Shown here in pieces: positions 1 to 64,000 of a stretch of DNA of 64,000 nt. The stretch comes from a virus. The first letter of the stretch is position 1, and each line of letters starts with the position of its first letter. The translations under genes were made by a program, and so were the position numbers. The notes beneath the pieces are model-generated. The model saw nothing but the letters and a program-made list of their open reading frames with translations, did no database searches and was not told the DNA's origin. The stretch spans positions 1 through 64,000 of IMG/VR virus record IMGVR_UViG_3300037851_000547; one strand, 5' to 3'.

Positions 1-52
1 AAGTCCACTCCGAACGACTCCCCTCACCACCAGCGCCCCAATCAACTCCACT

Positions 53-128
53 CCATTCCGGGGATAGAGTGGGGGGGGATCGTAAAAGCCTGAATTTACT
101 GCCCCCCCCCACTCTACCCCCGGAATGG
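53..128. repeat. Interrupted palindrome copy 1: CCATTCCGGGGATAGAGT+G8, 23-nt spacer, C9+ACTCTACCCCCGGAATGG
   Basis: Read directly. 53-78 is the reverse complement of 102-128 apart from one substitution and one extra C. The same arms recur at 39696-39722 and 39816-39842. Confidence 0.85.
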
Positions 129-183
129 GAGTAGACGGGTGGGTGGGAACTTGGTGGGTCACTCGACGTGGGCACACCTCTTG

Positions 184-732
184 CTAACTGGATTTTCGGC
201 GTTTCGTCAAGTACCAGGCACCGGCACCGGCCAGCAACAGCACGAACAGAGCCCCGAAACCTGCTTCTGGAGGAATGGCCGAAAGGATCGCCACAGGATC
301 AAGCCGTGGTGCCTCTGCGTCCTTCGGGTAAGGGGTATCCGATGTCTCGAAATGTAGGTGCGGAGCCCTGTTCTTCAGATCTTCGTTCTGAGGAGTCGAG
401 TAGGCGGTGTACCCCACCGTGCCGATCTGCTGTCCCTGCTTTATCCGGTCGCCTTGCTGTACGAGAAGTCGATCCAGATGCCCGTAGAGGTAGTAGAGCC
501 CTCGCGAACTCTGGATGACGACGGTTTTTCCGTACCCCCTGAAACCTGGCGTGTACGAGTCGATAGCTCGAGCCACCACGCCTCCCTCTGCGGCAACGAC
601 CGGCGTTCCCTTGTCGGCGACCAGATCGATACCCCTGTGGTAGTGCTCGGAGCCATCTTCTCGCGTACCTCGAAAGAACATGAACGACAGGATTCCACTG
701 GTCGGAACCCTGGCACTGGAAACTGGAAGCAT
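184..732 (-). CDS. M23/LytM-family peptidoglycan metallopeptidase with C-terminal membrane anchor
   Basis: 182-aa ORF with HYHRGIDL (HxxxD) and APHLHFE motifs. C-terminal hydrophobic helix FGALFVLLLAGAGAWYL. Confidence 0.8.
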   Translation of the reverse strand: MLPVSSARVPTSGILSFMFFRGTREDGSEHYHRGIDLVADKGTPVVAAEGGVVARAIDSYTPGFRGYGKTVVIQSSRGLYYLYGHLDRLLVQQGDRIKQGQQIGTVGYTAYSTPQNEDLKNRAPHLHFETSDTPYPKDAEAPRLDPVAILSAIPPEAGFGALFVLLLAGAGAWYLTKRRKSS

Positions 733-772
733 GAATCCAGTCTAGGTGCAATTCTCCCGAAAGGTCAATGCG

Positions 773-1300
773 CTACATTCTCTTCATGTGCCGAACGTGG
801 CAGCTCGCGTGAACCTTCACACGCAAGCCCTGCTCCATCCCGGAGGGCTTCGCGACCTGGATCTCAGCCGGTTCGTACTCCGGAATCCCCACGGCGAACG
901 GCCTGAAGCAGTACTGGCACACAGCCATTCCGTCCTTCATGCTCACGACCACGCAGGCTCCGTCCAGTGGCGAGCGCTCCAGCTCAATGTCGTCGCCAAG
1001 ATCGTCAGCCGAGGTCACCCCGAGCTGCGCCAGCGTCTTGTCGTCGAGCTTGAGCTTCTCACTGAAAGCCGTTCCAGGAAGCACTTCGCGCGCACCGGAA
1101 CTCGGCAGAATCACTGGCGATTTGTAGTCGCCAGGATCTGGAGGGGTGGCGATCGCCGGCAGGCCTCCTCCGACGATCTTCTCATTGCCTGGTTCGCTCT
1201 CGGAAACGCTCTCCTCGATGGGATCGATTGGCGATTCTGGCTGCTCCGGTTCCGAAGCTGCTTCTTGTGGGTTCATGGTAGGCTTTTCATTCTCTGACAT
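773..1300 (-). CDS. hypothetical protein (acidic Pro/Glu-rich N-terminus, Cys/His cluster at C-terminus)
   Basis: 175-aa ORF in the operon frame, 14-nt overlap with the upstream gene. No family recognised. Confidence 0.5.
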   Translation of the reverse strand: MSENEKPTMNPQEAASEPEQPESPIDPIEESVSESEPGNEKIVGGGLPAIATPPDPGDYKSPVILPSSGAREVLPGTAFSEKLKLDDKTLAQLGVTSADDLGDDIELERSPLDGACVVVSMKDGMAVCQYCFRPFAVGIPEYEPAEIQVAKPSGMEQGLRVKVHASCHVRHMKRM

Positions 1301-1862
1301 TCTGTTTCTCCACTCGGTAAAAGGTGTTCAGTGTTTCTCCACAATCCACTCGAAGCATCGTCGCTTCGGGATCATCCATCGGTCCCCCCCAATGCCAGGC
1401 CTCGCCATTGCAGGGATCTGGCAATGACCCTGTGCTCCAGAGGTCCGCTCGATCGAGCACGGTCTTCCACAGCTTGCTGTGCGGTGTCCATTCGAGTGTC
1501 TTCGGCCATCCTTCCGGTTCGAGCGTGATATCGAGATCGAGAGAACGTACCCAGCGCTGCCGATCAGTCAACGATCGCCGACCTGGCATGAGCCCTGCAC
1601 AGTACGCCCTGATAACGTGCAAGAAGGTGATCGCTCGGTACTCCTTGTGAATGTGCTTCCACCGGCGCTCGAGAACGTAGGCTATCGCAACATGATCCCT
1701 TTCCGATGTCCATCCAGCTTCGGCGACCATCGCACGAGCGAGCCACAGGTGCGTCTGCTGCGTCCACTGCCCCTCATCGAGAACTGTCGGCCTCGCCTGG
1801 ACAAAAGCAGCCAGCAGGAGCAACGATAGGATCAGTAATAATAATTTCAGAAGCATTTTCAT
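1287..1862 (-). CDS. secreted protein, possible SleB/CwlJ-like cell-wall hydrolase
   Basis: 191-aa ORF with signal-like LLLLILSLLLLAAFVQA. LARAMVAEAG...VAIAYVLERR resembles the SleB-type core (weak, by eye). Confidence 0.45.
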   Translation of the reverse strand: MKMLLKLLLLILSLLLLAAFVQARPTVLDEGQWTQQTHLWLARAMVAEAGWTSERDHVAIAYVLERRWKHIHKEYRAITFLHVIRAYCAGLMPGRRSLTDRQRWVRSLDLDITLEPEGWPKTLEWTPHSKLWKTVLDRADLWSTGSLPDPCNGEAWHWGGPMDDPEATMLRVDCGETLNTFYRVEKQNVRE

Positions 1863-1866
1863 AAAG

Positions 1867-2538
1867 TTACCTCTCTTCCGGTGGTACGTAGCTGACGTGG
1901 CACAACCTGAAGAAGTCCTCCTCTGTCAGTACAGGTGTCCACGATTCGTCGCTGATCTTGAAAAGACGATGGCCGTCGCAGCGATACCCCTGACGACGAG
2001 CAGCTGATTCCATCCTCATTGCGTATCGTGCAGGTCCGGTCTTCAATGTCAAGGCTACCCCCCACTCCATGTCTGTCTGAACCGGGAACAGATCGACCGG
2101 CAACCCAGGCCCCTCTACCGATTTCGGCAAGCAAATCATGGCCTTGAATCGGAATGGATGCTTCACCTGGGTAATCAGGTCGCCGTTTTCGTCAGCTCGA
2201 TAAGACAGGTAATCGATCTCTGGAAGCTTCTTCTCGACCAGATAGACGTTCTTTGTCTTCACTGGGCGACTTTTTTCGAAGCCTCCGAACAGGTCGCCCT
2301 GGTGCTGCGAAACGTCTTCCTTTACTTCCTGTGCGACCTTGCTGATGTAGATGATGCTCACGCCCTTGACGCGAGGCTGCTTGCGCCTGAGCCCTCCGAC
2401 AACCTGAATCCTCTCGACCGCTTCACGGAGGTCGTAGCAGATTGCCCTCGCATACATATCGGCGTATTCCGGATGGAAGTCTTCGCTCATTTTAGCATCA
2501 AGATTGCTGTTCGTACCGCAGCCGCCAGCGTCGGGCAC
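1867..2538 (-). CDS. truncated DNA polymerase X-like nucleotidyltransferase, probably catalytically degenerate
   Basis: 223-aa ORF (GTG start at 2538, or ATG at 2490). VGGLRRKQPRVKGVSIIYI aligns to the PolX GSxRR..KDxDxL palm motif but lacks the two Asp. PVDLFPV and the C-terminal FFRLCHVSYVPPEER match PolX thumb motifs. Confidence 0.55.
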   Translation of the reverse strand: MPDAGGCGTNSNLDAKMSEDFHPEYADMYARAICYDLREAVERIQVVGGLRRKQPRVKGVSIIYISKVAQEVKEDVSQHQGDLFGGFEKSRPVKTKNVYLVEKKLPEIDYLSYRADENGDLITQVKHPFRFKAMICLPKSVEGPGLPVDLFPVQTDMEWGVALTLKTGPARYAMRMESAARRQGYRCDGHRLFKISDESWTPVLTEEDFFRLCHVSYVPPEER

Positions 2539-2543
2539 TCGTC

Positions 2544-2837
2544 CTATTCCTCAAGCAGCTTGGCCGCATCTTGAAGCTGATTACTCAGCTCATCGTCATC
2601 TCCCAGGAGCTTTATCATGCGAGCAGCAACTTCGAGTGTCTCTATTCGATGACGAAGAAACTGGATACACTGCTCCAGTTCATCGATCTTGTCGCTTCCG
2701 CCGGGATCGAACTGGAGCCGTTCTCGGAGTCTCTCGACTTCTCCACGATACGGACAAGACTCGGTGTACCCGCATTTCGGACACTTGCAGTTTTCCAGAT
2801 CTCTCCGTGGCATGTCAGAGTGCATTCCATTTACCAT
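2544..2837 (-). CDS. hypothetical protein (CKCPKCG zinc-ribbon-like N-terminus, helical C-terminus)
   Basis: 97-aa ORF, tightly packed in the operon. Confidence 0.45.
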   Translation of the reverse strand: MVNGMHSDMPRRDLENCKCPKCGYTESCPYRGEVERLRERLQFDPGGSDKIDELEQCIQFLRHRIETLEVAARMIKLLGDDDELSNQLQDAAKLLEE

Positions 2838-2864
2838 CTTGGTAAACGATTTCCTTGTTGCGCT

Positions 2865-3047
2865 TCATTTTCTGAAGCAGCGAATCAAAAACCGATCGAG
2901 TCTTTCTTCGCTCATACTTGGTAGGCGATCTTTGAAATCCTCGATGATTTGCGCGAACTTCAGTGGCTTCTTTTTCAAGAAGCTGTAAATGTCGTGCCTC
3001 AGTTCGGCCATAGCTATTCTGTCCATTGATGTCAGTAGCTTTTTCAT
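2865..3047 (-). CDS. hypothetical small protein
   Basis: 60-aa ORF, locally AT-richer. Confidence 0.35.
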   Translation of the reverse strand: MKKLLTSMDRIAMAELRHDIYSFLKKKPLKFAQIIEDFKDRLPSMSEERLDRFLIRCFRK

Positions 3048-3053
3048 AGTTCC

Positions 3054-3428
3054 TCAGTTCATCAATTTCGGAAGTTTGAAACCTGCTTTCGCAACCAGTG
3101 CTTCGACGAACTTTACTCGGTCACCGGCAATCGTCGATGCTTCGTACCTTCTCTTCAGTTCCTCTTGAGGAAAGCCATTGTCAGCGAGCTTGTTGGCGAA
3201 AGCCTGCCATTGCCTGACAATTTCTTTCGACGGCAGCGTGCTTGGGCCAGCGAAGGCGTAGAACTTCTTACCCTGCGAAAAGAGCGCCACGCCTGCGCCA
3301 ACGTATTCATCTTCCGAAGTCTTCATCTTCGGAACCATGTACAGATCTTCGGCTTTGAAGCCGAGCGTTCTGAAGCACTCCCATACCGCCCAGATGTTCC
3401 AGATTATCTCGTCGAACTCTTCAGACAT
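3054..3428 (-). CDS. hypothetical protein
   Basis: 124-aa ORF with protein-like composition. No motif recognised. Confidence 0.5.
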   Translation of the reverse strand: MSEEFDEIIWNIWAVWECFRTLGFKAEDLYMVPKMKTSEDEYVGAGVALFSQGKKFYAFAGPSTLPSKEIVRQWQAFANKLADNGFPQEELKRRYEASTIAGDRVKFVEALVAKAGFKLPKLMN

Positions 3429-3444
3429 AACTTACCCACAGTCT

Positions 3445-3645
3445 CTACATGATAGAAAATATCGGCAACACTACGACAGCTCCCTGGTCACGGACATCCA
3501 AGCAAAAGCTGGACACGCGGAACCTGCCGCCACACTGGTCGATGTACAGTCGTCCGTTGATGAGCCGATAGACAGTAGGCCACCACGACCCATCTGACCT
3601 ACCAGTGCGGCAGGTGTTGCATTTCGTCGTCTTACTTCCACTCAT
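3445..3645 (-). CDS. hypothetical small Cys-containing protein
   Basis: 66-aa ORF that fills the gap between the ParB-like gene and the next gene. 14-nt overlap with the ParB-like stop. Confidence 0.3.
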   Translation of the reverse strand: MSGSKTTKCNTCRTGRSDGSWWPTVYRLINGRLYIDQCGGRFRVSSFCLDVRDQGAVVVLPIFSIM

Positions 3646-4510
3646 CGGCCATCATGGCTTTCAGGCCCTTGACGACGGAAGGCCCGATTTCGCCCATCGC
3701 GAACTTGATTCCCTTGATGAACATCGGGTCGAGCCGCTCGTCCTCGACCAGCTCGTCGTTGCGTTTCAGAAGCCTCTTCAGAACCTTCTTGCCGGGTGCC
3801 TTCACGATGTTCTCGTTCTCCCCGAACATTCCATCGCTCTTGTGTCTCTTCACAGCAGCCCTCACGTCGCCGATCGTGGCCTTGCCTTCCGCGATGAGCT
3901 TGTCGGCTTGAGCTTTCTGCTCCTCGCGAGGAAGGTCAGACAGGTTGGCTGCAGCAGAAGCCGACATCTTGCCATCCTCGACGAGCTTCTGAACGGGAGC
4001 GACCAGATCTAAGAGCTTCAGATAGAGCTTCAGTCCGTTGAGTGTAACGCCGAAAATCTTCGCCGCGTCCTCCTCGCCGTTGCCGAGATCGATGTACCGC
4101 TGCACCTTTCGGGCCTTGGCCATCGGGCCGTCGTTCTCCCGCAGCTCGTTCTCCGAAACCATCATGCCGAAGGACTTGCTGTCGTCGGCGCGCTCGACGG
4201 TGGCTGGAACCCTGATGATTTCTCTTCCCTCCTTTCGCAGCTCCTCGTTGAGCGCTCTGGCGGCTTTGACGCGCCGGCGACCCTGGATGACCTCGGCCTT
4301 CTCTCCGTTCTTGCGGACGGATATGGACACCAGGATCTTCCCCAGCGCCTTGATGTTGGCGACGAGCTTTTGGTCAACCGGCTCGGTCGCCCTCTTGTCC
4401 CAGAGCGGGTGCTCCGGGCCGTCGTCGGTGTCGAGCCCGATGATCACCAGATCGTCAGGATCGAACAGGTACAGGTTGCTCCTCTTTGCGTCGAACGCAT
4501 TCTTTGCCAT
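3632..4510 (-). CDS. ParB N-terminal-domain (ParB/sulfiredoxin-like) DNA-binding protein
   Basis: 292-aa ORF. VSISVRKNGEKAEVIQGRRRVKAARAL matches the ParB GxRR box region. Helical C-terminal half. Confidence 0.7.
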   Translation of the reverse strand: MAKNAFDAKRSNLYLFDPDDLVIIGLDTDDGPEHPLWDKRATEPVDQKLVANIKALGKILVSISVRKNGEKAEVIQGRRRVKAARALNEELRKEGREIIRVPATVERADDSKSFGMMVSENELRENDGPMAKARKVQRYIDLGNGEEDAAKIFGVTLNGLKLYLKLLDLVAPVQKLVEDGKMSASAAANLSDLPREEQKAQADKLIAEGKATIGDVRAAVKRHKSDGMFGENENIVKAPGKKVLKRLLKRNDELVEDERLDPMFIKGIKFAMGEIGPSVVKGLKAMMADEWK

Positions 4511-4522
4511 CTGGTTCCTCCT

Positions 4523-4882
4523 TTATTTTTCCAGTTTGTCCTTCACAAGACCCCGGAGTCTTTCCGGAATCAAGTTGTCGAATACCATTCTGTTGAACGA
4601 TCCGTCACTCATCCTTTCGTATACGAGCGTGACCGCTGATAAATGCAGGTTTGGCTTTCTGGTGAGCGCTCTCACCAGCAGCATATCGTCCCTCATCGGA
4701 AGCAGACCTATGTGCTCTATTATATCGTGCAGGTCTTCATCGTTACGCAAGACGAACGAAAAGACTTCCACCCCATGAAGATAGTACTGCACGTCGTATC
4801 CTAGAAACCCAACGATCGGTGTCGTTCCCTGGTCGATTGCCAATCCAGGCAGCGCGCTCTGTGATGGTTGTCGCTTGTTCAC
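4523..4882 (-). CDS. hypothetical protein
   Basis: 119-aa ORF, ATGA-type 4-nt overlap with the upstream gene. Confidence 0.45.
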   Translation of the reverse strand: MNKRQPSQSALPGLAIDQGTTPIVGFLGYDVQYYLHGVEVFSFVLRNDEDLHDIIEHIGLLPMRDDMLLVRALTRKPNLHLSAVTLVYERMSDGSFNRMVFDNLIPERLRGLVKDKLEK

Positions 4883-6003
4883 ATCGGGTCCTCTCGCTTC
4901 GGGGTAGCCAGCCCAGTGTTGATCAAAATGTCTGTCATCGCTTGATCGCGGATCTTCCAGTTAGCCCCTTTGTCCTTGTCGAGCAGCTTCAAGAACCACA
5001 TATCCTCCAGGGCTCTTTCGATGACTGGCTTCGACATGCGGACGGTGTTCCTGAGATCGTCAGACCTCTCTGCACCTTCAATGATGCTTTTCAAGATGCG
5101 GACACGGACGCTCGGAACCGAGTCGATGCAGCACCTCTGGATGATTCTGACCGTGGTTTCCTCGTCGCTGCCGATGTCCTGGCAGGCTCTGGCGACGAGC
5201 AGCATCTGACTCGTGACGCGAGTTGGAACCTCGCTGGTGCTGACCATTTCATCCACTTCGCGGGTGTAGCGATCTCTGGAAACCGAGCTTCGCGCTTTTA
5301 CCATTGCACGAGCAGAGAACATGATCGCCTTCACGACGACTTCCGGCAGCTCGGTGTCTTTCTGAATCTTCGTCGTCTTGAAGAACTGAACCGCAGCAGC
5401 ACCCAGCTCCTTCTTCATCTGTGTTTGCCGGATGTTGTTCTGATAACTTCGTTCCTGAATGATTTCTTCCGCGAGATCTGTCGTGTTGAACTTGATGCTC
5501 AGGAAGCGCTCGCCGAGCGCTGCATCGTAGCTACGAACTTTTTCGATCGCTGGAGTGGCACCGCCCAGCACCCCAAACTTTCCCCTCCATTCGATATTTC
5601 CGGTACCCGTACGCTTCACGAAGTAGCCATCGTAGGCGTCTCGAAGCGTTGCGAAAATCTGCGCCCTGGCTTCAGCAGGCATTTCCGTGAAGGTGCTCAT
5701 GTCCTTCACGATCAGGATCTTTCGGTTCTTCAGCTGATGAAGAAGCGAGTTCTCACCGTCTTTGTAGCCACTGGCGAGCGCGTTCGGCGTCAACGTAGAG
5801 ACCATCACTGTCTCGTCCACGTTAGTAAGGGCTCCAAGAAGTTCGGACTTCCCGCAGCCAGGCTTTCCTATCAGCATGGCCCATACGGGAAGTCCGTCGT
5901 ACCTGTTAGCCAGGTAGATCGCAAAGATTATGCGCAGTATATCTGGATCGTGATCCAGATACAGCCACTGCTTGAATACGCCTTCGACTTCATCGAAGCG
6001 CAC
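4879..6003 (-). CDS. P-loop NTPase, putative replicative helicase or primase-associated ATPase
   Basis: 374-aa ORF (GTG start). Walker A LIGKPGCGKSEL and Walker B-like KILIVKDMS. It sits directly after the Sak4/DUF669 recombination genes, as in many phage replication modules. Confidence 0.6.
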   Translation of the reverse strand: MRFDEVEGVFKQWLYLDHDPDILRIIFAIYLANRYDGLPVWAMLIGKPGCGKSELLGALTNVDETVMVSTLTPNALASGYKDGENSLLHQLKNRKILIVKDMSTFTEMPAEARAQIFATLRDAYDGYFVKRTGTGNIEWRGKFGVLGGATPAIEKVRSYDAALGERFLSIKFNTTDLAEEIIQERSYQNNIRQTQMKKELGAAAVQFFKTTKIQKDTELPEVVVKAIMFSARAMVKARSSVSRDRYTREVDEMVSTSEVPTRVTSQMLLVARACQDIGSDEETTVRIIQRCCIDSVPSVRVRILKSIIEGAERSDDLRNTVRMSKPVIERALEDMWFLKLLDKDKGANWKIRDQAMTDILINTGLATPKREDPM

Positions 6004-6030
6004 GCTGGCTCCTCAACGGAAAGGTGTTGA

Positions 6031-6146
6031 GGCCGGCCCCTTCAGACTTCGGTAGAACGCCCATTCCGTCACGGGTCGTGAGGGGGGGGGACTCGCACGT
6101 TGCCCGAGTGAAGTTGCGTTCTTACCGAAGTATGAAAGGGCCGGCC
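6031..6146. repeat. Nested inverted repeat (about 30-nt arms) enclosing a CCCATTCCG...G9 core
   Basis: 6031-6060 (GGCCGGCCCCTTCAGACTTCGGTAGAACGC) is complementary to 6116-6146 at about 27 of 31 positions by my alignment. The centre carries CCCATTCCGTCACGGGTCGTGA+G9. Confidence 0.85.
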
Positions 6147-6153
6147 AGTGTTG

Positions 6154-6696
6154 TTACAGCGCCACCTCTTCGTTGGAAGAACCCTTGCCACCGTCCTTGG
6201 ACGGCTTTTTATCGTCGCCCTTGGACGCGGGTTTGTCAACTCCGATTTCCTTGCCCTCGGCGTCGAGTTTCATGTCGATTCCGCGCCAGTTGGCCGAAGG
6301 CGCGAAACTGCGGCACCGCGGCCTCTCGAAGCCCTCGTACTCCTCGAGCCTGGTTTCCACCACGAGCCAGGTCGATCCGTCGTCGATGTCGTCGGGGATC
6401 TCCTCGCCCTTGAAGCGCGGCGGGTAACAGGCGTCGAGGAAGGCGACCAGTCGCCACTCGGCCTTCTCGGAGAAGCTGATTACCTCGAAGACCCTGAAAC
6501 CGATTGCGTTCTCGCCCTTCTTGTTCGCGGCGTCGAGGATCTCCAGTTCGACGTGAACGTAGCTATCCCCTCCGGACTTCTTCTCGCGTTCCTCCAGGAC
6601 ATCCACCTTGCACAGGTACTTGCCGTTCGGAACGTCGAACCCCATCTGCGAGCGTTCGGTGTTGTCATCTACAGCTTTAGGCAGTTTGATTCCCAT
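6154..6696 (-). CDS. DUF669-like phage protein (putative ssDNA-binding protein)
   Basis: The ORF track gives 6154..6717. The internal ATG at 6696 follows AAAGGAAACGAAG. PNGKYLCKVDVLEEREKKSGGDSYVHVELEI...AEWRLVAFLDA resembles the DUF669 pattern. Lys/Asp-rich tail. Confidence 0.5.
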   Translation of the reverse strand: MGIKLPKAVDDNTERSQMGFDVPNGKYLCKVDVLEEREKKSGGDSYVHVELEILDAANKKGENAIGFRVFEVISFSEKAEWRLVAFLDACYPPRFKGEEIPDDIDDGSTWLVVETRLEEYEGFERPRCRSFAPSANWRGIDMKLDAEGKEIGVDKPASKGDDKKPSKDGGKGSSNEEVAL

Positions 6697-7450
6697 CTTC
6701 GTTTCCTTTCTCGGCATCGCCGAATATCTTGTTGCGGATCACCTTGAGGTCGGGTTCCTCCATTTCATCGAGCACTCCCGATCTGTCCCCCGCCCCGTCA
6801 TGGGTGGAGGTCAGAAGCTTCACGCCCTGGCCTTTCTCGTAGGCCATGCGAAGGATGAGGTCGGCGTCTCCCAGGAACCTGGCACCGGATTGCCCGCTGA
6901 GCGCCGGTTCTGGTCGGTGGGTAGTCCTGCTCTCGCGCTCCAGGGCGACGTTGACCACGTTGCAGGGATAGCTGTTGAGCATGTTGGCGCACTCGCTCAT
7001 CAGCCCGAGATTGATGCCCCAATCTGCCTGCGTGGTGATGTCTCGAACGAACTCGTCACGGTCGTCCTTGGCATCCGGGTTTCGCAGGCTGATCTTCCGC
7101 GCCTCAGTGAGAAGCATGATCTGAAGGTGTGTCACGGTATCGATCGCCGCCCAGACCTTGCTCGGAGGCACACCGGCCTTGATGACCTTGCGGACGATGT
7201 TCTTCCCCTCTTCCAGCGCTTCGCGCATGTCGGTAAGGTTGTAGACCTCCGCGACCACCAGCCTCTTTTCGTAAACCATTGGGTTGCGGTAGACCTCAAG
7301 CGTACCGTGATCGGTGGAGATCAAAACAACGAAGTCTCCATCCTTCACAAGCTTCAGCAGGGTCCTGGTCTTCCCCAGCTTCGGCGCTCCGAAAAGCAGC
7401 ACGGACAGCCGCTGCTTCTCCAGTTTGAACGTCCTGTTGAATATCGCCAC
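6677..7450 (-). CDS. Sak4-like / AAA_24-family RecA-fold ATPase
   Basis: The ORF track start (7591) overlaps the upstream gene. GTG at 7450 is preceded by GGAGGTTCAATA. Walker A LLFGAPKLGKT, Walker B-like WAAIDTVTHL. Confidence 0.7.
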   Translation of the reverse strand: MAIFNRTFKLEKQRLSVLLFGAPKLGKTRTLLKLVKDGDFVVLISTDHGTLEVYRNPMVYEKRLVVAEVYNLTDMREALEEGKNIVRKVIKAGVPPSKVWAAIDTVTHLQIMLLTEARKISLRNPDAKDDRDEFVRDITTQADWGINLGLMSECANMLNSYPCNVVNVALERESRTTHRPEPALSGQSGARFLGDADLILRMAYEKGQGVKLLTSTHDGAGDRSGVLDEMEEPDLKVIRNKIFGDAEKGNEDGNQTA

Positions 7451-7463
7451 TATTGAACCTCCT

Positions 7464-8546
7464 TTAGTCGCTGTCTGCGTCGAACATCTCGTCTCTGAAA
7501 TCCACGTTTTCCGGCAACGCAGCCATCTTCTCAGCCGCATCTCGAACCTTAGATATCGTCGCGCAAATCTGCTTGTGCGAGCAGCGAGCATCGCTGCAGC
7601 CGATTTGCGTCAGGTGCTTCAGGCAGTACGGCCTGAAGTCGCAGTTGTCGCAGGCCATACCGAATACCGGAGGATAGCCGATCTCCTCGAATGGCTTGAT
7701 GAGCCTGGACAGCTGGTACATCTGCTCGATCGCGCCGTCGATGTCGAAGAACTCGCGATCGTAGTGCCAGTACATGAACTGCTCGTGCTCCTTGTCGGCC
7801 ATCTCGTCGTAGATGCGCTGCGCGAGCTCTGTCGGTGTCTCGTCCTTTGGTTCCGGGTTGTTCTTCGTCGGCTTGCCGGCTTTCTTCAGCTTGTGCCTGG
7901 GCTTGTTCGCCACGGCCAGAACGAACTTCTTGGCTTCCGGGATGCCCTTGAAATACGTGGCGGCCTGCCTGATGACCTTCAGCTCATCGTAGGTGCTCAT
8001 CGCGTACTTCCACTCGATGATCGTCTCGCGGTCCTTCGTCAGCCGGTCGATGTACCCCAGAAAGTAGGCGTCCTTGTACGGGATGCCAACGCGGACCTCG
8101 GCCATCAGCGGACCCCAGTCCTTCTTCCATTCCTGGTACCGCCGCAGTACAGCGATGAGCTTCGCCTTGGCGACCGGAAACGAATCCAGCTCCTTCGGCA
8201 ACTCGCATGGGATGCCGAGATCGATCTTCGCCGAGCAGTCGCTGAACGCACGACCCACCACCTTCCACTGAGCGGGGATCGGCGGCTCGACATGGTAGAC
8301 GTAGTTGAAGGCGTACTTGCGCGGACACTGCATGATCGTGCTGATCCGCGAAGCGCTTGTCGGCGTCATCGTGCCGATGAGAGCTTTGTTTTCTTCTTGC
8401 TGCTTGTGAAGCAGTAGCTCGCACCTGAAGTACTCCGGTCGCTTGCAGATTCCATCGTCGTTGTAGAATCGGCATTTGACCTTTCCGTCATCCATCTGGA
8501 CTGGGCGGAAGTCTCCGCAGATTTTCTTCGCGAGCGCTTTGTCCAT
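7464..8546 (-). CDS. PD-(D/E)XK nuclease, Cas4/RecB-like exonuclease with C-terminal Cys cluster
   Basis: GYIDRL...IIEWKY (D..ExK) motif, C-terminal CDNCDFRPYC plus an N-terminal Cys. ATG at 8546 overlaps the upstream TGA (TGATG). Confidence 0.75.
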   Translation of the reverse strand: MDKALAKKICGDFRPVQMDDGKVKCRFYNDDGICKRPEYFRCELLLHKQQEENKALIGTMTPTSASRISTIMQCPRKYAFNYVYHVEPPIPAQWKVVGRAFSDCSAKIDLGIPCELPKELDSFPVAKAKLIAVLRRYQEWKKDWGPLMAEVRVGIPYKDAYFLGYIDRLTKDRETIIEWKYAMSTYDELKVIRQAATYFKGIPEAKKFVLAVANKPRHKLKKAGKPTKNNPEPKDETPTELAQRIYDEMADKEHEQFMYWHYDREFFDIDGAIEQMYQLSRLIKPFEEIGYPPVFGMACDNCDFRPYCLKHLTQIGCSDARCSHKQICATISKVRDAAEKMAALPENVDFRDEMFDADSD

Positions 8547-8881
8547 CACGATCCTTTCCGAAGTTGCTTGTTGAGCCTGCACATGGCGCATCGCGCCAGA
8601 AGAAGCTTCAGGCTCTCCTCCCGGTTAACCGTGCCGTCACGATCTCGTTCTGGAAGATGCGACAGATCTGGCTGCTCATAAGGAGAGCCGTGCTGGTGTC
8701 CGCGTTCGAGAAGCTCCTTCGCCAGCTCGTCGTGACGAGCCTTCATCGCTTTTGGTTCGATCTGACCATAGCGACCAGATATGGAGTGGCCCCTCTCGAA
8801 AACGTGGCGGTGCTTGTGGATCTCTCCGTGTTCGCCAAGCAGGTGCCTGGTACACACATGATTGAAGGATCTACCATCCAC
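8546..8881 (-). CDS. possible T4 endonuclease V-like pyrimidine-dimer DNA glycosylase
   Basis: 111-aa ORF (GTG start). CTRHLLGEHGEIHKHRHVF and ELAKELLERGHQH...DLSHLPE parallel the T4 DenV stretches DQHLMAEYRELPRVF and IELIAECLKRGFNI...DISDIPQ. By-eye similarity only. Confidence 0.45.
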   Translation of the reverse strand: MDGRSFNHVCTRHLLGEHGEIHKHRHVFERGHSISGRYGQIEPKAMKARHDELAKELLERGHQHGSPYEQPDLSHLPERDRDGTVNREESLKLLLARCAMCRLNKQLRKGS

Positions 8882-8884
8882 ATT

Positions 8885-8927
8885 CGCATAAAGAACGAAG
8901 CCGGTTCTATTTTACGACGGAACCGGC
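8885..8927 (-). terminator. hairpin plus U-rich tail (terminator- or attenuator-like)
   Basis: The minus-strand RNA reads GCCGGUUC-12 nt-GAACCGGC followed by UUCGUUCUUUAU, directly after the 9032..9367 gene. Confidence 0.35.
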
Positions 8928-9031
8928 AAGCGTCATGAAACGGAGGAAACTTCCGTACCCACCATGAGAAACGGAAACCGTTTGCAAGGCGCTACTGACG
9001 ATTGTTCAATCGCCAGGGATCACTTGGAGCG

Positions 9032-9367
9032 TTATTTGACTGGATTCTGCGGTCCCTGGTTCAGGTCGGCTGACCTTACCTTGGAAGAGACTTCGCATCC
9101 GAGTTTGACTGCGATAGCCCTCAAGGAAACGCTGATATCCGCGAGGATCTCGTTCTGACGCTGAAGTCTGACGAGGGCTGGGCGAAGAAACGGATCGGAC
9201 ATGCTTGCGGTGAAGCGCACGGGCATCCCGTTATCCATGATGTCGCCTATGACGGCGAGCATTACCTCGGCCGGGTCATCGATCTCGTCGCCTTCTTCGT
9301 CTTCGGGATCACCCGTATCGTCTTCGTCGAGGTCTTCCGGGTTCACTCGATCGTTATCCATTGGCAT
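9032..9367 (-). CDS. hypothetical protein with strongly acidic N-terminus
   Basis: 111-aa ORF with DLDEDDTGDPEDEEGDEIDD at the N-terminus. GGAGG-type RBS upstream. Confidence 0.5.
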   Translation of the reverse strand: MPMDNDRVNPEDLDEDDTGDPEDEEGDEIDDPAEVMLAVIGDIMDNGMPVRFTASMSDPFLRPALVRLQRQNEILADISVSLRAIAVKLGCEVSSKVRSADLNQGPQNPVK

Positions 9368-9463
9368 CTCTGGTTCCTCCCTGGTTTGGGTTCTGGTCTG
9401 TCGGATCTTCAGCTCTACACGAGCTGTTTCTGAATTGGAAGCTCTTTTTTATGCTACCTGAGA

Positions 9464-10219
9464 CTACATGGTGCGAACGCATATGAAACCATAGATATCA
9501 CTCTTTGGTTTGAACGAATCGATATCTTTGTCCACGTCCACGATTATCGCCGAAGCGCCATCTTCGGTGGATGACCAGAGAGTGCCGTTCAGCGGAGAAT
9601 CTACGATGGTAAGAAGTTCCTCGGCAGATGGAAGACGCCAGTCCTGGTAGACGCTGTTGTCAGCAAGTTCGCACCAGTTCACAGCTTCCTGCCAGTTCCC
9701 GAGAGTGTACCCCCACCAGACAAGGCATGTCTGGTCATCGAGGATCATCGTAGCCAGGCAATTATCCGAGTACTTGTATCGTCCTGCGGTTGACCGGAAC
9801 GTGCATCCTCCGCTCTGGAGCGGGCATCCAACGGCCGCGTCCTGGCCTTCATTTGACCCGCTGTCGGCCTCGAGGCCGCTGTCCTGGCTTGCGTCCTGGC
9901 CGGCATCGGACGCGCCTTCCAGGCCCGCGTCGAGGCCGCTGTCGGCTGTTTTTCCTGCATCGGCGACCTGTTCCCCCGCGTCGAGCTGCTCGATGTCGCC
10001 TCCGTCTGGATTGACCAGTGGACCGCTGTCGGGATCTACCGATCCTCCGCTCCCTCCTGATTCTCCGGTTCCACCGATTCCAGTCCAGGTGGAACCGGAA
10101 CCAGCTTCGTTCACCAGCGCGTCGCGGTCGGCGAAGCTGTAGTCGTCGAAGTCCGAGATCAGACTACAGCCTCCCATTCCGAGCGCCAGTACTATCGCCA
10201 GGTATCTGACTTTCCTCAT
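9464..10219 (-). CDS. secreted lipoprotein with C-terminal DUF1566 (Lcl-like) domain
   Basis: ATG at 10219 follows GGAGGAAACC. Lipobox LALGMGGCS, Gly/Ser/Asp-rich linker, and WRLPSAEELLTIV typical of DUF1566. Confidence 0.65.
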   Translation of the reverse strand: MRKVRYLAIVLALGMGGCSLISDFDDYSFADRDALVNEAGSGSTWTGIGGTGESGGSGGSVDPDSGPLVNPDGGDIEQLDAGEQVADAGKTADSGLDAGLEGASDAGQDASQDSGLEADSGSNEGQDAAVGCPLQSGGCTFRSTAGRYKYSDNCLATMILDDQTCLVWWGYTLGNWQEAVNWCELADNSVYQDWRLPSAEELLTIVDSPLNGTLWSSTEDGASAIIVDVDKDIDSFKPKSDIYGFICVRTM

Positions 10220-10499
10220 GGTTTCCTCCGTTCGTTTCTGTCCTCTCAAGCGCTTCCATGAGCGCCTGCCAGAGCTTCATGGCGGAAATGTTCCAGACGT
10301 AGTGATGGTCAGGTTTATGGATAGAGATATCTATTCCTCCACCGATGCAGCCGGCTACTTCTCCAACAGTCTCGCCTGCATCGTTCTTTATTTCTACTAC
10401 GCAGTCGGCGAACCTCATATGAAGAACACCCCCACCGGGTCCGAAGTTGTACTTGGCCTTCAGGAGTATTTCGATCTCGTCGCCGAGCTTGTGTTTCAT
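10164..10499 (-). CDS. hypothetical protein
   Basis: 111-aa ORF. Its 3' end overlaps the lipoprotein start by 56 nt. Confidence 0.4.
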   Translation of the reverse strand: MKHKLGDEIEILLKAKYNFGPGGGVLHMRFADCVVEIKNDAGETVGEVAGCIGGGIDISIHKPDHHYVWNISAMKLWQALMEALERTETNGGNHEESQIPGDSTGARNGRL

Positions 10500-10780
10500 C
10501 TTTGACGATTCTTTCCTTGATCTGCTATTGCTTCAGCGATTTCCATGTACTCGGTGTAAACGTCAGCCAGTCTGTTGATTCTGGCACAGTGTTGCCTCTG
10601 TACTTCTTGGAACGCATTGGGACCCTGAACGTAGTAGTCACGAGCGTTCGGTGCCGCTTCACGAATCGCCTCCATTGCCAGGCGAAGCGCTTGAGCAGCG
10701 TCAGTTATCTGATCCATCAGCGTTTCCTTGCTCGTTCCGTTCAGATGAACTGTCGGAACTATCAGTCTATTCTCTGTCAT
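10496..10780 (-). CDS. hypothetical helical protein
   Basis: The track ORF 10496..11101 runs into a stop-free repeat. ATG at 10780 follows AAGGAGATCAAGGA. 94 aa. Confidence 0.5.
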   Translation of the reverse strand: MTENRLIVPTVHLNGTSKETLMDQITDAAQALRLAMEAIREAAPNARDYYVQGPNAFQEVQRQHCARINRLADVYTEYMEIAEAIADQGKNRQR

Positions 10781-10807
10781 TCCTTGATCTCCTTCATGGT
10801 TGCACCT

Positions 10808-11090
10808 TGCCTCGCCGCGCCAAGCCACGCCACGCCACGCCGCGCCTCGCCACGCCACGCCACGCCATGCCATGCCACGATCCTCGCCTCGCCAGGCCAC
10901 GCCTCGCCACGATCCTCGCCACGCCAAGCCTCGCCGCGCCTCGCCACGCCTCGCCAGGCCGCGCCTCGCCACGATCCACGCCTCGCCAGGCCACGCCTCG
11001 CCACGATCCTCGCCACGCCAAGCCCCGCCGCGCCTCGCCATGCCTCGCCAGGCCACGCCTCGCCAAGCCACGATCCACGATCCACGATCC
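10808..11090. repeat. Pentanucleotide (GCCNN/CCWCG) tandem array with higher-order 94/99-bp duplication and 7 GATC sites
   Basis: Read directly. About 55 consecutive 5-mers are punctuated by CACGATC units, with blocks at 10876-10969 and 10970-11068, then CACGATC x3. All six frames are open, and it fills the whole intergenic gap. Confidence 0.9.
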
Positions 11091-11093
11091 AAA

Positions 11094-11558
11094 CTACTCA
11101 TTCAGCTTCCTGAAAAGTTTCCTCGAATCAGCTACGGCAAGTTGTAGCCTGCTGCAAGACCGAATGAAGTGATCATTTATCTTTCGACTATCCTCGCTCA
11201 GCCTCGTGGAGTCAGTTGTCCTTGCTATGTCCTCTGCATCGACAATCATTTTTACAGCAGACTTTCCCTTCCTGTTGGTCAGTACAACCCTGGATTCAGG
11301 ATCTGCGGCCTGCAGACCGATACCGTTGATAGCCTTCATTATCACGTTGCTTTCGAAACGAAGCTTCTTTCTCCACTTCGAAACCACGCTGTTGAATCTG
11401 TGACTTCTATATGGAGTGTCGATAACAGCTTCTATTTCGGACCACCTGATGGTGACCCCCTCTTGCGGAATCCCGAATCGTTCCTTCAGCTTTTCAACGT
11501 CAGGATCGATCGGGATTCCGCCACTGAAGACCGCAGTCTTCGGAGCTTTTTCTGCCAT
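11094..11558 (-). CDS. hypothetical protein
   Basis: 154-aa ORF. Its stop abuts the pentanucleotide array. Confidence 0.5.
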   Translation of the reverse strand: MAEKAPKTAVFSGGIPIDPDVEKLKERFGIPQEGVTIRWSEIEAVIDTPYRSHRFNSVVSKWRKKLRFESNVIMKAINGIGLQAADPESRVVLTNRKGKSAVKMIVDAEDIARTTDSTRLSEDSRKINDHFIRSCSRLQLAVADSRKLFRKLNE

Positions 11559-12268
11559 TACAGCTCCTTTACCTGCGCGGTGAACATTCCGAAGGAACCG
11601 CTAGCCTTGTTCGACGGCCTCCAGTCACCCAGGCCGCATCGACGACCACCGATCGAAAAGATGGTCTGAAGAATGTCGAGCGAAAGAACCTGCTCAACAA
11701 CAGTGATCGTTCCGGAGATCTTCCATGTGTCTAAGCGAGCCCTGACACGGATATGCTTCGACCTCCCAACGGAAGCCGGTTTCGCGAAAAGCTCGAACCC
11801 GTGAGCCTGCGCCAGCTCTTCGTGCTTCTTGAAGTCCAGCTCGTTCTTCAGAGCGCTAAAGTCGGCCCACGGCACGGTCTTTCCGTTGATGAGAATCGGC
11901 CAGGCGAACTGATCCATGATGATTCCGCTTTGCGTCACCGCTTTGAAGGTTGACTTTCCTTCCATCTGAATCTTCGCTCCAGCTTCGCGCAGCATGGTCA
12001 TAATGTTGTCGCTCTCAACGCAGATGAGACCCTCGGAAACGTAGGTATAACCAAGCCACGTCCACGCCGGAGAACGATCGTCTCCCTTTTCGGAGATCGA
12101 CTTGTTGTTGCTGTCCATTTGCCAGGTTTTTACCCGCTCCCTCCACGCAAGGTTGTTCTTGTGCAAGAGCATCGGAGATACGCCGGTGAGCGTTACCTGA
12201 TACCGTCTGGCATGAGGTACTTCCTCTTCTGCGTCGTTGTCCTGAATATTGTCGGTTTTGTCACTCAT
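11558..12268 (-). CDS. hypothetical protein (Gly-rich C-terminal loop GLGDWRPSNKASGSFGMF)
   Basis: 236-aa ORF, 1-nt overlap with the downstream start. No family confidently recognised. Confidence 0.55.
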   Translation of the reverse strand: MSDKTDNIQDNDAEEEVPHARRYQVTLTGVSPMLLHKNNLAWRERVKTWQMDSNNKSISEKGDDRSPAWTWLGYTYVSEGLICVESDNIMTMLREAGAKIQMEGKSTFKAVTQSGIIMDQFAWPILINGKTVPWADFSALKNELDFKKHEELAQAHGFELFAKPASVGRSKHIRVRARLDTWKISGTITVVEQVLSLDILQTIFSIGGRRCGLGDWRPSNKASGSFGMFTAQVKEL

Positions 12269-12332
12269 AACACTATCCTTCTTGTTTGGATTCTGGTTCT
12301 TAGAGTTAGACGTTTATAAGCTGACCAAGTGA

Positions 12333-13115
12333 TCAGGTTTTACACTGACGAAGTTTGTATGCCTGGAACTCCCGCTCCTGATCTACGGCGAGCTGCTTCT
12401 GCTCCTGGATGAGCGTGAAGTACGCCGGGATATTGATGCGAGGAGCCATCTTGAGAAGCAGCTTCGCTGTGGCTTCTGCATCGGCTGTGGCACGATGCGC
12501 TTGGATCTCAATGCCATACAGCGAGCACATCTCGCTCAGCGTTTTCTTTCCCTTCTTGAACTTGTGGATCTTCCGAACCCAGACTAGCGGATCGATCCAC
12601 TCGACGTGCTGGCGAAACGCTGCTGGCAGCTCGTCTGGATCGATCGCCTCGCTGATGAACTCCGGAGTGATGATGGTGTGCTGCGCTCTGCGCGCGTGGT
12701 CGATGATCTTCTTCTGGAGGACGCGGTAAACCTCGTGAAGCAGGAAATCACGATCGAAGTCTGCGTTGTAGGCTACCGGCACTCGCCCGCATAGAGTGTC
12801 CTCGATGATGTCGTAGGCCTCCTCGAACGTGGGCGCGTCCTTCAGCTGCTCGTTCGTGATCCCGGTGATGTCGGTGATCTCCTGGCTGATCTCAACTCCC
12901 GGATTCAGAAACCCGCCACGGACGAAGTAGTCCTCAGACCGATCCACCTTCCCTTCATCGATCAGAACGATGCCGTACTCGATGATCCTGTTAACGGAAG
13001 GATCGAGCCCTGTCGTCTCGAAGTCGATTATCGCCAACGGCAACTTCGTCCAGTCTTCTGCCGGATTGAATCCTGGCGCTGGAACTCTATTCAGTTTTTC
13101 CTGAGCGTTCATCAT
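12333..13115 (-). CDS. DEDDh 3'-5' exonuclease (DnaQ/epsilon-like)
   Basis: IIDFETTGLD (ExoI), AYNADFDRDFL (ExoII) and HRATADAEATAKLL (ExoIII, DEDDh). Confidence 0.85.
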   Translation of the reverse strand: MMNAQEKLNRVPAPGFNPAEDWTKLPLAIIDFETTGLDPSVNRIIEYGIVLIDEGKVDRSEDYFVRGGFLNPGVEISQEITDITGITNEQLKDAPTFEEAYDIIEDTLCGRVPVAYNADFDRDFLLHEVYRVLQKKIIDHARRAQHTIITPEFISEAIDPDELPAAFRQHVEWIDPLVWVRKIHKFKKGKKTLSEMCSLYGIEIQAHRATADAEATAKLLLKMAPRINIPAYFTLIQEQKQLAVDQEREFQAYKLRQCKT

Positions 13116-13142
13116 CAGTCCTCGTGTCTTGTGTATTTCATC

Positions 13143-13343
13143 TTATCCAGCTTTCGCTGCTTCATCCAACGCCAGCCACAGCTCAGCGGCTCGGCCTAAC
13201 TTGACCCGTGCCTCCACCTGCTTGCTCTCGGTTTCTTGATCGCTCGGACCATTCCATACAGCCAGGGCATCACGCAGGATTAGTAAATTGACAGCATCGA
13301 GCGCCAGCAAGAACATTCCAGGATAAATGACAGCGTGTTTCAT
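13143..13343 (-). CDS. hypothetical small protein
   Basis: The internal ATG at 13343 forms an ATGA overlap with the upstream stop. 66 aa. Confidence 0.35.
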   Translation of the reverse strand: MKHAVIYPGMFLLALDAVNLLILRDALAVWNGPSDQETESKQVEARVKLGRAAELWLALDEAAKAG

Positions 13344-13807
13344 TGTTCCATCTTCAGCAACTCTCCGTTGCGAACCTCCATATTGATATCCTCGAGCACG
13401 TCGCCTTCCCGGAGAACATGGTGAACGAGCTTCCCATCTGGGTTGATCACTCGACCAGCCGAGAAGCCAAACACGCCAATCCACTCCTCGTCTCCAGTGA
13501 CCTTTACCACCTGCGGCACTCCGAGATTGCCGGTAACAATCATCAGCATACCAGGCCAGCCATACGGATTGGCCGCAACGCAGGCTGGACAGGTTGGCCG
13601 GTCATCTGGGCGATGCCAGCGCCACACAGCGCGGTTGTATGCCGGATCATCTTCGCAGGTAGAATACCAATGACCGCAAAGCGTCCTGGTTCTCAGACCC
13701 ACGAACAAGCGTCCCTGTTTCGTGAACGTGTAGCTGTGAACGTGAACAGAATCCTCGTGCGCGTGAACGAGTGCCTGTTCAGCGGTCATCACCTTGGCTC
13801 TTGCCAT
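13340..13807 (-). CDS. hypothetical protein
   Basis: 155-aa ORF containing a CPAC motif. Confidence 0.5.
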   Translation of the reverse strand: MARAKVMTAEQALVHAHEDSVHVHSYTFTKQGRLFVGLRTRTLCGHWYSTCEDDPAYNRAVWRWHRPDDRPTCPACVAANPYGWPGMLMIVTGNLGVPQVVKVTGDEEWIGVFGFSAGRVINPDGKLVHHVLREGDVLEDINMEVRNGELLKMEQ

Positions 13808-13808
13808 T

Positions 13809-13988
13809 TTACGTTCCCTCCGAAATGCGAAGTTGCTGTTCGCAACGATAGCTGAAGCTCTCGAATGGTCTGAGAATGGTCAGCAAAGCCTGCTCGCAGC
13901 GTCCTGCCAAATACCAAAGCCTGCGCACGAGCATCCTTCTACCTCGCGCATCGAGCGGCAAAGCTTCGATTTCACTGGTGTTTTTCAT
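13809..13988 (-). CDS. hypothetical small basic protein
   Basis: ATG at 13988 follows GGGTGGGAGC. 59 aa. Confidence 0.3.
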   Translation of the reverse strand: MKNTSEIEALPLDARGRRMLVRRLWYLAGRCEQALLTILRPFESFSYRCEQQLRISEGT

Positions 13989-14113
13989 GCTCCCACCCTG
14001 TTTACCCACTATAATCAGTCTTATAGCGGGAAGGCTGTAACTGCCGAAAAGCTCAATGATATCAAGTACTTACGCGATCTGCGATCCTGCGTGGCCCTGC
14101 CTGATCGAGGGCC

Positions 14114-14341
14114 TCAGTTCTTCAGAAACTTGATCGGATTCTCGGGGTCCCAGCTCGGCCTGTGCTCCCTCAACCATTCCCTGAAGCCAGGCTCGACCTC
14201 GCCAAGAACGACCTCGTAGCGCTCCTTATCGTCCCAGGAACCTCCCTCCACGATGACCATGGGCCTTTCCGCTTCCACGATCGGCGGTGTGATGACCTTC
14301 GCGCCATCCATGAATCTCGGGTGACCGTGGATCTTCCCCAT
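14114..14341 (-). CDS. hypothetical protein
   Basis: 75-aa ORF. Confidence 0.45.
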   Translation of the reverse strand: MGKIHGHPRFMDGAKVITPPIVEAERPMVIVEGGSWDDKERYEVVLGEVEPGFREWLREHRPSWDPENPIKFLKN

Positions 14342-14390
14342 TTCGGCTTTCCATTCTCAACTCCCCATTGAGCTAAGACGATCGGTTCAG

Positions 14391-14726
14391 TCATTCTTTT
14401 ACCCACTGCTCCAGTGTAAAAGCGTCCATGCAAGAACCGATGAGCCGCCTGTCTTTCGCAACGTCCTTGATGCAGACGTTCTCTCCACATACAGGACAGA
14501 GCCCGCTGTACAGAACAAGCGCTTCTGGATGAAGCCACCACGTACCGCCGCCTCCGTGCTCGTTCTCAGACCAGTCTCTCGCCTTGGCGTAACCGTGTGG
14601 ATTCGAGTACTCGATGAACTCGTAGGCAGTACGTCTCGGAAAAAGGTGCTTCTCCATGTCGCTGATTGGTTTGTAAATGAAGACCAGCTCTCCAGCCCGG
14701 AACTCGCGCCACCATTTTTCTGCCAT
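14391..14726 (-). CDS. hypothetical protein (CPVCGENVC motif)
   Basis: The ATG at 14726 lies 2 nt after the helicase stop. 111 aa. Confidence 0.45.
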   Translation of the reverse strand: MAEKWWREFRAGELVFIYKPISDMEKHLFPRRTAYEFIEYSNPHGYAKARDWSENEHGGGGTWWLHPEALVLYSGLCPVCGENVCIKDVAKDRRLIGSCMDAFTLEQWVKE

Positions 14727-14727
14727 G

Positions 14728-16686
14728 TCAGACTCTTTCTGCGAGGAACCGCTCAAGCTCCGCAAGGTTCTTGCTGATCCTCATCCGTTTCGGGAAGCTG
14801 CTGGTGAAGTTCTTTCCGTAGCTCTTCTTCACAATTCGGTCGTCCAGCACCACTATCACTCCGCGGTCACTGATCGACCGGATGAGCCTGCCGGCTCCCT
14901 GACGGAACGTGGTGACAGCTCTCGGGATGCTGTAGCCGATGAACCAGTTGTCCCCTCGGTCCTTCGTCGCGTCGAGGATCGGGTCATCAGGCGTCGGGAA
15001 AGGCAACCTGTCGATGATCAAGCACGACAGGGTTTCTCCCGGAACGTCGATCCCAGCCCAGAACGACTCCACACCGAGCAGGACCGAGCGAACGTCAGCT
15101 CTGAACTCGGCAACGAGCTTCGTCCTTGGTCGGTCACCCTGCGCCAGGATGTTCCAGCTGGTCCGCTCTCGAAGCCTGTCCCTGGTCACGGCCAGGTTCT
15201 TGTAGGACGTGAACAGGCACAGCGTTCGCCCTTGAGCAGCCTCGACACACTGCTCGACCATGTTGGCGATCCCCTCCGCGTTGTCCGGACCAGGAGTCTC
15301 CCTTGGTACGATGATCAGCGACTGCTTCGCCAGGTCGAACGGGGAGTCCACGATCAGCATCTCCACGTCGTCTCGCCAGAGTCCAAGGTCGCCAACAAGG
15401 TGCTTCATGGTTCCTCGAACGGCGAGCGTTGCGCTGGTGAGAACCACAGTCCTGATATCCCCGAACAGGCGTTCGTATAGCGGCTTCGCAACGTCCACGG
15501 TCTTGCACAGGCTCGCATGTCCCTTGTTGTCCAGTTCGATGAAGTAGACGCAATGCTTGTTGTCGAGCTTGGTTCCCTCGAGGACCTTTTCCTTGATCTT
15601 CTCGCAGCGTTCCATCCACAGCTTCGCCTCATAGCGACGTTCATCGCTCTTTCCAGAATCCACTACGTTCGCGAAAGACTGGATGGCGTTGTTGAGCTGC
15701 GCCAGAAGGAAGCTCGGATCAACAGCGTTAGGTGTCTTCAGCCTGGCTTTGTAGTCGGCCGAGCTGCGAAAAGCCTTCAGACTGTCGAAGTAGTCTCTCG
15801 TCGCTCGCATGAGCGAGGCGCGCGTGTCCGAAAGTCCTATCAGGCGAAGTGGCGCCGCTGCCTTTCGGATCGCGTAGTATCCGAGCTTCCATCCAAAGAT
15901 ATCCCTGGCGATATCGACAGCGTTGTGCGCTTCGTCCATGACCACAGCATCGTAGTCTGGAATCACCGTGGTTCCGAAAGCCAGGTGCGTGAAGAACAGG
16001 TGATAGTTGCAAACGATGATGTTTGCTTCCTTCATTCCCTCCCTGGCCTTGTTCACGAAGCACTTGTCGTAGTTCTTGCAGCGGCGACCTTTGCACTCCT
16101 CGCTGCTTCTGGAGAGTTCCGACCAGACGTGAGGGTTCGGGATGATCTCCAGCTCGCTCTTGTCTCCGGTTTCGGTTTCGCGAGCCCAGGTCAACAGCTT
16201 GTTGAACTCGTCAACGGCAGAGAGATCGTACATCTCGACCTGGGAAGCCCTGTCGCTGTGAACCAGGTCGTAGCAGATGTAGTTGCTTCGCCCCTTCGCG
16301 AGCTTGAACTGGAAGTTGACCGGCATCACACGCTGGAGCATTGGCAGGTCTTTCTCCACCAGCTGCTCCTGGAGCGCGATATTCGCAGTCACGATGACTG
16401 CCCTCCACGGATCTTGGAACCTCTTTTCCCTAAACCCGCCCTGACCGTCCTTCACGAGCTTCGTTCGCTCGACCATAGGCGTTTTTCGGATCATTCCGAT
16501 GATCGGAACGCAGTATCCGAAGCTCTTTCCGACCCCAGGAGGACATTCGGCGAGCAAAGCGCCGCCATAAACCAGCGCTTTCGCAGTTTTCTTGGCAAAT
16601 TCCAGCTGCTGTGGCCGTGACTTGAATCCCGGTATGACTTTTGACAAAGAACCGCCGTCATCCAGCGTTTCGAAGATGATGCTCAT
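14728..16686 (-). CDS. dinG: DinG/XPD (Rad3)-family Fe-S DNA helicase
   Basis: 652 aa. Walker A CPPGVGKSFGY, DEAH box VVMDEAHNA, a four-Cys insert (CYD...CKGRRCKNYDKC), and C-terminal FWAGIDVPG and FRQGAGRLIRS motifs. Confidence 0.9.
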   Translation of the reverse strand: MSIIFETLDDGGSLSKVIPGFKSRPQQLEFAKKTAKALVYGGALLAECPPGVGKSFGYCVPIIGMIRKTPMVERTKLVKDGQGGFREKRFQDPWRAVIVTANIALQEQLVEKDLPMLQRVMPVNFQFKLAKGRSNYICYDLVHSDRASQVEMYDLSAVDEFNKLLTWARETETGDKSELEIIPNPHVWSELSRSSEECKGRRCKNYDKCFVNKAREGMKEANIIVCNYHLFFTHLAFGTTVIPDYDAVVMDEAHNAVDIARDIFGWKLGYYAIRKAAAPLRLIGLSDTRASLMRATRDYFDSLKAFRSSADYKARLKTPNAVDPSFLLAQLNNAIQSFANVVDSGKSDERRYEAKLWMERCEKIKEKVLEGTKLDNKHCVYFIELDNKGHASLCKTVDVAKPLYERLFGDIRTVVLTSATLAVRGTMKHLVGDLGLWRDDVEMLIVDSPFDLAKQSLIIVPRETPGPDNAEGIANMVEQCVEAAQGRTLCLFTSYKNLAVTRDRLRERTSWNILAQGDRPRTKLVAEFRADVRSVLLGVESFWAGIDVPGETLSCLIIDRLPFPTPDDPILDATKDRGDNWFIGYSIPRAVTTFRQGAGRLIRSISDRGVIVVLDDRIVKKSYGKNFTSSFPKRMRISKNLAELERFLAERV

Positions 16687-16829
16687 ATTTTTTGACCAGT
16701 GTAGTGCTCCGCAAGGTGGTACAGGAGGCGCGGAACGTCAGGAAGAAAGCCGCCCATTTCGATCCAGGAAGTAAGATCTCTCAGCGCATCGAGCGTCTCT
16801 TCTCGATCGTCGTCGAGCATGGCCTTCAT
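16683..16829 (-). CDS. hypothetical small protein (below the ORF-track cutoff)
   Basis: My translation gives MKAMLDDDREETLDALRDLTSWIEMGGFLPDVPRLLYHLAEHYTGQKI. Its stop overlaps the helicase ATG (ATGA). Confidence 0.35.
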   Translation of the reverse strand: MKAMLDDDREETLDALRDLTSWIEMGGFLPDVPRLLYHLAEHYTGQKI

Positions 16830-16837
16830 GGCTCGTT

Positions 16838-17314
16838 CTAAAGCTGCGGTAGGGTCCATTCCTTCACCTGTTCAGTAAGTTCAGGAGACAGCTTCCAGAT
16901 TCCTTGTTGCCCCCTGCACGGGACATGGTGCTCAAGGCGTCGAATGTCGTCAAGTACCCAAACTTCAGGTCCGAAGATCCACTTCGCGCCTCGTTCTACA
17001 CCCGTGAGAGTGTAATCGTGAGCCATGATGACGTTCGATATCCGCTTTAGCTCGTCGCAGCGAAAGAAACCCATTAGCCGAAAGGTTCCGACAACAGCTC
17101 CCGCTGGCTGGCATTTCGGCAGAGAGCCTATCAGTGACTCGATGTAGTCTGATCCTTCGCTATCGAACTTCACGGTAGCGTGAAGGGCGAACTCCTGACC
17201 GAGATATCTCTTACTCGGCCTCCAGGTGCGGTTCTCGAACCGCTTCTGAATGTCCGGGTCTTCGTGAAGAATCACGAACGGCCAGGGTCGCCAGAACGAA
17301 AGCGCGAGCATCAT
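16838..17314 (-). CDS. ASCH-domain-like protein
   Basis: LSFWRPWPFVIL...FENRTWRP resembles the ASCH N-terminal pattern (SIRQPWA...ENR.W). Confidence 0.55.
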   Translation of the reverse strand: MMLALSFWRPWPFVILHEDPDIQKRFENRTWRPSKRYLGQEFALHATVKFDSEGSDYIESLIGSLPKCQPAGAVVGTFRLMGFFRCDELKRISNVIMAHDYTLTGVERGAKWIFGPEVWVLDDIRRLEHHVPCRGQQGIWKLSPELTEQVKEWTLPQL

Positions 17315-18432
17315 GCTGCTTTCAGATTCGGAACCACGGTACCGGCGAGCTTCAGAAGCTCGATCTGCCTGTCGGCGTCCTCGATCTCCTGGGCGAACAG
17401 GCTGATCGCATTGCTCATCCTCCAGGCGGTGTTTCCGGGAGGAAGAAGCTCCACGTCGGGCGTGTTGTACTTGGCGGCGATCAGCTCGCGCTCTCCCTTC
17501 GTTAGCGCCGACTTCATGCGCTCCAGGAACGCTGCCGGGTTCTTGATCTCAGTGTTTGCCGCTTCCTCGATGGCCGCGCACATCGCGCCGATCCTGTCGG
17601 GTTCCAGCGATCCTCTCACGATGTCCCGGATCGCCGAAGCGCTCGTCTGCGTGTCCAGCTCGTAGGTTCGCTGGCTGTACTGGATGTCCTCCGACAGCTT
17701 CTTGCCCAGGTGGATCTGCTGCAGGCCCTCGTCGCTGATCGCGAAGTTGGTACACCACAGACGAAGCACGAAAACGCGCAGACTGTGCTTGCCGTTTCCG
17801 TAGTCGCTGTTCTCCCAGGTCGCCCCGAAGCTCACAACCTCGTTCGGCGCAGGTTCGAAGACTACAGGCATGAGGCACTTCATCATCACCTTCGTCTCGC
17901 TGGCCAGGCCCCTGATCGGAATCATGCCCAGCTCCTTGGTTACCCCTAGAAACGCGTCGAGAAGCGGCCTGCTGTCCAGGCGTCGATACGAGGTCGAGAG
18001 CCAACCGCGCAGCCTCCCACCGTAGGAACGCGCGAGGTATGACACATCATTCTGGTTTCCGTAGAACTTGTTGAAAATCTCGGACATGAGTCCAGGCCCC
18101 CAGCCTTCGGTAGACGGATTGTCGATGAGCTTGCGGTACATCGCTACCGGAATGTCTGCCCGCTGGCACATCTGGCCGACCGCGTGGTTGGCGATAGCGA
18201 GCTGCTGGTCGCCCATGTTGACCATCATGGTCCTGCACTCGTCGTCGGTCGTGAAGTTGAGCGCCCTGGCCTTCACGATGTGGTCGGTAGGCACCTCGTC
18301 CATGACCTTCTTCACGGTCATGGCTGCCGAAAGCCTACCCTCGTCGATGGTCTGTTGCATCTTGATCCTCGCGCGGGACGCGGCATCGGAAGCCGCTTCC
18401 TCGTAAGATCTGTTCCCGTGGTGATAAAGCAT
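17311..18432 (-). CDS. DUF932-family protein (phage/ICE-associated)
   Basis: 373 aa. WENSDYGNGKHSLRVFVLRLWCTNFA matches the DUF932 N-S-x-D-G-S...C-T-N core. Confidence 0.6.
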   Translation of the reverse strand: MLYHHGNRSYEEAASDAASRARIKMQQTIDEGRLSAAMTVKKVMDEVPTDHIVKARALNFTTDDECRTMMVNMGDQQLAIANHAVGQMCQRADIPVAMYRKLIDNPSTEGWGPGLMSEIFNKFYGNQNDVSYLARSYGGRLRGWLSTSYRRLDSRPLLDAFLGVTKELGMIPIRGLASETKVMMKCLMPVVFEPAPNEVVSFGATWENSDYGNGKHSLRVFVLRLWCTNFAISDEGLQQIHLGKKLSEDIQYSQRTYELDTQTSASAIRDIVRGSLEPDRIGAMCAAIEEAANTEIKNPAAFLERMKSALTKGERELIAAKYNTPDVELLPPGNTAWRMSNAISLFAQEIEDADRQIELLKLAGTVVPNLKAA

Positions 18433-18493
18433 CTCGATCCCTCCATTCTATCGACTAGCCTGTCTAGCCGATAAAAATGCCACTGTCGGTTGT

Positions 18494-19372
18494 TCATTTC
18501 GAAGGCAAGCCCTTCAATCTTCTCGGGTTACGAATCGCCTGGGCCACCTTCGAGTTGTAGACGAAGTAGTACGCCACGAGCAATCCTTCCGCCTCGTTGT
18601 GATTCGGCAGCTCGTCGCCGTGAAGCCATCGCCGCGCCACGCAGCTATTGATCGCCGTCGTCTTCGCCTGCTCACGGTTGTACCGCCCGCGACGAAGAGA
18701 AAGAACACTCGAGCGCCACTCATCGTCGGTGACGCTGAAAATTCGCGATTTCGGAAATCCCTTCTCCTCGAGCACGTCCTCCCACCGTCCCCAGGAAGCC
18801 CCCAGGCCGATGATCACCTTGAACGAGCGCTCGTCGCGCTTCCAGCCTGGGTGCCAGGTCTCCCGGCCGATGACGAGCGGCTTTCCGCGTGTCACCGCAG
18901 CTTCCCTGGCCAGATCGTAGGCGTAGCTGCGATCGACATGCGTGAGCGCTACACCGGAGTCGATGTACTGCTCCTTGTGGATGATCCCCCAGCCAGATTC
19001 CTTGCCGCTGTCGATTCCTAAAATGATGCAGTCGTTGGCTTCCATTATCGATCCGCAGTATTCTTCGAAAACAGTTCTGAGCTTTATGAGTGCAACTACG
19101 GGGTCTGAAGAAGCGACCGCCCTACTCTGGTTCACGTTGAAGAAGACTTTGGCGTACCAGAAGTACGTTTCCTCTTCTGTAATCCTAGCGTGCAGGCTCA
19201 CATCGCACGGTTCAAGCGAGCCAGAGGTTTTCAGAACGTCAGCGTTCTTGTTTACCACCTCGGCCAGCTTTTTCGCCTCCATCAGTATCTGCTCGTTCAG
19301 CGTCGGAAGCTTGCGTTGCTTTTTTCTCGCTGTCCGAGTCGGCGTCTTGCGCTTCTTTTTCTTTGCCGCCAT
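18494..19372 (-). CDS. RuvC-like (RNase H-fold) Holliday-junction resolvase with basic N-terminal extension
   Basis: ILGIDSGKESGWGII, VIGRE and NHNEAEGLLVAYYF parallel the RuvC catalytic motifs. Start uncertain. Confidence 0.5.
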   Translation of the reverse strand: MAAKKKKRKTPTRTARKKQRKLPTLNEQILMEAKKLAEVVNKNADVLKTSGSLEPCDVSLHARITEEETYFWYAKVFFNVNQSRAVASSDPVVALIKLRTVFEEYCGSIMEANDCIILGIDSGKESGWGIIHKEQYIDSGVALTHVDRSYAYDLAREAAVTRGKPLVIGRETWHPGWKRDERSFKVIIGLGASWGRWEDVLEEKGFPKSRIFSVTDDEWRSSVLSLRRGRYNREQAKTTAINSCVARRWLHGDELPNHNEAEGLLVAYYFVYNSKVAQAIRNPRRLKGLPSK

Positions 19373-19580
19373 CAGCGTCCCCTTTCACTGCTGCTGCTAC
19401 TCGGCAGGCCAGGCACCTTTCGATTCCTTCGCCGGCCACCACCCAGGTTCCGTTCATGAAATTGTGCTGCTTACACAACGAAAGAAACTTCCAGTCGCTC
19501 AAGGTGAAAGCGTGCGCTGACCGATCTTCTTCGAAAGGTCGGTAGCGCCATTTGATTGTAGAAGTAGCGGTGTCAGTCAT
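19239..19580 (-). CDS. hypothetical protein; its 3' third overlaps the RuvC-like gene out of frame
   Basis: 113-aa ORF with a low-complexity tail inside the 134-nt overlap. Confidence 0.4.
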   Translation of the reverse strand: MTDTATSTIKWRYRPFEEDRSAHAFTLSDWKFLSLCKQHNFMNGTWVVAGEGIERCLACRVAAAVKGDADGGKEKEAQDADSDSEKKATQASDAERADTDGGEKAGRGGKQER

Positions 19581-19764
19581 TGTACTTGCGATACTTCAAA
19601 CCATAGGCCCTGATCAAGAGGTCCACGAGAGTGTGAGCCACCATTTCTTCGATGAAGATCCGATTTGTCACATCGATCCCATCTTCGGTAGTCAGCTCTA
19701 CGCAATGGTTGTGAAGAATCGCGTACACCGCATCTCCCACGTATATTTTCTCCCTGTTGCTCAT
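19573..19764 (-). CDS. hypothetical small protein
   Basis: 63-aa ORF, ATGA overlap with the RadC-like gene stop. Confidence 0.4.
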   Translation of the reverse strand: MSNREKIYVGDAVYAILHNHCVELTTEDGIDVTNRIFIEEMVAHTLVDLLIRAYGLKYRKYND

Positions 19765-20225
19765 TGTCTCATGCTGGAAAACAGCCCGACATCGAGGAAG
19801 GAGTAGTGATGCTCTCCTGCTACGATGATGTGATCGAGTAGCTCTATTCCGAGCAGCTCGGAAGCCTTCTTCACGCGCTTTGTCAGGGCAAGATCTTCCT
19901 CGCTTGGAGATGGATCGTCACTCGGATGGTTGTGAGCGATGATGATCGAATTGGCTCCCGAAGCGATGGCTTCCCGGAAAATATCGACCATCTTCACGGA
20001 GCAGGACGATACACCCCCTCGAGCAGCTACGTGAAAGCCAAGGATTCGAAGCTTGGTGTCAAGGTGCAATACAAGGAAGCTTTCGGAAACCTCGTCATCG
20101 AACAGCGTTGTCAGAAGCTGCTTCGCATCGCGCGAAGATGAAAGCTTCGTCGCGTACATTTCGTATGACTCTCTGGCCACTTCGACTCGCTCCCACTTGA
20201 GCGTGGCTTTTCGTATGGTATTCAC
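19761..20225 (-). CDS. radC: RadC-like JAB/MPN-domain protein
   Basis: IIAHNHPSDDPSPSEEDLALTKRV...LLDHIIV is the canonical RadC JAB motif (HxHPxG/S...S..D). Confidence 0.85.
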   Translation of the reverse strand: MNTIRKATLKWERVEVARESYEMYATKLSSSRDAKQLLTTLFDDEVSESFLVLHLDTKLRILGFHVAARGGVSSCSVKMVDIFREAIASGANSIIIAHNHPSDDPSPSEEDLALTKRVKKASELLGIELLDHIIVAGEHHYSFLDVGLFSSMRQ

Positions 20226-20503
20226 GGCCTCACTACCCTGGCTTTGTCCCTGACGTGCTCCCAGACTCTGAGAGGAGCTTTCTCCCTGATGACAGTCATC
20301 AGGAAATACGGTCTCCCGTTCTGATCGATCGTCAATGCGAAGTAGCGCTTTTCCTTGTCGCGGAACAAGGACAGCTCCTCGTCCGTCGCCTCGCGCATCC
20401 AGTCCACGCCTTCGTTTTCGGCGACACCTTCTGCTCCAACGAGCAGCGTCACGGATTCTTCTGACATCAGGCCTCCTCTATTTCGTTTCCCCAAGAGTCC
20501 CAT
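20222..20503 (-). CDS. hypothetical protein
   Basis: 93-aa ORF. Confidence 0.45.
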   Translation of the reverse strand: MGLLGKRNRGGLMSEESVTLLVGAEGVAENEGVDWMREATDEELSLFRDKEKRYFALTIDQNGRPYFLMTVIREKAPLRVWEHVRDKARVVRP

Positions 20504-21080
20504 CCAGGCCGCCGCGACCTGGCAAAAATTTCGAGATACGGTCCTTTCGACACGGCCTCGATCTTCTCGTAGGAAGAATTCGGATTCTTGCTGTGCTTCC
20601 CCTCGGGCCGATGATGATGTTGTTCAGGTCTTTGCGGTCGGTGAAGACTTCTTGGTCCATGCCTTTTCCGCGAACGCCGAACAGCAGCAGCTCGCTGCAG
20701 CTTCGGAAGTACTTGCCGAGTCCTATCTTCAGGAAGTTATCGAAAAACTGCGCTGGTGTAAGCTCTGCCATCATTGCAATGTTGAAAGTGTTCATCGGAT
20801 CGAAAGCTTCGTTTTTCAGCTTGATCCATGGCAGCGTCCGAATGTACCGGAATCCTATGTCCTTCATGATTCCTATACCTTCCGGGAGATAGTTGTCCGT
20901 CACCCAGAAATACAGGTGAGCGTTGTCCGCTGGCCTGTACAGTAGACACTCGTACTGGATGACCTTCGGGATATCTTCGACAGAAAGAAGCTGATAGTGC
21001 CGATCGGCACCCCGCTTGATCTTCCCGCCTCCACGCTCAGGCCAGGGTGGGTCGATGAGGATCGTGTTGTATTTCTTCAT
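20478..21080 (-). CDS. MT-A70-family N6-adenine DNA methyltransferase
   Basis: ATG at 21080 gives an ATGA overlap with the upstream stop. Contains ILIDPPWPE (DPPW catalytic motif). Confidence 0.8.
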   Translation of the reverse strand: MKKYNTILIDPPWPERGGGKIKRGADRHYQLLSVEDIPKVIQYECLLYRPADNAHLYFWVTDNYLPEGIGIMKDIGFRYIRTLPWIKLKNEAFDPMNTFNIAMMAELTPAQFFDNFLKIGLGKYFRSCSELLLFGVRGKGMDQEVFTDRKDLNNIIIGPRGSTARIRILPTRRSRPCRKDRISKFLPGRGGLDGTLGETK

Positions 21081-21715
21081 AGCGTTATGATCTGCTTTCC
21101 TGGTGTTCTGAGCGACTGGCGAACCGCTCCGACTCCGTTGTGATATCCGAGAATCGCCCACAAGATCGCCTGCGGAAACGGAAAGGGTTCCCACGGAAGC
21201 TTCATATCGCGCGCTACTTTCTTCGACGCATCAAGAATACCGAGAATCGCAGGAAGCTGATTCAGGTGCTTTATTTTCTGGCTAACTGGACCCTTGCACA
21301 GCTCTGGATCGCCAAGTATCAGATACGACTTGCAGATCGATGGCCTCGTCTTGTAGACGATGCAGCGATCGAGATCATCGAGAAAGACGCACCGCTTCCT
21401 AGCCTCGAACCATTCCGTTCTGTAGCGCAAGAGTTTGTCTTCTGAGTAATCCTTCAAGAAGTCTGCCTGCTCGTTCAGTATATGAATCTTGCCAATCAGG
21501 TTCTTCATACCGAAAGGCGTCTGTATCAGGTCTCCGATAACGTAGAACGCTTCGGGGATCGTTGTGACAGTAAACTGATAGCAGCAATGCGCGCAGCCTT
21601 CCCTGCACGGAATCTGCTTCCTGGTTTCCTCTGGAATCTCTTCCAGCCATTCATCGATCAAGAGATTCGCTTCTCGGATCGGTCCGAGAGCGTTGAGTAT
21701 CCGTCCAAGTCCCAT
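21077..21715 (-). CDS. YkgJ-like putative Zn/Fe-chelating (CxxCxxCC-type) protein
   Basis: CREGCAHCC plus downstream RCVFLD...RCIVYKTRPSICKSY. Confidence 0.55.
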   Translation of the reverse strand: MGLGRILNALGPIREANLLIDEWLEEIPEETRKQIPCREGCAHCCYQFTVTTIPEAFYVIGDLIQTPFGMKNLIGKIHILNEQADFLKDYSEDKLLRYRTEWFEARKRCVFLDDLDRCIVYKTRPSICKSYLILGDPELCKGPVSQKIKHLNQLPAILGILDASKKVARDMKLPWEPFPFPQAILWAILGYHNGVGAVRQSLRTPGKQIITL

Positions 21716-21716
21716 G

Positions 21717-21932
21717 TCACACCTTCTTGAGATGCTGCATCTTCACGTTCAGCATCATGCAGTTGTGAATCACCGGCCCTTTGTCGAGCGAAACCTCTTC
21801 GACGTAATCGTAAGAGCAGGGTTTTCCGAGAGCCCACTCCAGTTCTTTCCAGGCTGCTTCGACATCTTCGCCCTGCACAACAGCTACGCCCATTCTCTCA
21901 CTGCCATCCCACTGAAAAGCAAACGTCTTCAC
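21717..21932 (-). CDS. hypothetical small protein
   Basis: GTG at 21932 follows AAAGGAGGATTC. 71 aa. Confidence 0.4.
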   Translation of the reverse strand: MKTFAFQWDGSERMGVAVVQGEDVEAAWKELEWALGKPCSYDYVEEVSLDKGPVIHNCMMLNVKMQHLKKV

Positions 21933-21943
21933 GAATCCTCCTT

Positions 21944-22324
21944 TTATTCCATTATTCCGCCGAAAACCATGACCTTCCATCCGTCAGGGATCTCCCACGG
22001 GTTGTAGATACCTGTCGCCTCCGCGGCCTGCAATACTGCCTTGCGAAGCCGCTGAAACTTCTTTTCCGGCATGAACCGAAGCCAGCCGCTCTCACGCTCG
22101 CTGTTCAGAACCGCTTCGGTGAAGGCGATTTTCGGCTTCTCCCCCCTGCGGATCTGGCACAAGATGTGGCTGCACTCGACGGGAGCTTCCCAGCTCGGGT
22201 ACGCCACCTCGCAGCCTGTCGCCGCGAAAGCGATATCCTGCCGCTCCTGGTAGGTCAGCTCCTGCCATTCGCGTTTCGTTCCCTTCCACCAGCCGCCTCT
22301 TTGGATCAACTCGTCATCTGTCAT
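21944..22324 (-). CDS. hypothetical protein
   Basis: 126-aa ORF. Confidence 0.45.
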   Translation of the reverse strand: MTDDELIQRGGWWKGTKREWQELTYQERQDIAFAATGCEVAYPSWEAPVECSHILCQIRRGEKPKIAFTEAVLNSERESGWLRFMPEKKFQRLRKAVLQAAEATGIYNPWEIPDGWKVMVFGGIME

Positions 22325-22333
22325 TTCCTCACC

Positions 22334-22702
22334 TCACGCCCAATAAATAAACTTTGCTCCTGCTGCCAGCGCCTTGTCTAGAAATACGCCAAAGTCCTGA
22401 AGCCGACGCTTTATCCCCTCCTGGTCGAGGCCGAAACTGACGAACCGGTCCTCCACGACCGTTTCCCGCGTGTGCCGCTTGGCGAGCCGGTCTATCGAGG
22501 TCTTTGTTCGAATGAACGCTTGCCTGGCCTCTGGAAGCGTCATCTGCCCGGTCAGGTCGCACTCGTCGTCAAGCGGAAACTCCAGAAGGTTCAGCATGGC
22601 CCTGGCGTTTGCGTTTGCCCAGTTCGGACCCTCGACCCCTCGAATCATGTCGAGAAGTCCAGTCTCCCTGTTCAGGACCGCCGCGTAGAAGTTGACGCTC
22701 AT
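22334..22702 (-). CDS. hypothetical protein
   Basis: 122-aa ORF. Confidence 0.45.
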   Translation of the reverse strand: MSVNFYAAVLNRETGLLDMIRGVEGPNWANANARAMLNLLEFPLDDECDLTGQMTLPEARQAFIRTKTSIDRLAKRHTRETVVEDRFVSFGLDQEGIKRRLQDFGVFLDKALAAGAKFIYWA

Positions 22703-23022
22703 CGCAGCTCTCCGTTCATGATCTGCTTGAGCTTCGTCTCCGGATTCCAGAAAATGTCGCGCTCCATCGACATGCCGAAAGAGTTCTTCGTTTCGCTGAT
22801 CTCCTTCAGGCTCGCATAGCCAAGCTCGTCATAGCTCGGGCTGATCGGAGATCGGCACCAGCCGAACAGAGCGTCTTCGCCGTCGAACTCGGTGGCGTAG
22901 AAGGTCCACCGCCCGCAGGGATCGAACAGCTTGAGCGGAACCTTCACGTCTTCCGGTTCCTTCTCTTCGTTTGAGTACAGAACCGGAAGAAGCTTCCGGA
23001 TTTCGTCAGGCATCAGGTCCAT
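22699..23022 (-). CDS. DUF2958-like protein
   Basis: ATG at 23022 follows TAGGAGTGTGAAG. VPLKLFDPCGRWTFYATEFDGEDALFGW...ELGYASLKEI matches the DUF2958 pattern. Confidence 0.6.
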   Translation of the reverse strand: MDLMPDEIRKLLPVLYSNEEKEPEDVKVPLKLFDPCGRWTFYATEFDGEDALFGWCRSPISPSYDELGYASLKEISETKNSFGMSMERDIFWNPETKLKQIMNGELR

Positions 23023-23024
23023 CT

Positions 23025-23276
23025 TCACACTCCTATCACGGTCACTTTCGAACCGTAGCTCGTCTGACTCAGGAGACTGGTCACAGGAACTGGCTGCCCG
23101 TTGATCTTGCACAAGCAGCTTCCGTGAACGACTATCGAGCCGTCCAGGCCCTTGATCACGGGACTTCCCCAGATCAAGAACAAGCCCTCCGCATCCTGCT
23201 CTGCGCCGAAAATACGGAGCGTGTGGAGAAGCTCATTCTCCTCGCCGATCCAGCTGTTCTTGTCCTGTACCTGCAT
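23025..23276 (-). CDS. hypothetical protein
   Basis: ATG at 23276 follows AAGAGGTACAAC. 83 aa. Confidence 0.4.
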   Translation of the reverse strand: MQVQDKNSWIGEENELLHTLRIFGAEQDAEGLFLIWGSPVIKGLDGSIVVHGSCLCKINGQPVPVTSLLSQTSYGSKVTVIGV

Positions 23277-23676
23277 GTTGTACCTCTTCATCTTTGATGA
23301 TCCTGTCGCAACGCTCAGCGTGCAGCTCGTAGACGCGCTTCAACCACTTCGCTTCCGTCTCGGTAACTGCGTTAGTATGCAGACCGATGTGATCCTGAAT
23401 GTCTTTCGGAGTGAGATAGATGGGTCCTCGAACCTGGCTGTACCGATACGCGCCGACCATCTTCTCCATGAAACTGATTCGATAGTAAAACTTCTTCCAG
23501 TTCTTCGCAGTGATCGACCCCATGCCTACGATCATGGTGCCCCAGATGAGAGTATCCGTGACCGGATTCAGGTATCGCTCGCCCTTTCGAGGACCATAGG
23601 GTATGTCTTTCTCCGCTGTTATGTAGCAGAGCGTCTCGTGGTCCTTGATGTCTCTCACACTCCAGTTCAACGACAT
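23233..23676 (-). CDS. hypothetical protein
   Basis: 147-aa ORF. Its 3' end overlaps the next gene by 44 nt. Confidence 0.45.
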   Translation of the reverse strand: MSLNWSVRDIKDHETLCYITAEKDIPYGPRKGERYLNPVTDTLIWGTMIVGMGSITAKNWKKFYYRISFMEKMVGAYRYSQVRGPIYLTPKDIQDHIGLHTNAVTETEAKWLKRVYELHAERCDRIIKDEEVQHAGTGQEQLDRRGE

Positions 23677-23678
23677 CT

Positions 23679-23855
23679 CTATCCCTCCTCGTAAGGCTCG
23701 TAGTCACCCCAGGAAGGGTCGTCGGGGTCTTCGATCGGCTCGTCTACGTCTCCCTGGTTGTATCCAGAAAGAATCTCAGGCCTGTACTGTGCGAGCTTCT
23801 CGGCTTCGCACACTTCGCACACCCGACACAGCGGAATACGCTGTGCATCGTACAC
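23679..23855 (-). CDS. possible small acidic CxxCxxC protein (GTG start), in frame with the PolX stop
   Basis: My translation gives VYDAQRIPLCRVCEVCEAEKLAQYRPEILSGYNQGDVDEPIEDPDDPSWGDYEPYEEG. There is no ATG, and the frame stays open back to the PolX TGA. Confidence 0.3.
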   Translation of the reverse strand: MYDAQRIPLCRVCEVCEAEKLAQYRPEILSGYNQGDVDEPIEDPDDPSWGDYEPYEEG

Positions 23856-23918
23856 CCACCAGGATATCCTGTTCGACTCCTGGCCTCCTTTGCAGCTATG
23901 TGGCGTCTTTTTCCTCCG

Positions 23919-24857
23919 TCAGTTCTCCCTGTCATGTGGCTCGGCATATTCCAGGCCCAGAATCTCGTACAGATCATGCTCGTCTGTACCGCCGATCCTG
24001 ATATCGCCCCGAAAGATGCCGTACTCGTTCACCTTCAATCCTACGGCTTTCGCAATGGCCCGAAGTCTCTCGTTGTGCATCTTCGAACCAGTGAAATAGT
24101 TGAGTGCAGAGCCCCAGCAGTCGATGTCCACCACCAGGAAGTCCACATCGATCGAGAACTTTTCGCCTACGTGCCTGAATCGAATCTTCGTTTCGCCTGC
24201 CGATTCGAGCGTTCCGTACCGCTCGGCAACGCTTCTGGCTTCTTCGACAGCCAGATCTTTCCATCCAGCGTCCGCGCCGATCAGAACGTCGAGATCCTTC
24301 ACGGTCAGGCGCCGCCTTCGCCACGATCCAGCTACTTCTACCCTGTCGATGTGCGGACACTCGCCCAGGGCGAAAACCAGTCGCTCCACAAGCGAGGCTA
24401 CAGCGAACCTGGACAACCTGCCCTGCTTTTTCCTGGCGAGCCCATCCAGAATCCTGTTGTACAGTTCGGAATCTTCCAATCCGGAGTCTTCCAGAACGAA
24501 TAGCAACTCGTCCATAGTCGTGACGCCCCAGCGCGCAGCCAGCTGCTCCGCTTTCACCGGGCCGATCCCTGGCATGAAGGTGAAATCGAGCGCCGCATCG
24601 GGAAACTCGGCTTCAAGCCGCTCCAGCTTTGTACTGGTCCCGGTAGCGCACAGGTCTTGAATTACCGAATCGATTGCCTGGCCAATCCCTTCGATGGCCA
24701 GCAAGTCCAGCTCCATGACGTGCTCGGGCAGATCCTCGACGATCTTGGATGCGTCGAGGAATGCCCTGGCACGCCAGCGATCCTTCTTGAGCTGATATAG
24801 CTGGCCGATCCGAAGCAGCTTCTGGGCAACCTCGGTATTCGACAGCTTTCCTATCAT
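23919..24857 (-). CDS. polX: family X DNA polymerase (Pol beta-like)
   Basis: Helix-hairpin-helix regions (IEGIGQAI, MPGIGPVKAEQL), AGSWRRRRLTVKDLDVLI, IDVDFLVV, YFTGSKMHNERLR, and C-terminal ILGLEYAEPHDRE. ATG at 24857 overlaps the HNH stop (ATGA). Confidence 0.9.
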   Translation of the reverse strand: MIGKLSNTEVAQKLLRIGQLYQLKKDRWRARAFLDASKIVEDLPEHVMELDLLAIEGIGQAIDSVIQDLCATGTSTKLERLEAEFPDAALDFTFMPGIGPVKAEQLAARWGVTTMDELLFVLEDSGLEDSELYNRILDGLARKKQGRLSRFAVASLVERLVFALGECPHIDRVEVAGSWRRRRLTVKDLDVLIGADAGWKDLAVEEARSVAERYGTLESAGETKIRFRHVGEKFSIDVDFLVVDIDCWGSALNYFTGSKMHNERLRAIAKAVGLKVNEYGIFRGDIRIGGTDEHDLYEILGLEYAEPHDREN

Positions 24858-25336
24858 TTGTCCTTCTCTCCATTCTTTACTTGATGAACTGATGGATTTT
24901 CTCTGCATTCATCCTTCCAGATCAGGTTATTCTTGATCATGGAAATTGTTGACTTGCTCACATTATACTTCTTCGAAAGCTCTACTCCTGACGTACCATG
25001 TTTCAGATCGGTTCGTATCTTTCTAACCACATCGAAACTCAGCTTCGCGTAAGTTGCTCTACCTTTACGAAGCATATCTAAAGCATTATCTCGTTGCGAT
25101 CCGATAAAAAGATGATCTGGTCTTACACATAAAGGCGTATCGCATTTATGCAGAACCTTTCTGCCTTCTGGCACGGAACCATGTGTAAGCTCGTATGCTA
25201 CAACATGAGCCTTTTGTACTTTTCCATGCCTGCATGTAACTCCGTATCCGTTATTTCCGTGCGGAGGTCCTGTCCACAGCCAGCAAGTGGCAGTTTTATT
25301 TACTCGTTTCCAGAATCGTTCTTTCGTGAAAACCAT
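24854..25336 (-). CDS. HNH homing-type endonuclease
   Basis: CWLWTG...NGYG...AHVVAYEL...LHKCDTPLCVRPDHLF.GSQRDN is classic phage HNH_3. A helix-turn-helix-like C-terminus follows. Markedly AT-richer than the flanks. Confidence 0.85.
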   Translation of the reverse strand: MVFTKERFWKRVNKTATCWLWTGPPHGNNGYGVTCRHGKVQKAHVVAYELTHGSVPEGRKVLHKCDTPLCVRPDHLFIGSQRDNALDMLRKGRATYAKLSFDVVRKIRTDLKHGTSGVELSKKYNVSKSTISMIKNNLIWKDECRENPSVHQVKNGEKDK

Positions 25337-26212
25337 CTACAAAGTACACATTCTCGGTGACTTATCTATTCGCACCCGTAAAGCTTGAGCATGACGAAGA
25401 GCTCCGCTACGAAATAAATACCAACCTCGGAATTCAACAACAAGCTTTCCGATGTTCTCTTTCCGAAGCAGACTGGGATCTGGTGGAGCAGCCTTCATAA
25501 CCCGTTCGAGCTGCCCGTTCTTGTACAGTCCCCAGGCTCCGGTAGCTTCCGGACCCTTGTACTTTCCGCCTGGAGTCATTTCGATCCCGCACAGAACGTA
25601 GTCGCCTGTTATCCAGCGCTTGCACCTGACCCACTTATCCGTCTTTCCGTCCGAGCGAGTCGTATGGTAGGTCGATCGAAGAGGCTTCAGGACCAGGCCC
25701 TCGTATCCATCTTCGATCGCATGGTGGTAGAACGTCTCGAAGTCGTCGATCATCATCGGCACGCCGACGAAGCGAGACTCATCTCCGCGATCCAGCTGCT
25801 CGAGCAGATCGCAGACGATTCCGTTCCTGGTTCTCCACTCCTCGCCGACCAGCGTTTTCTGGCCGTGGATCACGAGCGCGTCGAACAGGTGAAACCGGCG
25901 GAAGCCGCGAAGCTTCACCTGGTCGGTTGCCCACTCCGTTGCCGCTTCGAGCTCTCCCACAATGATCGAGCCCTTCGGCAGCGGAATCGGCTGCAGGTGG
26001 ATGTCTCCCAGGTTCGAGCCACTGATCGGATCAGTAGTTCCGTCCCTGGAGTTGAGCCGGTGAGGCTGCCCGTTGGCAGGGTCGCCCACGGTAAGCTCGC
26101 ACCACATTCCGTCTACCTTGGCTTCGGCGACGTAGCCGCGGCCTTCGTAGTTGGAAAGCTGGTCCCTTTCGATATCGAGACCAGGGCCGAGATATGTTGG
26201 CGTTCTATCCAC
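25337..26212 (-). CDS. ATP-dependent DNA ligase (minimal, about 291 aa)
   Basis: Motif I AEAKVDGMW (KxDG), motif III HLFDAL, motif IV YEGLVLKP, motif V KWVRCKR. GTG at 26212 follows AAAGGATTGTAATA. The longer track ORF overlaps two other genes. Confidence 0.85.
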   Translation of the reverse strand: MDRTPTYLGPGLDIERDQLSNYEGRGYVAEAKVDGMWCELTVGDPANGQPHRLNSRDGTTDPISGSNLGDIHLQPIPLPKGSIIVGELEAATEWATDQVKLRGFRRFHLFDALVIHGQKTLVGEEWRTRNGIVCDLLEQLDRGDESRFVGVPMMIDDFETFYHHAIEDGYEGLVLKPLRSTYHTTRSDGKTDKWVRCKRWITGDYVLCGIEMTPGGKYKGPEATGAWGLYKNGQLERVMKAAPPDPSLLRKENIGKLVVEFRGWYLFRSGALRHAQALRVRIDKSPRMCTL

Positions 26213-26214
26213 TA

Positions 26215-26472
26215 TTACAATCCTTTCTCGAGGAGGTATTCCTCGATATCTTTTCTTCTGGCGTCGTTTCTCAGCTGGATCACGAACCAAGCTTCCCTGC
26301 AGGACGCGACACCAAGAAGCTCCCTGAGTCGCTGCTTTTCCCACTCGGTACGAACGGGGTTGACTGCCAGGCAGTAACACTCGTACCGAAGGTGTGCCGC
26401 CCCGAGAAAGATTGCCGCATCGGTGTAGCGCCTCTGAAGAATTTCCTGATCTCTGACAAGGAGCCTGTTCAC
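26215..26472 (-). CDS. hypothetical protein
   Basis: GTG at 26472 overlaps the upstream TGA (GTGA) and follows AAGGAGCTTGGAAA. 85 aa. Confidence 0.45.
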   Translation of the reverse strand: MNRLLVRDQEILQRRYTDAAIFLGAAHLRYECYCLAVNPVRTEWEKQRLRELLGVASCREAWFVIQLRNDARRKDIEEYLLEKGL

Positions 26473-26735
26473 TTTCCAAGCTCCTTCTTCAGAACCGTGA
26501 GCGCCTCGTTCACGGCACCGAAGACGTACTCGGCCTCGTCCAGCGTCATCCGGCCGAGCCTGCTGGGCGTCATCTGCCCGCCCTTCATGACGTGCCGCTG
26601 CACGCCGATCTTCGGCTCTCCACCGTTGTAGCGATAGACGCCTACCTGGATCATCTGGCCGTTGCCGTCCACATCGAAGCGGTACGGTGGCTGGCACAGG
26701 TGTACCAGGACATCCTTGTTGGACTGATATCCCAT
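26469..26735 (-). CDS. hypothetical protein
   Basis: ATG at 26735 follows GGAGGAACCA. 88 aa. The track N-terminal extension overlaps the upstream gene. Confidence 0.45.
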   Translation of the reverse strand: MGYQSNKDVLVHLCQPPYRFDVDGNGQMIQVGVYRYNGGEPKIGVQRHVMKGGQMTPSRLGRMTLDEAEYVFGAVNEALTVLKKELGK

Positions 26736-26782
26736 TGGTTCCTCCGTCTCGTTTCGCACCAGGCCCTTTGCCTGGCACGGGT

Positions 26783-26810
26783 CAGGGCACGAGCCGAAGC
26801 TCATGCCCTG
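26783..26810 (-). promoter_or_regulatory. 12-bp stem / UUCG tetraloop hairpin (motif copy A)
   Basis: The minus-strand RNA reads CAGGGCAUGAGC-UUCG-GCUCGUGCCCUG (one G-U pair), about 48 nt upstream of the 26735 start. Confidence 0.7.
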
Positions 26811-26823
26811 TACCGTACCGGCA

Positions 26824-27189
26824 CTAAAATCCACCTCTCTCGTCCCTGTCGGCGCAGGCATCGCACTGGTATCCGTGAGCGACATCTGCATCCGTCAGAG
26901 CGTTCGCCTTCCCGCATGAAGGGCACGGGTGCGTCCGCTCTCCCGGATGAAGGGCGCTGCGACCGCCGGGATCTCGGAAGCGCCTTCTCATGTACGCTTC
27001 CTCGTCATCGAAATCGTCTTCCCCACCACCATCTCCAGGGTCGTAATCTCCGCACCAGGTCTCGTGCGGCTCGTCCTCGGTGGCTCCACATTCTTCGCAA
27101 CAACCGCAGTCGCTGCAACCATGATGCGGGCAGACGAGTCTCCCCTGCTGCTCCGCGTCGAACATCGCATCTTCCTTCGAGTACGGCAT
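26824..27189 (-). CDS. hypothetical Cys-rich acidic protein (multiple CxxC)
   Basis: The ATG at 27189 lies 1 nt after the upstream stop. Contains CPHHGCSDCGCCEECG and CPSCG...CDAC. Confidence 0.5.
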   Translation of the reverse strand: MPYSKEDAMFDAEQQGRLVCPHHGCSDCGCCEECGATEDEPHETWCGDYDPGDGGGEDDFDDEEAYMRRRFRDPGGRSALHPGERTHPCPSCGKANALTDADVAHGYQCDACADRDERGGF

Positions 27190-27190
27190 G

Positions 27191-27556
27191 CTACATCTCC
27201 ACGCCGTCAATGAAGGTCCGACACCCGCCGGAAGCCGCTATCTTCAGTGGAATGACCTCGGCGAGCGTCGGTTTCTCCGTCCTGGAGACCAGCTTCTCGA
27301 GCTTCCGGATTGATCCGGCATCGAGCTGGCCCTCGATCTCTACCTCGTCGATGTCCAGCTCGACTCCGATGCTGTCGAGGTACTTTTCGAGCTTTCGCAT
27401 GTCGCCCATCAGTACCCCGGCCTGCCTGGATTCGCTCGCGGACAGGAACTCGGAAAGAACTTCCGGCAACGCCGCGAGCGCGTCCTGCCGCCGCCAGAAC
27501 AGATTGATGTTCTGTTCCTCTTCGTTGGCTACCATCACAGCAATTATCTCGAACAT
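27191..27556 (-). CDS. hypothetical acidic protein
   Basis: 121-aa ORF. Confidence 0.5.
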   Translation of the reverse strand: MFEIIAVMVANEEEQNINLFWRRQDALAALPEVLSEFLSASESRQAGVLMGDMRKLEKYLDSIGVELDIDEVEIEGQLDAGSIRKLEKLVSRTEKPTLAEVIPLKIAASGGCRTFIDGVEM

Positions 27557-27628
27557 GGTTCTCTTCCTCCGTTTGTCGGTCGAAGTGACCGGCCTGCCGC
27601 CCGGTAGGCGGCAGACCCGTTACTTCGT

Positions 27629-27826
27629 CTACTTGACCACTTTATCTGTCTCAGAATCGACTTCAGCGACAACCCTGAAAACCTCGGGGAAAAATCCTTC
27701 GTAGTAATCTGTCACTGCGTAAACCTCACCGAGCCTGGCGATTGCCATGTACGAAGCTTTCTGTCCTTGCTTCGTTCCGTCCTCGAGCCAGTGATTGCCC
27801 TTTTCGTCGAGTACATGCCTCACCAT
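27629..27826 (-). CDS. hypothetical small protein
   Basis: ATG at 27826 follows GGAGGAAATC. 65 aa. Confidence 0.4.
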   Translation of the reverse strand: MVRHVLDEKGNHWLEDGTKQGQKASYMAIARLGEVYAVTDYYEGFFPEVFRVVAEVDSETDKVVK

Positions 27827-27850
27827 GATTTCCTCCGTTTTCCTGTGCGG

Positions 27851-27899
27851 TTTGCACAAGCCAGGGCGCGAACCGAAGCTCGCGCCCTGAAGGTGCAAA
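27851..27899 (-). promoter_or_regulatory. 12-bp stem / UUCG tetraloop hairpin (motif copy B) inside a 7-bp outer stem
   Basis: The minus-strand RNA reads CAGGGCGCGAGC-UUCG-GUUCGCGCCCUG (27862-27889), flanked by TTTGCAC/GTGCAAA. It lies about 36 nt upstream of the 27826 start. Confidence 0.7.
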
Positions 27900-28037
27900 C
27901 GCTACGGAAGACCATGTTCACCAAGTTATCAAAGAGCGAAACCCCGACACTTGCCGCATTGAGGCAGGTACGGGGGTTTGTAGGTCAAGGAACCGTTACG
28001 ATGGTTTCTGACCGTCGTACATTTTCCAGGCTATCCC

Positions 28038-28073
28038 AGAAAGGGAAAACCCCAGGCGGTTTCCCGCCTGGGG
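28038..28073 (-). terminator. rho-independent terminator
   Basis: The minus-strand RNA reads CCCCAGGCGG-GAAA-CCGCCUGGGG followed by UUUUCCCUUUCU, 18 nt after the 28091 stop. Confidence 0.7.
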
Positions 28074-28090
28074 TTCCCAGGTAGCGATGT

Positions 28091-28600
28091 CTACTCGACC
28101 ACCTTACCGTCCACCAGCCAGAACTTCCGGCCGTTGACAGCGGTATCGGACCCCTGCACGAGCTTCGCCGCCTCCGTGTACGACCTGCACTCCCGGTTGC
28201 CGTCCAGAACGTAGACCCGTTCCTCGCGACGAACTAGCTCGTGCTGCTCGCCCTTGTAGGTGCGGAAAGCCGTTGCGCCGACAGGCATCTCGTCGTTTAC
28301 GATAGTGCCCTTCCCGGTCGAGACTCCGCTACCCGTGCCAGCGGACTTCACCTTGATTCCGGAGCGATAGGACCGCTCGGAGATGTGTCCGTTCTCGTCG
28401 ATGCCGAAGGAGACGGTGCAGGCCTCGGGCGGAATGATCCCCTCGAGCTTCCCGACCAGCTCGGTCAGGTACGCCTTTTTCGACTCCGTGAGTTGCTCGT
28501 CTACCGCCTTCTTCTTCTCCATCGCTGCAGCGAGCAGCTTCTGGAGATCGGTAGGGGACAACCCTTCGAGCATCGCAAGCAGGTTCTGATTGTCTGACAT
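28091..28600 (-). CDS. hypothetical protein (N-terminal coiled coil, small C-terminal domain); first gene leftward of the divergent region
   Basis: 169-aa ORF with a GGAGG-type RBS. The C-terminal SYTEAAKLVQGSDTAVNGRKFW faintly resembles small DNA-binding domains. Confidence 0.55.
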   Translation of the reverse strand: MSDNQNLLAMLEGLSPTDLQKLLAAAMEKKKAVDEQLTESKKAYLTELVGKLEGIIPPEACTVSFGIDENGHISERSYRSGIKVKSAGTGSGVSTGKGTIVNDEMPVGATAFRTYKGEQHELVRREERVYVLDGNRECRSYTEAAKLVQGSDTAVNGRKFWLVDGKVVE

Positions 28601-28738
28601 AGTTTCCTCCGTTAGGTGGCGAACCTATGCCAGGTATTCCTGCCTGGTCACCAGTGCCAGGCATGGAACAAGCCTGACACGGGTTTTCCACATTTTCATA
28701 GAACGCCGGGATTTTCCCGGTTTCACATACTACTGGCC

Positions 28739-28945
28739 ATTGTACAGTAGGCCGTTTGGTTTTTTTCATTGCGCCTATTGAACGCCTTTTGCACGAAGTA
28801 GGCCTGGCGTACTGGACGCGCAAGGTGCGCGGTCTGGCCATTGTACAGTGTGTAGTCCTTGTACGCTTTGCGCTTGTTACGCGCGCTCTGCCGATTGTAC
28901 AGTCGCCGCCTGGCGTGCAAGGCGCGGTACTGTCCATTGTACAGT
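28739..28945 (+). repeat. Four direct copies of ATTGTACAGT (iteron- or operator-like)
   Basis: Copies at 28739-28748, 28840-28849, 28894-28903 and 28936-28945. Copies 2 and 4 share a longer CCTGGCGT...CAAGG.GCGCGGT..TG.CCATTGTACAGT unit. Confidence 0.8.
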
Positions 28946-29130
28946 TTGCGGGTTTTTGGCCAGTCGTACTGCATTGCCTGGGCCAAATTCCGGTCAACCG
29001 GCCTGGCGTTCCTGGCACGCCTACCGCCAATTGCGCCAATCTGGCCCGAAATCGCCCGGATTCGCCTCGCGATACCGTTCCTGGACCAGAAGTGGCTTCC
29101 TGAACCTAAACCGGGCCAGAAACGCCCTCA

Positions 29131-29715
29131 GTGGCCACGATCTGGCCGATTCTGGACCCGTTGCTACCGTTCACGGACAGAGTTACCCTGAATTTCATGC
29201 AGACACTCGAATCGATCCGCAGGTTTCATCGTGAACACCACTCGATCGTCTGCGGACCAGGCCATGCGCTCTCCAGAAGCGCGACAACGATCCGCGAATA
29301 CTACGACAAACAGCCTTTTCCAGCCTTCTTCGTGGTCCGCCTGGCTCGAACGAACCCTCACGAAGTCTACAAAATGCTCGTTCATGCTCTCGGCCGGATG
29401 CCAGCCAATGGACTACGCGACGATCTGCTCCTGGCCAGAGCCGCCTTGCTCGACCCGGATACCGACGAGTCAGAGCTGCAGCGCCACTACGAGATCATGA
29501 ACGCTCCCGAAAAGCCTGCGCGCCCGCATCAGTACTACCGCCTGGTCTACTACATGCTGAAGTGGCACCTCGGCATCGCTCCAGACACAAACCTGATCGC
29601 CGTCCAGGAAAAGATGCAGGAACAACTCCGAAGCTTCGGGGTTCCTGACCATAAAAACGTGCTTCTGTCGTGGTTCAAAGAAGGGATGCCGTTCGAGAAG
29701 TGGGTGAACCTCTAG
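29131..29715 (+). CDS. hypothetical protein (plus-strand gene divergent from the leftward operon)
   Basis: 194-aa ORF (GTG at 29131; alternative ATG at 29197). Its stop overlaps the convergent minus-strand gene. Confidence 0.5.
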   Translation: MATIWPILDPLLPFTDRVTLNFMQTLESIRRFHREHHSIVCGPGHALSRSATTIREYYDKQPFPAFFVVRLARTNPHEVYKMLVHALGRMPANGLRDDLLLARAALLDPDTDESELQRHYEIMNAPEKPARPHQYYRLVYYMLKWHLGIAPDTNLIAVQEKMQEQLRSFGVPDHKNVLLSWFKEGMPFEKWVNL

Positions 29716-30074
29716 TATCCGGAGTACCCGCCCTCCTCTTCGTCATCATCGTCTTCGAGCTCTATCTTCCCCTGGCTGCTCTGTATGGTCTCGCCGGTCG
29801 TGTCGATCACACCCTGCGCTCCCGGATTCTTCAGCGATCGCTGCAGTTGAGCAAAGATCACCCCGGAAACTTCTGACTTTGACAGTCCGCGGCTTCTGGC
29901 GAGTCCTTCGGACAGCCGGTCGATCACGTCCGCGAGAAGCGTTCCCCAGGTTGACACGTCCTCCCACGTCTTCATCCTGGCGATGCACTCGAGCTTTCCA
30001 TCCACGATCCAGCAGCTCAAAATCTCGGCGCTCTTTCCGCGCCAACCATTCGGCTTCGGAAGTTCCTTGTCCAT
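29712..30074 (-). CDS. DUF5076-like protein
   Basis: EILSCWIVDGKLECIARMKTWEDVSTWGTLLADVIDRL resembles the DUF5076 pattern as I recall it. Asp/Glu tail. Confidence 0.45.
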   Translation of the reverse strand: MDKELPKPNGWRGKSAEILSCWIVDGKLECIARMKTWEDVSTWGTLLADVIDRLSEGLARSRGLSKSEVSGVIFAQLQRSLKNPGAQGVIDTTGETIQSSQGKIELEDDDDEEEGGYSGY

Positions 30075-30083
30075 CTTTCTCCT

Positions 30084-30296
30084 CTACTTGTCAGCTCGTG
30101 CTCTGAACTCTTTCACGGCCTCGTCGGCCCTCTCTCTGGCCATCGCAGCAACGGAGTCACCGATCTTTTTCGCCGGACGCTCCCACGGAAACTCCGTGTA
30201 TCCTTTGTCCTTCTCATGACCCCGTGAGAATACCTGAAGCCGGTCGAATTCGGAAGCGTACACGCTCGCCCACAGTTTCTGCTCGATCTCGTTCAT
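30084..30296 (-). CDS. hypothetical protein
   Basis: 70-aa ORF, ATGA overlap with the upstream gene. Confidence 0.4.
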   Translation of the reverse strand: MNEIEQKLWASVYASEFDRLQVFSRGHEKDKGYTEFPWERPAKKIGDSVAAMARERADEAVKEFRARADK

Positions 30297-31186
30297 GGCC
30301 TCTCCAGATGATCAGGAAACTCGTTCCAGACCTTGCCGTCCAGAATAGGAGCTTCTACGACACGATCGTTGAACGACGACTCAGGACTCTGCTTGAAATA
30401 GAAAGGAATGTCGAAGCCGTTCCTCTTGCATTGATCTCTGACGTGGCGAGCCCACTGGTAGTCGAAGCTCCTTCCCTGCCGACCGTTCACCTTCTCGCAG
30501 CCGACAATGATCCAGTCGAGACCCGTCTTCGACAGGTGCGACGATTTGGGCCACGGCAGCAATGGAAATCGAAGCTCGATATCTTCCAGCATCGGCTCCA
30601 TCGAGACGCCGTGAACGACGGCCGGAATCTCGAACAGCCTTGCCACTCTCTTGTCGTACATTTCCTGGTTCTCTGCCGATACCAAGATCCACACGTTGCG
30701 AAGCGGCCATGTCTTCGTTGGCGCGAATCGCGGAAGCGACTTGATGCGATGCCACGCCTGCTCGGCGCAGAAGTCGCGGATCGTCTCCGCGTGCTTCAGG
30801 TCGTCCACTTCTCCTTCGAGCCACCGGAAGAACGCTTCCGCGTGCGCAGGCCGCTTTGTGAGGATCTGAAACGTGTGCTGCTCGCAGTACGCCATGACTC
30901 CGAACACCGCGGCGAGAAATCGGTAGTAGTCGTAATCGCCGTATGGATAGAACAGGTCGCTCATGCTATCCACGAACACCATGCTCGGCTTCGACCAGTG
31001 AAGAGGCATGTTCAACCTGTTCGTGTGAACCGTGAAGCGAAACGGCTCTGCTCTTGGGTACCCGTACCGGCCTTTCAGCCGGTGCGCCATCTTCCTGGCA
31101 TAGCAGTTGTCGCAACCAGGAGAGATCGGCTTGCAGCCGGTCGTCGGGTTCCAGACCCTATCAGTCCACGGGATCTTTGTCTTCAT
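30293..31186 (-). CDS. phage Gp37/Gp68-family protein (DUF5131)
   Basis: The N-terminus IPWTDRVWNPTTGCKPISPGCDNCYA is the signature of this family. Confidence 0.8.
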   Translation of the reverse strand: MKTKIPWTDRVWNPTTGCKPISPGCDNCYARKMAHRLKGRYGYPRAEPFRFTVHTNRLNMPLHWSKPSMVFVDSMSDLFYPYGDYDYYRFLAAVFGVMAYCEQHTFQILTKRPAHAEAFFRWLEGEVDDLKHAETIRDFCAEQAWHRIKSLPRFAPTKTWPLRNVWILVSAENQEMYDKRVARLFEIPAVVHGVSMEPMLEDIELRFPLLPWPKSSHLSKTGLDWIIVGCEKVNGRQGRSFDYQWARHVRDQCKRNGFDIPFYFKQSPESSFNDRVVEAPILDGKVWNEFPDHLERP

Positions 31187-31452
31187 ACCTCTCCACCGCC
31201 TTCTGTCTCCGCGCGAGCTGCCTGATCGTGATGACGAGATCCCGGAGGATGCTTGAAAGTGATCTCCTCTCCCCTGGCTACAGCTGCGAGGATCTCTACG
31301 ACCGTTTCGAGCTTGTTTCCGGATTCGTCGTAGTGCTCCACGCCATCTTGCAACGACTTCGCCGTGGCGAGGATCATGTGAAGCGCCTTACGCTTCACAG
31401 GGTCTTGCTCTTTTTTGATATCAGCAGCTACCTTCTTGAAATCGAGCTTCAT
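31183..31452 (-). CDS. hypothetical protein
   Basis: 89-aa ORF, ATGA overlap. Confidence 0.45.
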   Translation of the reverse strand: MKLDFKKVAADIKKEQDPVKRKALHMILATAKSLQDGVEHYDESGNKLETVVEILAAVARGEEITFKHPPGSRHHDQAARAETEGGGEV

Positions 31453-31616
31453 CTATCTTTCCTTTCAACAGCCTTTGCAATTTTGGCCTCTTTGTCGCTG
31501 AGAAGCTTCTCAGTCCAACCCCTGTAGAATCCGTACCTGTATCCAGCCGCCCAGCCGAATACGAACACGCACGACACGATGAACAGGCACAGGAAGCAGA
31601 TTGCTACAAATTCCAT
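31449..31616 (-). CDS. small membrane protein (below the ORF-track cutoff)
   Basis: My translation gives MEFVAICFLCLFIVSCVFVFGWAAGYRYGFYRGWTEKLLSDKEAKIAKAVERKDR. Its stop overlaps the next ATG. Confidence 0.4.
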   Translation of the reverse strand: MEFVAICFLCLFIVSCVFVFGWAAGYRYGFYRGWTEKLLSDKEAKIAKAVERKDR

Positions 31617-31813
31617 GTGACGAAGCTTCTTCCGTCAGCCTGAAACTCGGTTTGTCGTCGCTGTATTTCGAGCGCCTTCAGAAACCGCTCGTACTTCTTG
31701 TGCTCCCTCACCGTGAATCCCCCGAAACAACTCGATCGAACAGCCTCGACACCTGTTCTCTTCCAGCAGCGCCGAAACTGGTACTTACACCTTCTTCCGG
31801 CCGTTCGATCCAA
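31604..31813 (-). CDS. hypothetical small basic protein (start uncertain)
   Basis: 69-aa ORF. An alternative GTG at 31711 follows GGGGGATTCACG. Confidence 0.25.
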   Translation of the reverse strand: MDRTAGRRCKYQFRRCWKRTGVEAVRSSCFGGFTVREHKKYERFLKALEIQRRQTEFQADGRSFVTWNL

Positions 31814-32048
31814 CTTCCATACTCACGATACCGTCAGGTCGCGATGAAACGTCGGCCTGCCCTCCTTTTTGTAACTGGGCTTCGGTTCTGGAAAAAAGGA
31901 CCGCTTCGAAGACTCCATCCTTGAAATCCCAATCCCAATCGAAATCGTCCGGAAGAATTCCTGCTTCTCTCAGCAGCACGATCATCTCGTGGAACGTGTT
32001 GAACTTGTCTCCGTCCTCGAATGTCAGTTTTATCCTTCCGCTGCTCAT
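31785..32048 (-). CDS. hypothetical protein
   Basis: 87-aa ORF. Confidence 0.4.
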   Translation of the reverse strand: MSSGRIKLTFEDGDKFNTFHEMIVLLREAGILPDDFDWDWDFKDGVFEAVLFSRTEAQLQKGGQADVSSRPDGIVSMEVGSNGRKKV

Positions 32049-32263
32049 GAATCAAGCCTCTCGTCGTATATCTGCCTGAGCTTCTCAACCTGTGCTTCGG
32101 TCAGGGAGTAGTTCTTGTCGATTTTCCTTTTCATGTCCTCGACGAAGCTCTGTTCCCATGCGGTGAAGCGCCCGTCGTCCTCCTCGAGAAGTTCGACGAG
32201 CGCATCGATCATGTCCTGCTCTTCGGAAGCTACATTTCTGCGATCAGGCAACTTTATTCCCAT
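32045..32263 (-). CDS. hypothetical acidic protein
   Basis: 72-aa ORF, ATGA overlap. Confidence 0.45.
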   Translation of the reverse strand: MGIKLPDRRNVASEEQDMIDALVELLEEDDGRFTAWEQSFVEDMKRKIDKNYSLTEAQVEKLRQIYDERLDS

Positions 32264-33206
32264 GAGATGCGCTCCATTGTAACCCGAAATAGTCGAAGGC
32301 TATACGAGCTGCCCTTTCCCGTAGATCGGGAACGCTCGACAGAGAAGCTGGCGGCACGAGTGGATCGAAGAACAGCTTCAATCCCTGGTAGATGAACTCT
32401 CGTACTGGAGATCCGAATCCACGACCACTTTTCAGCGCCATCATCAGCGCGTATTCGCAGACTTTGGCCGTGGCATCGTTGAGCCTGTCCGCGACATCTG
32501 CCCGTGAGTTGTCGTCGCTGAACAGGTGCGATATTCCCCAGATTTCAGCGGAGAAACTGAAATCGACCTTCACCTGTATCGACGCGCCATCCGTTCGCTC
32601 GGAAAGTCCCCGAAGCGCCTTCTCGAACGACTCTACGCAGGCTGGAAAGTCATCGAAAGATCGAAGTGAAGACCACAGCTTTCCAGCACCAGTAGCGAGC
32701 GTATCGAGCGTGGTGTGGATCTCATCCAGCCGATCGCGGGTTTCCGACAGCGTTTCCTCCATCGCCTCGAAACGGTAGTCGCGAATCAGCTCGCTCACCT
32801 CTATCAGTTTCGATCCAACCGTCTTGCCCAGGTCTCGCATCTCCTTGATGCCATCGGGGATCTGCTGCTCCTGCTTCGACAGGATTCCGTCCAGCAGCTC
32901 GACGGCATTCAGCTCCGAGGTCAGCTGTCCGGTCTTTTCCTGGATGCGCTGCATCAGCTTGTCGAGCACTTCCTGGTGAAAGACGCGCGGCATCGGCTGC
33001 CAATCTCCAGCGTTCTGAAAAGGCCCATCGGCAACACTTGGACACGTCAGCGGTGTCACCGGTGGATCTGGTTGATCCTCGACTCCAGTTACCGTCGCCT
33101 TGTCGAGTTCGCGCTGGAACGTCGATTGCCGCTCGGCAGGTATGATTCTCTTCACTTCTCTGACGAGCAATTCAAGTACATTATCTATTCTTCGCAACTC
33201 TGACAC
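32244..33206 (-). CDS. hypothetical helical protein
   Basis: 320-aa ORF. GTG start preceded by AAAGGAGGAACCA. Confidence 0.55.
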   Translation of the reverse strand: MSELRRIDNVLELLVREVKRIIPAERQSTFQRELDKATVTGVEDQPDPPVTPLTCPSVADGPFQNAGDWQPMPRVFHQEVLDKLMQRIQEKTGQLTSELNAVELLDGILSKQEQQIPDGIKEMRDLGKTVGSKLIEVSELIRDYRFEAMEETLSETRDRLDEIHTTLDTLATGAGKLWSSLRSFDDFPACVESFEKALRGLSERTDGASIQVKVDFSFSAEIWGISHLFSDDNSRADVADRLNDATAKVCEYALMMALKSGRGFGSPVREFIYQGLKLFFDPLVPPASLSSVPDLRERAARIAFDYFGLQWSASHGNKVA

Positions 33207-33229
33207 TGGTTCCTCCTTTATGGATAGAC

Positions 33230-33284
33230 GGCGACCCGAAGCCGCTCAGCGGGGGGGTACCGAGCATGGGGCTTCTGGGTCGCC
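33230..33284 (-). other. 55-nt rod-like hairpin abutting the tRNA 3' end (acceptor-stem-like GGCGACC/GGTCGCC closing pairs, C7 run in the loop)
   Basis: Read directly. GGCGACC..GAAGC...GCTTC.GGTCGCC gives 7+5 bp with one bulge. Confidence 0.6.
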
Positions 33285-33359
33285 GGTAGCGACGGTGGGA
33301 GTTGAACCCACTACCTCCGGAGTATGAGACCGGTGTGCAACCACCTACACTTCGTCGCA
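33285..33359 (-). tRNA. tRNA with CAU anticodon (Met, or Ile2 if lysidine-modified)
   Basis: Manual cloverleaf. The acceptor is GCGACG/CGTCGC with a U1-U72 mismatch. The D stem is GUGU/GCAC. The anticodon stem CCGG(U)/(U)CCGG carries the loop CUCAUAC. The T arm is GUGGG-UUCAACU-CCCAC. The discriminator is A followed by CC. A8 is atypical. Confidence 0.7.
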
Positions 33360-33372
33360 ATATTCGACTACT

Positions 33373-33744
33373 TTACCATGTGTAGTGCGAACCGCCACAG
33401 TTACCGGAAACGAACTTCCGATAGGTGACCTTCACCAGCAGTCGTTCTCTGCCGTCTTCCCCCTGAATGGTAATGAATGGCTTTGCCGTCTTTCCGTTCC
33501 ACAGGACTTCGCCGACAGAGCTGACGAGCTGCATGAGCGAATCGTGAAGCTGCTTGCTCACCGGAACCGACTTCGGGAACAGCACCGTACAGCGGATTTT
33601 CTCCTGCGACGGCCAGTTCCTTCGTTCACGAATGGGAAGATCCCCTACCGCCTGCCAGGCGCGCTCCCGGCAAGAATCCAGGTAGAATTTCAGCCGCTCT
33701 GCATCGACCGGCGGCAGCGGTAGGGGAAACTCCAGATCTGCCAC
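33373..33744 (-). CDS. hypothetical protein (start uncertain)
   Basis: The C-terminal 123 aa of track ORF 33373..34143. The upstream part overlaps a better ORF in another frame. Candidate GTG at 33744. Confidence 0.4.
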   Translation of the reverse strand: MADLEFPLPLPPVDAERLKFYLDSCRERAWQAVGDLPIRERRNWPSQEKIRCTVLFPKSVPVSKQLHDSLMQLVSSVGEVLWNGKTAKPFITIQGEDGRERLLVKVTYRKFVSGNCGGSHYTW

Positions 33745-33764
33745 TACGAATCCGTCGCCGTCTT

Positions 33765-33962
33765 CTACTGAGGCGTCTCGGCTTCGATCTTCGCCATCGC
33801 CTGGTCTGCGACCAGACCGGCGGTGTCCCAGGCCTGCTGGATCTTGTCCTGCAGAACCGGAAGCAGCTTTCCGTTCCTCGTGCGGTACGAACGCTTCTTC
33901 AGCATCTCCAGGTAGACCTCGTCGCGGATCTTGTCTTTCGTCAGTTCCGTTGCCATGACCAT
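33765..33962 (-). CDS. hypothetical small protein
   Basis: 65-aa ORF following AAAGAAAGGAA. Confidence 0.45.
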   Translation of the reverse strand: MVMATELTKDKIRDEVYLEMLKKRSYRTRNGKLLPVLQDKIQQAWDTAGLVADQAMAKIEAETPQ

Positions 33963-34099
33963 TTCCTTTCTTTGCCGCCGAGCGTTGAGTGTTTAGAGCC
34001 GGCGTACTCGGCGCTATTTCCGGCTTGCGCGACAATCGCGTCTTGTTCGGCCTCGAAAGGTCCTTACCAGGCAACTGTACCTCCGTTCCGACTACTCGG

Positions 34100-34321
34100 T
34101 CAATGTTTGAGCAAATTCTGCTGATATTTCGGTCGCTTGACAACGATCCCTCCAGCGGTGGACTCGACGATCACCCCCATTTCCAGAAGCAACCTCTCCT
34201 GCAGCGCCACAAGCGTCATGGCCTCTTGCCAGGATTTTCGATACCAGTTCACGAGATGAAGCGTGAACAGGTTACACCCGAAAAGGAATAGGCCGATCAA
34301 CACGCAATACAACTCACTCAT
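34100..34321 (-). CDS. small membrane protein
   Basis: The internal ATG gives MSELYCVLIGLFLFGCNLFTLHLV (TM helix). Confidence 0.4.
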   Translation of the reverse strand: MSELYCVLIGLFLFGCNLFTLHLVNWYRKSWQEAMTLVALQERLLLEMGVIVESTAGGIVVKRPKYQQNLLKH

Positions 34322-34529
34322 CTGGAACCACCCGCCCCGTAGTTGTATCCGCATCCATCTTGTCGTCGAAGTGCCTGAGCGTGGCGTCCATCGCTTTCAC
34401 GCAGTCGCAGACCTCTTTCACAACGATGGTGAACAGCACTCCGTTTATCGAAACTGAGTGCTGCTTGGTAACCTTTCCAGACCCGCCGCACTCGCAGTTA
34501 TGATCGCCTGTTACGAATAATATCTTCAT
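34314..34529 (-). CDS. hypothetical small Cys-containing protein
   Basis: 71-aa ORF. Confidence 0.4.
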   Translation of the reverse strand: MKILFVTGDHNCECGGSGKVTKQHSVSINGVLFTIVVKEVCDCVKAMDATLRHFDDKMDADTTTGRVVPDE

Positions 34530-34584
34530 ATCTCGCCCTCAACTTCTTTTTCGTCCTTCGCTTTCACGAAGTCGCTCGATATAT

Positions 34585-35034
34585 CTATCGACTTCTTTCG
34601 TCTTCGTAGTCCTGAAGAATCTTCATGACCTCGTGAATCGACAGGCAGATATGGTCGGCGAGCTTGTACATCAACTCTGGCTCGTCAGGCTCTTTCGCCA
34701 GAAGAATAATAGATATTTTCTTCGCTCCAGCGCACCATCCAAGCTCCAGATGCGCCGAGCGCCCGCACGGCATCACCAGCACACAGGCATCCGACCACAT
34801 CATCGCGGAGAAGTCCCTCTCGAAACCTGCTTCTGCGATCGGATGGTCAAGGGCATCCTTGAACTGCTTCGATGTCCATGTCTTCCACTGCGGATCGATC
34901 TCGCTCCAGTGAAAACCATGATTCTCTGGTTCCGGGTTTCGGAAGTCGTATACCTCGTGACCGGCTTCTCGAATCCGCTTCACAACCTCTTGCTGGCGCT
35001 CATTGCGCCAGGAGGACGCAACGTAAACCCTCAT
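34585..35034 (-). CDS. nucleoside 2-deoxyribosyltransferase-like protein
   Basis: ATG at 35034 gives an ATGA overlap. MRVYVASSWRNERQ...GHEVYDFRNP...SAHLELGWCAGAGKK-type motifs of the Nuc_deoxyrib_tr-like families. Confidence 0.6.
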   Translation of the reverse strand: MRVYVASSWRNERQQEVVKRIREAGHEVYDFRNPEPENHGFHWSEIDPQWKTWTSKQFKDALDHPIAEAGFERDFSAMMWSDACVLVMPCGRSAHLELGWCAGAKKISIILLAKEPDEPELMYKLADHICLSIHEVMKILQDYEDERSR

Positions 35035-35462
35035 AGGTACCCCGGCCCAAGTATCGACTTGGCGAACTGGCGAATCTCGGCGAGCACGCTCACCACCGTT
35101 CCAGAGTACGAAGCCTCTCCGATGTCCAGGTAGACAGTCCACTTCCCGAGATTCGGATGGTTCGGACCGAGCCCTTCTTCGGTTCCGATTTGCAGGCGAA
35201 TCCTGACGCGGTTCTTGCCGGCGAGCCTGGCGTAGATCCACGCCACGCGCTGCAGCTCTGCAAGCTCCTTCAATTCCAATTCAGTCATTGCTTCCACGTT
35301 CGCTCTCCATTTTGCTGATACTTCTGAATAATCGAACAGCTCCTTGAGTTCCTTCTGAACGAATCCGCGGCACCCGCATCCGTGGGCGCTGCATCCTCCG
35401 ATGTTTGGATCTGGATCGTGAAAGTCATAAGGATGACCGCACTCGCAAAGATCGTCTTTCAC
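35031..35462 (-). CDS. hypothetical protein with N-terminal Cys/His cluster
   Basis: Candidate GTG at 35462 after AAGGGAGTGACT. Contains CECGHPYDFHD...CSAHGCGC. Confidence 0.4.
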   Translation of the reverse strand: MKDDLCECGHPYDFHDPDPNIGGCSAHGCGCRGFVQKELKELFDYSEVSAKWRANVEAMTELELKELAELQRVAWIYARLAGKNRVRIRLQIGTEEGLGPNHPNLGKWTVYLDIGEASYSGTVVSVLAEIRQFAKSILGPGYL

Positions 35463-35652
35463 AGTCACTCCCTTTCGAGTTGATTTTATACCTGATCCAG
35501 TTCGAGCATCCGTGCTCATGAGTCGCTATACCGTTGATGATTGCTGCCTCGCAACGAGAGCACCGGACGAGAACTGCTTCGGCGTCTTCGTCGATGGAGC
35601 TGTCATCGAAACCCTGCTCAATTATCTGAATGAGCTTCTCCTCGAGCGTCAT
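35425..35652 (-). CDS. hypothetical small protein
   Basis: 75-aa ORF. Confidence 0.35.
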   Translation of the reverse strand: MTLEEKLIQIIEQGFDDSSIDEDAEAVLVRCSRCEAAIINGIATHEHGCSNWIRYKINSKGSDCERRSLRVRSSL

Positions 35653-35957
35653 GGATTCTCCGTGTTTACTACTATAAGGATTTTCACCTCACGAACCCGA
35701 ACGAGCTTCGCGATCAGGTACTCCGTGTCGAGATCAGCTTCTGCCCTGTACGCCTCCACGATCGCGCCAGATAGGTACCACTCACCCTTCTTCGGCTTCC
35801 GGTAAGATCCAGCGTACACTGCCAGAATCCAGTCTCCTTTCCAGTCTCCGTCGTGCTTCAACCCTAAAGGTTCTAGCTCTGACCGGTTCGGGGTACTCCC
35901 AAGCGGAAAAAGCTGCTTATGCTCTCCATTCAGTTTTACTGCATGATGCTCAGTCAT
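35649..35957 (-). CDS. hypothetical protein
   Basis: The internal ATG at 35957 forms an ATGA overlap. Confidence 0.4.
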   Translation of the reverse strand: MTEHHAVKLNGEHKQLFPLGSTPNRSELEPLGLKHDGDWKGDWILAVYAGSYRKPKKGEWYLSGAIVEAYRAEADLDTEYLIAKLVRVREVKILIVVNTENP

Positions 35958-36205
35958 TGTCCGAACCACTTTCCCCTCGAATACTTTGGAATCTCGTCTG
36001 GATATACGAGCCACAAATGTCTCCAGTTCACTTCATTGACCAGATTCACGCGCGCCGGATAGACCTCGACCATCGTTGCGTCCGGTCCAGCGTACTCGTC
36101 CTTGATTCGCTGAAGAACGTCCCAGACCACGCGCATCGACTTCCCGTCTCGCCTGCGTGCAACAAGATGCTCTCCGTCAAATTGAACCGAGTAGATCGAT
36201 CGCAT
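35954..36205 (-). CDS. hypothetical protein
   Basis: ATG at 36205 overlaps the upstream TGA (TGATG). Confidence 0.4.
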   Translation of the reverse strand: MRSIYSVQFDGEHLVARRRDGKSMRVVWDVLQRIKDEYAGPDATMVEVYPARVNLVNEVNWRHLWLVYPDEIPKYSRGKWFGQ

Positions 36206-36801
36206 CAATCTTCTTCCTCCGGTTCGTAGTTCTCCCGCGTATCGTCCCACTCGTTGATAAGCGCCCTTTTCCGATCCGCTTCCTCCTCTTCCTCATCCTC
36301 TTCATCGCGTCTCAGGTCAGGCGGCGAGGTACCGCCAAGCACGCACCACCATCCAACCTCTTGAGTCAGCCGGTGCGGGAACACTCCTCCGTTAAGCCGC
36401 GACCTCGCCTCCATGTACCGCTTCGCCTCTTCCTCCGTGTCACATGACGCGAAGATAACCTGTGGAGAGCCCGACCCTGGCATCGGCATCAATCCGCACT
36501 TCCACGGGCGAAGCATGTTGGCTTCACACTTCCGCATCATCTCTCGGTCTGCCTCGCGCTGCCGTTTCGCTTCGACAAGGAACAAGCGTTGCTCCGACCG
36601 CACACAACTCTTGCACTTGTGCGGAGCATATTCTGGAGGAGCAGCGTGGACCTGCCCGAACACGCGCATCTTGGGGTTGCAGGCTGCTCCTGCCACTTCC
36701 TCACCGGGAAACCTGCTAGATGGTCGGGAGATAACAAGATGGCATACACCAGTTGAATCTCCCGCACTGTTCATCCCCGCTGCCCATCCGAGAATAGTCA
36801 T
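36205..36801 (-). CDS. hypothetical protein with poly-Glu C-terminus
   Basis: 198-aa ORF. Confidence 0.45.
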   Translation of the reverse strand: MTILGWAAGMNSAGDSTGVCHLVISRPSSRFPGEEVAGAACNPKMRVFGQVHAAPPEYAPHKCKSCVRSEQRLFLVEAKRQREADREMMRKCEANMLRPWKCGLMPMPGSGSPQVIFASCDTEEEAKRYMEARSRLNGGVFPHRLTQEVGWWCVLGGTSPPDLRRDEEDEEEEEADRKRALINEWDDTRENYEPEEED

Positions 36802-37052
36802 TGTACCTCCATGGACTGCTTGCGTTCCGCCTTGTAAACCAACTCAGCAACCCGGAAGCCGAGCAACACTGCCGCGAGAATCTGCTTCGCCCCGGCGGGT
36901 TTGGCTATCACGCCTTCCAAGAACCTTTTGATCTTTGCATCGTCTTCCTCGGCTAATCTGCGGAGCACGTCTCCTGCGGCGCGCACATTGTCCACACCGC
37001 CGGACATCTCGACAAATCCGCACACCAGTTCAACCAGCACTCTCGTTGACAT
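36798..37052 (-). CDS. hypothetical protein
   Basis: 84-aa ORF, ATGA overlap. Confidence 0.4.
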   Translation of the reverse strand: MSTRVLVELVCGFVEMSGGVDNVRAAGDVLRRLAEEDDAKIKRFLEGVIAKPAGAKQILAAVLLGFRVAELVYKAERKQSMEVQ

Positions 37053-37055
37053 GGC

Positions 37056-37265
37056 CTACCTCCTCAACCGTTTCCTGGCCTCGTTCACCGCCGCCGCGAG
37101 CGACGGGCACTCATAGTCGAGCAGGTGCTGGACGGCATCGTGCAACCTGCGGTCCAGCTCCTCGTCCGAGGCGCGGAATCGTGGAACAGATTCCCGATCT
37201 CGTATGTACCTTCTTTCTTGTGTCATCCTGTTCGACACCGCATCGTCAAGCTGTCGGCTGATCAT
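37056..37265 (-). CDS. hypothetical protein
   Basis: ATG at 37265 follows GGAGGAAAC. Confidence 0.4.
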   Translation of the reverse strand: MISRQLDDAVSNRMTQERRYIRDRESVPRFRASDEELDRRLHDAVQHLLDYECPSLAAAVNEARKRLRR

Positions 37266-37295
37266 GTTTCCTCCAACCAACGGTTCATCGGCCTA

Positions 37296-37445
37296 CTATC
37301 TTTGCGACTCCCAAAGCATCCTTAGCCGGTCCAGTTCGTTGATCGCGCCAGGCAGCCGCACGAGCTGGTCTCCCAGCTCGAATCGCTGTTCTGGAGAAAG
37401 CTCGTCCCAGATCCGCCGAGCCTGATCTATACCCAACCGAGTCAT
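37296..37445 (-). CDS. hypothetical small protein (below the ORF-track cutoff)
   Basis: My translation gives MTRLGIDQARRIWDELSPEQRFELGDQLVRLPGAINELDRLRMLWESQR. ATGA overlap with the upstream stop. Confidence 0.3.
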   Translation of the reverse strand: MTRLGIDQARRIWDELSPEQRFELGDQLVRLPGAINELDRLRMLWESQR

Positions 37446-37642
37446 AACTTGCTCCACCCTATGCACCAGCTACCAGGCGCGTCAGGGTTGTCGTTCACGT
37501 TCTCGGAGATCAAGGGATGGCTCGGCTGGAAATCAGTAGTGCAACCGCACTTGACGCACTTCAGCCGCACAAGCGCGAACACTTTGGCCACAGCGGCCCC
37601 ACACGCGCCACAGCGCACATCTTCCCAACTTGGGTCTGTCAT
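37442..37642 (-). CDS. small zinc-ribbon-like protein
   Basis: Contains CGACG...CVKCG. Confidence 0.4.
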   Translation of the reverse strand: MTDPSWEDVRCGACGAAVAKVFALVRLKCVKCGCTTDFQPSHPLISENVNDNPDAPGSWCIGWSKL

Positions 37643-37869
37643 GGCCCACCTCTACGATCATCCACGTCCACTGCCTCGCGCTTGAACCACTCCTCGTCTA
37701 CAGCTTTGTACTCGGCGATGATGGGGCGCAGCTCCTCCCGCTCTCCCGAACACATGACGACGTGCGGCTTGCCTGGCTCCCAGAGGACACCGAAGCCTTT
37801 CGCCGCGAGGTAGTGGGCGACGGCGCACGCTCGCGCCTCCTCGTTGAACCTGAGTGCGGTTCCCATCAA
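37639..37869 (-). CDS. hypothetical protein
   Basis: 76-aa ORF, ATGA overlap. Confidence 0.4.
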   Translation of the reverse strand: MMGTALRFNEEARACAVAHYLAAKGFGVLWEPGKPHVVMCSGEREELRPIIAEYKAVDEEWFKREAVDVDDRRGGP

Positions 37870-38213
37870 TCGGTCTCCTTCTGATCGAGCACGCAGACGT
37901 TAGGCGGCTGAGCTAGTGAAGGCGGAACCTGTGCTTCTACCCATCCATCCAGATAATCCGAGAAGTACTCGGCGACCCTCATAGCGCGCCGAAAGATCAA
38001 CGTGGACAGCTGCTCATTGCCAGCGATGAGCTGCTCGTCGAGCTTGTTCCAGCCGTCCGAGGTCTTCGGCAGCGCTGCCTGGAGGGCGAACGGAGCGATC
38101 CGTTCGATCCTCTCGATCCGCCTGGCGAAGGCTGGGTCAACCTTCTTGGCCAGGCAAATCCTGCATACCGCAATCCCTTTCTCGGTCGGTCGGCCGCAGT
38201 CTCGGCAGATCAT
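37866..38213 (-). CDS. zinc-ribbon protein, paralog of 38214..38549
   Basis: N-terminal CRDCG...CRIC. RIERIERI and FRRAMRVAEYFSDYLDGW align with SRIERLAGQI and FERATWLADRFVDWFDGL in the neighbour. Confidence 0.45.
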   Translation of the reverse strand: MICRDCGRPTEKGIAVCRICLAKKVDPAFARRIERIERIAPFALQAALPKTSDGWNKLDEQLIAGNEQLSTLIFRRAMRVAEYFSDYLDGWVEAQVPPSLAQPPNVCVLDQKETD

Positions 38214-38549
38214 TTACTCCTCCTTCTTGGCAGCCTCTCGGCTGTCCAAACCGTCAAACCAGTCCACGAACCGATCAGCCAGCCAGGTCGCACGCTCGAA
38301 AGCGTCTTCTTCCTGGTGGAACTCGAGCATGTGCTTCAGGTCGGACTGGGTTCCGATGGTGCCGGCGAGGATCTGCCCGGCCAGCCGCTCGATCCTGGAC
38401 TTGCGGGAGCCCATCACGACGCCCTTGAGTACCTTCTCGGCGAGCTGTTCGAGTCCTGTCGATTCACTCGTAGTGCCGCAGGAGTGGCACACGATCAGGT
38501 TTCCGCTCTTGATTGCGTACTTCGAACCGCAGCGTCCGCATATCGTCAT
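38214..38549 (-). CDS. zinc-ribbon protein, paralog of 37866..38213
   Basis: N-terminal CGRCG...CHSCG. See the paralog entry. Confidence 0.45.
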   Translation of the reverse strand: MTICGRCGSKYAIKSGNLIVCHSCGTTSESTGLEQLAEKVLKGVVMGSRKSRIERLAGQILAGTIGTQSDLKHMLEFHQEEDAFERATWLADRFVDWFDGLDSREAAKKEE

Positions 38550-38691
38550 CCTTCCATCCTCCTTGCAATTATGACGGTCTGTAATTTCGAATTACGACGG
38601 TGGCGTTGAACCACTACTGAAACTTTCCTTGAACTTGATTCTTTCCGCAAACCATGTGCAGCTTTTTGCACTCCAGAAAGGTCACGGTTGC

Positions 38692-39195
38692 TCACCGTAT
38701 TGGTTTCCGGAGTCCCCTTTCCATTTGGATCTTGTCCCAGGCCACGTTCAGCCGCCTGAGCATGTCCCCGTCGCCTCCCCGGTCTGGGTGGAAGTCGGCG
38801 GCCAGCGCCCAGTACACCCGTTTCAGCGCGTCCGTAGACGCCGATCTAAGCAACGAGGCGACCGTCTGATATGTCCCGTCGTCCCGAACGGCTGACGGCC
38901 GCTGACGGGCCTCCTGACGCGGTTCCCGGCCGGTTTCAGCCCGGTTTCTCGGGCCGGTCGCCGGTCCCGGCTGGTCACCGACCTGTACATTTGGGAAGTA
39001 CTTCCTGGTGACGGCCACCAGTTCGTCCAGGCACGAGGGGTCGATCAGCCAGAGCTTCTCCTGCCGATTCCATTGCCGCAGCTTCCAGTCGATCTCGGTC
39101 TTCAGGGCGTCGTTGAAGGCCTCCAGGTATGGAGTCTTGCACTTCAGCCACCCGGCATCGGCCCAGATCCTCGGCGTCACGCTCCTACTCGGCAT
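38692..39195 (-). CDS. J-domain (DnaJ-like) protein
   Basis: C-terminal LKRVYWALAADFHPDRGGDGDMLRRLNVAWDKI contains the HPD motif. Confidence 0.7.
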   Translation of the reverse strand: MPSRSVTPRIWADAGWLKCKTPYLEAFNDALKTEIDWKLRQWNRQEKLWLIDPSCLDELVAVTRKYFPNVQVGDQPGPATGPRNRAETGREPRQEARQRPSAVRDDGTYQTVASLLRSASTDALKRVYWALAADFHPDRGGDGDMLRRLNVAWDKIQMERGLRKPIR

Positions 39196-39739
39196 ACGGC
39201 TCCAGTTTCACATCAGAGTTACAGTCTGGACAGAAAAGTCTATGACCTCTTCGGATTCTACCGAGCATCTGTGGCGTGATGAAGTGCTTCCGGCACCGGC
39301 AATAGACGAGGTACTGCTTGCTGATGGTCGGAGCGGGCGTCTGCATCTGGGCTCTCGCGTCGGAGTAACCACATCGCCGCATAAGCTCCTTCCATTCCTC
39401 TCCGTGATCGTTGACCTTTTGTTTCCGTCGCCGGCAGAACCGCTCGAAAACGAACAGGTGGCAGGCCTCGTGAATGATGGCCTCTGTCTTCTCCTCGTCA
39501 TCGAGGTAGTTCCAGAGCTGCGCAGACAGCTCGATCGCGTCTGATGCGAAGGTCGCTCTCCCGACAATGGACGTGAAGCGGTAGTTCCAGGAGACATGGA
39601 TCTGCTTCGAGAACCTCTGCAAACCGCATTTGTCCCCAGCCCAAGTGAGCAACCCTCGCACCCGTTCGTCCGAAGATAGTTCCCACCCTCCCCTCCCATT
39701 CCGGGGATAGAGTGGGGGGGGGAAGGTACAGCGTTCCAT
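39185..39739 (-). CDS. SprT-like zinc metallopeptidase with C-terminal zinc ribbon
   Basis: IIHEACHLFVFE (HExxH), HGEEWKELM, and CRC...CPDC. The start is uncertain: 39793, 39739 or GTG 39661. The two upstream options place the palindrome left arm inside the ORF. Confidence 0.65.
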   Translation of the reverse strand: MERCTFPPPLYPRNGRGGWELSSDERVRGLLTWAGDKCGLQRFSKQIHVSWNYRFTSIVGRATFASDAIELSAQLWNYLDDEEKTEAIIHEACHLFVFERFCRRRKQKVNDHGEEWKELMRRCGYSDARAQMQTPAPTISKQYLVYCRCRKHFITPQMLGRIRRGHRLFCPDCNSDVKLEPYAE

Positions 39740-39858
39740 TCTTGCCAAAGCTGTCTCCTGAGTCCGTACATCGCAGTTCATGCCACTGTCCATTGTTCAT
39801 TCCGTAGTTGCCGATCCCCCCCCACTCTATCCCCGGAATGGGCTGGTGGGAGGGTGGG
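39682..39858. repeat. Interrupted palindrome copy 2: C-rich G4 complement, CCATTCCGGGGATAGAGT+G9, 93-nt spacer, C8+ACTCTATCCCCGGAATGG, then GGGCTGGTGGGAGGGTGGG
   Basis: Read directly. The arms at 39696-39722 and 39816-39842 are near-identical to copy 1. The outer flanks are CCCACCCTCCCCTCC and GGTGGGAGGGTGGG. It lies in the divergent gap between the SprT-like and SLT genes. Confidence 0.85.
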
Positions 39859-39897
39859 ATCGTTGTGGGTCGGGAGCACCGATGGTAGGGTTGAGGG

Positions 39898-40467
39898 ATG
39901 GGACCTTTGGTTGGGCTACTCGCAGCCGGAATCCTGCTTCCGCTCCTGTTTCGGAAGCGGAAAGTCATCACCCCTGTCGGCGAGGTGCAGGTCACCATCG
40001 CCGAAGAAGCCAAGCGTCAGGGTCTCGATCCCGCCGTCGCCCTGCTGTTCGCAGACCTCGAGACCGGCTTCAAAAACGTCACCGGAGATAAAAACTGGCC
40101 GGCGAAGATCAGATCGGATGGCCGAACGAACTGGGAAACCTTCGTTCGAGACAATCCGCGGTACGACGACAACCCCTTCAGGGGAGACGCGGCTCTCTGG
40201 CTGTCATACGGACCATTCCAGCTCCTGGCACCGCACCACCTCTACAAGGTGAACCCAGATGCAGACCCGAGAATCCTCACGCAGCTTCCAGTGAACACCA
40301 AGATCGGAGTACAGCTCGTCAAGAAGCTGTACGACCAGTACAACGGCGACCTGGCTAAAATGCGTATTGCTTTTGTTTGCGGGGGCCTTTCCTCTTGCCC
40401 CGAACGTGCTTCTTCGGTGGTTGCTCGCCTTCGCTCTCGGGCTGAGAAGTACGGTCTTGCTGCGTAG
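39898..40467 (+). CDS. lytic transglycosylase (SLT domain) with N-terminal membrane anchor
   Basis: TM helix LVGLLAAGILLPLLF. LLFADLETGF (catalytic Glu region) and SYGPFQLL (GLMQ-like) motifs. Confidence 0.75.
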   Translation: MGPLVGLLAAGILLPLLFRKRKVITPVGEVQVTIAEEAKRQGLDPAVALLFADLETGFKNVTGDKNWPAKIRSDGRTNWETFVRDNPRYDDNPFRGDAALWLSYGPFQLLAPHHLYKVNPDADPRILTQLPVNTKIGVQLVKKLYDQYNGDLAKMRIAFVCGGLSSCPERASSVVARLRSRAEKYGLAA

Positions 40468-40499
40468 GCTGTAGCTTCTCCCATTTCGCCCCGTCTAGC

Positions 40500-40724
40500 T
40501 TACCGGCTTGTGTAGTACTCTTCATCGCTGAATACCTCTCCCTTTCTGACTCTGTTCCAGTTCACTCCGTTGTACACGCTGGTTCCGAATCCAAAGACGA
40601 GTAGACCGATTCTCGCGATCGGATGCAAGCCCTCTCCCTTCCACCCGCCGTACATCATCATCGGGCCGATCACGAAGACATCTGCCAGCCGTACCCCCTG
40701 CGCTTTCGAACGACGCCGCTTCAT
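40500..40724 (-). CDS. small membrane protein
   Basis: 74 aa with two hydrophobic helices. Confidence 0.45.
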   Translation of the reverse strand: MKRRRSKAQGVRLADVFVIGPMMMYGGWKGEGLHPIARIGLLVFGFGTSVYNGVNWNRVRKGEVFSDEEYYTSR

Positions 40725-41560
40725 CGCTTTCGGTTTATTTTACCGAATCGCTTGGTGATTACAAGCTGCCTCTCGCGGACGTTCTTTCCACCCTTGTTCA
40801 CCTTTGCCACGATGTAGCGGCACTTCCAGCCCTTCTTGTTGCAGAAGATCTTCCGCAGGCGAGGGTGGTTGTTGATGATGATGAAGACGTAGCCTTTCAT
40901 CCCATCGCAGACCTTCTTCAGGTGCTCGGGATCGAAAGCGGTCCCCTTCTTCTTCATGCCCCTGTGCTTCTTGATGCGGGCCTTCGTTCCGCCGTGATAG
41001 AAGCTATCGGAGTACTCCAGAAGCCAGGGTGGGTCGAGAAAGTGTACCGTCTTGTCGCCGTCGAACTTTCGCATGGTCGCCGCGAAGTCTCCAAGACGCA
41101 GGTACGCCTTGCGAAGCTTCTTCCGGTAGAGCTCGTGCTTACGCAGCCTGTTTCGGAGGAGGATCTTCCCAGCCGTGTTCTGGTCCCCGGTGTAGGTCGC
41201 GCGGTCGCCGTGCCAGCTCAAGGCGGACAGGGCGATCTTCCGACACACGCCGTTCTGGTTCTTCAGTACCCGCTTGAACAGGCTTCTGGATTTTCGGACA
41301 CCTCCCGCACATTTCCTGAGCCCTCCGTTCCTGGTGCTCTTGTACAGGTCCACCAGCCACGGGTCCATGTCGCCGATCACATTCCTCTTTACCAGAGGCT
41401 TCCTGAAAAACAGTGCCGCGCCACCGGCGAAAGGCTCCACGTAGGTATCGTGAGGTGGAAGCATCTTCACGAACCGCTTCGCCATGTGACGCTTGCCACC
41501 AGGCCACTTGATCAGCGGCTCGAGCGAAAGCTGCTTCTGTGTTCCGCGTGCCATTGCCAT
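40721..41560 (-). CDS. dam: Dam-type (D12 class) N6-adenine DNA methyltransferase
   Basis: IKWPGGKRHM, VEPFAGGAALFF (motif I) and HFLDPPW (motif IV). Confidence 0.9.
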   Translation of the reverse strand: MAMARGTQKQLSLEPLIKWPGGKRHMAKRFVKMLPPHDTYVEPFAGGAALFFRKPLVKRNVIGDMDPWLVDLYKSTRNGGLRKCAGGVRKSRSLFKRVLKNQNGVCRKIALSALSWHGDRATYTGDQNTAGKILLRNRLRKHELYRKKLRKAYLRLGDFAATMRKFDGDKTVHFLDPPWLLEYSDSFYHGGTKARIKKHRGMKKKGTAFDPEHLKKVCDGMKGYVFIIINNHPRLRKIFCNKKGWKCRYIVAKVNKGGKNVRERQLVITKRFGKINRKR

Positions 41561-41599
41561 CAGTTTACGATTTCTCGGTTTCCAGGTCTACGGTCTTCC

Positions 41600-42940
41600 C
41601 TAACATTTTTGACCAGTCAGGAAGCTGCAGTCGTTTCCGTGGTTTTTCTTCCTTCGATCTGAGAAAGGTCGGTTTTTAGAGATCCCATGAACCGCAATGA
41701 TTTCTTCACGCCAGGCAATCCCTCGCTCCCTTTTCGGATGCAGCTCTACAGTTGTATGCAAGAAGTCGAAGTCTCCACGAAAGAGCGGACCCCATGTACC
41801 AAGTAGCTCTTTGATATTGGGGACCACTAACATCTGAGTGCTCACGTTACCCCTGAGAATGTCCTTCTCGTTCCAAATTACTCTATTCCTGTGGTGTATC
41901 CTGAATACCTGGATTTTATATGGATCTTCTTTTATTCCTCTACGAATGGCTTCCATTCCACCTTCGAGGAAGTCGTCGTCATCGTCAATGAAATACAGAT
42001 GTGACTTGCTCGCAAACTGCATCGCCCAGTTTCTGACCGTGTGTCCGCAGTCTTTACATGGTCCTCGAGAATATTCCAGGTATCTTATACGCGGATCGTC
42101 TATCATGTGAGCAAAATACTGCGCTCGTTCACATGGTCCATCTCCACATACCAGAATTTCGTCGTGCTCACCCAGCTGTTCGTGAACCTGTTGAAGTACT
42201 TTCTCGAGGTGAGCTTGCCCAATTGTAGGAATGATAACTGTGATGCTGGGAATCGGTTCCGTGAGCTTCAGATCGAAGAACGATCTGTTCTTCCATGGAG
42301 TAGTCCCATCGAAAGCCAGACAGCATGACTGCTCCAATGGAAACTTGCTTCCAAGATATGCTTCTACTCCGTATCTGTTCTTATCAATGATCTTCCACTC
42401 ATGTTGAGCGAACAATTTCCGCAAGCTCACCCACCAGAATGTTCCAGAATAGTGCCATTTTGCATCGGGAGCTTCGTCGATAATGGCTTTGATCCTGAAT
42501 ATTCCTGCGCAAGAATATAACTTTAGAAGTTCTTCAACCTCGCTGATGTATGTCAGATTTTCTCTGTACATGACATTGCGCCAGTTTCTTATCTTCGTCA
42601 GCCTAGTGTCGCCTATACCGTAACTCACGCCCTTTGTGTGAGCGTAGAACAAGATTTCGTCTTCACCCGCTGGCGCGAACGTCTCGAGCTGTTCAATGAA
42701 GTGCGGCGTTTCTCCGAGAAGCGGATCGTTCTTAACGTGAACGAATTCGACCTGGGTCATCCCACATTTTCTGAACGCTGCTTCTACCATTTCAGGCTTT
42801 TGAGCGTTCTCGTCGGAGCGAACTACGATCACCTTCCAGCCATTGAACGCGGCTTTGTACTTGCAAAGCTCCCTCACATTCAGCAGCCAGTCGTCAGTCT
42901 TTTTCGCTGCATAGACGCTATACAGAAGATGCCTTATCAT
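41600..42940 (-). CDS. two-domain glycosyltransferase (N-terminal domain paralogous to the next gene, plus a C-terminal GT2/GT-A domain)
   Basis: The C-terminal half has ITVIIPTIGQ...ILVCGDG...YFIDDDDDF (DxD). The N-terminal 210 aa align with 42918..43655 (MIRHLLYSV...EDEILFYAHTKGV...YSG.FWWV). AT-richer DNA. Confidence 0.7.
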   Translation of the reverse strand: MIRHLLYSVYAAKKTDDWLLNVRELCKYKAAFNGWKVIVVRSDENAQKPEMVEAAFRKCGMTQVEFVHVKNDPLLGETPHFIEQLETFAPAGEDEILFYAHTKGVSYGIGDTRLTKIRNWRNVMYRENLTYISEVEELLKLYSCAGIFRIKAIIDEAPDAKWHYSGTFWWVSLRKLFAQHEWKIIDKNRYGVEAYLGSKFPLEQSCCLAFDGTTPWKNRSFFDLKLTEPIPSITVIIPTIGQAHLEKVLQQVHEQLGEHDEILVCGDGPCERAQYFAHMIDDPRIRYLEYSRGPCKDCGHTVRNWAMQFASKSHLYFIDDDDDFLEGGMEAIRRGIKEDPYKIQVFRIHHRNRVIWNEKDILRGNVSTQMLVVPNIKELLGTWGPLFRGDFDFLHTTVELHPKRERGIAWREEIIAVHGISKNRPFSDRRKKNHGNDCSFLTGQKC

Positions 42941-43655
42941 GGTGCTGCGCTTTCAGGGATGACCACGGTACAGGTATCGGACAGTACGGACCGACCTTTC
43001 TGTGAAGCTCGTTCAAGTCCGATTCAGTAAAAAGAATGTTGCTTCTCGGATTGTAGTCGAACAGCGCTCCGAGATAGGCCTCCACCGCGTGCGAGTGATC
43101 GTGAATGAATGTCCAGTCGCACCTGAATAGCTCTGCCAGTCTGACCCACCAGAAGTTGCCAGAGTAATACCAGGAAGACCGAGTCATCGTCTTGTTGATT
43201 GGCCGGCATTTGATGAAACTTCCGGCGCATGGATGCTGTTCGAGCCTTTCCTCTACCAGCTCCATGTTATCGAGGCAGGCGTGGTACATGGCATCTCGCC
43301 AATCTCGAATGAACGGGAGCTGTGGAGCGGAGGCGTCGTACTTAACGCCCTTGGTGTGCGCGTAGAACAGGATTTCATCTTCGCCCAGGTCGTCGCGCTG
43401 GAACCTGCCGAGCAGCTCGATGAAGTGGGCGGTTTCCTGCAGCTTCCGATCATTCTGGACGTGGACGAACTCGACGGGGAACGTGAAAGCTGCTTCCACC
43501 GCTTCCGGCGACTCGGTGACTCCATTCTCCGAGCGGACCACTACTATTTTCCGCCCGGTGAAGACGCTCGAGTACTCGCAGAGCTTCTTCACGTTGAGCA
43601 GCCACTCTTTCGTGTGAGAGGCTGCGAATACGCTGTAGAGCAGGTGGCGGATCAT
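42918..43655 (-). CDS. putative glycosyltransferase-like protein (paralog of the N-terminal domain of 41600..42940)
   Basis: The ATG at 43655 (ATGA overlap) gives MIRHLLYSVFAAS..., roughly half identical to the neighbour N-domain by eye. Confidence 0.5.
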   Translation of the reverse strand: MIRHLLYSVFAASHTKEWLLNVKKLCEYSSVFTGRKIVVVRSENGVTESPEAVEAAFTFPVEFVHVQNDRKLQETAHFIELLGRFQRDDLGEDEILFYAHTKGVKYDASAPQLPFIRDWRDAMYHACLDNMELVEERLEQHPCAGSFIKCRPINKTMTRSSWYYSGNFWWVRLAELFRCDWTFIHDHSHAVEAYLGALFDYNPRSNILFTESDLNELHRKVGPYCPIPVPWSSLKAQHHDKASSV

Positions 43656-43930
43656 CGCTTTCTGGCGCGAAGCCTGATGCAGCCTTCCGTTTTCCAGCGA
43701 GGAGCGCTGCGTATCTTCGCCATCTTGAGATGCGCCTCTTCGGCCGTGGAAGCGGTTGCGATGGTAGCCCATGTCGGAGACCACCCTCCGCGGATAGCCA
43801 TGCACCTGCCGGTGAGCATCGGAGCCATCTGGATCTGATACTCGTAGTGCTTGCGCTTCTTCTGGTGCTTCCGCATCCGACCGGCGAGCCGAAGGATTGG
43901 AACCGCGTATGTGAGCGCTTCGAACAGCAT
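43652..43930 (-). CDS. hypothetical basic protein
   Basis: 92-aa ORF. Confidence 0.35.
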   Translation of the reverse strand: MLFEALTYAVPILRLAGRMRKHQKKRKHYEYQIQMAPMLTGRCMAIRGGWSPTWATIATASTAEEAHLKMAKIRSAPRWKTEGCIRLRARKR

Positions 43931-44574
43931 CAGTTGGCCTGCTTTTTCGCCAACTTCCGAGCGGCCTTCGTCATCAGTTCTTGATACTGCGTGCGAAGAT
44001 GTGGGTCTTTCATGACCGTCTTCACGAGTTCGCGCTGCAGCTTACCAGGAGTCACCCCTGGGTAGTGCCGGTACACCGTTTCACGCCAGTTCGAGCTGAA
44101 ACTGCCCATCGCAGGAGCCGGTGCCGGTGGCCGCTTGGTCTTCGAGAACATGGCGACCACGAGCGCGAGTACCGATGCGCTTCCGACGATCCAGTTCCAG
44201 GGGATCTGCGCCCTTACTTCGATGTCCTCTCCCTTGATGACGGGACCTGGTTTCGGCGCTGCGATGATGGCTTGGCCTGCGATCATCACTCCAGGTGTCT
44301 TGGAAATCTGCTCGGCCAGGTCTTTCGCCAGGCTCAGGTTGGAGTTCCATCTCTGCTGGTCGGTATTGGACCACTTCGCGCTCGAGGCGAGAGTCCGGGC
44401 TGAAGATCCCCAGTCCTGGCTGTCGTATTCGTCTCCCCAGGAGATCAAGAGAGCATTCAGGTCCGAAAACAGGTTCTTCGGTATCCGATCGAACGGCTCC
44501 ATGCGATTCAGAAGGTCTTCTACCTTCTTGAATTCCGCGTCCATCGCGTGGGGATCTGTGATCATGATCGCCAT
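43930..44574 (-). CDS. hypothetical single-pass membrane protein
   Basis: 214 aa. TM helix WIVGSASVLALVVAMF. Confidence 0.45.
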   Translation of the reverse strand: MAIMITDPHAMDAEFKKVEDLLNRMEPFDRIPKNLFSDLNALLISWGDEYDSQDWGSSARTLASSAKWSNTDQQRWNSNLSLAKDLAEQISKTPGVMIAGQAIIAAPKPGPVIKGEDIEVRAQIPWNWIVGSASVLALVVAMFSKTKRPPAPAPAMGSFSSNWRETVYRHYPGVTPGKLQRELVKTVMKDPHLRTQYQELMTKAARKLAKKQAN

Positions 44575-44582
44575 AGTGACCT

Positions 44583-44765
44583 CTACGATTGTTCCCGGAG
44601 CCGCGTTCTGGCTCCTACTCCTCGTTTTGTGCGTTCACGGCAGTACCGCGACCATTGCGCGTCCCCGAAGTTACCGAGAACGAACTTCTTGATGTGCTTG
44701 CGCGACTGCTTCGCCAGAAAGAGCGAGCCGCCGAGAAGCGCCAGGCCTGTGAAAAGACCCTTCAC
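44583..44765 (-). CDS. small membrane protein
   Basis: 60 aa with N-terminal TM helix. Confidence 0.35.
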   Translation of the reverse strand: MKGLFTGLALLGGSLFLAKQSRKHIKKFVLGNFGDAQWSRYCRERTKRGVGARTRLREQS

Positions 44766-45637
44766 CGCCTGCGATTCCTTCGAAGACCGAACAGCCCACT
44801 GTCTTCGGTGATCAGGTCAACGAACGGAATCTCGATTCGCTTGAACTCCCGGTATTCCGGCGACTGACTGGATACATAGTGAGAATGCTCAGAGAGTATC
44901 GTGTAGAGCATCTTCGCATTTGGCTTGTCGCCGTATCCGACCGCTTTGCTGAAAGGAAGCAAAATTCTGTTCATACGACTGCGGTGTTCGTCCTCGGTAC
45001 CGTGAAGTCCACTGAGTCTGCGCGTTCTTTGAATCGGAACGTCTCTCTTTCCGAGCTGACGAAGCCTGATGTGCTCTCTGTTTGCCGCTTCCCAGGTCGA
45101 ATACTCTTTTCCCCCGATGTACCAGGTTGTCTTGTAACCGACAGTCCTCCGCTTTTTCGGCCTGAGCGCTAGCGCTCCAACAAGAACCGCCAGAGCCCCC
45201 GCTCCCAGCATCATCGCGTTGCCGAGAGCAGGCGAAGAAACATTCGTCGTGAGAGGACCGTACGGGTCCGGATTGTTCGAGAAGCGCTTCTTCGCCTCGG
45301 CATCCGAAATGATCTCCGGTGCGAGCAGGCGGTTGTCCTTGAAGACCATGTACGGAACCTTCGACAGGTCCACTCCCTCGCCGGCGTAGAAGTGCCGACT
45401 CTTCATGAACTGCGTCTCGAACGGGACGATCTTGTCTGTGTAGTCGTTGTACAGCGACCAGTCTCCCCTCATCCGGTCGAGCAGCTCCCGCAGCGATGCC
45501 CGGTTCGCAAACGCCAGCGATTCCTCTGGCTTGGGGATCGCCTCGAGCATCCAGGTGTAGCAGTTGTAGGTGATGAGCGCCCTGTCGATCGACGTTCTGA
45601 GCGCCTCTGGGTCCTGAGTGACAACCTGTCCGAACAT
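44762..45637 (-). CDS. hypothetical single-pass membrane protein
   Basis: ATG at 45637 follows TAGGAGATCGC. TM helix AMMLGAGALAVLVGALAL. Confidence 0.45.
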   Translation of the reverse strand: MFGQVVTQDPEALRTSIDRALITYNCYTWMLEAIPKPEESLAFANRASLRELLDRMRGDWSLYNDYTDKIVPFETQFMKSRHFYAGEGVDLSKVPYMVFKDNRLLAPEIISDAEAKKRFSNNPDPYGPLTTNVSSPALGNAMMLGAGALAVLVGALALRPKKRRTVGYKTTWYIGGKEYSTWEAANREHIRLRQLGKRDVPIQRTRRLSGLHGTEDEHRSRMNRILLPFSKAVGYGDKPNAKMLYTILSEHSHYVSSQSPEYREFKRIEIPFVDLITEDSGLFGLRRNRRR

Positions 45638-45645
45638 GCGATCTC

Positions 45646-45963
45646 CTATTTTTCGTCCAGTGGGAACTCGAAGTCCTTGGTCTGCTTGACGGCCCACAGG
45701 CAGATGATGAACGCCGGAAGCGCCCCGACCTGCTCAGCCGATGGTACCAGACCCAGCGCGCCGGCCGCCAGCGCCCCCAGAATCGTCGTCCAGAACGACA
45801 TGCACAGGTCGCAGGCCCACGGCTTGCGACCCGTTTTCGCCAGGGTCTTGCCCGGAGGAACCGCCCGAAATAGCGACACCACCGAGGCCGCCGAGAGCCC
45901 CAGGAAGACAGCGTATGTCAGAAGTGATACCACAGCGTCATACCTGAACGTACAGCTAGGCAA
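45646..45963 (-). CDS. multi-pass membrane protein (DUF1360-like?)
   Basis: 105 aa with three hydrophobic segments and a WACDLCMSFW motif. Start uncertain (TTG 45963 or GTG 45933). Confidence 0.45.
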   Translation of the reverse strand: MPSCTFRYDAVVSLLTYAVFLGLSAASVVSLFRAVPPGKTLAKTGRKPWACDLCMSFWTTILGALAAGALGLVPSAEQVGALPAFIICLWAVKQTKDFEFPLDEK

Positions 45964-48250
45964 ACGGGTTCAGCTTCTTGGCCTTGCTTTTCGCCAGGGC
46001 AACCTTGCCCTGAACCCGGCGAACCTCCTTCGGAAGCGTCTTTGGCATCTGCTTCTTGACGAACGACACGAGCTGCTTGTCGGTGGGAACCTTCGGTAGC
46101 TCGCCCTTCACCGCGGCCTTCAGGGCGGCGTCTGTGAACCGTGCTGCGTCCTTTCCAAGCGTCTTCTCGACGAGCTTCTTTCCTTCCTTGCGCAGATACC
46201 GCTCGCCAGTCTTCTGCGCCAACCGCTGACCTTCCTTCAGGATGTCCTGTGGGTTGCCGGTAGCCAGGTTCACGAACCTCGCAACATCCTCTCCTCCAGC
46301 AGCTCGCAGAGCCCTTCCGGTAAAATCTGCAGCGATGCTCGGGTCGATGCCGAGCTTGGCTATCTCGGCTCCTCCGATCTTCGACAGGGCATCGCCGGCA
46401 CCACCTCCTCCCAGCAGTGCCGTTCCGGCCGACTTGGCGTCACGCAGAAGGTTCTTCGGGTCTGTGACGCTTCTGGCGATACCGCTCGCGGTCGTCTTCA
46501 CGGCATCGTCGAACTTCGACAAGCGGAGCTTCCCCTCGGTCAGTCCAAGCTCTTTCAGTCCACCACAGACCGACTTGCTCAGGTCCTGTATTCTGTTGGC
46601 GGCTACCGCTCCTGCAGCTCCACCAGCTGGTCCTCCGAACGCGCCTCCCGCAGCTGCTCCTGCAACCTGGGTAGCTGCCTGGCCAACCGCCGAACCGATT
46701 AACTTGCAGGGCAAGCCGACAAAAATACTCCCGGCGATCTTCGCAACGGTGTTGATGCCATCCTCGACAAGTCCGATGATGTCGCCCTTGGCAAGACGCT
46801 CGAGAGTACTTCCGATGTCTCCGACAACATCGGTGATCGCCCCTCCAACATCGTTGATGACCTTGAGCACACCTTTCGGTCTTTTCGACTTCGCGTATGA
46901 GTTCTTAGCGGCTCCAAAGTACGGAGCAGCTACCAGAATCGCACCCTGAGTTTTTCCGACCGCTTTTATCGCTTCTACCAGCTGTGGTTCCCATTCTCCC
47001 CTGTTGGGAAGCTCCGGAACCAGCTCGATGAAGCTCTTCGCGTATAGGTACGCGCACTCAGCCTTCATTTCGGGAGAAGCCGCTTCTCCCCATGACTTCT
47101 TCATCGTGGATATAGGAAATGGCTCGTCGTTACAGCATCCGATGAACTTGTAGCAGTACTTCCTGTTCCTTGGTTGCGTCACGTTCACGCACCAGTTATG
47201 AGAAACGCTCTTGTCGAGTTTCGCTCCAAAGTTCTTGCACGGAGCATTGTGCTCGCCTCCCCACAGCTTCCAGTAGTCGTTTATCGAGTGGACGATGACA
47301 GATCTCTTTGCTTCCTGGATTGCCTGTCGCCTCTCTGTTACTCGCTGCTCCAGTTTTTTTCGCTGTTCTGGAGAAAGTTTCTCGAGCCTCTTTGCGGCCT
47401 CCTGTGTCTTTTGTTTCAGCCCGGTTTTTACCTTGCTGAAAAATCGGTTTGCCGCGAGGTCGAACAGCGCTTCGTAGGCTCCAAGATCGCTCGAGCTTTT
47501 CGCTTCTGGAGTGAACGACCGAAGAATCCGTATTCGACTTTTCACCTCTGCAAGCTCTACGGCTACGTGCTCTCCTTCCCGGAGTCTCCGCTCGAGGTCG
47601 GCTTGCTTCACCCGCAAGATGTTGATCTCGTCCGAAGATCCGCTTGCTTCACTCTTGGCTATTTGCTGGCGCCGGATGTCCTTGAGTCGCTCGGTGCTTG
47701 AACCGAGCTGCTTGTAGATCTTCGCGAGCGTTGCAGTCGCTGCCGGCTGTCCAGCTACTACCGTGGCGGCGATTTCCTGAGCGAGTACAGCCTGCGCTGC
47801 GGCGTTGCGCGCCGCCGCTTCGGCGACCTTGGCGACCTTGGCGTGCTGGATGGCGCTCTTTGCAAGTACTGCAGCCTGGCCGATGGAGAAAGCGTCCCCC
47901 CTGGTCTGTAGACGCTTGATGTGCGGAATGAGGCCCTGAAGCTTCCTCTTGGAGTCGTAGAAGCTCTGGGCACGGATATGCGCTTTTCGCGCCAGCTCGA
48001 CGCTCTTTTCGGCAAGAGCGGTGGCTACCTCCCGCGTCTTTCCTGTTCCGGGTTGCATCGAAGCTTCGACGACTTTCTTCATGTCGTTCTCGGAACTCGA
48101 ATCTGCTTCTTCGAGTCCAAGAAACGACCACGGAACTCTCAGCAGCGACACGTCTTCCGATGAACCGAGAAGAGCGCTGTCGATTCCGGAAAGATCTCCT
48201 CCATATCGAAGAAGATCGCTCAGCGCCGCGTTTCTGCAACAGGAAGACAT
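45956..48250 (-). CDS. large coiled-coil / Gly-Ala-rich virion-associated protein (tape-measure- or internal-protein-like)
   Basis: ATG at 48250 follows GAGGTAGACTC. 764 aa with long helical Ala/Lys-rich stretches and a GAAAGGAFGGPAGGAAGA tract. Confidence 0.55.
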   Translation of the reverse strand: MSSCCRNAALSDLLRYGGDLSGIDSALLGSSEDVSLLRVPWSFLGLEEADSSSENDMKKVVEASMQPGTGKTREVATALAEKSVELARKAHIRAQSFYDSKRKLQGLIPHIKRLQTRGDAFSIGQAAVLAKSAIQHAKVAKVAEAAARNAAAQAVLAQEIAATVVAGQPAATATLAKIYKQLGSSTERLKDIRRQQIAKSEASGSSDEINILRVKQADLERRLREGEHVAVELAEVKSRIRILRSFTPEAKSSSDLGAYEALFDLAANRFFSKVKTGLKQKTQEAAKRLEKLSPEQRKKLEQRVTERRQAIQEAKRSVIVHSINDYWKLWGGEHNAPCKNFGAKLDKSVSHNWCVNVTQPRNRKYCYKFIGCCNDEPFPISTMKKSWGEAASPEMKAECAYLYAKSFIELVPELPNRGEWEPQLVEAIKAVGKTQGAILVAAPYFGAAKNSYAKSKRPKGVLKVINDVGGAITDVVGDIGSTLERLAKGDIIGLVEDGINTVAKIAGSIFVGLPCKLIGSAVGQAATQVAGAAAGGAFGGPAGGAAGAVAANRIQDLSKSVCGGLKELGLTEGKLRLSKFDDAVKTTASGIARSVTDPKNLLRDAKSAGTALLGGGGAGDALSKIGGAEIAKLGIDPSIAADFTGRALRAAGGEDVARFVNLATGNPQDILKEGQRLAQKTGERYLRKEGKKLVEKTLGKDAARFTDAALKAAVKGELPKVPTDKQLVSFVKKQMPKTLPKEVRRVQGKVALAKSKAKKLNPFA

Positions 48251-48254
48251 GAGT

Positions 48255-48716
48255 CTACCTCGTTCTGCTCGTAGAGTATCGCTTGCAATACCGTTTCTTG
48301 CCCTTCTTTCCCCACCGTACGCACTTCCGCCGCTTGGCTGGCTCAAGGCGCATCAAACCGCAGCGCTTGGTGGTGCGACCGATCAGGGCGTCGTAGTCGG
48401 TGCTCAGGTTGCTGATCACCGCGTCGTACCTGGACCTGTTGCTCTGCATGGCTTTCAGGTTCTCGTGGGCAACGGCTGCTTCCATGAGAACCGTCTTCAG
48501 CGATCGATATGCGGTCCTGCAGTTTCCGGTGCTCTTTCTCTTGGAGAGCGCGCTCTCGGCTTCGTTCATGAGCTGGTAGGCATTCTCGACGTGGTGAAGC
48601 AGCTCGCCAGCGTGCTGCTCATCGGTGAGTCCAAGCTCTGACAGTTGCCCGCGATGACGGCGACCGCACATCGCGAGCCCTGCCAGGAGCCCCATTCCCG
48701 CAACGAGACCGTTCAT
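48255..48716 (-). CDS. membrane-anchored protein ending in one basic Cys-repeat module
   Basis: ATG at 48716. TM helix LVAGMGLLAGLAMCG. The C-terminal KRRKCVRWGKKGKKRYCKRY matches the repeat in 62237..63020. Confidence 0.5.
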   Translation of the reverse strand: MNGLVAGMGLLAGLAMCGRRHRGQLSELGLTDEQHAGELLHHVENAYQLMNEAESALSKRKSTGNCRTAYRSLKTVLMEAAVAHENLKAMQSNRSRYDAVISNLSTDYDALIGRTTKRCGLMRLEPAKRRKCVRWGKKGKKRYCKRYSTSRTR

Positions 48717-48736
48717 CGTCAGCCCTTTCGCTGCTG

Positions 48737-49381
48737 CTAGAACTTGAATCCGAAGACGACCGCCTCGAGCTCTCCGGAGTTGTGAAGGATGACGAGTTTC
48801 TGGTCTCTGTTGAAGAACCAGGGTCCTCCCTCTTGCGGAAGGAGCGCCGCAACTTCCGATTCCAGATTGATCGTATCGTATGAGCGAAGGCACGTTCCAG
48901 TCGTGAAGTCCGTCAGCGTGACAATGGCACCAGTCACCGGAACGGAATCGCTCTTGTTCGAGAGGATGACCTTTTCCACGACGAGCGGCCCGTCCAGCAC
49001 CTGGGCAGGAGAATCACAGACTCCACTGAACAGCAACTTCGACGTGAACCGACCCTTGAGAAGAGGCGACTTGTGTCCGCCGACCGTGACGAAGCAGACC
49101 TGATCGAGGCTGATGAAAAGGCTCTGCCCCCTGGGAACGATGATCTGGTCTTGCCCGACGAAAAAGAGCACGTCTCTTCCGGGAGCTGGATCTACGGCCA
49201 CCTCTCCACACGGAGATCCATCGGCCCAGCTCGCTCCGATCCGCAATTGAACATTGGCTTCGTAGGTATCCGACGTGTTGAAGATAGTTATCTGATCGAT
49301 CACCATCGGCCCATCGACCAGCTTCGTCTGACCGACAGGAGTGGTGCCAGGAGCGGCCGGTAGGTAAATATTCCTATACAT
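48737..49381 (-). CDS. internally duplicated beta-rich protein (two copies of the ~100-aa module seen in the next two genes)
   Basis: VDGPMVIDQITIFNTSD and LDGPLVVEKVILSNKSD sit in the two halves. Confidence 0.5.
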   Translation of the reverse strand: MYRNIYLPAAPGTTPVGQTKLVDGPMVIDQITIFNTSDTYEANVQLRIGASWADGSPCGEVAVDPAPGRDVLFFVGQDQIIVPRGQSLFISLDQVCFVTVGGHKSPLLKGRFTSKLLFSGVCDSPAQVLDGPLVVEKVILSNKSDSVPVTGAIVTLTDFTTGTCLRSYDTINLESEVAALLPQEGGPWFFNRDQKLVILHNSGELEAVVFGFKF

Positions 49382-49452
49382 GATCTAATCTCCTTGTTTA
49401 CTGTTGCTACTGTTCTTTACTCGATCATTCCCGTTGTGAAGCGTTTGTCCAG

Positions 49453-49764
49453 TTACGGAGCCAGACCGAACACCGCTGCAGCAGCCGGTCCCGTTCCCAC
49501 TATGACATCCAGAAACAGCTTCTGGCCTGCGTTCAGCGCCAGACCGCAGTCTTCATGACCTGTAATGGAGCCGAAACCAGCTGCGAGAGCGGTCATTTTC
49601 TTGATCGTTTTGCTGCTCGCGTAGTCGGCTCCGACTTTGTACTCGAAGTCCATCGGATCAGGACCACTGTTGTAGAGGCTGATAATCCTCACGATGCAGG
49701 GACCGGAAGCTATCAGATTTCCGGTTCCCGTGTAGTTGTTTCCACTGATTGCTTTGTATGCCAT
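49453..49764 (-). CDS. small beta-rich protein, paralog family
   Basis: 103 aa. GTGNLIASGPCIVRIISLYNSGPD aligns with the neighbour. Confidence 0.5.
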   Translation of the reverse strand: MAYKAISGNNYTGTGNLIASGPCIVRIISLYNSGPDPMDFEYKVGADYASSKTIKKMTALAAGFGSITGHEDCGLALNAGQKLFLDVIVGTGPAAAAVFGLAP

Positions 49765-49779
49765 GATGGTTCTCCTCTA

Positions 49780-50082
49780 CTAGGCAAGTCCGCTTAGCGA
49801 TGCAGACACGGGTCCGGTTCCCAAAGATAGATCGGCGAACATCTTGTATCCCGCTGGAACCTGCAAACCGTCTTTGGTGAAGTTTTCCGCGCTCACTCCA
49901 GCAAGCATGGCAGCGCTCGAAAGCGGAATACTCGTCGCGTGGTCGATACCGAGCCGCAGCACAACAACAGCTTGATCTGGTCCGTTGTTGTGGAAAAAGA
50001 AGTCCTTGACGTTGGCGGGACCAGAAACAACTGCATTTCCAGTACCACTCAGATTTCCAGTAAATAGATTCTTGTAACTCAT
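49780..50082 (-). CDS. small beta-rich protein, paralog family
   Basis: ATG at 50082 follows GGAGGAGCGC. 100 aa with GTGNAVVSGPANVKDFFFHNNGPD. The track N-terminal extension is out-of-frame overlap. Confidence 0.5.
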   Translation of the reverse strand: MSYKNLFTGNLSGTGNAVVSGPANVKDFFFHNNGPDQAVVVLRLGIDHATSIPLSSAAMLAGVSAENFTKDGLQVPAGYKMFADLSLGTGPVSASLSGLA

Positions 50083-50093
50083 GCGCTCCTCCG

Positions 50094-50603
50094 TTATCTC
50101 GCCCTTCTGCACCTGTTGATGATTGCATTCGCTTTGCGAACGATCTTGTTGTACTTGACGCGCGAAAGTCCTCCGCGACGAAGCATCATGCTGGCTCTGG
50201 CCTTGGCGTTGCGAGCGTGAGAGACATCCGGCATCGGGTACTTTCTTTCGCGAGGGAGTCCGAACGCGCTCGATGGAAGCCGATTGCGCCTGGCCCTGGT
50301 GAGCTTTCCTCCTATTCTGCAAACGATACCCTCGAACGGATCTGCGCGATAGAGCTTCTTCGACTTGCCGTACCGGCGAGGGCCTTCTGGTGGAGGGTTG
50401 TAGGGAGAAAACACACTTCTCGTACCAGGTTTTCTCGGAGGCTGAGCGAGATACGGTGCCCATTCGAGACACCTGAATCCCCACTCGACAGGTACCCGCT
50501 TGACAACTGGAGCGTCCGGATCGCCAGACTGAACCTGCTTGTACTTGGTCGCAACCCGAGCCCATTTCAGGCAGCGCCTCGTGACCATTCTTCGCTCAGG
50601 CAT
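50094..50603 (-). CDS. hypothetical basic protein
   Basis: 169-aa ORF. Contains LPSSAFGLPRERKYPMPDVSHARNAKARA. Confidence 0.4.
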   Translation of the reverse strand: MPERRMVTRRCLKWARVATKYKQVQSGDPDAPVVKRVPVEWGFRCLEWAPYLAQPPRKPGTRSVFSPYNPPPEGPRRYGKSKKLYRADPFEGIVCRIGGKLTRARRNRLPSSAFGLPRERKYPMPDVSHARNAKARASMMLRRGGLSRVKYNKIVRKANAIINRCRRAR

Positions 50604-51285
50604 TTTCGGCTCCGTTTCTCTTCGCCAGTTTCTGAGTTGCCACGGCTGCTACGATCATCGCCAGCGCTCCGATCGTCCAGTTCAAAGCTGCAGATCCAGC
50701 AGATTCTTTCGTCTGCACTACCACTTTCGGCTGGACGACGTATCTGATTTTCTCTACGACAGTTGGCTCCTGCTGAATCGGAGTCTGGATTACAGGCTCC
50801 TCTGGAATCGGAGGAAGCTCTGGTGTCTCCGGAATCTTGTAGTCGGTGATCGATGGCTTGCTGTTGTATGGATAGATGGTCGATTGCAGAACGGAAAAGC
50901 CGAGCAGCTGAAGCGACTGCTTGCCGGTGGACCTGAAGCCACTTCTCAAAGCAGCTGCCAGGTCTTCTGTTACCGCTCCGCTCGTGGGATGTCGAAGGTT
51001 CCACTTGATGCCGGTGACTACGGTGTTGTCCAGCGAACCGGCCTGATAGAGCTTCCCACCTTCGGAAAACGGCTTCGAAGCAATGACCGGGCCAACATCT
51101 GGATCTTCCACGACGCTGACGCGAACGCTCTTGACCGATGGCATCTGAGATGCCTTGAGCTTCCCACTCAACCAGGGCGTCAGGATGCCGAGAGCTTCCT
51201 GCGAAGAGATAGGCCGCGGTCCTGCCAGCAAGATGTATAAGGTGGCGAACTGCTGCGTGTACGACAGTGGAAGCTGCTTGGTCAT
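50596..51285 (-). CDS. hypothetical protein with C-terminal membrane anchor
   Basis: 229 aa. TM helix IGALAMIVAAVA. Confidence 0.5.
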   Translation of the reverse strand: MTKQLPLSYTQQFATLYILLAGPRPISSQEALGILTPWLSGKLKASQMPSVKSVRVSVVEDPDVGPVIASKPFSEGGKLYQAGSLDNTVVTGIKWNLRHPTSGAVTEDLAAALRSGFRSTGKQSLQLLGFSVLQSTIYPYNSKPSITDYKIPETPELPPIPEEPVIQTPIQQEPTVVEKIRYVVQPKVVVQTKESAGSAALNWTIGALAMIVAAVATQKLAKRNGAENA

Positions 51286-52190
51286 CCCTTGGCCCTCACG
51301 ACCGTGAAGTTTCTGAGACGACCCTTTATGTCTGGATCGATCTGCTCTACCGCAGATCGAAGATACTTTCCCACGTTCGACGACGTGATATCTGCCGGCT
51401 TCGAATCCTTCGGAGCCACCATGTAGAAGCTCACGCTAATTTTGTAGTTTCCATTATCGGCAACTGAAATCTGAGGCTTTCCAATGAGCCAGGGAGCGCT
51501 CGAGCCCAGGTCTTGCGTCATTCTGCGAGTGATGGAACCGGCGAACTTCTCGACCTCTTTGGCCATCCGACTGACCGGCCAGACCCACTTCTCGATGCCT
51601 CCGATCTCTACGTCTGTTCCAATAACAAGACGCATCCTGGTGTGGAACTTCGCGTTAAAGACGTTGGCGCACGGCTTTACAGCTGTGTACGGCTTCAGAT
51701 ACTTGATCGCTCCAACGTCGGCGATTTGTGCGAACTCTGGACTGGCGGCGAACAGCGCGCCAAGAAGCTCGCTTCTGTCGTTCCCTTCAACCTCGAAACC
51801 AGAACCCGCTCGAGCGAAGGTCGGATGCCCCTTCGGGTAGATGGCATCGATGACGAAGAAGCTCTGGATGTCGTCGCCCTCCCCCAGCTTGAACGTCGGA
51901 GGACCAGTCAGGCGCGTCACCGGCTCCACGATCGGTAGGTGCGGTGCGATGTCCCGGAGCTGGTAACCGATCTTGTCCTGAAGCTCCTGCGAGAACTTGC
52001 CGGTGCGCTCGAAACGGACGAACAGGAAAGCTGCTTCCTCGGTGTCGGGATCGTAAATCCTCGTCTGGCTCTCATCTGGGCAGGGCGGAAGACCTTGTTT
52101 CTGAACGAGCTTCTTTCTACCAGCAAGCGCAGCTAACGCCGCCGCTCCTCCCAGGCCAGCAACAACGAGTATGGCCCTCCTGTCTTTCAC
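51282..52190 (-). CDS. hypothetical protein with N-terminal membrane anchor
   Basis: 302 aa. ILVVAGLGGAAALAALAG. ATGA overlap downstream. Confidence 0.5.
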   Translation of the reverse strand: MKDRRAILVVAGLGGAAALAALAGRKKLVQKQGLPPCPDESQTRIYDPDTEEAAFLFVRFERTGKFSQELQDKIGYQLRDIAPHLPIVEPVTRLTGPPTFKLGEGDDIQSFFVIDAIYPKGHPTFARAGSGFEVEGNDRSELLGALFAASPEFAQIADVGAIKYLKPYTAVKPCANVFNAKFHTRMRLVIGTDVEIGGIEKWVWPVSRMAKEVEKFAGSITRRMTQDLGSSAPWLIGKPQISVADNGNYKISVSFYMVAPKDSKPADITSSNVGKYLRSAVEQIDPDIKGRLRNFTVVRAKG

Positions 52191-52230
52191 CAGCTCTCCT
52201 CTTCTTCTTCATTGCAGTCCGATTTACCGT

Positions 52231-52443
52231 CTAGCTGTCGCAGGGACACTTTTCCATCTGGTAGTACCCGAGAACGTACTTCTCTCCCTTTCTGGTCAGA
52301 AGTACCCAGGTGTCGCGTTCCCGTATCCAGTAGACCTGCCTGGTCGATGTGGATTTCGACGGAACGTGCCTTGCTCCGATCTGCCGAAGCCTTTGCATGG
52401 CGTGAGCAGGAAGGAGCGTTTCTGTGTAGGTCGGCTTGATCAT
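52231..52443 (-). CDS. hypothetical small protein
   Basis: 70-aa ORF. Confidence 0.4.
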   Translation of the reverse strand: MIKPTYTETLLPAHAMQRLRQIGARHVPSKSTSTRQVYWIRERDTWVLLTRKGEKYVLGYYQMEKCPCDS

Positions 52444-54644
52444 TACTTTGGACAGTTCGGAATGGTAACCATGTAGTTCTTGCCGTCAGGCATCCTCTTG
52501 TTGACGAACCGCACCGTGCAGCCCTTCTCGCGGTAGAACTTTCGAACGAACTTCATCGCTCTTTCCTGATCTTTCGGAGTCATGTACTTGCCGGCAAGAC
52601 CGCTGAGAGCTTTGCGAACCTGCGGAGGCGACGGCTTCTTGCTCATGAGAGCTATCGCGGCAATAGCCAGAGCTCCGATTCCCAGGCCGAGCCCCATTCC
52701 AGGAGTGAAGAAACCGGCCTTGGTTGCAGGAGGAGTCGCATCGGGTTCCGTCTTTGCCGCCTGCTCAGGAGCAAGTACGACCTCTTCACCCTCATCGACA
52801 ACTTCGGGAGCGTAGGTGGGCTGCTGCGAGACGAACTGCTGCTGTGATGGGATGTATTGATGCTGTTGAGCAGGCTGAGCAGCCTGTGTTTCCGGCTGAT
52901 ACACAGGTTCCATTGGCGCGACTTCTTGCTGTTGCTGCTGCGTTGTCGAAACCGTTTCCTTTGCCTGCTGCTGCGTGGCCTGCTGCTTCGCCTGAGCCTC
53001 CTTGGCTCCTTGATCTGCTTTCTGCTTCGCCTTGTCCGCGGCTGCAGCTTCATCCTTCTGCTTTGCAGCTTCCTTTTCCTTCTTTATGGCTTCCTTCGCT
53101 GCCAGCTTTGCGTCTTCTATTTTCTTCTTGGCAGCAGCTTCCTTCGCCTTTTTCTTTGCGGCGTTCTTTTCCTTCTTCGCTGCTTCGATGGCCGCGGCTG
53201 CTTCCTTGGCTTTCTGCTTTGCCTTTTCCTTTTCCTTCAGCGCTGCCTTTTCCTTGGCCTTTGCCTTCGCGGCTTCTTCCTGCTTCTTTTTTGCAGCTGC
53301 CGCTTTCTCTTTTGCCTTCTTCGCAGCCTCTTCGTCAGCTTTCTTTTTCGCAGCTGCCGCGTCCTTGATTCGAGAAGCCTCGAGCTTCGCTTGCAGCTTG
53401 TCGATCAGGTCTTCCGGGGCGATCAGAACATTCTTCGCTCCGTTGTAGTACTCCGCTGACGTGAGCTTGAGCCCATGCTTCTTGACCTGATTTTGAAGAG
53501 CGTTCCTTGTGGTGTTTCCCCACTTTCCGTCGTTGTTGATTGGCTCTCCGAGTGAGATCAGCAGGTTCTGAACATCGAGTGTCAGATAAGCTTTTCCTGG
53601 CTTCTTCGTCTTCGGCTTCGGCTGTGGCGTGGGCTTCGCTGGAGCAGGAGGCGGAACCTCTGTCGGCTGCGTAGGGGTTCGGCCCTCTCTCAGCGCGACG
53701 AGAGCGTTGAACAGTCCAGGAATCAGGTCTCCTGGGTCCACGATGACATTCTGTCCCTTGTTGAAGTACTCGATGACCTTCAGCTTCCGGTTGTAGCGTT
53801 TCGCGGCGGCGACGAGAACGGATGAGGAGCCCTTGCCCCAGGCTCCGTCCACGCCGATCCTCTTTTCCTTCGGAACTCCTTCCTGCTTCTGGATGGAGTA
53901 CAGAAGAAACTGCACGTCCTTGGAAACGTAAGCGTTACCGGCATACTTCGAGCTGGGTTTGCTCACCTGCTCAGGAGCGCTTGTCATCGCCGGCCAGGTA
54001 TCAGGATCGCCAGTTGCAGCAGGCTTTTGTGTCGCCGCAGGTTTCGATTTTGCCGCAGGCTTTGCCGCAGGCTTCGCCGGTTTCGCCGCAGTAGCATCCT
54101 GACCAGGAGCTGGTGTCGGAGCGATCAAAACCTGCTTCGTTGCCGGCATCATCGACTCGCGATACAGGTGCAGGTACAGCGCACCCGGATTCAATACCGT
54201 TCCAAGAAGATTCAGGAACGCCCTCGAATTCTGGTACGGCAGCTTGTTGTCGCTCGCGAACTTCTTCAGAGCGGATTCGGTAGTCGTTCCGTACTTCTTG
54301 TCGGCCTGCTCTGGCTTCAGATACCCGAGCTTCACCAGGAACTGCTGGATGAAGATGGTGTAGACGTAGGCTGGATTCGAGTTCGCCGCCTTGGGGATAC
54401 CTGCCGACATGGTGCTGATTCCCGCGAGCAGGAATACGGCGCTCATCGGCTCGATCTTTACCTTGCTTCCGGAACGATCGCTGCGGGCATAGTAGACACC
54501 GTGCTTGAGGGCGATCCGCTTCAGTTCGTCGCGGCTCGTCGCTCCCCAGACTCCATCAGCTCCTGCAGAACCGAGATTCGCGCCGAGTGCCAGCAGTACC
54601 TTCTGAAACTCCTTCGAATCGATCGTGGTGCTGGGAAATGCCAT
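52443..54644 (-). CDS. large protein with four peptidoglycan-binding-like repeats, a Lys/Ala/Glu-rich coiled coil and a C-terminal membrane anchor
   Basis: 733 aa with four repeat starts: FQKVLLALGANL...DGVWG, IQQFLVKLGYL...KYG, VQFLLYSIQ...DGAWG, VQNLLISLGEP...DGKWG. A KKAKEAAAKK-type tract follows. TM helix GLGLGIGALAIAAIAL. Confidence 0.65.
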   Translation of the reverse strand: MAFPSTTIDSKEFQKVLLALGANLGSAGADGVWGATSRDELKRIALKHGVYYARSDRSGSKVKIEPMSAVFLLAGISTMSAGIPKAANSNPAYVYTIFIQQFLVKLGYLKPEQADKKYGTTTESALKKFASDNKLPYQNSRAFLNLLGTVLNPGALYLHLYRESMMPATKQVLIAPTPAPGQDATAAKPAKPAAKPAAKSKPAATQKPAATGDPDTWPAMTSAPEQVSKPSSKYAGNAYVSKDVQFLLYSIQKQEGVPKEKRIGVDGAWGKGSSSVLVAAAKRYNRKLKVIEYFNKGQNVIVDPGDLIPGLFNALVALREGRTPTQPTEVPPPAPAKPTPQPKPKTKKPGKAYLTLDVQNLLISLGEPINNDGKWGNTTRNALQNQVKKHGLKLTSAEYYNGAKNVLIAPEDLIDKLQAKLEASRIKDAAAAKKKADEEAAKKAKEKAAAAKKKQEEAAKAKAKEKAALKEKEKAKQKAKEAAAAIEAAKKEKNAAKKKAKEAAAKKKIEDAKLAAKEAIKKEKEAAKQKDEAAAADKAKQKADQGAKEAQAKQQATQQQAKETVSTTQQQQQEVAPMEPVYQPETQAAQPAQQHQYIPSQQQFVSQQPTYAPEVVDEGEEVVLAPEQAAKTEPDATPPATKAGFFTPGMGLGLGIGALAIAAIALMSKKPSPPQVRKALSGLAGKYMTPKDQERAMKFVRKFYREKGCTVRFVNKRMPDGKNYMVTIPNCPK

Positions 54645-54653
54645 CGTTGCCTC

Positions 54654-54926
54654 TCAAAAGAAATCCGTGCTGGTGCCTTCTACAGGTAATCCGCTGATCA
54701 GTTCTTTTCCGTTCACGAGAAGCTTGTGCCTGTGCTGTGGACCTGATCTCACCGTGTCTGTTACGAACCACTTTCCATTGACATGAACCCTGTGACTGTG
54801 CAGCGGTCCTACTGCTTTCGTAGTTGCGAATCGCTGAAGCTTCTGTGTCACGAAGACGTGTCGATGCGTCATGGACTGCAACGCATAGCGTCCTAGTGAA
54901 ACCAGGATTTGCTTCTTGAGATCCAC
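54654..54926 (-). CDS. hypothetical protein
   Basis: 90-aa ORF. Confidence 0.4.
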   Translation of the reverse strand: MDLKKQILVSLGRYALQSMTHRHVFVTQKLQRFATTKAVGPLHSHRVHVNGKWFVTDTVRSGPQHRHKLLVNGKELISGLPVEGTSTDFF

Positions 54927-54931
54927 CTCCT

Positions 54932-57844
54932 CTACGTGATCAGCAGCGGGGCCGCCAGAGCCGCACCCTCCACCAGACTCATCTTCGGAACCGTTATCCA
55001 GATCGCCTTCGGCAGGTCAGGAAAGTTGACGCCACCCTCGAGCTGGCTCTTTCTCACCCAGAGCGCCTGCGGCAGCTTCGGGAAGGACACCTCGCCGAGC
55101 TGCTTGCGGTAGCCCTTGCGTCCAGGAATCTGATTGCTTCGAAGCCACATGGCCTTGGGTGTCTTCGGGAAGGACACCTCGCCGAGCTGCTTGCGGTAGC
55201 CCTTCCTGCCGGCGATCTGCTTGCTTCGTACCCACATCGCCTGCGGAAGCTGTGGAAAACTCGGTGTCTTCGACTTCACCTTGCGGACGTAGATGGCTTC
55301 CGGTGTGTTCGGGAACTTCACGGCACCGGCCTCCAGACCTCGAAGCTGATCGGTTCGCACCCAGACAGGCATCCTGGTTTTCCAGTCGCTTGGAGCCTGT
55401 CCGAGTCCGCTGAAACGCTTGGTCTTGGCGCGCTCCACGAGCCGTTCCTTCTTTACCTTCAGCGCCTTCGCGACGCGCATCATCTGCTGATAGGTGACCG
55501 GATGCGAGTCGCGGAACTTCTTCTGCTTCTCGGGCGTCCATCCACGATAGCGCTGGAGCTGCCGGAACAGCTTGGTCGTCATGACATCGACGCCCAGGTC
55601 TCCGAAGTTGTAGTACTGATCGCTCGGAGGCTGCCCGACAATCTTTTCCTTCGACGCTTCTGCTCGCTGCTTCACGGCTTCGACCAGTTCCTGGTTCTCG
55701 ACATTTCCGATGTGCATGGCCCTTGCCGAGCCGCCGACCTTGCCGCACACCTTGTTCAGGTACTTCATCGAAGCAGCAGTAGGTGCGATCTCGGAAGAAG
55801 CGGCACCGATCATCTCCACACCACCCGCGGAGATCATTCCGCAAACGGAGTTGCGAGGGCTCTTGACGTACTTGTGAACTGCCTGTGCCTGGCGATAGAC
55901 CTCGCCGGCCACACCTTTCGATCCCTTCTTGAGAGCCTGAGCAGCAGCCTTGAGGCTCTCCTTCGGGATGTTCTGAAGCGTCTTCCAGTTGGTGGCGCTG
56001 ACGAGCTTCACGGCATTGGTTTCCCCGCTTGCGAGACGAGCGGTCTTCGAGAAAGCGGTCTTGACAGCCTTGCCGATGGCCTTGATCTCTGCCGGCTTGT
56101 TGATGAACTCGTATGGAGCGCTCTTGGGCGTGTCGGCTTCGGTATCACCGGCATCTCCGAACCATCCGAGAACGATGCGATCCAGTCCTCGAATCTGAGA
56201 CGGCGGGAAAAAGTATCCCTGCGCTCCATATGGAAGATCGTCTCTTGCCCAGATGGTCGGATTCACCGACTGGTCACCTTGTACCGAAAACTTCGCTTCG
56301 CGGATTGCTCCGAGACCCTGCAGCTGTATTTCGACTTCACCAGGAAAGTCATCGCGATACCAGATAGTCGGATTCACCGACTGGTCGCGGTCTTCCACGG
56401 AGAACTTCGCTTCGCGGATTGCCTCGAGACCCACCAGTGACTGAGGGTTACAAGGTATATCGTCTCTTGCCCAGATGGTCGGATTCACCATCTGGTCGCG
56501 GTCTTCTACGGAGAACCTCGCTTCGCGGATTGCCTCCAATCCGGTCAAGAAGGCTCCGCTCGGATCGTTCGGCTCTACTTCCTGGCTGAAGTACGGCGAT
56601 GGAATGGTCGGGGTGGCGTATGCCGATTCCTGTCCGAGTCCCTCGAGCTTGTTGGTGATCGCTGCTGGCATCACGGTTCCGCCGGTCACGCTCAGCGCTG
56701 CCGACTCGTTTCGGAACAGCTTTGCGTATGCGTCCTTCATCGCGCGCTGGTCTTCTTCCGAGAGGCCGCTCGTCTGGGCTTTCTTCTGGAGCAGCTCGAT
56801 GGCTTTCAGGTACCGCTCGCGTCTTCCAGAAAGACGGTTAAGCACGTCGTTCTTCCCTTGATAAGCCCACAGCTCCTTCTGCTTGGTGCGAACCGCCTTG
56901 AGATTCTTTGCCGTCTGGACGTGCTTCCCGAGCCCGGTAGACAGCACCTTTGCCGCTTCCTCGTTGCCGCTGGAAATGGCGTTCTTTGTGGCCCTGGTCA
57001 GCATTGCCTGGCCATCGGCGTTCTTGGAAAGCAGCGTTGCGGCTCCGTACAGCTTCATGTTCTGCACGGCTCGCCGGCCGACGCCGACAGCACGGCTATT
57101 CAGCCGCCTGACCTCGGTGAGCAGGCTGTCCATTTCCCTTGCGGTACTCGCATCGGTATTTCCGGAAATGGCTGTCTCCACGGCCTTCAGCGCCTTCGCC
57201 TTGGCTACCCGCTCCAGGCGATCGACGGTGGCCTTGTCCTTCTGGTAACTCTGGACAGCCTGCTTCGCCACGTTCAGTCTGTCCTTTGCGAGCTTGTCGA
57301 GCTGGGCCGCTTTCTGGCCGAGCTTGCTCACGACCATCTTCGCCATGTCGGAAGACGGATTGGCGGCAGCGACTCTCATCGCGCCGATCTGCGTCTGAAG
57401 CTTGAGATCTCCCGCTGCGCCGACCGTGCCGTTCTCTCCGAACCCCTCGATGCCGGCTCGCAGGAGCTTCACTTGGTCGGGATGGAGCTTCGCCATCTTC
57501 TGCTCGATGGCCCTGATTCGCTGGATCGCTTCTGGGTCTTTTGCAGGTATGACCTCGGTGACGGTAGGAAGGATGCTGGGTCCGTAGCTGACAGGATACG
57601 GCTGAATGACTGGCATGGGACGAGGACGCCTTGGAGGACGACGCCCACCGCTCGGGCGAGGAGGCCTTTCGAGAACCGTCGAAAGCTTGATAATTTCGTC
57701 CTCTGCATCGTTGGCTCCAGAGAGCAGGCTTTCGCTGCTCTGACGCGGAAAGTCGAACAGCGCACTGAGAAGGTCCAGCTCCGAAATCTCGTGCGCGCCC
57801 AGGCCGAAATCTTCGAGGAGCATGATTTGATCGCCTAGTGCCAT
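54932..57844 (-). CDS. 970-aa virion-associated repeat protein
   Basis: Three EAIREAKFSVEDRDQSVNPTIWARDD repeats (DNA about 56215-56570) and about four C-terminal FP.(T/L)P.A(M/I/L)W(V/L/I).. repeats; the two central copies continue ..GRKGYRKQLGEVS (about 54932-55330). Helical Ala/Lys-rich N-terminal half. Confidence 0.6.
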   Translation of the reverse strand: MALGDQIMLLEDFGLGAHEISELDLLSALFDFPRQSSESLLSGANDAEDEIIKLSTVLERPPRPSGGRRPPRRPRPMPVIQPYPVSYGPSILPTVTEVIPAKDPEAIQRIRAIEQKMAKLHPDQVKLLRAGIEGFGENGTVGAAGDLKLQTQIGAMRVAAANPSSDMAKMVVSKLGQKAAQLDKLAKDRLNVAKQAVQSYQKDKATVDRLERVAKAKALKAVETAISGNTDASTAREMDSLLTEVRRLNSRAVGVGRRAVQNMKLYGAATLLSKNADGQAMLTRATKNAISSGNEEAAKVLSTGLGKHVQTAKNLKAVRTKQKELWAYQGKNDVLNRLSGRRERYLKAIELLQKKAQTSGLSEEDQRAMKDAYAKLFRNESAALSVTGGTVMPAAITNKLEGLGQESAYATPTIPSPYFSQEVEPNDPSGAFLTGLEAIREARFSVEDRDQMVNPTIWARDDIPCNPQSLVGLEAIREAKFSVEDRDQSVNPTIWYRDDFPGEVEIQLQGLGAIREAKFSVQGDQSVNPTIWARDDLPYGAQGYFFPPSQIRGLDRIVLGWFGDAGDTEADTPKSAPYEFINKPAEIKAIGKAVKTAFSKTARLASGETNAVKLVSATNWKTLQNIPKESLKAAAQALKKGSKGVAGEVYRQAQAVHKYVKSPRNSVCGMISAGGVEMIGAASSEIAPTAASMKYLNKVCGKVGGSARAMHIGNVENQELVEAVKQRAEASKEKIVGQPPSDQYYNFGDLGVDVMTTKLFRQLQRYRGWTPEKQKKFRDSHPVTYQQMMRVAKALKVKKERLVERAKTKRFSGLGQAPSDWKTRMPVWVRTDQLRGLEAGAVKFPNTPEAIYVRKVKSKTPSFPQLPQAMWVRSKQIAGRKGYRKQLGEVSFPKTPKAMWLRSNQIPGRKGYRKQLGEVSFPKLPQALWVRKSQLEGGVNFPDLPKAIWITVPKMSLVEGAALAAPLLIT

Positions 57845-57847
57845 GAT

Positions 57848-58810
57848 TCACCTCACTGGAAGTATCTTCCTTACCCTGTCTCGCTGATGGTAAATTCCCA
57901 GGCCGAGTGCTGCTATGGCGGCTCCTCCGAGAAACCACGGCCATGAAGTCTTGTTCTGCAGATTCTCGCGGTGCCGCAGTAAAGGATCGAGCTTGCTCGA
58001 GTCGCACTTGGGATCGAGCTGGCACTCAAGAATCTTCCGATTCGTCTCTTCCTGCTGGACGCCTTTCCAGGCATCGAGAATGTCGGCCCCCTTCCACGCA
58101 GCGATACCAGCGACTCCTGTTCCGGCCACGGCGAGCCAGATCAAAGGAATGAAGAACCCTTCGAGCGCCGTACCTGCTGGAGCAGCCTTCGCTACCGCGA
58201 GCGGACCACTGGTCAAGGCCGAAATCGTGGCCGCGGCATCCATTCCAGCCTTCTTGAGCTTTCGCTCGAAAAGCCCGCGAGTGAGTGGATTGCGAAGCCT
58301 CTTCACGAGCATGGTTTGAAGCTTGGAAGCGCTCGTGTACCAGTTCTTGTACGCTTCGACGACCGGAGGAGTGGCCTTGCCTTCTTTCGAAAGCTGGGAA
58401 ACCTTCAGAGCGTAGATCCTCGCTCGCGGGATGTTGTCCGCTACGGTCTTCGCAAGAACCGTCAGCGTGTCCTTTACCGGGATCGTCAGATCCTTCACAG
58501 CCGCTTCGGCTCCCTCGTTCATGTCCTGAACGATGTAATCGGGAGAGAGCGCGGAAGGAGGCTCCATCAGTTTCTCCACGATCTGTGAAGGCTGAACCTC
58601 CGTCTTCAGCCCCTCAATGGCGCTGGCGACGTAGATGTTGGCTACCGGGATGCGCAGCTGCTTCCCGAACGCCTTCACGGCATCCACGGTGGCTCTGTTC
58701 AGAACGCCAGATGGCATTCCTGTTTCCGGGTTCACGAGTCCGTCTGGACTGGCACCCCAGATGATGAGCCTTTCCTGAAGCTCCTTGGTATCTATGATGA
58801 GGCTGGCCAT
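57848..58810 (-). CDS. membrane protein with N-terminal peptidoglycan-binding-like segment
   Basis: 320 aa. ELQERLIIWGASPDG...ATVDAVKAFGKQL. Two TM helices near the C-terminus. Confidence 0.5.
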   Translation of the reverse strand: MASLIIDTKELQERLIIWGASPDGLVNPETGMPSGVLNRATVDAVKAFGKQLRIPVANIYVASAIEGLKTEVQPSQIVEKLMEPPSALSPDYIVQDMNEGAEAAVKDLTIPVKDTLTVLAKTVADNIPRARIYALKVSQLSKEGKATPPVVEAYKNWYTSASKLQTMLVKRLRNPLTRGLFERKLKKAGMDAAATISALTSGPLAVAKAAPAGTALEGFFIPLIWLAVAGTGVAGIAAWKGADILDAWKGVQQEETNRKILECQLDPKCDSSKLDPLLRHRENLQNKTSWPWFLGGAAIAALGLGIYHQRDRVRKILPVR

Positions 58811-59262
58811 CAGATTATCGTTTCCGTTACCTTGATCTCCGTGGTCTTCAGCGGATCAGAAACAAAGTAAGCGGTAGCGAACAGGTATTCTCCAGGAAGA
58901 AGGATCAAATCGACAAATCCAGCGAACTGCGTGGTGAGCTTCGCCGATCCGCTCAACTGGTTCGACAGCTCCAGGTAGATTGGTAGAAAGCCCTGTACCA
59001 GCTCGATCCTGACGTAGGTAGGAAGGCCATTCTGTCCCTTGCCGATCGCGATCGGAGCAGGCATACCCTCGATAATGGAGAATGATCGGGAGCTTCCTGC
59101 ATGGAGTCGAAGCGGCCCGACCTTCGAAGCCAGGTCGAGCCGCATCTCCTCGATCGTGATCCTGTCTGGCGGACGAACGGATTTCTCCAGCACCAGCCGC
59201 TGCTTCTGACCTACAAGAGGCGGCGAGTTCGGATCTGCCGGCGTTTGTCCGAAGCCAAACAT
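58810..59262 (-). CDS. beta-rich putative minor capsid/vertex protein
   Basis: 150 aa with alternating hydrophobic beta-strand-like pattern. 1-nt overlaps on both sides within the capsid cluster. Confidence 0.4.
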   Translation of the reverse strand: MFGFGQTPADPNSPPLVGQKQRLVLEKSVRPPDRITIEEMRLDLASKVGPLRLHAGSSRSFSIIEGMPAPIAIGKGQNGLPTYVRIELVQGFLPIYLELSNQLSGSAKLTTQFAGFVDLILLPGEYLFATAYFVSDPLKTTEIKVTETII

Positions 59263-59852
59263 TAGACCAGCGTTTCCGCTCTGACGATGCTTCCGATGAG
59301 GTAGGCGTACAGCTCCACCCTCGGAATCTGACCCACCTGCCCCGGATTGAAGACGCGAGGCGTCACCGTACCAGGACCGTTCGGCCAGGTCTGCTGAATC
59401 GCCACCCGGTCTGTGAACCAGTTGACGGCGATGTCAGCCCCCTCGAAGAACGTGATCGGCGTCCGGAACTTGATCCCCTCGGTGGAACCAAGGGCGTTGA
59501 CGAACATATTCATCGCCAGAGGCAGCTTGAAAACAGCCTTCTGCCGGCCTTCGTTCAGCACGTTGAACCCGAGAAACGGCAGGAACTCCGGCATCGTCCA
59601 GACACGAGCACCGGAGACATCATCCGGCATCTGCGGAGGCAACGGGCACCCTGCCTTGATCTGCTCGCAGGCGAACATATAGCCGGGGGTTACGCGGATC
59701 GATGGAGACTGGTAGCTGACCGATCCGTCTGTATTGATCCACGCGAGGTACGTGAGAACTTCCGGCTGCGCGTCTTCCGGCTTCAGCCGTCGAAGCTGCT
59801 TCAGGTACATCTCGAGATCGTTGATCTCTCCGAAACCTGCTCCTTGTGTCAT
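59262..59852 (-). CDS. beta-rich putative capsid-associated protein
   Basis: 196 aa. It follows the hairpin after the capsid-like paralogs. Confidence 0.4.
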   Translation of the reverse strand: MTQGAGFGEINDLEMYLKQLRRLKPEDAQPEVLTYLAWINTDGSVSYQSPSIRVTPGYMFACEQIKAGCPLPPQMPDDVSGARVWTMPEFLPFLGFNVLNEGRQKAVFKLPLAMNMFVNALGSTEGIKFRTPITFFEGADIAVNWFTDRVAIQQTWPNGPGTVTPRVFNPGQVGQIPRVELYAYLIGSIVRAETLV

Positions 59853-59888
59853 GGGCCTGACCTCCGATGAGAGTTGGAAGAGGAGCCA

Positions 59889-59923
59889 ATGCCCGCCTGC
59901 GGATAGCTACCACAGGCGGGCAT
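59889..59923 (-). terminator. 11-bp perfect hairpin after the capsid-like gene pair (terminator/attenuator)
   Basis: ATGCCCGCCTG-13 nt-CAGGCGGGCAT. On the minus strand it is followed by UUGGCUCCUCUUCC. Confidence 0.55.
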
Positions 59924-59936
59924 CGACAAGCTTTGA

Positions 59937-60620
59937 CTACTTGTTGACCGCTACCTTCAGCAGACCGTGAAGCCAGCACTTGACCGGGATGAAAAGCGCC
60001 TTCTCGAAGTTCGGCATCCCTACCGACTCCGGATTCGTACGCGTCCAGTCGGCCCACGCCCTGGAGTAGAACGTGAGGTAGCCGATGATCTCATGCTTCT
60101 CCGTGAGCGTCTGCGAGCGCAGAAGCTTCGGCACGGCCGCCTGCGACGGCACTCCGATGTTGGCGAAGAACGACGCGCCGAGACCGAGTGGATCTGGATA
60201 GATGCCCGGTCCGGTCAGACCGTACCCGCATCCGAACTTGATGATCGGACCCTCGGTCAGCAGCAGGTTGTTCACGTTGATGCGCAGATGGCCGTTGAAG
60301 ACGACCTGCGCCATGTCGTAGTTGGACACGGGATACGATCCCATCATCTGCTCGACGGAAGCGCCGATGCGATCGACCACCATCTCCTCGCCCATGCTCA
60401 GGCGCACGGGCTGGGTGAAGTTGGTATCGATCGGCAGCTTCCGCTCGATGTCACGGAAGAAGACGTACTGCTTGCCCGCCGTGATCGCCTCGAACCGCTC
60501 GCCATAGATCACGATGGTATCGTACTTGTCGTCTTCCCTGTACTCGGAGATGTTCAGAATGCTGCCGGAAGCAGTATCCAGGAACCGACCGGGCTGTCCT
60601 TTGATTGGTTTGAGTGCCAT
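59937..60620 (-). CDS. putative major virion (capsid-like) protein, paralog B
   Basis: 227 aa, roughly half identical to 60695..61357 (MALKPIKGQPGRFLDT..., LSMGEEMVVDR, GVPS.AA.PKL). Strong RBS AAAAAGGAGAGAGG. Confidence 0.5.
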   Translation of the reverse strand: MALKPIKGQPGRFLDTASGSILNISEYREDDKYDTIVIYGERFEAITAGKQYVFFRDIERKLPIDTNFTQPVRLSMGEEMVVDRIGASVEQMMGSYPVSNYDMAQVVFNGHLRINVNNLLLTEGPIIKFGCGYGLTGPGIYPDPLGLGASFFANIGVPSQAAVPKLLRSQTLTEKHEIIGYLTFYSRAWADWTRTNPESVGMPNFEKALFIPVKCWLHGLLKVAVNK

Positions 60621-60694
60621 GATGTTTTCCTCTCTCCTTTTTTACCTGTTCAAGGCTATTCGGAGTTTATTGATTTAGCTCCGAGTTGTCGTGA

Positions 60695-61357
60695 TTACTT
60701 GCTTGCGGCGGTCTTGATGAGGCCGTGCAGGAAAGCAGTGACGGTCATGCCCGGCTCGGTAACGAGCTGGATCGGCGTGATCGAGGCGAGTGAGACGTTG
60801 GGCTCCGATAGAATCCAGTCGCGGTTCTGGAAGATCAGGTAGCCGACCATCTCGTGCTTGCTGGTGAGCGTCTGGGTCTTGACGAGCTTCGCCGCCGCTG
60901 CGGTCGAGGGCACGCCCACGCCGAAGTTCGGGGTGCTCGGCGAGTAGCCGCCGACGCCGTATCCGCTCGGGAACTTGAACGCCGGCCCTTCGATGAGCAG
61001 CAGCGCGTTCACGTCCACGCGGAAGAACGAGCTTTCGATGACGCGCAGGAAGTCTACTCCGGTGGAATCGACCTCGTGTCCGCTGATGACGTGACGGGGG
61101 TACAGGCCCACTCGATCCACGACCATCTCCTCGCCCATCGACAGGCGAGAGGGCTGCGTGAAGTTGCAGTCCACAGGACGCTTCTGCGCGATGTCCCGGA
61201 AGAAGATGTACTGCGAACCGAACTCGATCGCGACCTCGCTCGAGATGAAGATCGAATCGTACTTGTCGTCTTCGCGGTACTCGGCGATGTTGAGAACCTG
61301 ACCGCTTCCGGTGTCCAGAAAGCGACCCGGCTGTCCCTTGATTGGTTTGAGTGCCAT
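60695..61357 (-). CDS. putative major virion (capsid-like) protein, paralog A
   Basis: 220 aa. See paralog B. RBS CAGGAGATACGAA. Confidence 0.5.
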   Translation of the reverse strand: MALKPIKGQPGRFLDTGSGQVLNIAEYREDDKYDSIFISSEVAIEFGSQYIFFRDIAQKRPVDCNFTQPSRLSMGEEMVVDRVGLYPRHVISGHEVDSTGVDFLRVIESSFFRVDVNALLLIEGPAFKFPSGYGVGGYSPSTPNFGVGVPSTAAAAKLVKTQTLTSKHEMVGYLIFQNRDWILSEPNVSLASITPIQLVTEPGMTVTAFLHGLIKTAASK

Positions 61358-61444
61358 TTCGTATCTCCTGAGCTGCCGTAGCAGCAGTATTTTTGCCTTC
61401 GTGCTTACCGGCCTTGAACCATTCGCGGCCGGGGGAAAATCATA

Positions 61445-61536
61445 GAGAACCAGTCGGCATCCTGGTTTGCGTGAACTCGAAAGAGAGGACTTTCGGACTA
61501 CAGGTCAGGAATACCTATCAGCGCCGACTGGTTCTC
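61445..61536 (-). other. structured leader element: 14-bp closing stem GAGAACCAGTCGGC/GCCGACTGGTTCTC around a 64-nt interior with a CGAAAG/CTTTCG hairpin
   Basis: Read directly. It lies in the 195-nt gap upstream of capsid-like paralog A. Confidence 0.6.
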
Positions 61537-61552
61537 CGTATTGCGCCGACGC

Positions 61553-62062
61553 CTAGAAGAGGCTGGTCAGCTCGTAGGGCGGGACCGTCCTGATCTCCGC
61601 TTCACCCATGCCGAAGAGGTCTTCGTCCGCACCCTGTCCCAGGCCGGTCAGAAGGGTCTCCTCGTCCACGACCGCATCGCCGAGTCCCAGCAGATCTTCC
61701 TCGGTGATGTCGCCTTCCTCCAGCGACACCTTCTGGTTGATCATCTGGCCGACCAGCGTTGCCAGTCCCTGTCCCACCAATCCTGCCGACAGACCGGCCG
61801 CAGCGGGGCGGCTGAAGTCGTACAGGAGGTACCCGCCGATCAGTCCGGCGGCGATGGACGCAGCGGCCCTCCAGGTGGGAGTGGTCAGGAACGGGATCTT
61901 CTTGAGACCCCAGCTGCCCAGCAGCATTCCTGCCCCGGCCGACCCGGCGGCGACCACAGCGTCAGCACTGAGAGGAAACGTGATCGGCGGAAAATCCAGA
62001 CCGTCCCACATCTCCTCGAGATCCATGTCCTCGATCGGAGGATATTCGATGCTCTTTCCCAT
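61553..62062 (-). CDS. acidic membrane protein
   Basis: ATG at 62062 follows GAGAGGAATGACA. Gly/Ala-rich hydrophobic segments (AVVAAGSAGAGMLLGSW, AAASIAAGLIGGYLL). Confidence 0.45.
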   Translation of the reverse strand: MGKSIEYPPIEDMDLEEMWDGLDFPPITFPLSADAVVAAGSAGAGMLLGSWGLKKIPFLTTPTWRAAASIAAGLIGGYLLYDFSRPAAAGLSAGLVGQGLATLVGQMINQKVSLEEGDITEEDLLGLGDAVVDEETLLTGLGQGADEDLFGMGEAEIRTVPPYELTSLF

Positions 62063-62236
62063 TGTCATTCCTCTCTTTCTCTGTCCGATTGATACTGAAA
62101 GTTGCTTCTCTCTGCACAGTTCCCTGAACGACTTTCGAGCGGAACCGAGAGGTCCATACGCCCAGCATTGGCAGTCACCCGCCATGTTGGAGCGTACAGC
62201 GATGCACTCTCTTGACCCGTCGAACGTCATCGAGAT

Positions 62237-62782
62237 CTACCTGGTCCTGCGCTTTGCGGTCCGACGCTTCCGACGCAGCCCGAAGAGGCCAGCCATCGTG
62301 ACGCCTCCCGAGCGGCTCTTGGCGTAGGACTTGCAGTAACGCTTGCCCTTCTTGTTGATGCCGAAGCTGACGCACCGGCGCTTCTTGCCCTTGAGCGGGG
62401 AGGCCTTGCGCTTGCCCCTGGTTCCCGAGTACTTGCGGCAGATCTTTTTGCCGGCGCTGCTGCGGCCCCACCGGAGGCACGAGCGCTTGCGCGTCTTCAC
62501 GCTCTTGCGCTTCAATGCTGCCCGTGCGGAGATGCTCCTCCACTTCCGGCAGACCTTGCGGCCTCCGCTCTTGCCGTACTTCGCGCAGACCTTCTGAGCC
62601 CGCTTCTTGGTGGTGCTGCGCTCGTAGAACTTGCGCTTGATGCCCGCCTTGCGGCGTCCGCTCGGACTACCTTCACCGGCTGCGAACTTCGCGCAGACCT
62701 TTCTGCCTCCCTTACCGGTCTTGTACCTCACGCAACGACGGAGGCGGCCTTCCAGGGAGCCCATATCGGTATCCGTGGCCAT
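62237..62782 (-). CDS. highly basic protein with four two-cysteine repeats (C-x4-G-x6-7-K-x-C-x2-aromatic)
   Basis: The four repeats are RRCVRYKTGKGGRKVCAKF, QKVCAKYGKSGGRKVCRKW, RSCLRWGRSSAGKKICRKY and RRCVSFGINKKGKRYCKSY. RBS AAAGGAGAACGAAG. Confidence 0.6.
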   Translation of the reverse strand: MATDTDMGSLEGRLRRCVRYKTGKGGRKVCAKFAAGEGSPSGRRKAGIKRKFYERSTTKKRAQKVCAKYGKSGGRKVCRKWRSISARAALKRKSVKTRKRSCLRWGRSSAGKKICRKYSGTRGKRKASPLKGKKRRCVSFGINKKGKRYCKSYAKSRSGGVTMAGLFGLRRKRRTAKRRTR

Positions 62783-62843
62783 CTTCGTTCTCCTTTGTAG
62801 ATTCCTCTCTTTCAGCTCACGGAGGCCCCATGCCCCCGCAGCG

Positions 62844-63020
62844 CTAGACCTTGCGGTACTTCCGACAGACCTTGCGTCCGTCCTTGGTACGCCCCCACTT
62901 GATGCAGATCCGCTTCCGACGGGTTCGGCGAGCTGCGAACTGCAAGCAGACTTTCTTGCCGCTCCTTCGACCGAACTTGATGCAGATGCGCTTCTTCGTC
63001 CTTCGCTTCTTCGTTGCCAT
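62844..63020 (-). CDS. 58-aa highly basic protein with two copies of the same Cys repeat
   Basis: ATG at 63020 follows AGGAGAAGTC. The two repeats are KRICIKFGRRSGKKVCLQF and KRICIKWGRTKDGRKVCRKY. 27 of 58 residues are K/R by my count. Confidence 0.55.
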   Translation of the reverse strand: MATKKRRTKKRICIKFGRRSGKKVCLQFAARRTRRKRICIKWGRTKDGRKVCRKYRKV

Positions 63021-63028
63021 GACTTCTC

Positions 63029-63706
63029 CTATGGTACGTCGTAGTCCTTGACCTTCTTCAACATGCTCCTCGGTGGATGCCATCCTGGCGCTTTGTCCAT
63101 GCTGGCGTCAAGAGAGTACCAGGTGTTCGGACCTCGCGGAGGTAGCCCCACCAGAAGGAAGATGTGGTTGTAGTCGGACGAGTCTCGCGTCTGCACGATG
63201 CGAACCTTGATCGGGTACCCTATAGACTGTAGCGCCGACCCGAGCGTGATGGAATAGTCGTCGCAGTCCCCGCCACCGAACTCCAGGGTGCGCTTCGGAG
63301 ACTGGAAGGTATCGATCTGATGAATGTCCCTCACGTACCGGACATTCTGGCGGATCGCCTCGAAGACTTGTCGCACCTCTCCCCACCAGTCGCGCTCTGG
63401 CACACACCATCCTCGACCGCACTTCTGACTGACGGCCTTGACGGCAAAGGCCCGCACTCGCGGGTCTTTCCTCCCTTTCTGGATGGTATTGATGACGTGC
63501 CTGACCCGGCTGTCGATGTTGCCGACGCTGCGGATCGTGGCCTTGTAGCCCCCCTGTCCGTTCGGCTTCGAAATCTCCTGAACCGTGGGTAAATCAGGGA
63601 GATTCTTCGAGAATCCGAGGTCTATCGAAGATCCAAGCGCCTTCCTGAGCTCCGAGAACCCAGCAATCAGAGAGCCCAGGCCTACAACAAGGTGAGGTAC
63701 GTTCAC
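63029..63706 (-). CDS. transglutaminase-like cysteine protease with N-terminal anchor
   Basis: FGGGDCDDYSITLGSALQSIGYP (Cys), NHIFLLV (His) and YSLDAS (Asp) are arranged as in the transglutaminase core. GTG start with no obvious RBS. Confidence 0.7.
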   Translation of the reverse strand: MNVPHLVVGLGSLIAGFSELRKALGSSIDLGFSKNLPDLPTVQEISKPNGQGGYKATIRSVGNIDSRVRHVINTIQKGRKDPRVRAFAVKAVSQKCGRGWCVPERDWWGEVRQVFEAIRQNVRYVRDIHQIDTFQSPKRTLEFGGGDCDDYSITLGSALQSIGYPIKVRIVQTRDSSDYNHIFLLVGLPPRGPNTWYSLDASMDKAPGWHPPRSMLKKVKDYDVP

Positions 63707-63803
63707 AATTCAAGAACGTACTTCACCAAAATTGTAATTTCAAGAGCTTTGGAGATAACTCTCCGCGGCAAGCGATTTTGAAGTCAATTCGCCCCTTTGC
63801 CGA

Positions 63804-64000
63804 TCAGGTCGCTGCAGGTCCCAGGTCTACCTCTCCGTCTTCCTCTTCGTCGTCCAGCTCGACGCCGGCTGCTGCTGCCATCGCGTCGTCAGCCTCGGTC
63901 TGGACAGCGTGCATCCTCTGGTCGGCTTTCAGTTGAGCCGCTTCTGCTTCTGCCTGCTTCTGTTCCTCTTCGGTAGCAGCTTCAGCTTGTGCCTGCTGTT
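63804..64000 (-). CDS. 3' end of a CDS that continues beyond the window (acidic Ala/Glu/Gln-rich C-terminus)
   Basis: My translation of the open frame gives ...QQAQAEAATEEEQKQAEAEAAQLKADQRMHAVQTEADDAMAAAAGVELDDEEEDGEVDLGPAAT, ending at TGA 63804-63806. Confidence 0.4.
   Translation of the reverse strand, partial: QQAQAEAATEEEQKQAEAEAAQLKADQRMHAVQTEADDAMAAAAGVELDDEEEDGEVDLGPAAT

Follow-up and report, generated by a model that had tools for sequence, protein, structure and literature searches.

Lineage-specific repeats in a conserved tandem-array cassette of uncultured phages: a candidate promoter or regulatory element

Genome context

The window, which is the whole 64-kb stretch of DNA analysed here, is part of the genome of an uncultured phage. 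Its source contig has 80,211 bp, ~16 kb of which lie outside the window. The minus strand carries almost all genes (Table 1). Phages in GenBank have no DNA similarity to the window, and a GenBank search at the protein level gave only distant relatives for a 373-amino acid (aa) protein and none for the 169-aa product of the orphan gene described below. Neither an RNA polymerase (Pfam RNA_pol) nor a sigma factor was found among the proteins of the window, the DxDGD motif is absent from the window proteins searched, and a 764-aa protein has no relative in the PDB. The only Rfam family found over the window is tRNA-Met; between positions 27900 and 29300 the single Rfam match, P15, reaches 25 bits (gathering score, 70) and lies on a terminator hairpin.

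A first-pass annotation of this DNA had proposed that its largest non-coding region might serve a lysis-lysogeny or a plasmid-maintenance switch. No integrase or repressor-type HTH protein, which would point to the former, and no ParA, which would point to the latter, was found among the ~70 window proteins scanned, and both proposals lose ground accordingly.

Table 1. Features of the window, in window coordinates, and versions of the M1 element in related phages
Feature	Position	Strand	Description
Genes	0-28.6 kb and 40.7 kb		helicase, RNase T-type exonuclease, AAA_24, PDDEXK-type exonuclease, ATP-dependent ligase, two PolX-like proteins, RadC, MT-A70 and D12 methyltransferases, ParB-HTH
M1, weak	3533-3550	-	ACTGTACATCGACCAGTG; 11.4 bits; downstream of ParB-HTH gene
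M1	8993-9010	-	ATTGAACAATCGTCAGTA; 18.2 bits; ahead of Pdg-like and exonuclease genes; L068 has an orthologous copy at 19650
M1-like	13798-13815	-	9.6 bits; overlaps a gene end and ribosome-binding site; only non-intergenic match
M1	18481-18498	-	AATGAACAACCGACAGTG; 15.0 bits; 49 nt upstream of 373-aa gene
M1	28006-28023	-	AATGTACGACGGTCAGAA; 12.4 bits; ~22 nt past terminator of 169-aa gene
Intrinsic terminator	28036-28075	-	after orphan gene; 10-12 bp GC stem, then UUUUCCCUUUCU
169-aa orphan gene	28091-28600	-	eight relatives (exhaustive HMMER)
Leader of orphan gene	28601-28730	-	hairpins 28706-28720 and ~28624-28668; RBS GGAGG 28606-28610
Proximal M1 (copy 1)	28731-28748	-	ACTGTACAATGGCCAGTA; starts 148 nt before ATG
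A7 run	28760-28766	-	just upstream of proximal M1
M2	28802-28809	-	CGCCAGGC on minus strand; more copies 28908-28915, 29001-29008
M1 copy 2	28832-28849	-	ACTGTACAATGGCCAGAC
Degenerate fifth M1	28850-28867	-	GTACAAG core 28858-28864 (plus strand cttgtac)
M1 copy 3	28886-28903	-	ACTGTACAATCGGCAGAG
M1 copy 4 (distal cluster)	28928-28945	-	ACTGTACAATGGACAGTA; 31 bits; aligns with L011 copy
M3 cluster	28980-29158		GGNCCARA in both orientations; adjoins opposite-strand gene; 5/11 window matches
Opposite-strand gene, 172 aa	29197-29715	+	from ATG 29197; 36% (L073) and 26% (L077) identity; codon score
Genes	29.7-39.7 kb		many small unknown genes, DUF5131, DUF5076, tRNA-Met, SprT-like protein
M1	39784-39801	-	AATGAACAATGGACAGTG; 21.7 bits; 36-45 nt upstream of SprT-like start, in inverted-repeat spacer
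Genes	40.5-64 kb		large unknown proteins and peptidoglycan-binding-domain proteins
M1 version, L073			TGTACTTTCGGCAGAT
M1 version, L075			AGTGCAATTGGCAGTA
M1 version, L077			AAGTCAAACGTGCAGCA
M1 version, L079			GGATTGAAGCTTTGCCTTACAGG, 23-mer
M1 version, L080			ATTCCAGGTNNNGCAATAGA

The control region and its repeats

The region lies between the orphan gene and a gene on the opposite strand, and immediately precedes the block of ligase, PolX and helicase genes. It had been given as 530 bp with the plus-strand gene starting at GTG 29131; alignment with two homologues sets this start at ATG 29197, so that the non-coding stretch spans 28601-29196 (596 bp). As first described, it is the largest gene-free stretch of the window according to the present gene calls. 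Codon-usage scoring and a start-aware gene call detect no convincing gene in the region, which is also empty in an independent gene call on a Logan contig with the same DNA.

Four exact copies of ATTGTACAGT, all on the plus strand, are found at 28739, 28840, 28894 and 28936, the positions originally assigned to them, and nowhere else in the 64 kb. When one mismatch is allowed the window holds 6 matches, while 1.27 are expected and none of 100 shuffles got to 6. Copies 2 and 4 are indeed parts of longer repeats, at 28801-28849 and 28907-28945, whose alignment contains a single 10-nt indel. The 12-mer ACTGTCCATTGT starting at 28929 recurs exactly at 39785, within the 94 nt that separate the arms of a perfect 27-nt inverted repeat (39695-39721 / 39816-39842), again as first noted.

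Read on the coding (minus) strand, the element, named M1, is ACTGTACAATGGMCAGTA and its copies follow the pattern ACTGTACAATGG(A/C)CAG(T/A)(A/G/C). The conserved unit has 16-18 nt, is asymmetric and is longer than the 10-mer. A degenerate fifth copy lies 36 nt beyond copy 3 and 18 nt ahead of copy 2; this 36/18 spacing is also seen in the related contig L011, and the spacings along the array are 42, 36, 18 and 101 nt. The core is exact in the array, but identity between the flanks of its copies is only 63-81%, which argues for selection on the core rather than for a recent duplication. Of 8 possible symmetric pairs, 7 are present in copy 4, a near-palindrome of 17 bp (ACTGTCCATTGTACAGT), but only 4-5 in copies 2 and 3, and the symmetry is not kept in relatives. 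The palindromic TGTACA core highlighted in the first-pass annotation is not the conserved feature, since M1 copies dispersed elsewhere in the window read TGAACA. The dispersed TGAACA copies likewise eliminate YefM-type TGTACA operators. The idea that the repeats are parS-like sites for the ParB-like protein fits poorly with the asymmetry of M1, with the position of the ParB-HTH gene (3632-4510, 24 kb from the array) and with the lack of a ParA.

Copies 4, 3 and 2 are in frame (42 and 54 nt apart) in a minus-strand ORF of 87 codons (28723-28986), where they would encode LYNGQ, LYNRQ and LYNGQ as part of a small basic repeat protein, and the codon score of this ORF is slightly positive (+4.9). 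That the repeats exist for such a protein is almost certainly wrong, and the ORF can reasonably be taken as refuted: no ribosome-binding site precedes it, copy 1 falls outside its frame and the corresponding frame of L011 is interrupted by stops (TAG TAC AAT CGA CAG TAG). The longest stop-free stretch on the coding strand of the region in lower-GC relatives is 25-47 aa, and the Logan gene call is empty there too.

The region folds better than shuffled sequences on both strands (z -3.6 and -2.8) and copy 4 can form a hairpin with a 5-bp stem and a 7-nt loop. Together with the strand-specific, intergenic occurrence of M1, this could suggest that the element acts in RNA, as a processing, antitermination or translational-operator motif of leaders. 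Such a role is very unlikely. Neither the other copies nor the relatives preserve the hairpin and the changes are not compensatory, six leaders yield no consensus structure, the Rfam search of the window gave no such motif, and the copy found right after the terminator of the orphan gene would rarely be transcribed.

Two further repeat families are present. M2 (GCCAGGC-like) has a sequence conserved across the clade, unlike M1, and varies from about 3 to 20 copies. It is often found 2-5 nt upstream of an M1 copy, and 3 of the 7 occurrences of GCCTGGCG in the window fall in the region. M2 appears as three copies of GCGCCAGGG in L073, as GCTAGGCG and GTCAGGCG in L075 and L077, as ~20 tandem GCTAGG units in L068 and as ~10 GCCAGGGA units in L080. 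Dcm (CCWGG) sites do not account for M2, as L068 has CTAGG. M3 (GGNCCAGA) is also found in L073, L077 and L011. M2 and M3 probably bind regulators, the most evident candidates being the 169-aa and 172-aa proteins encoded on either side.

The repeats also invite comparison with a replication origin, either of the iteron type or made of a promoter and an unwinding element, at the head of the replication module, with M1 and/or M2 binding an initiator. The region has several direct repeats, in line with the three or more of ~17-22 bp expected of an iteron origin, the M2 copy number differs strongly between phages, an A-run and GC-rich hairpins are adjacent, and the ligase, PolX and helicase block follows directly downstream. 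This reading is quite unlikely to be the main one: M1 is dispersed at five other operon starts, unlike iterons; the array spacings are irregular and not helically phased; the only AT-rich feature is the 7-nt A-run in a region of ~57% GC; the cumulative GC skew has no inflection at the array; and no initiator gene was recognised in the window. The primary origin of T7 consists of two tandem phage promoters and an AT-rich stretch, while oriF and oriG of T4 combine a middle promoter with an unwinding element. An origin can thus coexist with the promoter role proposed below.

The orphan gene cassette

The orphan gene is followed by a strong intrinsic terminator, CCCCAGGCGG-GAAA-CCGCCTGGGG and then UUUUCCCUUUCU, with a folding energy of -42 kcal/mol (z -5.7). 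Equivalent hairpins are found in L068, L073, L075, L077, L079 and L080. The next operon begins with its own M1 copy (28006-28023). With an M1 array, a ribosome-binding site and a terminator of its own, the 169-aa gene would be a monocistronic, insulated unit.

A structure model of the 169-aa protein from the single sequence is poor (pLDDT 43) and one from a 9-sequence alignment is usable (pLDDT 77.5). The latter predicts a long amino-terminal helix, a beta hairpin, a disordered linker and a confident carboxyl-terminal beta/alpha domain. The model has no significant fold match in the PDB or among viral proteins, and a profile search against PDB sequences was insignificant. The 169-aa protein and a 194-aa protein have no Pfam domain; sub-threshold Pfam matches of the 169-aa relatives to RAMA, DUF4357 and DUF2924 offer a lead only. 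Relatives of the 169-aa protein escaped a word-indexed protein search and were recovered only by an exhaustive HMMER search. IMG/VR, searched with both flanking proteins and with the 169-aa family alignment, gave no match. The opposite-strand gene is kept in L073, L074 and L077. The first-pass annotation had named the flanking gene products as candidates for the repeat-binding protein. They stay candidates because 28091-28600 and 29197-29715 are conserved partners in relatives, but neither the 169-aa nor the 172-aa protein has a recognisable DNA-binding domain.

M1 copies elsewhere in the window

A position weight matrix built from the M1 copies was scanned over the window. There are 13 matches above 9 bits, against 1.7 in shuffles. 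The six strong matches outside the training set are all on the minus strand and five of them are intergenic, while intergenic DNA makes up 8.7% of the window. When all intergenic gaps are scored, M1 is found in six, all within 0-40 kb, and in none of the gaps of the structural module. Single copies head four or five further gene blocks, the second strand switch included, and those outside the divergent regions start at 18432, about 8890, 27826 and 3428. M1 is therefore a recurring mark of the points where leftward gene blocks begin, at least six of them in this phage. M1 had been described as a control element shared by both strand-switch regions; the sharing is confirmed, but not the restriction to divergent regions, as four of the M1-bearing intergenic sites lie outside them.

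All copies are oriented with transcription and at every site the minus-strand matrix score is far above the plus-strand score, in a genome where, with nearly all genes on one strand, the orientation of M1 to transcription is inseparable from its orientation to the genome. The copy at 18481-18498 is kept at the equivalent place in L071/L072, L068 and L070. The segment of 94 bp that carries the copy at 39784-39801 between inverted repeats could also, though this is rather improbable, be an invertible promoter that switches between the two divergent genes.

Conserved layout and lineage-specific sequence

Homologous loci, found via the 373-aa, DUF5131 and 169-aa proteins, come from seven other uncultured phage lineages that show part or all of the layout; six include the orphan gene. 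The order is distal M1 cluster, A-run, proximal M1, gene, terminator and M1 again. The distal cluster has 1-4 copies located 240-395 nt before the ATG (six tabulated control regions), a run of A5-7 occupies the matching place in all relatives, and the proximal M1 starts 124-158 nt ahead of the ATG. In both the window and L077, 101 nt separate the last two copies. An M1 copy follows the terminator in every relative whose contig extends so far (L068, L073, L075, L077 and L080). Position and layout of the repeats are kept between relatives, whereas the sequence of M1 differs by lineage.

A 2.4-kb contig, L011, encodes the closest match to the DUF5131 protein (69% identity), and the non-coding tail of this contig aligns with the minus strand of the window (blastn, 72% identity, E 8.5e-4). 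Its GTACAAG/GTACAAT copies are spaced 39, 36 and 18 nt, compared to 42, 36 and 18 nt in the window. It is the only relative with an HTH_3 gene directly upstream. The 373-aa protein has many relatives. L071/L072, which come from the samples that also gave L011/L012, carry TAAGTACAACGGACAGTC 39 nt before the orthologous 375-aa gene. The L068 locus (61% identity, 41% GC) has its own M1 version, GGAYAATRGCGAGTWAY, in five copies that are all intergenic and co-oriented: two in the 640-bp region before the 169-aa homologue, one just past its terminator, one 41 nt before the 373-aa homologue and one before the exonuclease block. The eight relatives of the 169-aa protein belong to loci L073/L074, L075/L076, L077/L078, L079 and L080, each with its own near-identical M1 version (Table 1).

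Among IMG/VR proteins more distantly related to the 373-aa protein (31-48% identity), neither a cassette within 10 kb on either side nor a recurring upstream motif was seen, in a search that recovered M1 in L068 as positive control. Scans of viral, metagenome and genome collections for the array pattern returned unrelated tandem repeats only.

M1 as a candidate phage promoter

The sigma-70 consensus has no match in 28400-29400 or in 27000-31000, and over 60 kb its matches are at or below shuffle expectation, so some other type of promoter must exist. M1 itself is not an ordinary sigma-70 -10 element: where the window has TACAAT, L075 has TGCAAT, L073 TACTTT/TACTAC and L077 TCAAAC, and the window copy at 18498 reads AACAAC. 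Other known elements tried were a LexA box (the motif is CTGT-N7-ACAG and not CTGT-N8-ACAG), a sigma-54 promoter (wrong GG-to-GC spacing), an extended -10 element (TG off by one position) and a MotA box (unsuitable geometry); none was retained.

On balance, the genomic pattern makes it somewhat more likely than not that M1 is a promoter specific to this clade, or the site bound by the specificity factor of such a promoter. The fit comes from the constant orientation, the position at the heads of gene blocks, the succession of terminator and M1, and the absence from the structural module. It comes also from the near-identity of a 16-23 bp element within each genome combined with a different version in each lineage. 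M1 thereby has the trait of T7-like promoters, which is a near-identical, co-oriented, intergenic and lineage-specific element of 17-23 bp. This promoter reading accommodates the pattern better than operators of a lysis-lysogeny or plasmid switch, iterons or parS. The recogniser of M1 is probably phage-encoded, as the sequence drifts between related phages while the layout is constant.

M1 would be the core of the promoter, or the docking site of a phage-encoded factor that brings RNA polymerase, and would start the leftward early and replication transcription units, transcription presumably beginning at M1. The 596-bp region would then be the control region of a self-contained expression cassette composed of the distal cluster (three good and one degenerate M1), the A-run, the proximal M1, a structured leader of ~130 nt, a strong RBS, the 169-aa gene, its intrinsic terminator and the M1 that restarts the next operon. 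Tandem copies might add more starts or a higher occupancy, possibly with transcription-activated replication.

The first-pass annotation had read the repeats as operators or iterons of a single regulator. They do constitute a real cis-element, but their co-orientation, the copy after the terminator and the weak symmetry sit badly with that reading. M1 as a set of operators for a phage repressor or activator at several operon starts is improbable, though the most probable of the rival readings. In that case the array could let the regulator bind cooperatively and at high occupancy to control the orphan gene, which perhaps regulates itself. Arguments for operators are the near-palindrome of copy 4, the 22-bp palindrome to which the 8993-9018 site belongs, the two conserved orphan genes that flank the region and the HTH_3 gene directly upstream in L011. 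Lineage-specific site versions are also typical of a co-evolving pair of regulator and site. The symmetry is weak in copies 1-3, though, and absent from the L068 and L077 versions, the matrix scores are strongly biased to the minus strand at all sites, the post-terminator copy conserved in five phages resembles a restart promoter, the candidate regulators display no recognisable DNA-binding domain and no separate promoter consensus is seen beside the sites. A regulator site always found beside an undetected promoter would produce the same pattern.

The array spacing of 18-54 nt is too tight for several host polymerases and better suited to a small polymerase or to a DNA-binding factor; such distances also suit DNA-binding dimers, and operators retain their limited share of credit for this reason.

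A bolder version of the promoter reading, which we regard as rather improbable, is that M1 is the promoter of an undescribed specificity system in which the 169-aa or the 172-aa protein, each from a conserved orphan family lacking a known fold, is sigma-like or directs the polymerase, the array being also a transcription-activated origin or a nucleation site for the 169-aa protein. The DNA specificity of this factor would drift together with M1.

Should M1 define a class of promoters served by a phage-encoded specificity factor, it would represent a new system of transcription programming, from a clade of uncultured phages of roughly 50-80 kb or more known from metagenomes only, and two orphan protein families would gain a function. 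The lineage-specific M1 versions are a natural table to set against the candidate proteins, and the insulated cassette (tandem elements, leader, gene and terminator) could serve as a compact expression module. The minimum gain is the definition of transcription units in a genome with almost no protein of known function.

Comparison with known systems

Arrays of short non-coding direct repeats of ~17-20 bp are found in iterons (lambda ori, P1 oriR/incA) and in centromeres (F sopC, the dispersed N15 sites). The wide variation in M2 copy number and the ParB-HTH protein encoded by the genome are further points in common. M1 differs from them by its irregular spacing and dispersal at operon starts; neither a ParA nor an initiator was recognised, and 16-bp palindromes of the parS type are not what the repeats form.

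The lambda OL/OR operators share with M1 a partly symmetric site of roughly 17 bp, present in tandem copies and at two strand-switch regions. M1, in contrast, is also found at non-divergent gaps and in one orientation, its symmetry is not conserved, and no repressor, Cro or integrase module was detected in the window.

The middle promoters of T4 (MotA box and -10), including those of oriF and oriG, resemble M1 in that a phage-defined box, which would set apart one temporal class of promoters, precedes replication genes without a -35 element. The modelled order of domains in the 169-aa protein, a helical amino-terminal part, a linker and a beta-rich carboxyl-terminal domain, recalls MotA, but the protein has no fold or sequence match to MotA or to any PDB entry. 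The distance between M1 and -10-like hexamers is also unsuitable, and M1 varies between relatives, while the MotA box is conserved among T4-like phages.

Phages of the T7 group have near-identical promoters of 17-23 bp that are recognised by a single-subunit RNA polymerase, with the tandem promoters phi1.1A/phi1.1B at the primary origin. Shared with M1 are the near-identical copies of 16-23 bp in each genome, co-oriented and intergenic, the pairs of terminator and promoter, the sequence that varies between related phages at kept positions, and the tandem cluster heading the replication region. The differences are that the sequences are unrelated, that no T7-like RNA polymerase was found in the 64-kb window and that the M1 array has 4-5 copies at 18-54 nt, interleaved with a second repeat family. 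M1 would belong to the phage-specific promoter or regulatory repeats that are known in kind, organised here in a conserved tandem-array cassette.

Promoter consensus and repeat families

Matches to the sigma-70 promoter consensus did not exceed shuffle expectation in any of the three 20-kb scans of window positions 1-60000 (observed versus expected: 3 vs 6.4, 4 vs 6.9 and 5 vs 5.4).

Two further repeat families accompany M1, the asymmetric minus-strand element regarded as a candidate clade-specific promoter. M2, a GCCAGGC-like repeat, differs greatly in copy number between the window, which has 3 copies, and the related loci L068 and L080, where long tandem arrays are located between the M1 copies distal and proximal to the start of the homologue of the 169-aa orphan gene. 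The third family, M3 (GGNCCARA), has 5 of its 11 window matches within a 180-bp stretch that adjoins the opposite-strand gene 29197-29715 and is also present in relatives (Table). The pattern scan found by chance three direct repeats of TTCTAAATGTGTACAATTTGTGTGACA in an unrelated phage group (L016, L018, L020, L023-L025, L028 and others; IMG/VR 3300045988 contigs), which may be a promoter or operator array proper to those phages.

Features of the window and of related loci
Feature	Sequence	Position	Strand	Remark
PolX-like gene	window	1867-2538		match limited to thumb domain
PolX-like gene	window	23919-24857
Pyrimidine-dimer DNA glycosylase-like gene	window	8546-8890	minus	Pfam Pyr_excise, E 5e-5
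M1 with overlapping plus-strand match	window	8993-9018		22-bp palindrome CTGACGATTGTTCAATCGCCAG
DNA adenine methyltransferase, MT-A70 class	window	20478-21080
DNA adenine methyltransferase, D12 class	window	40721-41560
M3 cluster	window	28980-29158
Gene-poor stretch	window	33198-33764		567 bp
tRNA-Met	window	33285-33359	minus	within gene-poor stretch
94-bp segment with inverted repeats	window	39681-39859		27-nt arms 39695-39721 / 39816-39842
M2 tandem array	L068	3556-3770		17-bp unit GCGCTAGGCCCGCTAGG, ~7 repeats
Hairpin	L068	9925-9975		12-bp stem
M2 tandem array	L080	about 150-300		~10 units of GCCAGGGA
M3	L073	3490, 3560
M3	L077	5428, 5499
M3	L011	2044, 2113

Gene content

This phage genome carries two PolX-like genes and two DNA adenine methyltransferases of different classes. 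The glycosylase-like gene renders mostly coding an apparent gap of 485 bp; the codons for its N-terminal residues seem to be in a different frame, shifted within a TGTGTGT run (~8851-8857), and this shift may be either a frameshift or a sequencing error. The second-largest gene-poor stretch of the window, which houses the tRNA-Met, has about 400 bp devoid of a confident gene and no M1 copy.

M1 copies within symmetric sequences

The palindrome formed by M1 and its overlapping plus-strand match near 9 kb has a symmetry absent from every other M1 site. In L068 the M1 copy preceding the homologue of the 373-aa leftward gene is part of a terminator-like hairpin, where it falls in the loop and the descending arm. 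A T-run comes after the hairpin, and the whole resembles a terminator that overlaps a restart site.

At the second divergent region of the window, a perfect 27-nt inverted repeat and an outer one of 12 nt bracket a 94-bp segment containing an M1 copy together with the ribosome-binding site of the leftward SprT-like gene and its probable start codon, the TTG at 39748; the left arm falls within the ORF of this gene. One possibility is an invertible promoter located between the two divergent genes, another a cruciform.

Follow-up and report, generated by a model that had tools for sequence, protein, structure and literature searches.

Two matched G-rich palindromes, probable cis-elements, near an LT-like gene and an M23-peptidase gene of an uncultured phage

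Results

A palindrome in the gap between the SprT-like and LT-like genes

The window (the whole stretch of DNA analysed, 64,000 nt) is a gene-dense, phage-like segment whose genes are nearly all carried by the minus strand; among its products are a helicase, a ligase, an exonuclease, a ParB-like protein, a Dam-type methylase, an M23 peptidase and a SprT-like protease, and the recombination proteins PDDEXK_1, AAA_24 and DUF669 are also encoded by the phage. Addition of overlapping Logan contigs to the window made 73.9 kb of an 80,211-nt contig readable. The palindrome at what is termed here the LT site occupies the gap separating the SprT-like gene from a lysozyme-fold gene designated LT-like (for lytic transglycosylase), and this gap is the sole divergent intergenic region nearby. 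The features of the locus are listed below.

39185-39664, minus strand: SprT-like metalloprotease gene, probable start GTG at 39664 or TTG at 39655 (Pfam E = 6.6e-16)
39682-39694, no strand assigned: left outer stem extension, CCCACCCTCCCCT, which is the leftward "G4" on the minus strand; not conserved in relatives
39695-39722, no strand assigned: left arm at the LT site, CCCATTCCGGGGATAGAGT and then G9 on the inner side
39723-39815, no strand assigned: spacer of the LT-site palindrome, 93 nt, 49% GC
39785-39801, plus strand: operator-like motif ACTGTCCATTGTTCATT in the spacer, the reverse complement of which has TGGACA, resembling a main-strand -35 box
39816-39842, no strand assigned: right arm at the LT site, C8 and then ACTCTATCCCCGGAATGGG, with 100% complementarity to its left counterpart
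39843-39858, no strand assigned: right outer stem extension, the rightward "G4", with GGGAGGGTGGG; it also links the arm to the LT -35 box
39863-39891, plus strand: sigma70-type promoter of the LT-like gene, -35 TTGTGG (39863-39868), 17-nt spacer, -10 TAGGGT (39886-39891), 6 nt to the ATG at 39898
39898-40467, plus strand: LT-like (lysozyme-fold) gene, 189 aa, with an N-terminal transmembrane segment; among the few plus-strand genes in the window

The arms of the inverted repeat (39695-39721 and 39816-39842) are 27 nt each, 100% complementary and separated by ~93-94 nt; a G9 run (39714-39722) closes the left arm, and a C8 run (39816-39823) opens the right arm. Predicted folding gave -56 kcal/mol (z = -9.0) for the element as DNA and -107 kcal/mol (z = -8.6) for the element as minus-strand RNA. 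The earlier note had proposed a very stable cruciform or hairpin, and the z-scores, between -8 and -9 for DNA or RNA, bear this out. No Rfam family reached its gathering threshold over the palindrome, where only sub-threshold chance matches to miRNA and snoRNA models were obtained; tRNA-Met was the only family passing the threshold in the window. Assignment to the intrinsic terminators was rejected, as a stem is present but neither arm is followed by a T-run, whichever strand is read, at the two sites described here or in the second genome (G2, see below), and the loops at the LT site are 42-105 nt long.

The gene labels SprT and lytic transglycosylase given in the earlier note were retained. 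The former is backed by the Pfam match, the latter by an AlphaFold model of the LT-like protein (pLDDT 81.6) that matched only lytic transglycosylases and lysozyme-like endolysins, and these weakly (best E = 0.015). The LT-like protein generated no Pfam or PHROG match, and it contains conserved E and SYGPFQLL motifs. The longest SprT open reading frame (39185-39793) extends through the left arm; the GTG at 39664 or the TTG at 39655 is the most likely start because the Pfam match begins at residue 60 and because of the start called in the homologue on L024. The distance from the left arm to the probable SprT start is then only 31-47 nt, too short for a promoter, so SprT would be transcribed from within the spacer or by read-through. 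No terminator was found between the LT-like gene and the gene convergent with it, which makes read-through across the LT-site palindrome plausible.

A second palindrome at the M23 site

A second inverted repeat (the M23 site, copy 1) lies at the start of the window, in a 228-nt gap between co-directional genes.

2-7, minus strand: TGGACT, the -35 box of the promoter serving the operon beyond the M23 site; the remaining promoter sequence falls just outside the window, at 10840-10868 of L030
53-128, no strand assigned: second palindrome, arms 53-86 and 95-128, effective loop of 8 nt
127-147, plus strand: G-quadruplex (G4) motif abutting the right arm, from a scan for canonical motifs
184-768, minus strand: M23-peptidase gene (184-732), preceded by a leaderless-type promoter of its own, TTGACC-N18-TAGACT-N6-ATG (768-739); stop codon 56 nt from the palindrome

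The arms of copy 1 are 34 nt long and 88% complementary, with 8 nt between them, and its RNA had a predicted folding energy of -83.7 kcal/mol (z = -8.1). The next gene begins 97 nt beyond the palindrome. The 19-mer ACTCTATCCCCGGAATGGG occurred four times in the window at no more than one mismatch (0.02 expected), only in the four arms, so that the match between copy 2, in the SprT/LT gap, and copy 1 that the earlier note had described is confirmed. Neither the window nor the adjoining 8.9 kb on the left contained a further copy of the 17-mer core of this sequence, and an nhmmer profile built from 14 arms detected no extra single arm in ~130 kb of the window and related loci. The earlier note had also suggested a search for the 19-mer upstream of other operons; in the 73.9 kb read and the related loci it is confined to the two palindromes and precedes no other gene. 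Likewise, the description of each outward half as lying directly upstream of a gene applies to three of the four halves, which face a gene start, whereas the right arm of copy 1 faces the 3' end of the M23-peptidase gene.

The location in the sole divergent gap nearby, the presence of a second copy and the relation of a spacer motif to a repeat array at 28.6-29.1 kb (see below) support the view of the palindrome as a cis-element of this mobile genome that is specific and not random.

Related genomes and matching of the arms within a genome

The 18-mer ACTCTAYCCCCGGAATGG generated no match in IMG/VR, 11 in JGI metagenomes and 11 in GTDB genomes, all of them single; none was accompanied by a C-run or a partner arm, and they were rejected as chance matches. 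Searches of IMG/VR proteins with LT, SprT and an LT alignment yielded no relatives, and 50,697 GenBank phage records contained no DNA match and no LT-like protein match. The best matches of the phage helicase in the same records were only ~30% identical. Seven homologues of the LT-like protein, with 39-56% identity, were found, and in four of their genomes (L024, L026, L027 and L032) a palindrome of the same design but different sequence lies upstream of LT. The LT proteins of these four and the window are 48-56% identical. No palindrome is present in L034, the most distant relative (39% LT identity).

Each arm, read towards the spacer, consists of a pyrimidine-rich run, CYGGG(G), 4-9 A/T/G-rich nt and G5-9. 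The LT-site spacers of the four relatives are 42-105 nt long with 29-46% GC. L024 and L036, from one MAG and one run, were treated as one second genome, G2. G2 carries both palindromes at the two positions syntenic with those in the window, each with the arm sequence of its own genome, and the M23-site palindrome on L036 reads GCTTTTCCCTGGGAAAAAAGTGGGG-ATCGG-CCCCACTCTACCTCCTGGGAAAAG, with a loop of 5 nt. The asymmetry between left and right arms is alike at the LT and M23 sites of G2. In a third relative, a 259-nt gap is kept at the M23 site. Both sites are older than the split between the window genome and G2. A mobile or switching element, such as a palindromic insertion of MITE type or a promoter segment able to invert, might be imagined from inverted repeats around a short segment that may hold a promoter and from the two copies per genome, but it is scarcely credible at the same two syntenic positions in genomes with ~55% protein identity, with target-site duplications generally absent and no recombinase or transposase seen. 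In addition, spacer orientation in the assembled contigs is identical in three pairs of independent assemblies, and the M23-site loops of 5-24 nt are too short to invert.

Several specific classes were rejected on related grounds: MITEs and terminal inverted repeats of insertion sequences, for which the flanks are generally not duplicated and both copies are syntenic in two genomes; attC/Xer-type sites and IS200/IS605-type ends, on the spacers, the synteny and the lack of matching enzymes; and protelomerase targets of the telRL type, on the non-palindromic spacers of 5-105 nt and the lack of a detectable protelomerase gene.

Like arms at the two sites of one genome were 0.80-0.96 identical, and the mean between genomes was 0.51. 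That paralogous arms are more alike than orthologous ones points to co-evolution with a specificity factor encoded by the genome, or to concerted evolution by gene conversion; such matching is not expected for signals of a host sigma factor or for generic terminators. G-U bias was examined as a means of telling an RNA function from a DNA function: the arm mismatches comprised six main-strand wobbles, six other-strand wobbles and six non-wobble pairs, hence no strand-specific bias. Several relatives have a central mismatched segment between two helices.

These data bear on one alternative, a purely structural RNA hairpin for the host machinery (a non-canonical terminator, a stabiliser of 3' ends or an RNase III-type site), with the copies matched by gene conversion. 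The stems are very stable, both arms are kept at every palindrome site although the spacers vary from 5 to 105 nt, and the M23-site hairpin is situated 51-56 nt past a stop codon; read-through across the LT site is likely, canonical terminators, like canonical promoters, are scarce elsewhere on the coding strand, and the recombination proteins named above could serve conversion. Neither stem is followed by a U-tract, however, and structure alone needs no conserved motif, whereas the G-box motif is kept across genomes of very different GC content. The central mismatches of G2 are the same at both sites and are not compensated, and the mismatches compatible with G-U pairing show no strand bias. 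On balance we regard this explanation as unlikely, though it deserves to be taken seriously.

Promoters and G-rich runs outside the arms

When the regions upstream of LT were anchored at the start codon, the arrangement TTGnnn-N17/18-TA(G/C)nnT-N6-start was found in all five palindrome-bearing genomes. The LT promoter, which lies outside the right arm at a distance of 10-23 nt, is one of only four sites of such architecture in the window, and its geometry predicts a leaderless mRNA for the LT-like gene. A promoter of the same architecture precedes the M23-peptidase gene (TTGACC-N18-TAGACT-N6-ATG at 768-732), where it is kept in L036, and another precedes a conserved plus-strand gene adjoining the repeat array at 28.6-29.1 kb. 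In two genomes, a promoter of the form TGGAC(T/A)-N17/18-TAT(C/A)(A/C)T lies 46/47 nt from the arm on the far side of the M23-site palindrome. The arms themselves contain no sigma70-type -35/-10 pair at 16-18 nt spacing. Among the ORFs of the 73.9 kb scanned against Pfam and PHROG (mostly the larger ones, many without any match), no RNA-polymerase-like or sigma-like protein was detected. The large ORFs scanned are of low complexity.

With conserved promoters outside the arms, none within them and no polymerase or sigma factor detected, the arms adjoin promoters but are not promoters. The proposal that they form paired divergent promoters was accordingly abandoned, and an RNA polymerase or sigma factor encoded by the element found no support among the ORFs scanned. 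Promoters for phage single-subunit RNA polymerases (T7-like or N4-like) were rejected as a class, since no polymerase match was obtained in the scanned ORFs and the motif occurs only in the two palindromes.

Canonical four-tract motifs (G3+N1-7) are present at 39682-39697 on the minus strand, at 39840-39858 on the plus strand and at 127-147 beside copy 1. These are all the G4 motifs in the 64-kb window, and each abuts an arm; the flank to the left of copy 1 has none, so that three of the four arm ends carry one. The placement of G4 motifs beside the arms is thus not random in this genome. Their conservation is another matter: the outward G4 motifs that the earlier note had reported on both strands do exist as sequence motifs, but no canonical motif is found at the related loci L024, L026, L027 and L032. 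The leftward and rightward G runs are mutually complementary (CCCACCCTCCC and GGGAGGGTGGG) and add ~12 bp to the stem. On these two grounds, the G runs are regarded as a genome-specific extension of the stem rather than as a conserved functional part.

The earlier note had combined these features into a model in which the outward halves (poly-C, 19-mer, G4) act as modules for an element-specific polymerase or sigma factor, with involvement of G-quadruplexes. An element-specific motif, the three halves that face a gene start and the restriction of G4 motifs in the window to the arm ends speak for this model. It is nevertheless highly improbable given the conserved sigma70-type promoters beyond the arm (that of LT in five genomes, that of the post-M23 operon in two), the half that faces the 3' end of a gene, the relatives that lack G4 motifs, the failure to detect a polymerase or sigma factor among the ORFs scanned and the lack of the motif upstream of any other gene.

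Spacer motifs and possible roles in DNA transactions

A 12-mer, ACTGTCCATTGT, is present in the LT-site spacer at 39785-39796 and again at 28929-28940, the latter within a four-copy CCATTGTACAGT array. These copies belong to a non-coding set of repeats, distinct from the palindromes, at 28.6-29.1 kb. The sharing of the 12-mer between the spacer and this iteron region had been reported previously; the 12-mer is present in both, yet a single match of this kind is by itself near chance level (a rough estimate of 0.6 expected). The relation between spacer and array recurs in G2: in both genomes, the spacer motif resembles the array repeats of its own genome, in the window the CCATTGTACAGT array at 28.7-28.95 kb, and CTGTCMATTGTWCA is common to the spacers of the window and of G2 (L024), 11-14 nt from the LT-proximal arm. 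On the main strand, the reverse complement of the spacer motif includes T(G/T)GACA, a hexamer resembling a -35 box, and the G2 spacer contains a complete promoter-like site on the main strand, TTGAAC-N18-TACAAT. Neither the spacers nor the stretch from the left arm to SprT yielded a conserved complete main-strand promoter; the only clear one is that of G2.

An iteron-like motif in the spacer raises the question of replication sites, either an origin formed by inverted initiator boxes around an easily melted spacer or a polar fork trap, with roughly half a genome between the two sites. In the relatives, the LT-site spacers are AT-rich (29-46% GC, against 49% in the window), the setting between divergent genes resembles that of palindromic viral origins, and the distance between the copies is 39,678 nt, or 49.5% of the 80,211-nt contig. 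That half-genome spacing is measured on a contig and not on an established circular genome, the 5-nt loop at the M23 site of G2 leaves no unwinding element, GC skew has no inflection at either palindrome, and an origin or operator is more plausibly placed in the repeat array at 28.6-29.1 kb. Replication sites are therefore considered quite improbable.

Other DNA transactions were weighed on similar evidence. parS-like centromeres for a ParB-like protein, or packaging (cos/pac) signals, would suit sites that are few and genome-specific, and the window encodes a full-length ParB-family HTH protein at 3632-4510 (PF17762, 2.5e-8; phrog_1033, 1e-30). A precedent exists in the SopB sites IR1-4 of phage N15, palindromic centromere sites dispersed in the phage genome (PMC7205306). 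Against partition, no ParA gene was seen, and parS half-sites are contiguous whereas the arms here are 5-105 nt apart. Against packaging, no terminase was recognised beside either palindrome in Pfam, PHROG and PDB-sequence searches, in which the genes beyond the M23 site gave no usable match, and independent assemblies pass through both palindromes instead of ending there. A role in partition or packaging is hence very improbable.

The matched palindromes might also halve a circular genome of ~80 kb (39.7 and ~40.5 kb), with a phage protein reading the hairpin, the cruciform or an inter-strand G-quadruplex for a genome-scale DNA transaction rather than for gene regulation. Such a transaction could be firing of paired origins, a fork trap, or cutting or packaging at two symmetric sites. 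The G3-5/N4-9/G5-9 unit of the arm resembles the G4T4G4 hairpin-dimer motif of Oxytricha. We see this reading as a long shot.

Proposed function

The reading we prefer, at a probability of roughly 45%, is that the palindromes are recognition sites for a phage-encoded factor and serve the neighbouring transcription units as boundaries or regulatory elements. We infer both the factor and the boundary role from the two syntenic sites, the concerted arms, the retention of both arms, the uniqueness of the motif and the host-type promoters just outside. The LT-side element would belong to a matched pair of palindromic cis-elements, specific to the lineage, in an uncultured phage whose genome is ~80 kb. 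Each arm would be a bipartite G-box, and an inverted pair would enclose a spacer whose length may be anything between 5 and 105 nt. Of the two elements, one would lie upstream of the divergently transcribed LT-like lysis gene and the other just past the M23-peptidase gene. The arms would be bound by a sequence-specific phage nucleic-acid-binding factor, for which the ParB/KorB-family HTH protein (3632-4510) is one candidate, and the element would insulate or modulate the host-type promoters situated 10-23 nt (LT) and 46-47 nt (next operon) outside the arm.

The form in which the arms would be recognised can be pictured in two ways, at roughly even odds. In plain duplex-DNA binding, the factor would contact the arms as they stand. 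In the paired form, which we favour slightly and speculatively, read-through transcripts or single-stranded DNA containing both arms would fold into a long stem and then be bound, stopped or processed, while transcripts starting inside the long LT-site spacer would carry one arm only and might escape. The slight lean to the paired form comes from the arm spacing of 5-105 nt, which is awkward for a dimer on duplex DNA, and from the extension of the pairing into non-conserved flanks in the window.

Certain observations count against parts of this proposal. These include the lack of a palindrome in L034, the lack of a strand-specific G-U bias among the arm mismatches, and the lack of a conserved main-strand promoter in the spacers, a clear one being confined to G2. 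The variable spacing is awkward for a dimeric binder of duplex DNA, and the missing U-tract is awkward for intrinsic termination. The identity of the arms within a genome could stem from gene conversion instead of a trans-acting factor.

Comparison with known systems

The element is best described as a palindrome of bipartite G-boxes whose spacing is free and which occurs as a matched pair. By analogy, its function seems most like that of phage and plasmid operator palindromes read by a regulator that the element itself encodes. Operators of the ParB/KorB type are likewise few, genome-specific palindromic sites a short way upstream of host-type promoters, and a ParB-family gene is encoded here. 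The SopB sites of N15 mentioned above are one example. The OB sites of KorB in RK2 lie just upstream of -35 boxes or at a distance. Known sites of this type are contiguous and 13-16 bp long, whereas the arms here are 20-28 nt long, contain G tracts and are 5-105 nt apart, and binding to them is putative.

The lambda nutL/nutR sites also number two per genome, and they are identical in any one phage but have diverged between related phages. The boxB hairpin of nut forms in the transcript near the start of an operon and co-evolves with a phage protein. It is a one-strand hairpin of 15 nt, unlike the stems of 25-40 bp found here, which are symmetric on both strands, and no N-like protein or boxA was identified. 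In the p4/p6 switch of phi29, inverted repeats in a divergent intergenic region, between early and late promoters, bind a phage regulator and fold the promoter DNA; the half-site spacing of p4 is fixed and there is no distant second copy, in contrast to the elements described here.

Intrinsic and bidirectional terminators and the RNase III hairpins of T7 resemble these palindromes in forming stable GC-rich stems between the genes of a polycistronic phage genome, but here no U-tract is present, loops reach 105 nt and a conserved motif is matched between the sites. The palindromic viral origins oriS/oriL of HSV and the inverted Ter pairs IRI/IRII of B. subtilis consist of protein-binding boxes. 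They resemble the LT site in having inverted boxes around a spacer between divergent genes and more than one copy per genome, and differ from the present elements in that the latter have a 5-nt loop at one site, together with a separate repeat array.

Regulatory palindromes are common in phages, so an element of this kind is in principle no surprise. If the preferred reading is correct, a lineage without a cultured relative uses a two-site, self-specific palindromic signal that partitions a single-strand gene array around two cell-wall hydrolase genes. It would then offer a compact case of co-evolution between cis-sites and a trans-acting factor, and a handle on the timing of lysis and late genes in phages without recognisable regulators. 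Of practical use for annotation of this group, the LT-like gene, the M23-peptidase gene and one further plus-strand gene each have a -10 box 6 nt before the start codon, and leaderless mRNAs are predicted for all three.

Promoters of the cell-wall hydrolase genes and a putative lysis cassette

The two cell-wall hydrolase genes, encoding the M23 peptidase and the lytic transglycosylase (LT)-like protein, have one promoter design in common, in which the -10 box lies exactly 6 nt from the ATG; leaderless mRNAs are therefore predicted for these genes. The design is kept in two genomes, that of the window and that of the second, related phage represented by contigs L024 and L036, at the following positions.

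Window 732-768: shared hydrolase-gene promoter design
Window 39863-39898: shared hydrolase-gene promoter design
L036 ~2010-2047: shared hydrolase-gene promoter design
L024 ~7380-7413: shared hydrolase-gene promoter design

Convergent with the LT-like gene is the gene at window 40500-40724 (minus strand); its 74-aa product is predicted to contain two membrane segments and is possibly a holin. If so, this gene and the LT-like gene would constitute a small lysis cassette.

Repeat array and the adjacent conserved gene

Window 28600-29715, with its counterpart at L024 2493-3655, consists of ~0.6 kb of non-coding DNA followed by a conserved plus-strand gene.

28737, 28838, 28892 and 28934: four CCATTGTACAGT repeats, in the ~0.6 kb non-coding region
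29197-29715, plus strand: conserved gene, 172 aa

The promoter of this gene is of the leaderless type (TTGCTA-N17-TACCCT-N7-ATG). The 172-aa product was 30% identical to its L024 homologue (E = 4e-33) and was without any family match. The layout of the region resembles that of an immunity region, an operator region or an origin. Two further G4 motifs and one array repeat in reverse complement (CTGTACAATG) were located at 17543-17646 and 17702-17713 of L030, a contig that overlaps the window and extends beyond its left end; these elements sit in the 346-nt gap between a NUDIX gene and a CxxCxxCC gene, left of the window.

Palindromes and the operon beyond the M23 site

The centre-to-centre distance between the palindromes at 53-128 (M23 site) and 39695-39842 (LT site) is 39,678 nt, or 49.5% of the 80,211-nt source contig. 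The operon beyond the M23-site palindrome includes three consecutive proteins (272, 396 and 199 aa; L030 13859-16556) that have an N-terminal segment of ~55 aa (phrog_4302) in common, and this likeness to tail-fibre paralogues suggests, from sequence, that the operon is structural or late.

A third long local palindrome was observed at window 6031-6146, in the gap that separates the DUF669 gene from a 374-aa gene; its 24-nt arms (GGCCGGCCCCTTCAGACTTCGGTA / TACCGAAGTATGAAAGGGCCGGCC) are 68 nt apart. The spacer contains the half-arm-like CCCATTCCG-N13-G9 (6060-6090) and two small hairpins. A structured RNA is one possible reading of this palindrome; a degenerate third site is another.

Putative virion genes, internal repeats and other features

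A 970-aa ORF carries internal repeats of 2 x 87 nt (window 55051-55224) and 3 x 111 nt (56232-56548). The adjoining 733-aa and 796-aa ORFs, which are K/A/E-rich and of low complexity with peptidoglycan-binding domains, probably encode virion or tail proteins. Within the minus-strand ORF 10496-11101, GCCAC/GCCTC units are repeated in tandem with a 5-nt period over a long stretch (10804-11105). Paralogous neighbour genes (227 and 220 aa) showed 75-79% nucleotide identity between window 60363-60620 and 61106-61357, and a tRNA-Met (CAT) gene lies within the gene array at 33285-33359 (minus strand).

Follow-up and report, generated by a model that had tools for sequence, protein, structure and literature searches.

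A new two-cysteine hairpin repeat in two strongly basic, putative virion proteins encoded beside jelly-roll capsid-like genes

The dsDNA viruses of bacteria are in general believed to package naked DNA, protein-free, motor-driven packaging being regarded as the rule; genomes condensed by proteins have been described in viruses of eukaryotes and archaea that have jelly-roll capsids. DNA-condensing polycations include mammalian protamine P1, whose cysteines are thought to give cross-links, adenovirus VII and mu, baculovirus P6.9 and the proteins of chloroviruses and Portogloboviridae. The known condensing polycations are associated with packaged dsDNA, some of them lying within a lipid layer that lines a jelly-roll shell (PMC3281028, PMC8459092). 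Where an icosahedral shell covers an inner lipid layer, protein-bound genomes are documented: the Portogloboviridae contain a nucleoprotein core (PMC8459092), and the chloroviruses package basic DNA-binding proteins (PMC3281028). The two proteins described here, p181 and p58, are encoded in the window, a stretch of 64,000 nucleotides that was analyzed as a whole (positions 1 to 64,000 of IMG/VR record IMGVR_UViG_3300037851_000547). They are like these polycations in their extreme content of lysine and arginine and in their small size. They differ in that the charge is ordered in a two-cysteine beta-hairpin repeat with conserved aromatic residues, that membrane proteins, too, carry the module, that the host is bacterial and that the function is predicted. 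Membership in the protamine, adenovirus VII or mu, or P6.9 families was not detected in Pfam, PHROGs or NCBIfam (E ≤ 1), and the p181/p58 family had no match in the PDB at E ≤ 10.

Among tailless viruses that contain a membrane, P23-77 and PRD1 have small, basic minor capsid proteins, VP11 and P30, whose genes lie near those of the capsid. For both a cement-like role has been described, as a presumed bridge between membrane and shell, and they are reported as helical or extended, poor in cysteine and much less charged. p181 and p58 are likewise small, basic and encoded near capsid-like genes, but they bear cysteines and are far more charged, and no homology of the VP11/P30 type was found by tblastn against 50,697 GenBank phage records or in PHROGs.

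The repeat unit also resembles the beta-hairpin antimicrobial peptides (tachyplesin, arenicin, thanatin, protegrin), which are cationic hairpins of about 20 residues that contain aromatic residues and have cysteines on either strand; the AF2 model and the single-unit proteins of 31-36 aa likewise point to a hairpin that is short, cationic and two-stranded. Unlike in these peptides, the units occur in tandem with linkers, within a phage structural block and with no secretion signal or pro-peptide, and AF2 leaves the two cysteines of a unit not facing each other. With zinc ribbons and knuckles the unit shares a beta-hairpin with cysteines, but those folds are defined by CxxC or CPxCG knuckles, which the unit lacks, having two cysteines only per hairpin. 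The best Pfam zinc ribbon match, Zn_ribbon_RRN7 (E = 0.72), is not significant (cut-off 27 bits). The AT-hook has an R-G-R-P core with basic flanks; the p181 linker motif P-x-G-R-[KR]-[KR]-A lacks the second proline and gave no Pfam AT_hook match at E ≤ 1, and its resemblance to the hook is only a lead.

The two proteins and their repeat unit

The gene for p181 (181 aa) is located at 62237..62782 and that for p58 (58 aa) at 62844..63020 (ATG at 63020, stop at 62844), both on the minus strand and both as placed by the first-pass annotation. p181 contains 33 K and 33 R (66 of 181 residues, 36%) and 5 D/E, has a net charge of +61, and carries 8 cysteines at positions 17/30, 66/78, 102/115 and 137/150. 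K and R account for 27 of the 58 residues of p58 (47%), a recount that agrees with the earlier figure; its net charge is +26, and its 4 cysteines are at positions 13/25 and 39/52. The N-termini are MATDTDMGSLEGR… for p181 and MATKKRR… for p58, and inspection of N-termini and hydrophobicity revealed neither a signal peptide nor a hydrophobic segment in either protein. SD sites are present 8 nt (AAGGAG, p181) and 6 nt (AGGAG, p58) before the ATG, on par in strength with those of the adjoining capsid-like genes. Both genes were also predicted by an independent gene caller on a second assembly of the region. Homologues, SD sites and independent gene calls led to the rejection of wrong-frame ORFs. 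p58 is a lineage-specific extra copy, not present in the syntenic loci L001, L004 and L010. A scan for promoters and terminators around the two genes yielded nothing above chance.

The unit comprises about 20 residues, with the consensus K-R-x-C-[VLI]-[RK]-[YWF]-[GK]…G-[RK]-[KR]-V-C-[RA]-K-[YFW]. The count of four units in p181, two in p58 and one at the C-terminus of a membrane protein (mem153, see below), proposed on first inspection, was confirmed, and a six-frame regular-expression scan of the whole window returned exactly 7 units and, in a non-coding frame, one further match that is junk. None of 100,000 composition-preserving shuffles of each protein attained as many units or half-motifs as observed, the shuffled proteins having a mean unit count of about 0.001; a composition artefact as the source of the repeat was rejected on this test. 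The DNA sequences of the copies are only 66-85% alike over 25-29 nt; a recent DNA tandem repeat was rejected on this ground, and the copies can be regarded as old duplications maintained at the protein level.

Unit 1 of p181 (C17..F33, CVRYKTGKGGRKVCAKF; 62684..62734, minus strand as for all positions that follow) is the most conserved unit type and is preceded by LEGRLR[HR]. Units 2 (C66..W81, CAKYGKSGGRKVCRKW; 62540..62587) and 3 (C102..Y118, CLRWGRSSAGKKICRKY; 62429..62479) were identified by regular expression and AF2. Unit 4 (C137..Y153, CVSFGINKKGKRYCKSY; 62324..62374), identified by regular expression, is variable, and in some homologues it is lost or moved to the C-terminus. The two p58 units found in the scan lie at 62937..62984 and 62856..62906. 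Residues 35-61 of p181 (62600..62680) form a conserved, non-repeat linker, AG-x-G-x-P-x-GR-xx-A-x-I...F-E-S-T, which is disordered in the AF2 model and in which A35, G36, G38, P40, G42, R43, A46, I48, F52, E54, S56 and T58 are invariant. Its motif P-x-G-R-[KR]-[KR]-A is the most conserved element of the p181 family, above the hairpins, and recurs as P-K-G-R-K-K-A in locus L018, the capsid-like protein of which is only 31% identical.

Homologues of p181 were found in 13 metagenomic clusters, with invariant cysteines; in the alignment of 14 sequences these are C17, C30, C66, C78, C102 and C115. The conservation of the cysteines, on which the first-pass proposal depended, is borne out in the wider family: both are retained by every one of 89 units in 36 proteins (1-5 units per protein), at a spacing of 11-15 residues within the unit, or 9 in a single case. 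An exhaustive profile search of 1.84 billion representative proteins yielded only about 27 true carriers, which bear between 1 and 5 units. Free-standing single-unit proteins of 31-36 aa exist; in locus L008 the gene for one of them adjoins that of a membrane-anchored PG_binding_1 protein, with a GH18 enzyme downstream. An orthologue from a Verrucomicrobiota MAG keeps one cysteine pair and the linker, followed by a cysteine-less, lysine-rich tail (AKAAAKPKKRASSKKKASRKGGAKRK).

Neither p181 nor p58 belongs to a family in Pfam, PHROGs or NCBIfam. Profiles of the unit and of the whole family gave nothing significant against the sequences of the PDB, and a Foldseek search of the PDB with the p181 model gave noise (E above 4). 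The earlier description of the repeat as unrecognised therefore holds by sequence and by fold, and the two-cysteine hairpin repeat is real and new as a family. Relatives of the p181 family were not found in GenBank phages (tblastn, 50,697 records), in IMG/VR or in GTDB genomes.

Gene neighbourhood and unit-bearing membrane proteins

The constant upstream neighbour (63029..63706, minus strand) encodes a transglutaminase-fold cysteine peptidase-like protein (TGase-like) with an N-terminal hydrophobic anchor. It matches Pfam Transglut_core (E = 8.7e-7), Peptidase_C93/BTLCP (2e-3) and, weakly, NCBIfam LapG, and its Cys-His-Asp motifs (GDCDD…NHIF…LDAS) look intact. The constant downstream partner of p181 is p225 (61553..62230, minus strand), an acidic membrane protein of 225 aa with no family in Pfam, PHROGs or NCBIfam. 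It has three Gly/Ala-rich hydrophobic segments, a net charge of -14 and an acidic tail of 60 aa with 16 D/E versus 2 K/R. Two paralogous capsid-like proteins of about 220 aa, jelly rolls according to AF2 and fold search, are encoded at 60695..61357 and 59937..60620 on the minus strand. The first-pass annotation had set p181 and p58 between the TGase-like gene and the capsid-like genes; both neighbours stand, with the correction that p225 lies between p181 and the capsid-like genes.

The AF2 model of the capsid-like protein (pLDDT 85, pTM 0.81) has its best PDB fold matches among the single-jelly-roll capsid proteins of SPV1 (top), SH1, HHIV-2, HCIV-1 and P23-77 VP17, all of them weak (E from 2e-3, TM 0.47 or less). 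Matches in BFVD are generic jelly rolls, and the family profile gave nothing significant against PDB sequences. The capsid-like proteins and most of their structural neighbours have no family in Pfam, PHROGs or NCBIfam. In the Helvetiavirae-like group, two vertical single-jelly-roll capsid proteins go with an internal membrane. The paralogous capsid-like proteins here are candidate single-jelly-roll proteins of this kind, with fold matches at E 2e-3 or worse and TM 0.47 or less, and a packaging ATPase of the FtsK/HerA type was not found near the capsid-like genes in the structural block of the window. No packaging ATPase, terminase or portal was detected in the parts examined, about 16 kb of the source contig lying outside the window. 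The structural block and the 616-aa and 459-aa upstream proteins of L001 contain no convincing Walker A motif; the sole match in the block is atypical (GPRRYGKS, window position 50384). A P-loop protein at 4879..6003 had no informative match. An endolysin-like protein is encoded at 52443..54644. Among the 24 ORFs in 43.9-63.7 kb, at least 8 have a strong hydrophobic segment and 3 more a weaker one.

The order TGase-like protein, basic cysteine protein, acidic Gly-rich membrane protein and jelly-roll genes, with 1-3 capsid-like paralogues in the relatives, is conserved in L001, L004, L005, L010, the MAG loci L014 and L017, L015 and L018; the contigs of L015 and L018 end short of the TGase-like position, and L016 was scanned by regular expression and BLAST only. 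A Kofleriaceae host is indicated for L017. The gene order persists down to 27-31% identity of the capsid-like proteins. The supposed virion module is in this respect upheld, as a block of morphogenesis type conserved across relatives beside jelly-roll capsid-like genes. A search of IMG/VR with the capsid-like family returned only one distant contig; the lineage is missing from GenBank and almost missing from IMG/VR.

mem153 (48255..48716, minus strand; 153 aa) consists of an N-terminal hydrophobic anchor, the sequence RRHR, a helical region and one C-terminal unit (KRRKCVRWGKKGKKRYCKRY; 48276..48323, minus strand), identified in the regular-expression scan. Used as a query in the homologue search it returned only itself; the exhaustive profile search yielded P0113, a 60%-identical homologue that retains the C-terminal unit. 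Within the N-terminal 40 residues of p225 lies a conserved domain with four cysteines, including a CxC (62111..62212, minus strand), which resembles unit 1 of p181. It was aligned to that unit by hhalign, not significantly (E = 0.045), and is a possible eighth, degenerate unit. The protein at the p225 position in L018 has the same architecture and begins with a clear unit (RCIRKKRVRSAATGKMVERCAKF); in BLASTP its similarity to p225 falls short of significance (E = 0.07). Fused units occur in two distinct membrane proteins (mem153; the p225-like protein of L018) and are predicted to be cytoplasmic because they adjoin the positively charged flanks of the membrane anchors.

Predicted fold and cysteine chemistry

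The AF2 model of p181 shows four beta-hairpins, one per unit, joined by disordered linkers. Means of pLDDT over 10-residue blocks range from about 53 to 89 in the hairpin regions and from about 76 to 89 over residues 61-90, which include unit 2 (strands 63-72 and 75-84); residues 41-57 are below 50. The limits of the strands imply that cysteine stands opposite an aromatic residue and not opposite cysteine, and because of this register an intra-hairpin disulfide is unsupported by the model. In an alternative register the hairpin would be amphipathic and compatible with a disulfide. When the two registers were compared for covariation by mutual information, the signal was dominated by the distinction between units of the unit-1 type and the other units.

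An obligate Cys4 site within one chain is argued against by odd unit counts (1, 3, 5) and by the single-unit proteins. Judged from these counts and the absence of a CxxC knuckle, intramolecular Cys4 zinc sites are unlikely as a rule. The cysteines may either bind zinc, possibly shared between hairpins or chains, or form disulfides.

Candidate roles in the virion

Inside the particle, the hairpin unit probably works as an electrostatic adhesive for DNA, the viral membrane or both. p181 and p58 are tentatively interpreted as polycations of the virion, which would neutralise the genome and anchor it to the viral membrane. We infer their presence in the virion, the identity of their ligand and the chemistry of their cysteines. 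They would be abundant structural components of temperate phages that form an undescribed group; these phages have genomes of about 80 kb and many membrane proteins, and their shell would be built from jelly-roll proteins. The working part would be an autonomous beta-hairpin of about 20 residues with one invariant cysteine per strand, flanked by K/R and followed by an aromatic residue, several such hairpins being strung together by flexible basic linkers. Through their charge, hairpins and linkers would bind a polyanion. The likeliest candidate is the dsDNA genome in the particle, which would thereby be neutralised and compacted. The genome would be held at the surface of the viral membrane via acidic p225 and also via the hairpin-bearing membrane proteins (mem153 and the p225-like protein of L018). 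The cysteines would stiffen or cross-link the hairpins, as disulfides after release or as metal bridges between hairpins.

This reading is supported by the K+R content of 36% in p181 and 47% in p58 with almost no acidic residues, which is in the compositional range of nucleic-acid condensers. The modular use of the unit, from free-standing single copies to five per protein, the predicted hairpin per unit with disordered linkers, the conserved gene order beside jelly-roll genes and SD sites as strong as those of the capsid-like genes point in the same direction. Since the tail of the Verrucomicrobiota orthologue is cysteine-less and lysine-rich, recalling the lysine-rich tails of histone H1, bulk positive charge appears to be the conserved property. 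The linker motif P-x-G-R-[KR]-[KR]-A recalls minor-groove-binding P-R-G-R hooks. Further support comes from the protein-bound genomes of viruses with an inner lipid layer under the shell, together with the SPV1 capsid protein being the top fold match here. In this light the original proposal, a DNA condenser stabilised by zinc or disulfides, is plausible, in that composition, cysteine-less tail and related nucleoprotein cores would all fit. Several observations stand against genome condensation: p181 and p58 lack a signal peptide and the fused units are predicted to be cytoplasmic; the conserved aromatics are unusual in dsDNA condensers and typical of membrane-interface binders; the capsid fold matches are weak (TM 0.47 or less) and no packaging ATPase was identified; and the AF2 register gives no intra-hairpin disulfide. 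In PRD1-type assembly the cytoplasmic face of the membrane would look at the capsid, not at the DNA. The fullest form of the proposal, in which the hairpin proteins condense the genome as the nucleoprotein of tailless bacterial viruses that form a new lineage, with a large genome of about 80 kb, an internal membrane, a jelly-roll shell and a cysteine-cross-linked or metal-bridged, chromatin-like, membrane-tethered core, is unlikely on the present evidence.

The location of the fused units leads to another interpretation, in which the proteins act as cement between membrane and capsid. Outside an internal membrane, at its surface, the hairpins would contact anionic lipid head groups, the acidic tail of p225 or both, linking the membrane to the jelly-roll shell and nucleating or sizing capsid assembly. 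Because the unit is fused to membrane proteins on their predicted cytoplasmic side and an acidic membrane protein is a constant neighbour, this is an equally serious alternative, possible if somewhat improbable in itself. In mem153 the anchor is followed by RRHR, with the unit on the predicted cytoplasmic side, and the p225-like protein of L018 has at its N-terminus a very basic unit ahead of the first hydrophobic segment. The p181 gene constantly adjoins those of an acidic membrane protein and of capsid-like proteins, the combination of conserved K/R with W/Y/F is typical of interfacial membrane binders, p181 and p58 lack signal peptides, and the many ORFs with hydrophobic segments fit a membrane-containing virion. 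The content of K+R, however, is far above the need of a lipid tether, one relative swaps the hairpins for a plain lysine-rich tail, which suggests bulk neutralisation and not a fitted capsid contact, and known cement proteins show no homology in PHROGs or in GenBank phages (tblastn).

It is very unlikely that the units are membrane-active peptides, cationic hairpins of the tachyplesin/arenicin type that disrupt the host envelope at lysis or entry. The single-unit proteins of 31-36 aa match such peptides in size, charge, cysteine pair and predicted hairpin, and the gene in L008 lies beside that of a PG_binding_1 protein and upstream of a GH18 enzyme. p181, by contrast, is a multi-unit form of 181 aa with a conserved non-repeat linker and no signal peptide or pro-region; its gene lies inside the capsid-gene block and not beside the endolysin-like gene, and its cysteines are unpaired in the AF2 register.

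The cutting of adenovirus pre-mu by adenain is the model for a slightly less probable idea, that p181 is a substrate of the TGase-fold enzyme and is either cut at x-A-G-P-G or in the linker into single hairpins or has its lysines cross-linked to glutamines of the shell. The gene for the enzyme, with its intact-looking Cys-His-Asp motifs and weak LapG/BTLCP protease similarity, is always immediately upstream, the linker is more conserved than the hairpins, and the existence of single-unit genes implies that a single hairpin is functional. The basis is purely contextual, the anchored enzyme might just as well serve in entry as a cell-wall peptidase, and the idea modifies genome condensation or membrane-shell cementing rather than competing with them. 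Least probable of all is a non-structural nucleic-acid-binding regulator or chaperone of the zinc-finger type, to which the regularly spaced cysteines, the very weak zinc ribbon match and the four conserved cysteines with CxC of p225 would point, but for which CxxC or CPxCG knuckles are absent, 1, 3 or 5 units cannot fill Cys4 sites within one chain, and the extreme charge, disordered linkers and late structural-type operon are unfavourable.

The finding flags a phage lineage almost wholly missed by current viral catalogues. Its repeat unit is a compact, autonomous and very rare mini-fold that could serve as a minimal polyanion binder. A conserved polycation encoded beside capsid and membrane genes would point either to another way of fitting an unusually large genome into a shell lined by a membrane or to a new cement between membrane and shell. 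If p181 and p58 do form a condensing nucleoprotein, they would represent the first case of protamine-like packaging described for a dsDNA virus of bacteria.

The basic two-cysteine proteins and their repeat unit

All convincing genes of the window are carried on the minus strand. They include two adjacent genes for small basic proteins, described in the first-pass annotation as built from four and two copies of a two-cysteine unit; the reading frames, compositions and cysteine pairs were confirmed in every detail. The larger protein, p181 (62237..62782, minus strand), has 181 residues, among them 66 Lys or Arg, 5 Asp or Glu and 8 Cys, and a net charge of +61. The smaller, p58 (ATG 63020, stop 62844, minus strand), has 4 Cys and a net charge of +26, and a recount agrees with the earlier figure of 27 Lys or Arg among its 58 residues. 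The cysteines are strictly paired (p181: 17/30, 66/78, 102/115, 137/150; p58: 13/25, 39/52), with the same residue surroundings around every pair. The Shine-Dalgarno sites of both genes are strong, comparable to those of the capsid-like genes, and an independent gene caller also predicted both on another assembly of this region.

Scanning all 64 kb in six frames located six units in p181 and p58, a single junk match and, as annotated before, one unit at the C-terminus of the membrane protein mem153 (48255..48716, minus strand). The observed unit counts of p181 and p58 were reached by none of 100,000 residue shuffles, so amino-acid composition does not explain the units. Compared as DNA, the copies match at only 66-85% over 25-29 nt, which indicates an old repeat kept at the protein level. 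The mem153 gene overlaps at its 3' end, hairpin unit included, with the longest ORF of a 796-aa gene (45956..48346, TTG start); the true start of the latter is probably further downstream.

The structure of p181 was modelled with AlphaFold2 from a 14-sequence alignment. Disorder of the linkers and termini kept the overall confidence low (mean pLDDT 63). Each unit was modelled as a two-stranded hairpin (17-22/28-33, 63-72/75-84, 102-107/113-118, 137-142/148-153), with 10-residue block means in the hairpin regions from about 53 (residues 11-20) to 89 (residues 71-80). The modelled strand limits imply that each Cys lies across from an aromatic residue on the partner strand, which would put the Cys pair of a unit on opposite faces. 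In an alternative register the two Cys would face each other and the hairpin would be amphipathic, cationic on one face and hydrophobic/aromatic on the other. In a covariation test of the two registers the signal was swamped by differences between unit subtypes. Since the units contain no CxxC knuckle, and proteins with one, three and five units exist, a Cys4 zinc site within one chain cannot be the general rule. The cysteines may form a disulfide staple, inter-unit disulfides or metal bridges between hairpins.

Breadth of the family and related loci

A word-indexed search of 5.8 billion proteins returned only 13 clusters related to p181, all metagenomic and unnamed. The cysteines are conserved among these homologues: C17, C30, C66, C78, C102 and C115 are invariant in the alignment, and the fourth unit is the variable one. 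A unit profile (A2; 30 columns, built from 39 units) was run exhaustively against 1.84 billion representative proteins and gave 29 matches at E <= 1e-3, two of them unrelated low-complexity repeats. The true matches include the p181 family, stand-alone single units of 31-49 aa (e.g., MARKKKHCTKFGRGKKGRKVCRKWSTGRKKK), two-unit proteins of 55-67 aa, three-unit proteins of 93-110 aa, and a 270-aa homologue of mem153 (60% identical) that likewise carries one unit at its end. In total, 89 units were counted in 36 proteins, which have one unit (10 proteins), two (10), three (6), four (9) or five (1). The Cys-Cys spacing is 13 in 57 units, 12 in 18, 15 in 6, 14 in 4, 11 in 3 and 9 in 1, and the consensus is K-R-x-C-[VLI]-[RK]-[YWF]-[GK] … G-[RK]-[KR]-V-C-[RA]-K-[YFW]. 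The module has no match in Pfam, PHROGs, NCBIfam or PDB, by sequence profile or fold. The earlier view that the repeat belongs to no named family thus holds, and these searches together mark the module as real, autonomous, very rare and unnamed.

The p181 position was compared among diverged relatives. It is taken by a 55-aa two-unit protein in a locus whose capsid-like protein is 27% identical (L005), and by a 93-aa three-unit protein in another (L010). In a Kofleriaceae MAG the gene resembling that of p225, the acidic membrane protein of the window, is directly preceded by a small ORF with RRCSAFKKVYSPAFGKYVKRCRSF; one Kofleriaceae copy sits within a 238-kb contig and is therefore probably a provirus. 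In a Gammaproteobacteria MAG the stretch from the TGase-like gene to the membrane-protein gene is filled by three proteins that are rich in lysine and have KKGC…KKGC pairs. The variant Cys-pair motif of this locus (L014, 6666..8510), KKxC…SGPxKGxxKKGC-x-[YW]-GRG, escapes the unit regex and profile, so that the module family may be wider than the 27 carriers found. In the Verrucomicrobiota MAG the orthologue has one Cys pair and the conserved linker, followed by a Cys-less tail that recalls histone H1 in being lysine-rich. The single IMG/VR relative (L018) encodes in the p225 position a membrane protein that is Gly-rich like p225 and has a clear unit, RCIRKKRVRSAATGKMVERCAKF, at its start. Similarity of this protein to p225 falls short of significance (BLASTP E = 0.07); its N-terminal unit aligns with unit 1 of the p181 family at 46% identity over 26 columns (hhalign, E = 0.003 for a single comparison). 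Three things are thus conserved despite sequence divergence: a strong polycation, its pairing with the acidic membrane protein, and a short motif of the linker, P-x-G-R-[KR]-[KR]-A.

A 31-aa single-unit gene (L008, 822..917) is found in a different neighbourhood, with a membrane-anchored PG_binding_1 protein, several small membrane proteins and a GH18 enzyme; no capsid-like gene was detected on this 4.9-kb contig.

Phage genome and structural block

The window belongs to an 80,211-bp metagenomic contig, and the contigs of relatives are 76-86 kb. The genome contains ordinary phage replication and recombination genes (DinG/XPD-type helicase, Sak4-like annealing protein, Holliday-junction resolvase, polymerase exonuclease subunit, Pol X, ATP-dependent ligase, PD-(D/E)XK nuclease, methyltransferases and a ParB-like HTH protein). 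Four of these (23919..24908, 25337..26479, 7464..8591, 14728..16686) form an unusual DNA-repair-like set: the family-X polymerase with a Pol beta thumb, the ligase, the nuclease, and the helicase, which has 13 Cys. A single tRNA-Met (CAT; 33285..33359, minus strand) lies among the early/middle genes. No match to terminase, portal or HK97 capsid was obtained in any part of the lineage's sequences examined.

A gene block is common to every related locus fetched, in the order integrase, acidic protein of 616-679 aa, TGase-like protein, basic Cys protein, p225, one to three paralogues of ~220 aa, p196, p150 and large proteins. The acidic protein (L001, 7426..9276; L010, 3109..5148) has a methionine run, MMPMMMMMMMM, a strongly acidic C-terminus and a composition like that of a scaffolding or internal protein; it lacks a Walker A motif and matches neither a known family nor a PDB entry. 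Only the 3' part of its gene could fall within the window, at 63.7-64 kb. The TGase-fold protein (63029..63706, minus strand) has a hydrophobic anchor at its N-terminus and what look like Cys-His-Asp motifs, and it weakly resembles LapG/BTLCP cysteine proteases. The neighbouring basic protein has an invariant x-A-G-x-G motif right after unit 1, which may be a processing site.

For p225 (61553..62230, minus strand) two starts are candidates, ATG 62230 (6 nt past the p181 stop, weak Shine-Dalgarno site) and ATG 62062 (better site), the latter giving the 169-aa form chosen by the gene caller. The long form adds a conserved four-Cys N-terminal stretch (62111..62212), RECIAVRSNMAGDCQCWAYGPLG…C39, which is kept in three related loci (L001, L004, L015) and aligns to unit 1 of the p181 family, the match being not significant. 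The C-terminal 60-aa tail contains 16 Asp or Glu and repeated LxGLG-like motifs.

Of the capsid-like paralogues of the window (60695..61357 and 59937..60620, minus strand), the 220-aa protein gave a confident model (pLDDT 85, pTM 0.81). Its best PDB matches, which are weak (E 2e-3 or worse, TM <= 0.47), are the single-jelly-roll capsid proteins of the internal-membrane viruses SPV1, SH1, HHIV-2, HCIV-1 and P23-77 (VP17), and the PBCV-1 double jelly roll. A strong hydrophobic segment occurs in at least 8 of the 24 ORFs at 43.9-63.7 kb, and weaker ones in the TGase-like protein, p225 and mem153. The phage is probably temperate, with a tailless, membrane-containing particle. The lineage looks undescribed; its genomes, of about 77-86 kb, carry an integrase and one to three paralogous jelly-roll capsid-like genes. 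The capsid-like protein falls into 82 metagenomic clusters and has no match among 50,697 GenBank phage records, and IMG/VR gives only one distant contig. Relatives were found in MAGs of Kofleriaceae, Gammaproteobacteria and Verrucomicrobiota. Two large proteins of the structural block (52443..54644 and 57848..58810) have PG_binding_1 domains and hydrophobic segments and are possibly virion-borne cell-wall enzymes; in the 733-aa member there is, in addition, a stretch like an endolysin and a weak match to tape-measure proteins.

Possible roles of p181 and p58

The data support p181 and p58 as a structural polycation acting at the viral membrane surface. DNA and the lipid/capsid interface are both serious candidates for the ligand. 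The preferred reading, proposed tentatively, is that they would neutralise DNA while tethered at the viral membrane. Counted for DNA as the ligand are the Lys and Arg content of 36-47%, the freely varying unit number, the lineage in which a plain tail rich in lysine takes the place of the hairpins, and the linker motif with its likeness to a hook. Precedents are documented in Portogloboviridae and chloroviruses, where protein is bound to a genome that lies beneath an inner lipid layer (PMC8459092, PMC3281028).

The main rival, a role as cement at the lipid/capsid interface, is rated somewhat less likely. In its favour, p181 and p58 are without signal peptides, and the units fused to membrane proteins are predicted to be cytoplasmic, on the side of the membrane that would look towards the capsid if assembly is PRD1-like. 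The unit's conserved aromatic residues and the constant acidic membrane-protein partner also favour cement. The DNA-neutralising and cement readings are not mutually exclusive. A membrane-active peptide for lysis or entry is improbable, and a substrate of the adjacent TGase-fold enzyme, via processing or cross-linking, similarly so, though a substrate role is compatible with each of the two main readings. Least likely is a non-structural regulator of zinc-finger-like type; the knuckles that define zinc ribbons are absent from p181 and p58.

By putative function p181 and p58 most resemble protamine-like and adenovirus-core-like condensers and the basic cement proteins of membrane-containing phages, and they are members of none of these; every sequence and fold test for a known family failed. 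The two-Cys hairpin unit is new as a protein module; regarded as a putative small polycationic virion protein, it adds a further form to a known kind. The repeat is clean, rare and conserved, and would allow a test of whether dedicated condensing proteins serve in genome packaging in any bacterial dsDNA virus. The larger discovery may be the host phage lineage, which current catalogues hardly show.
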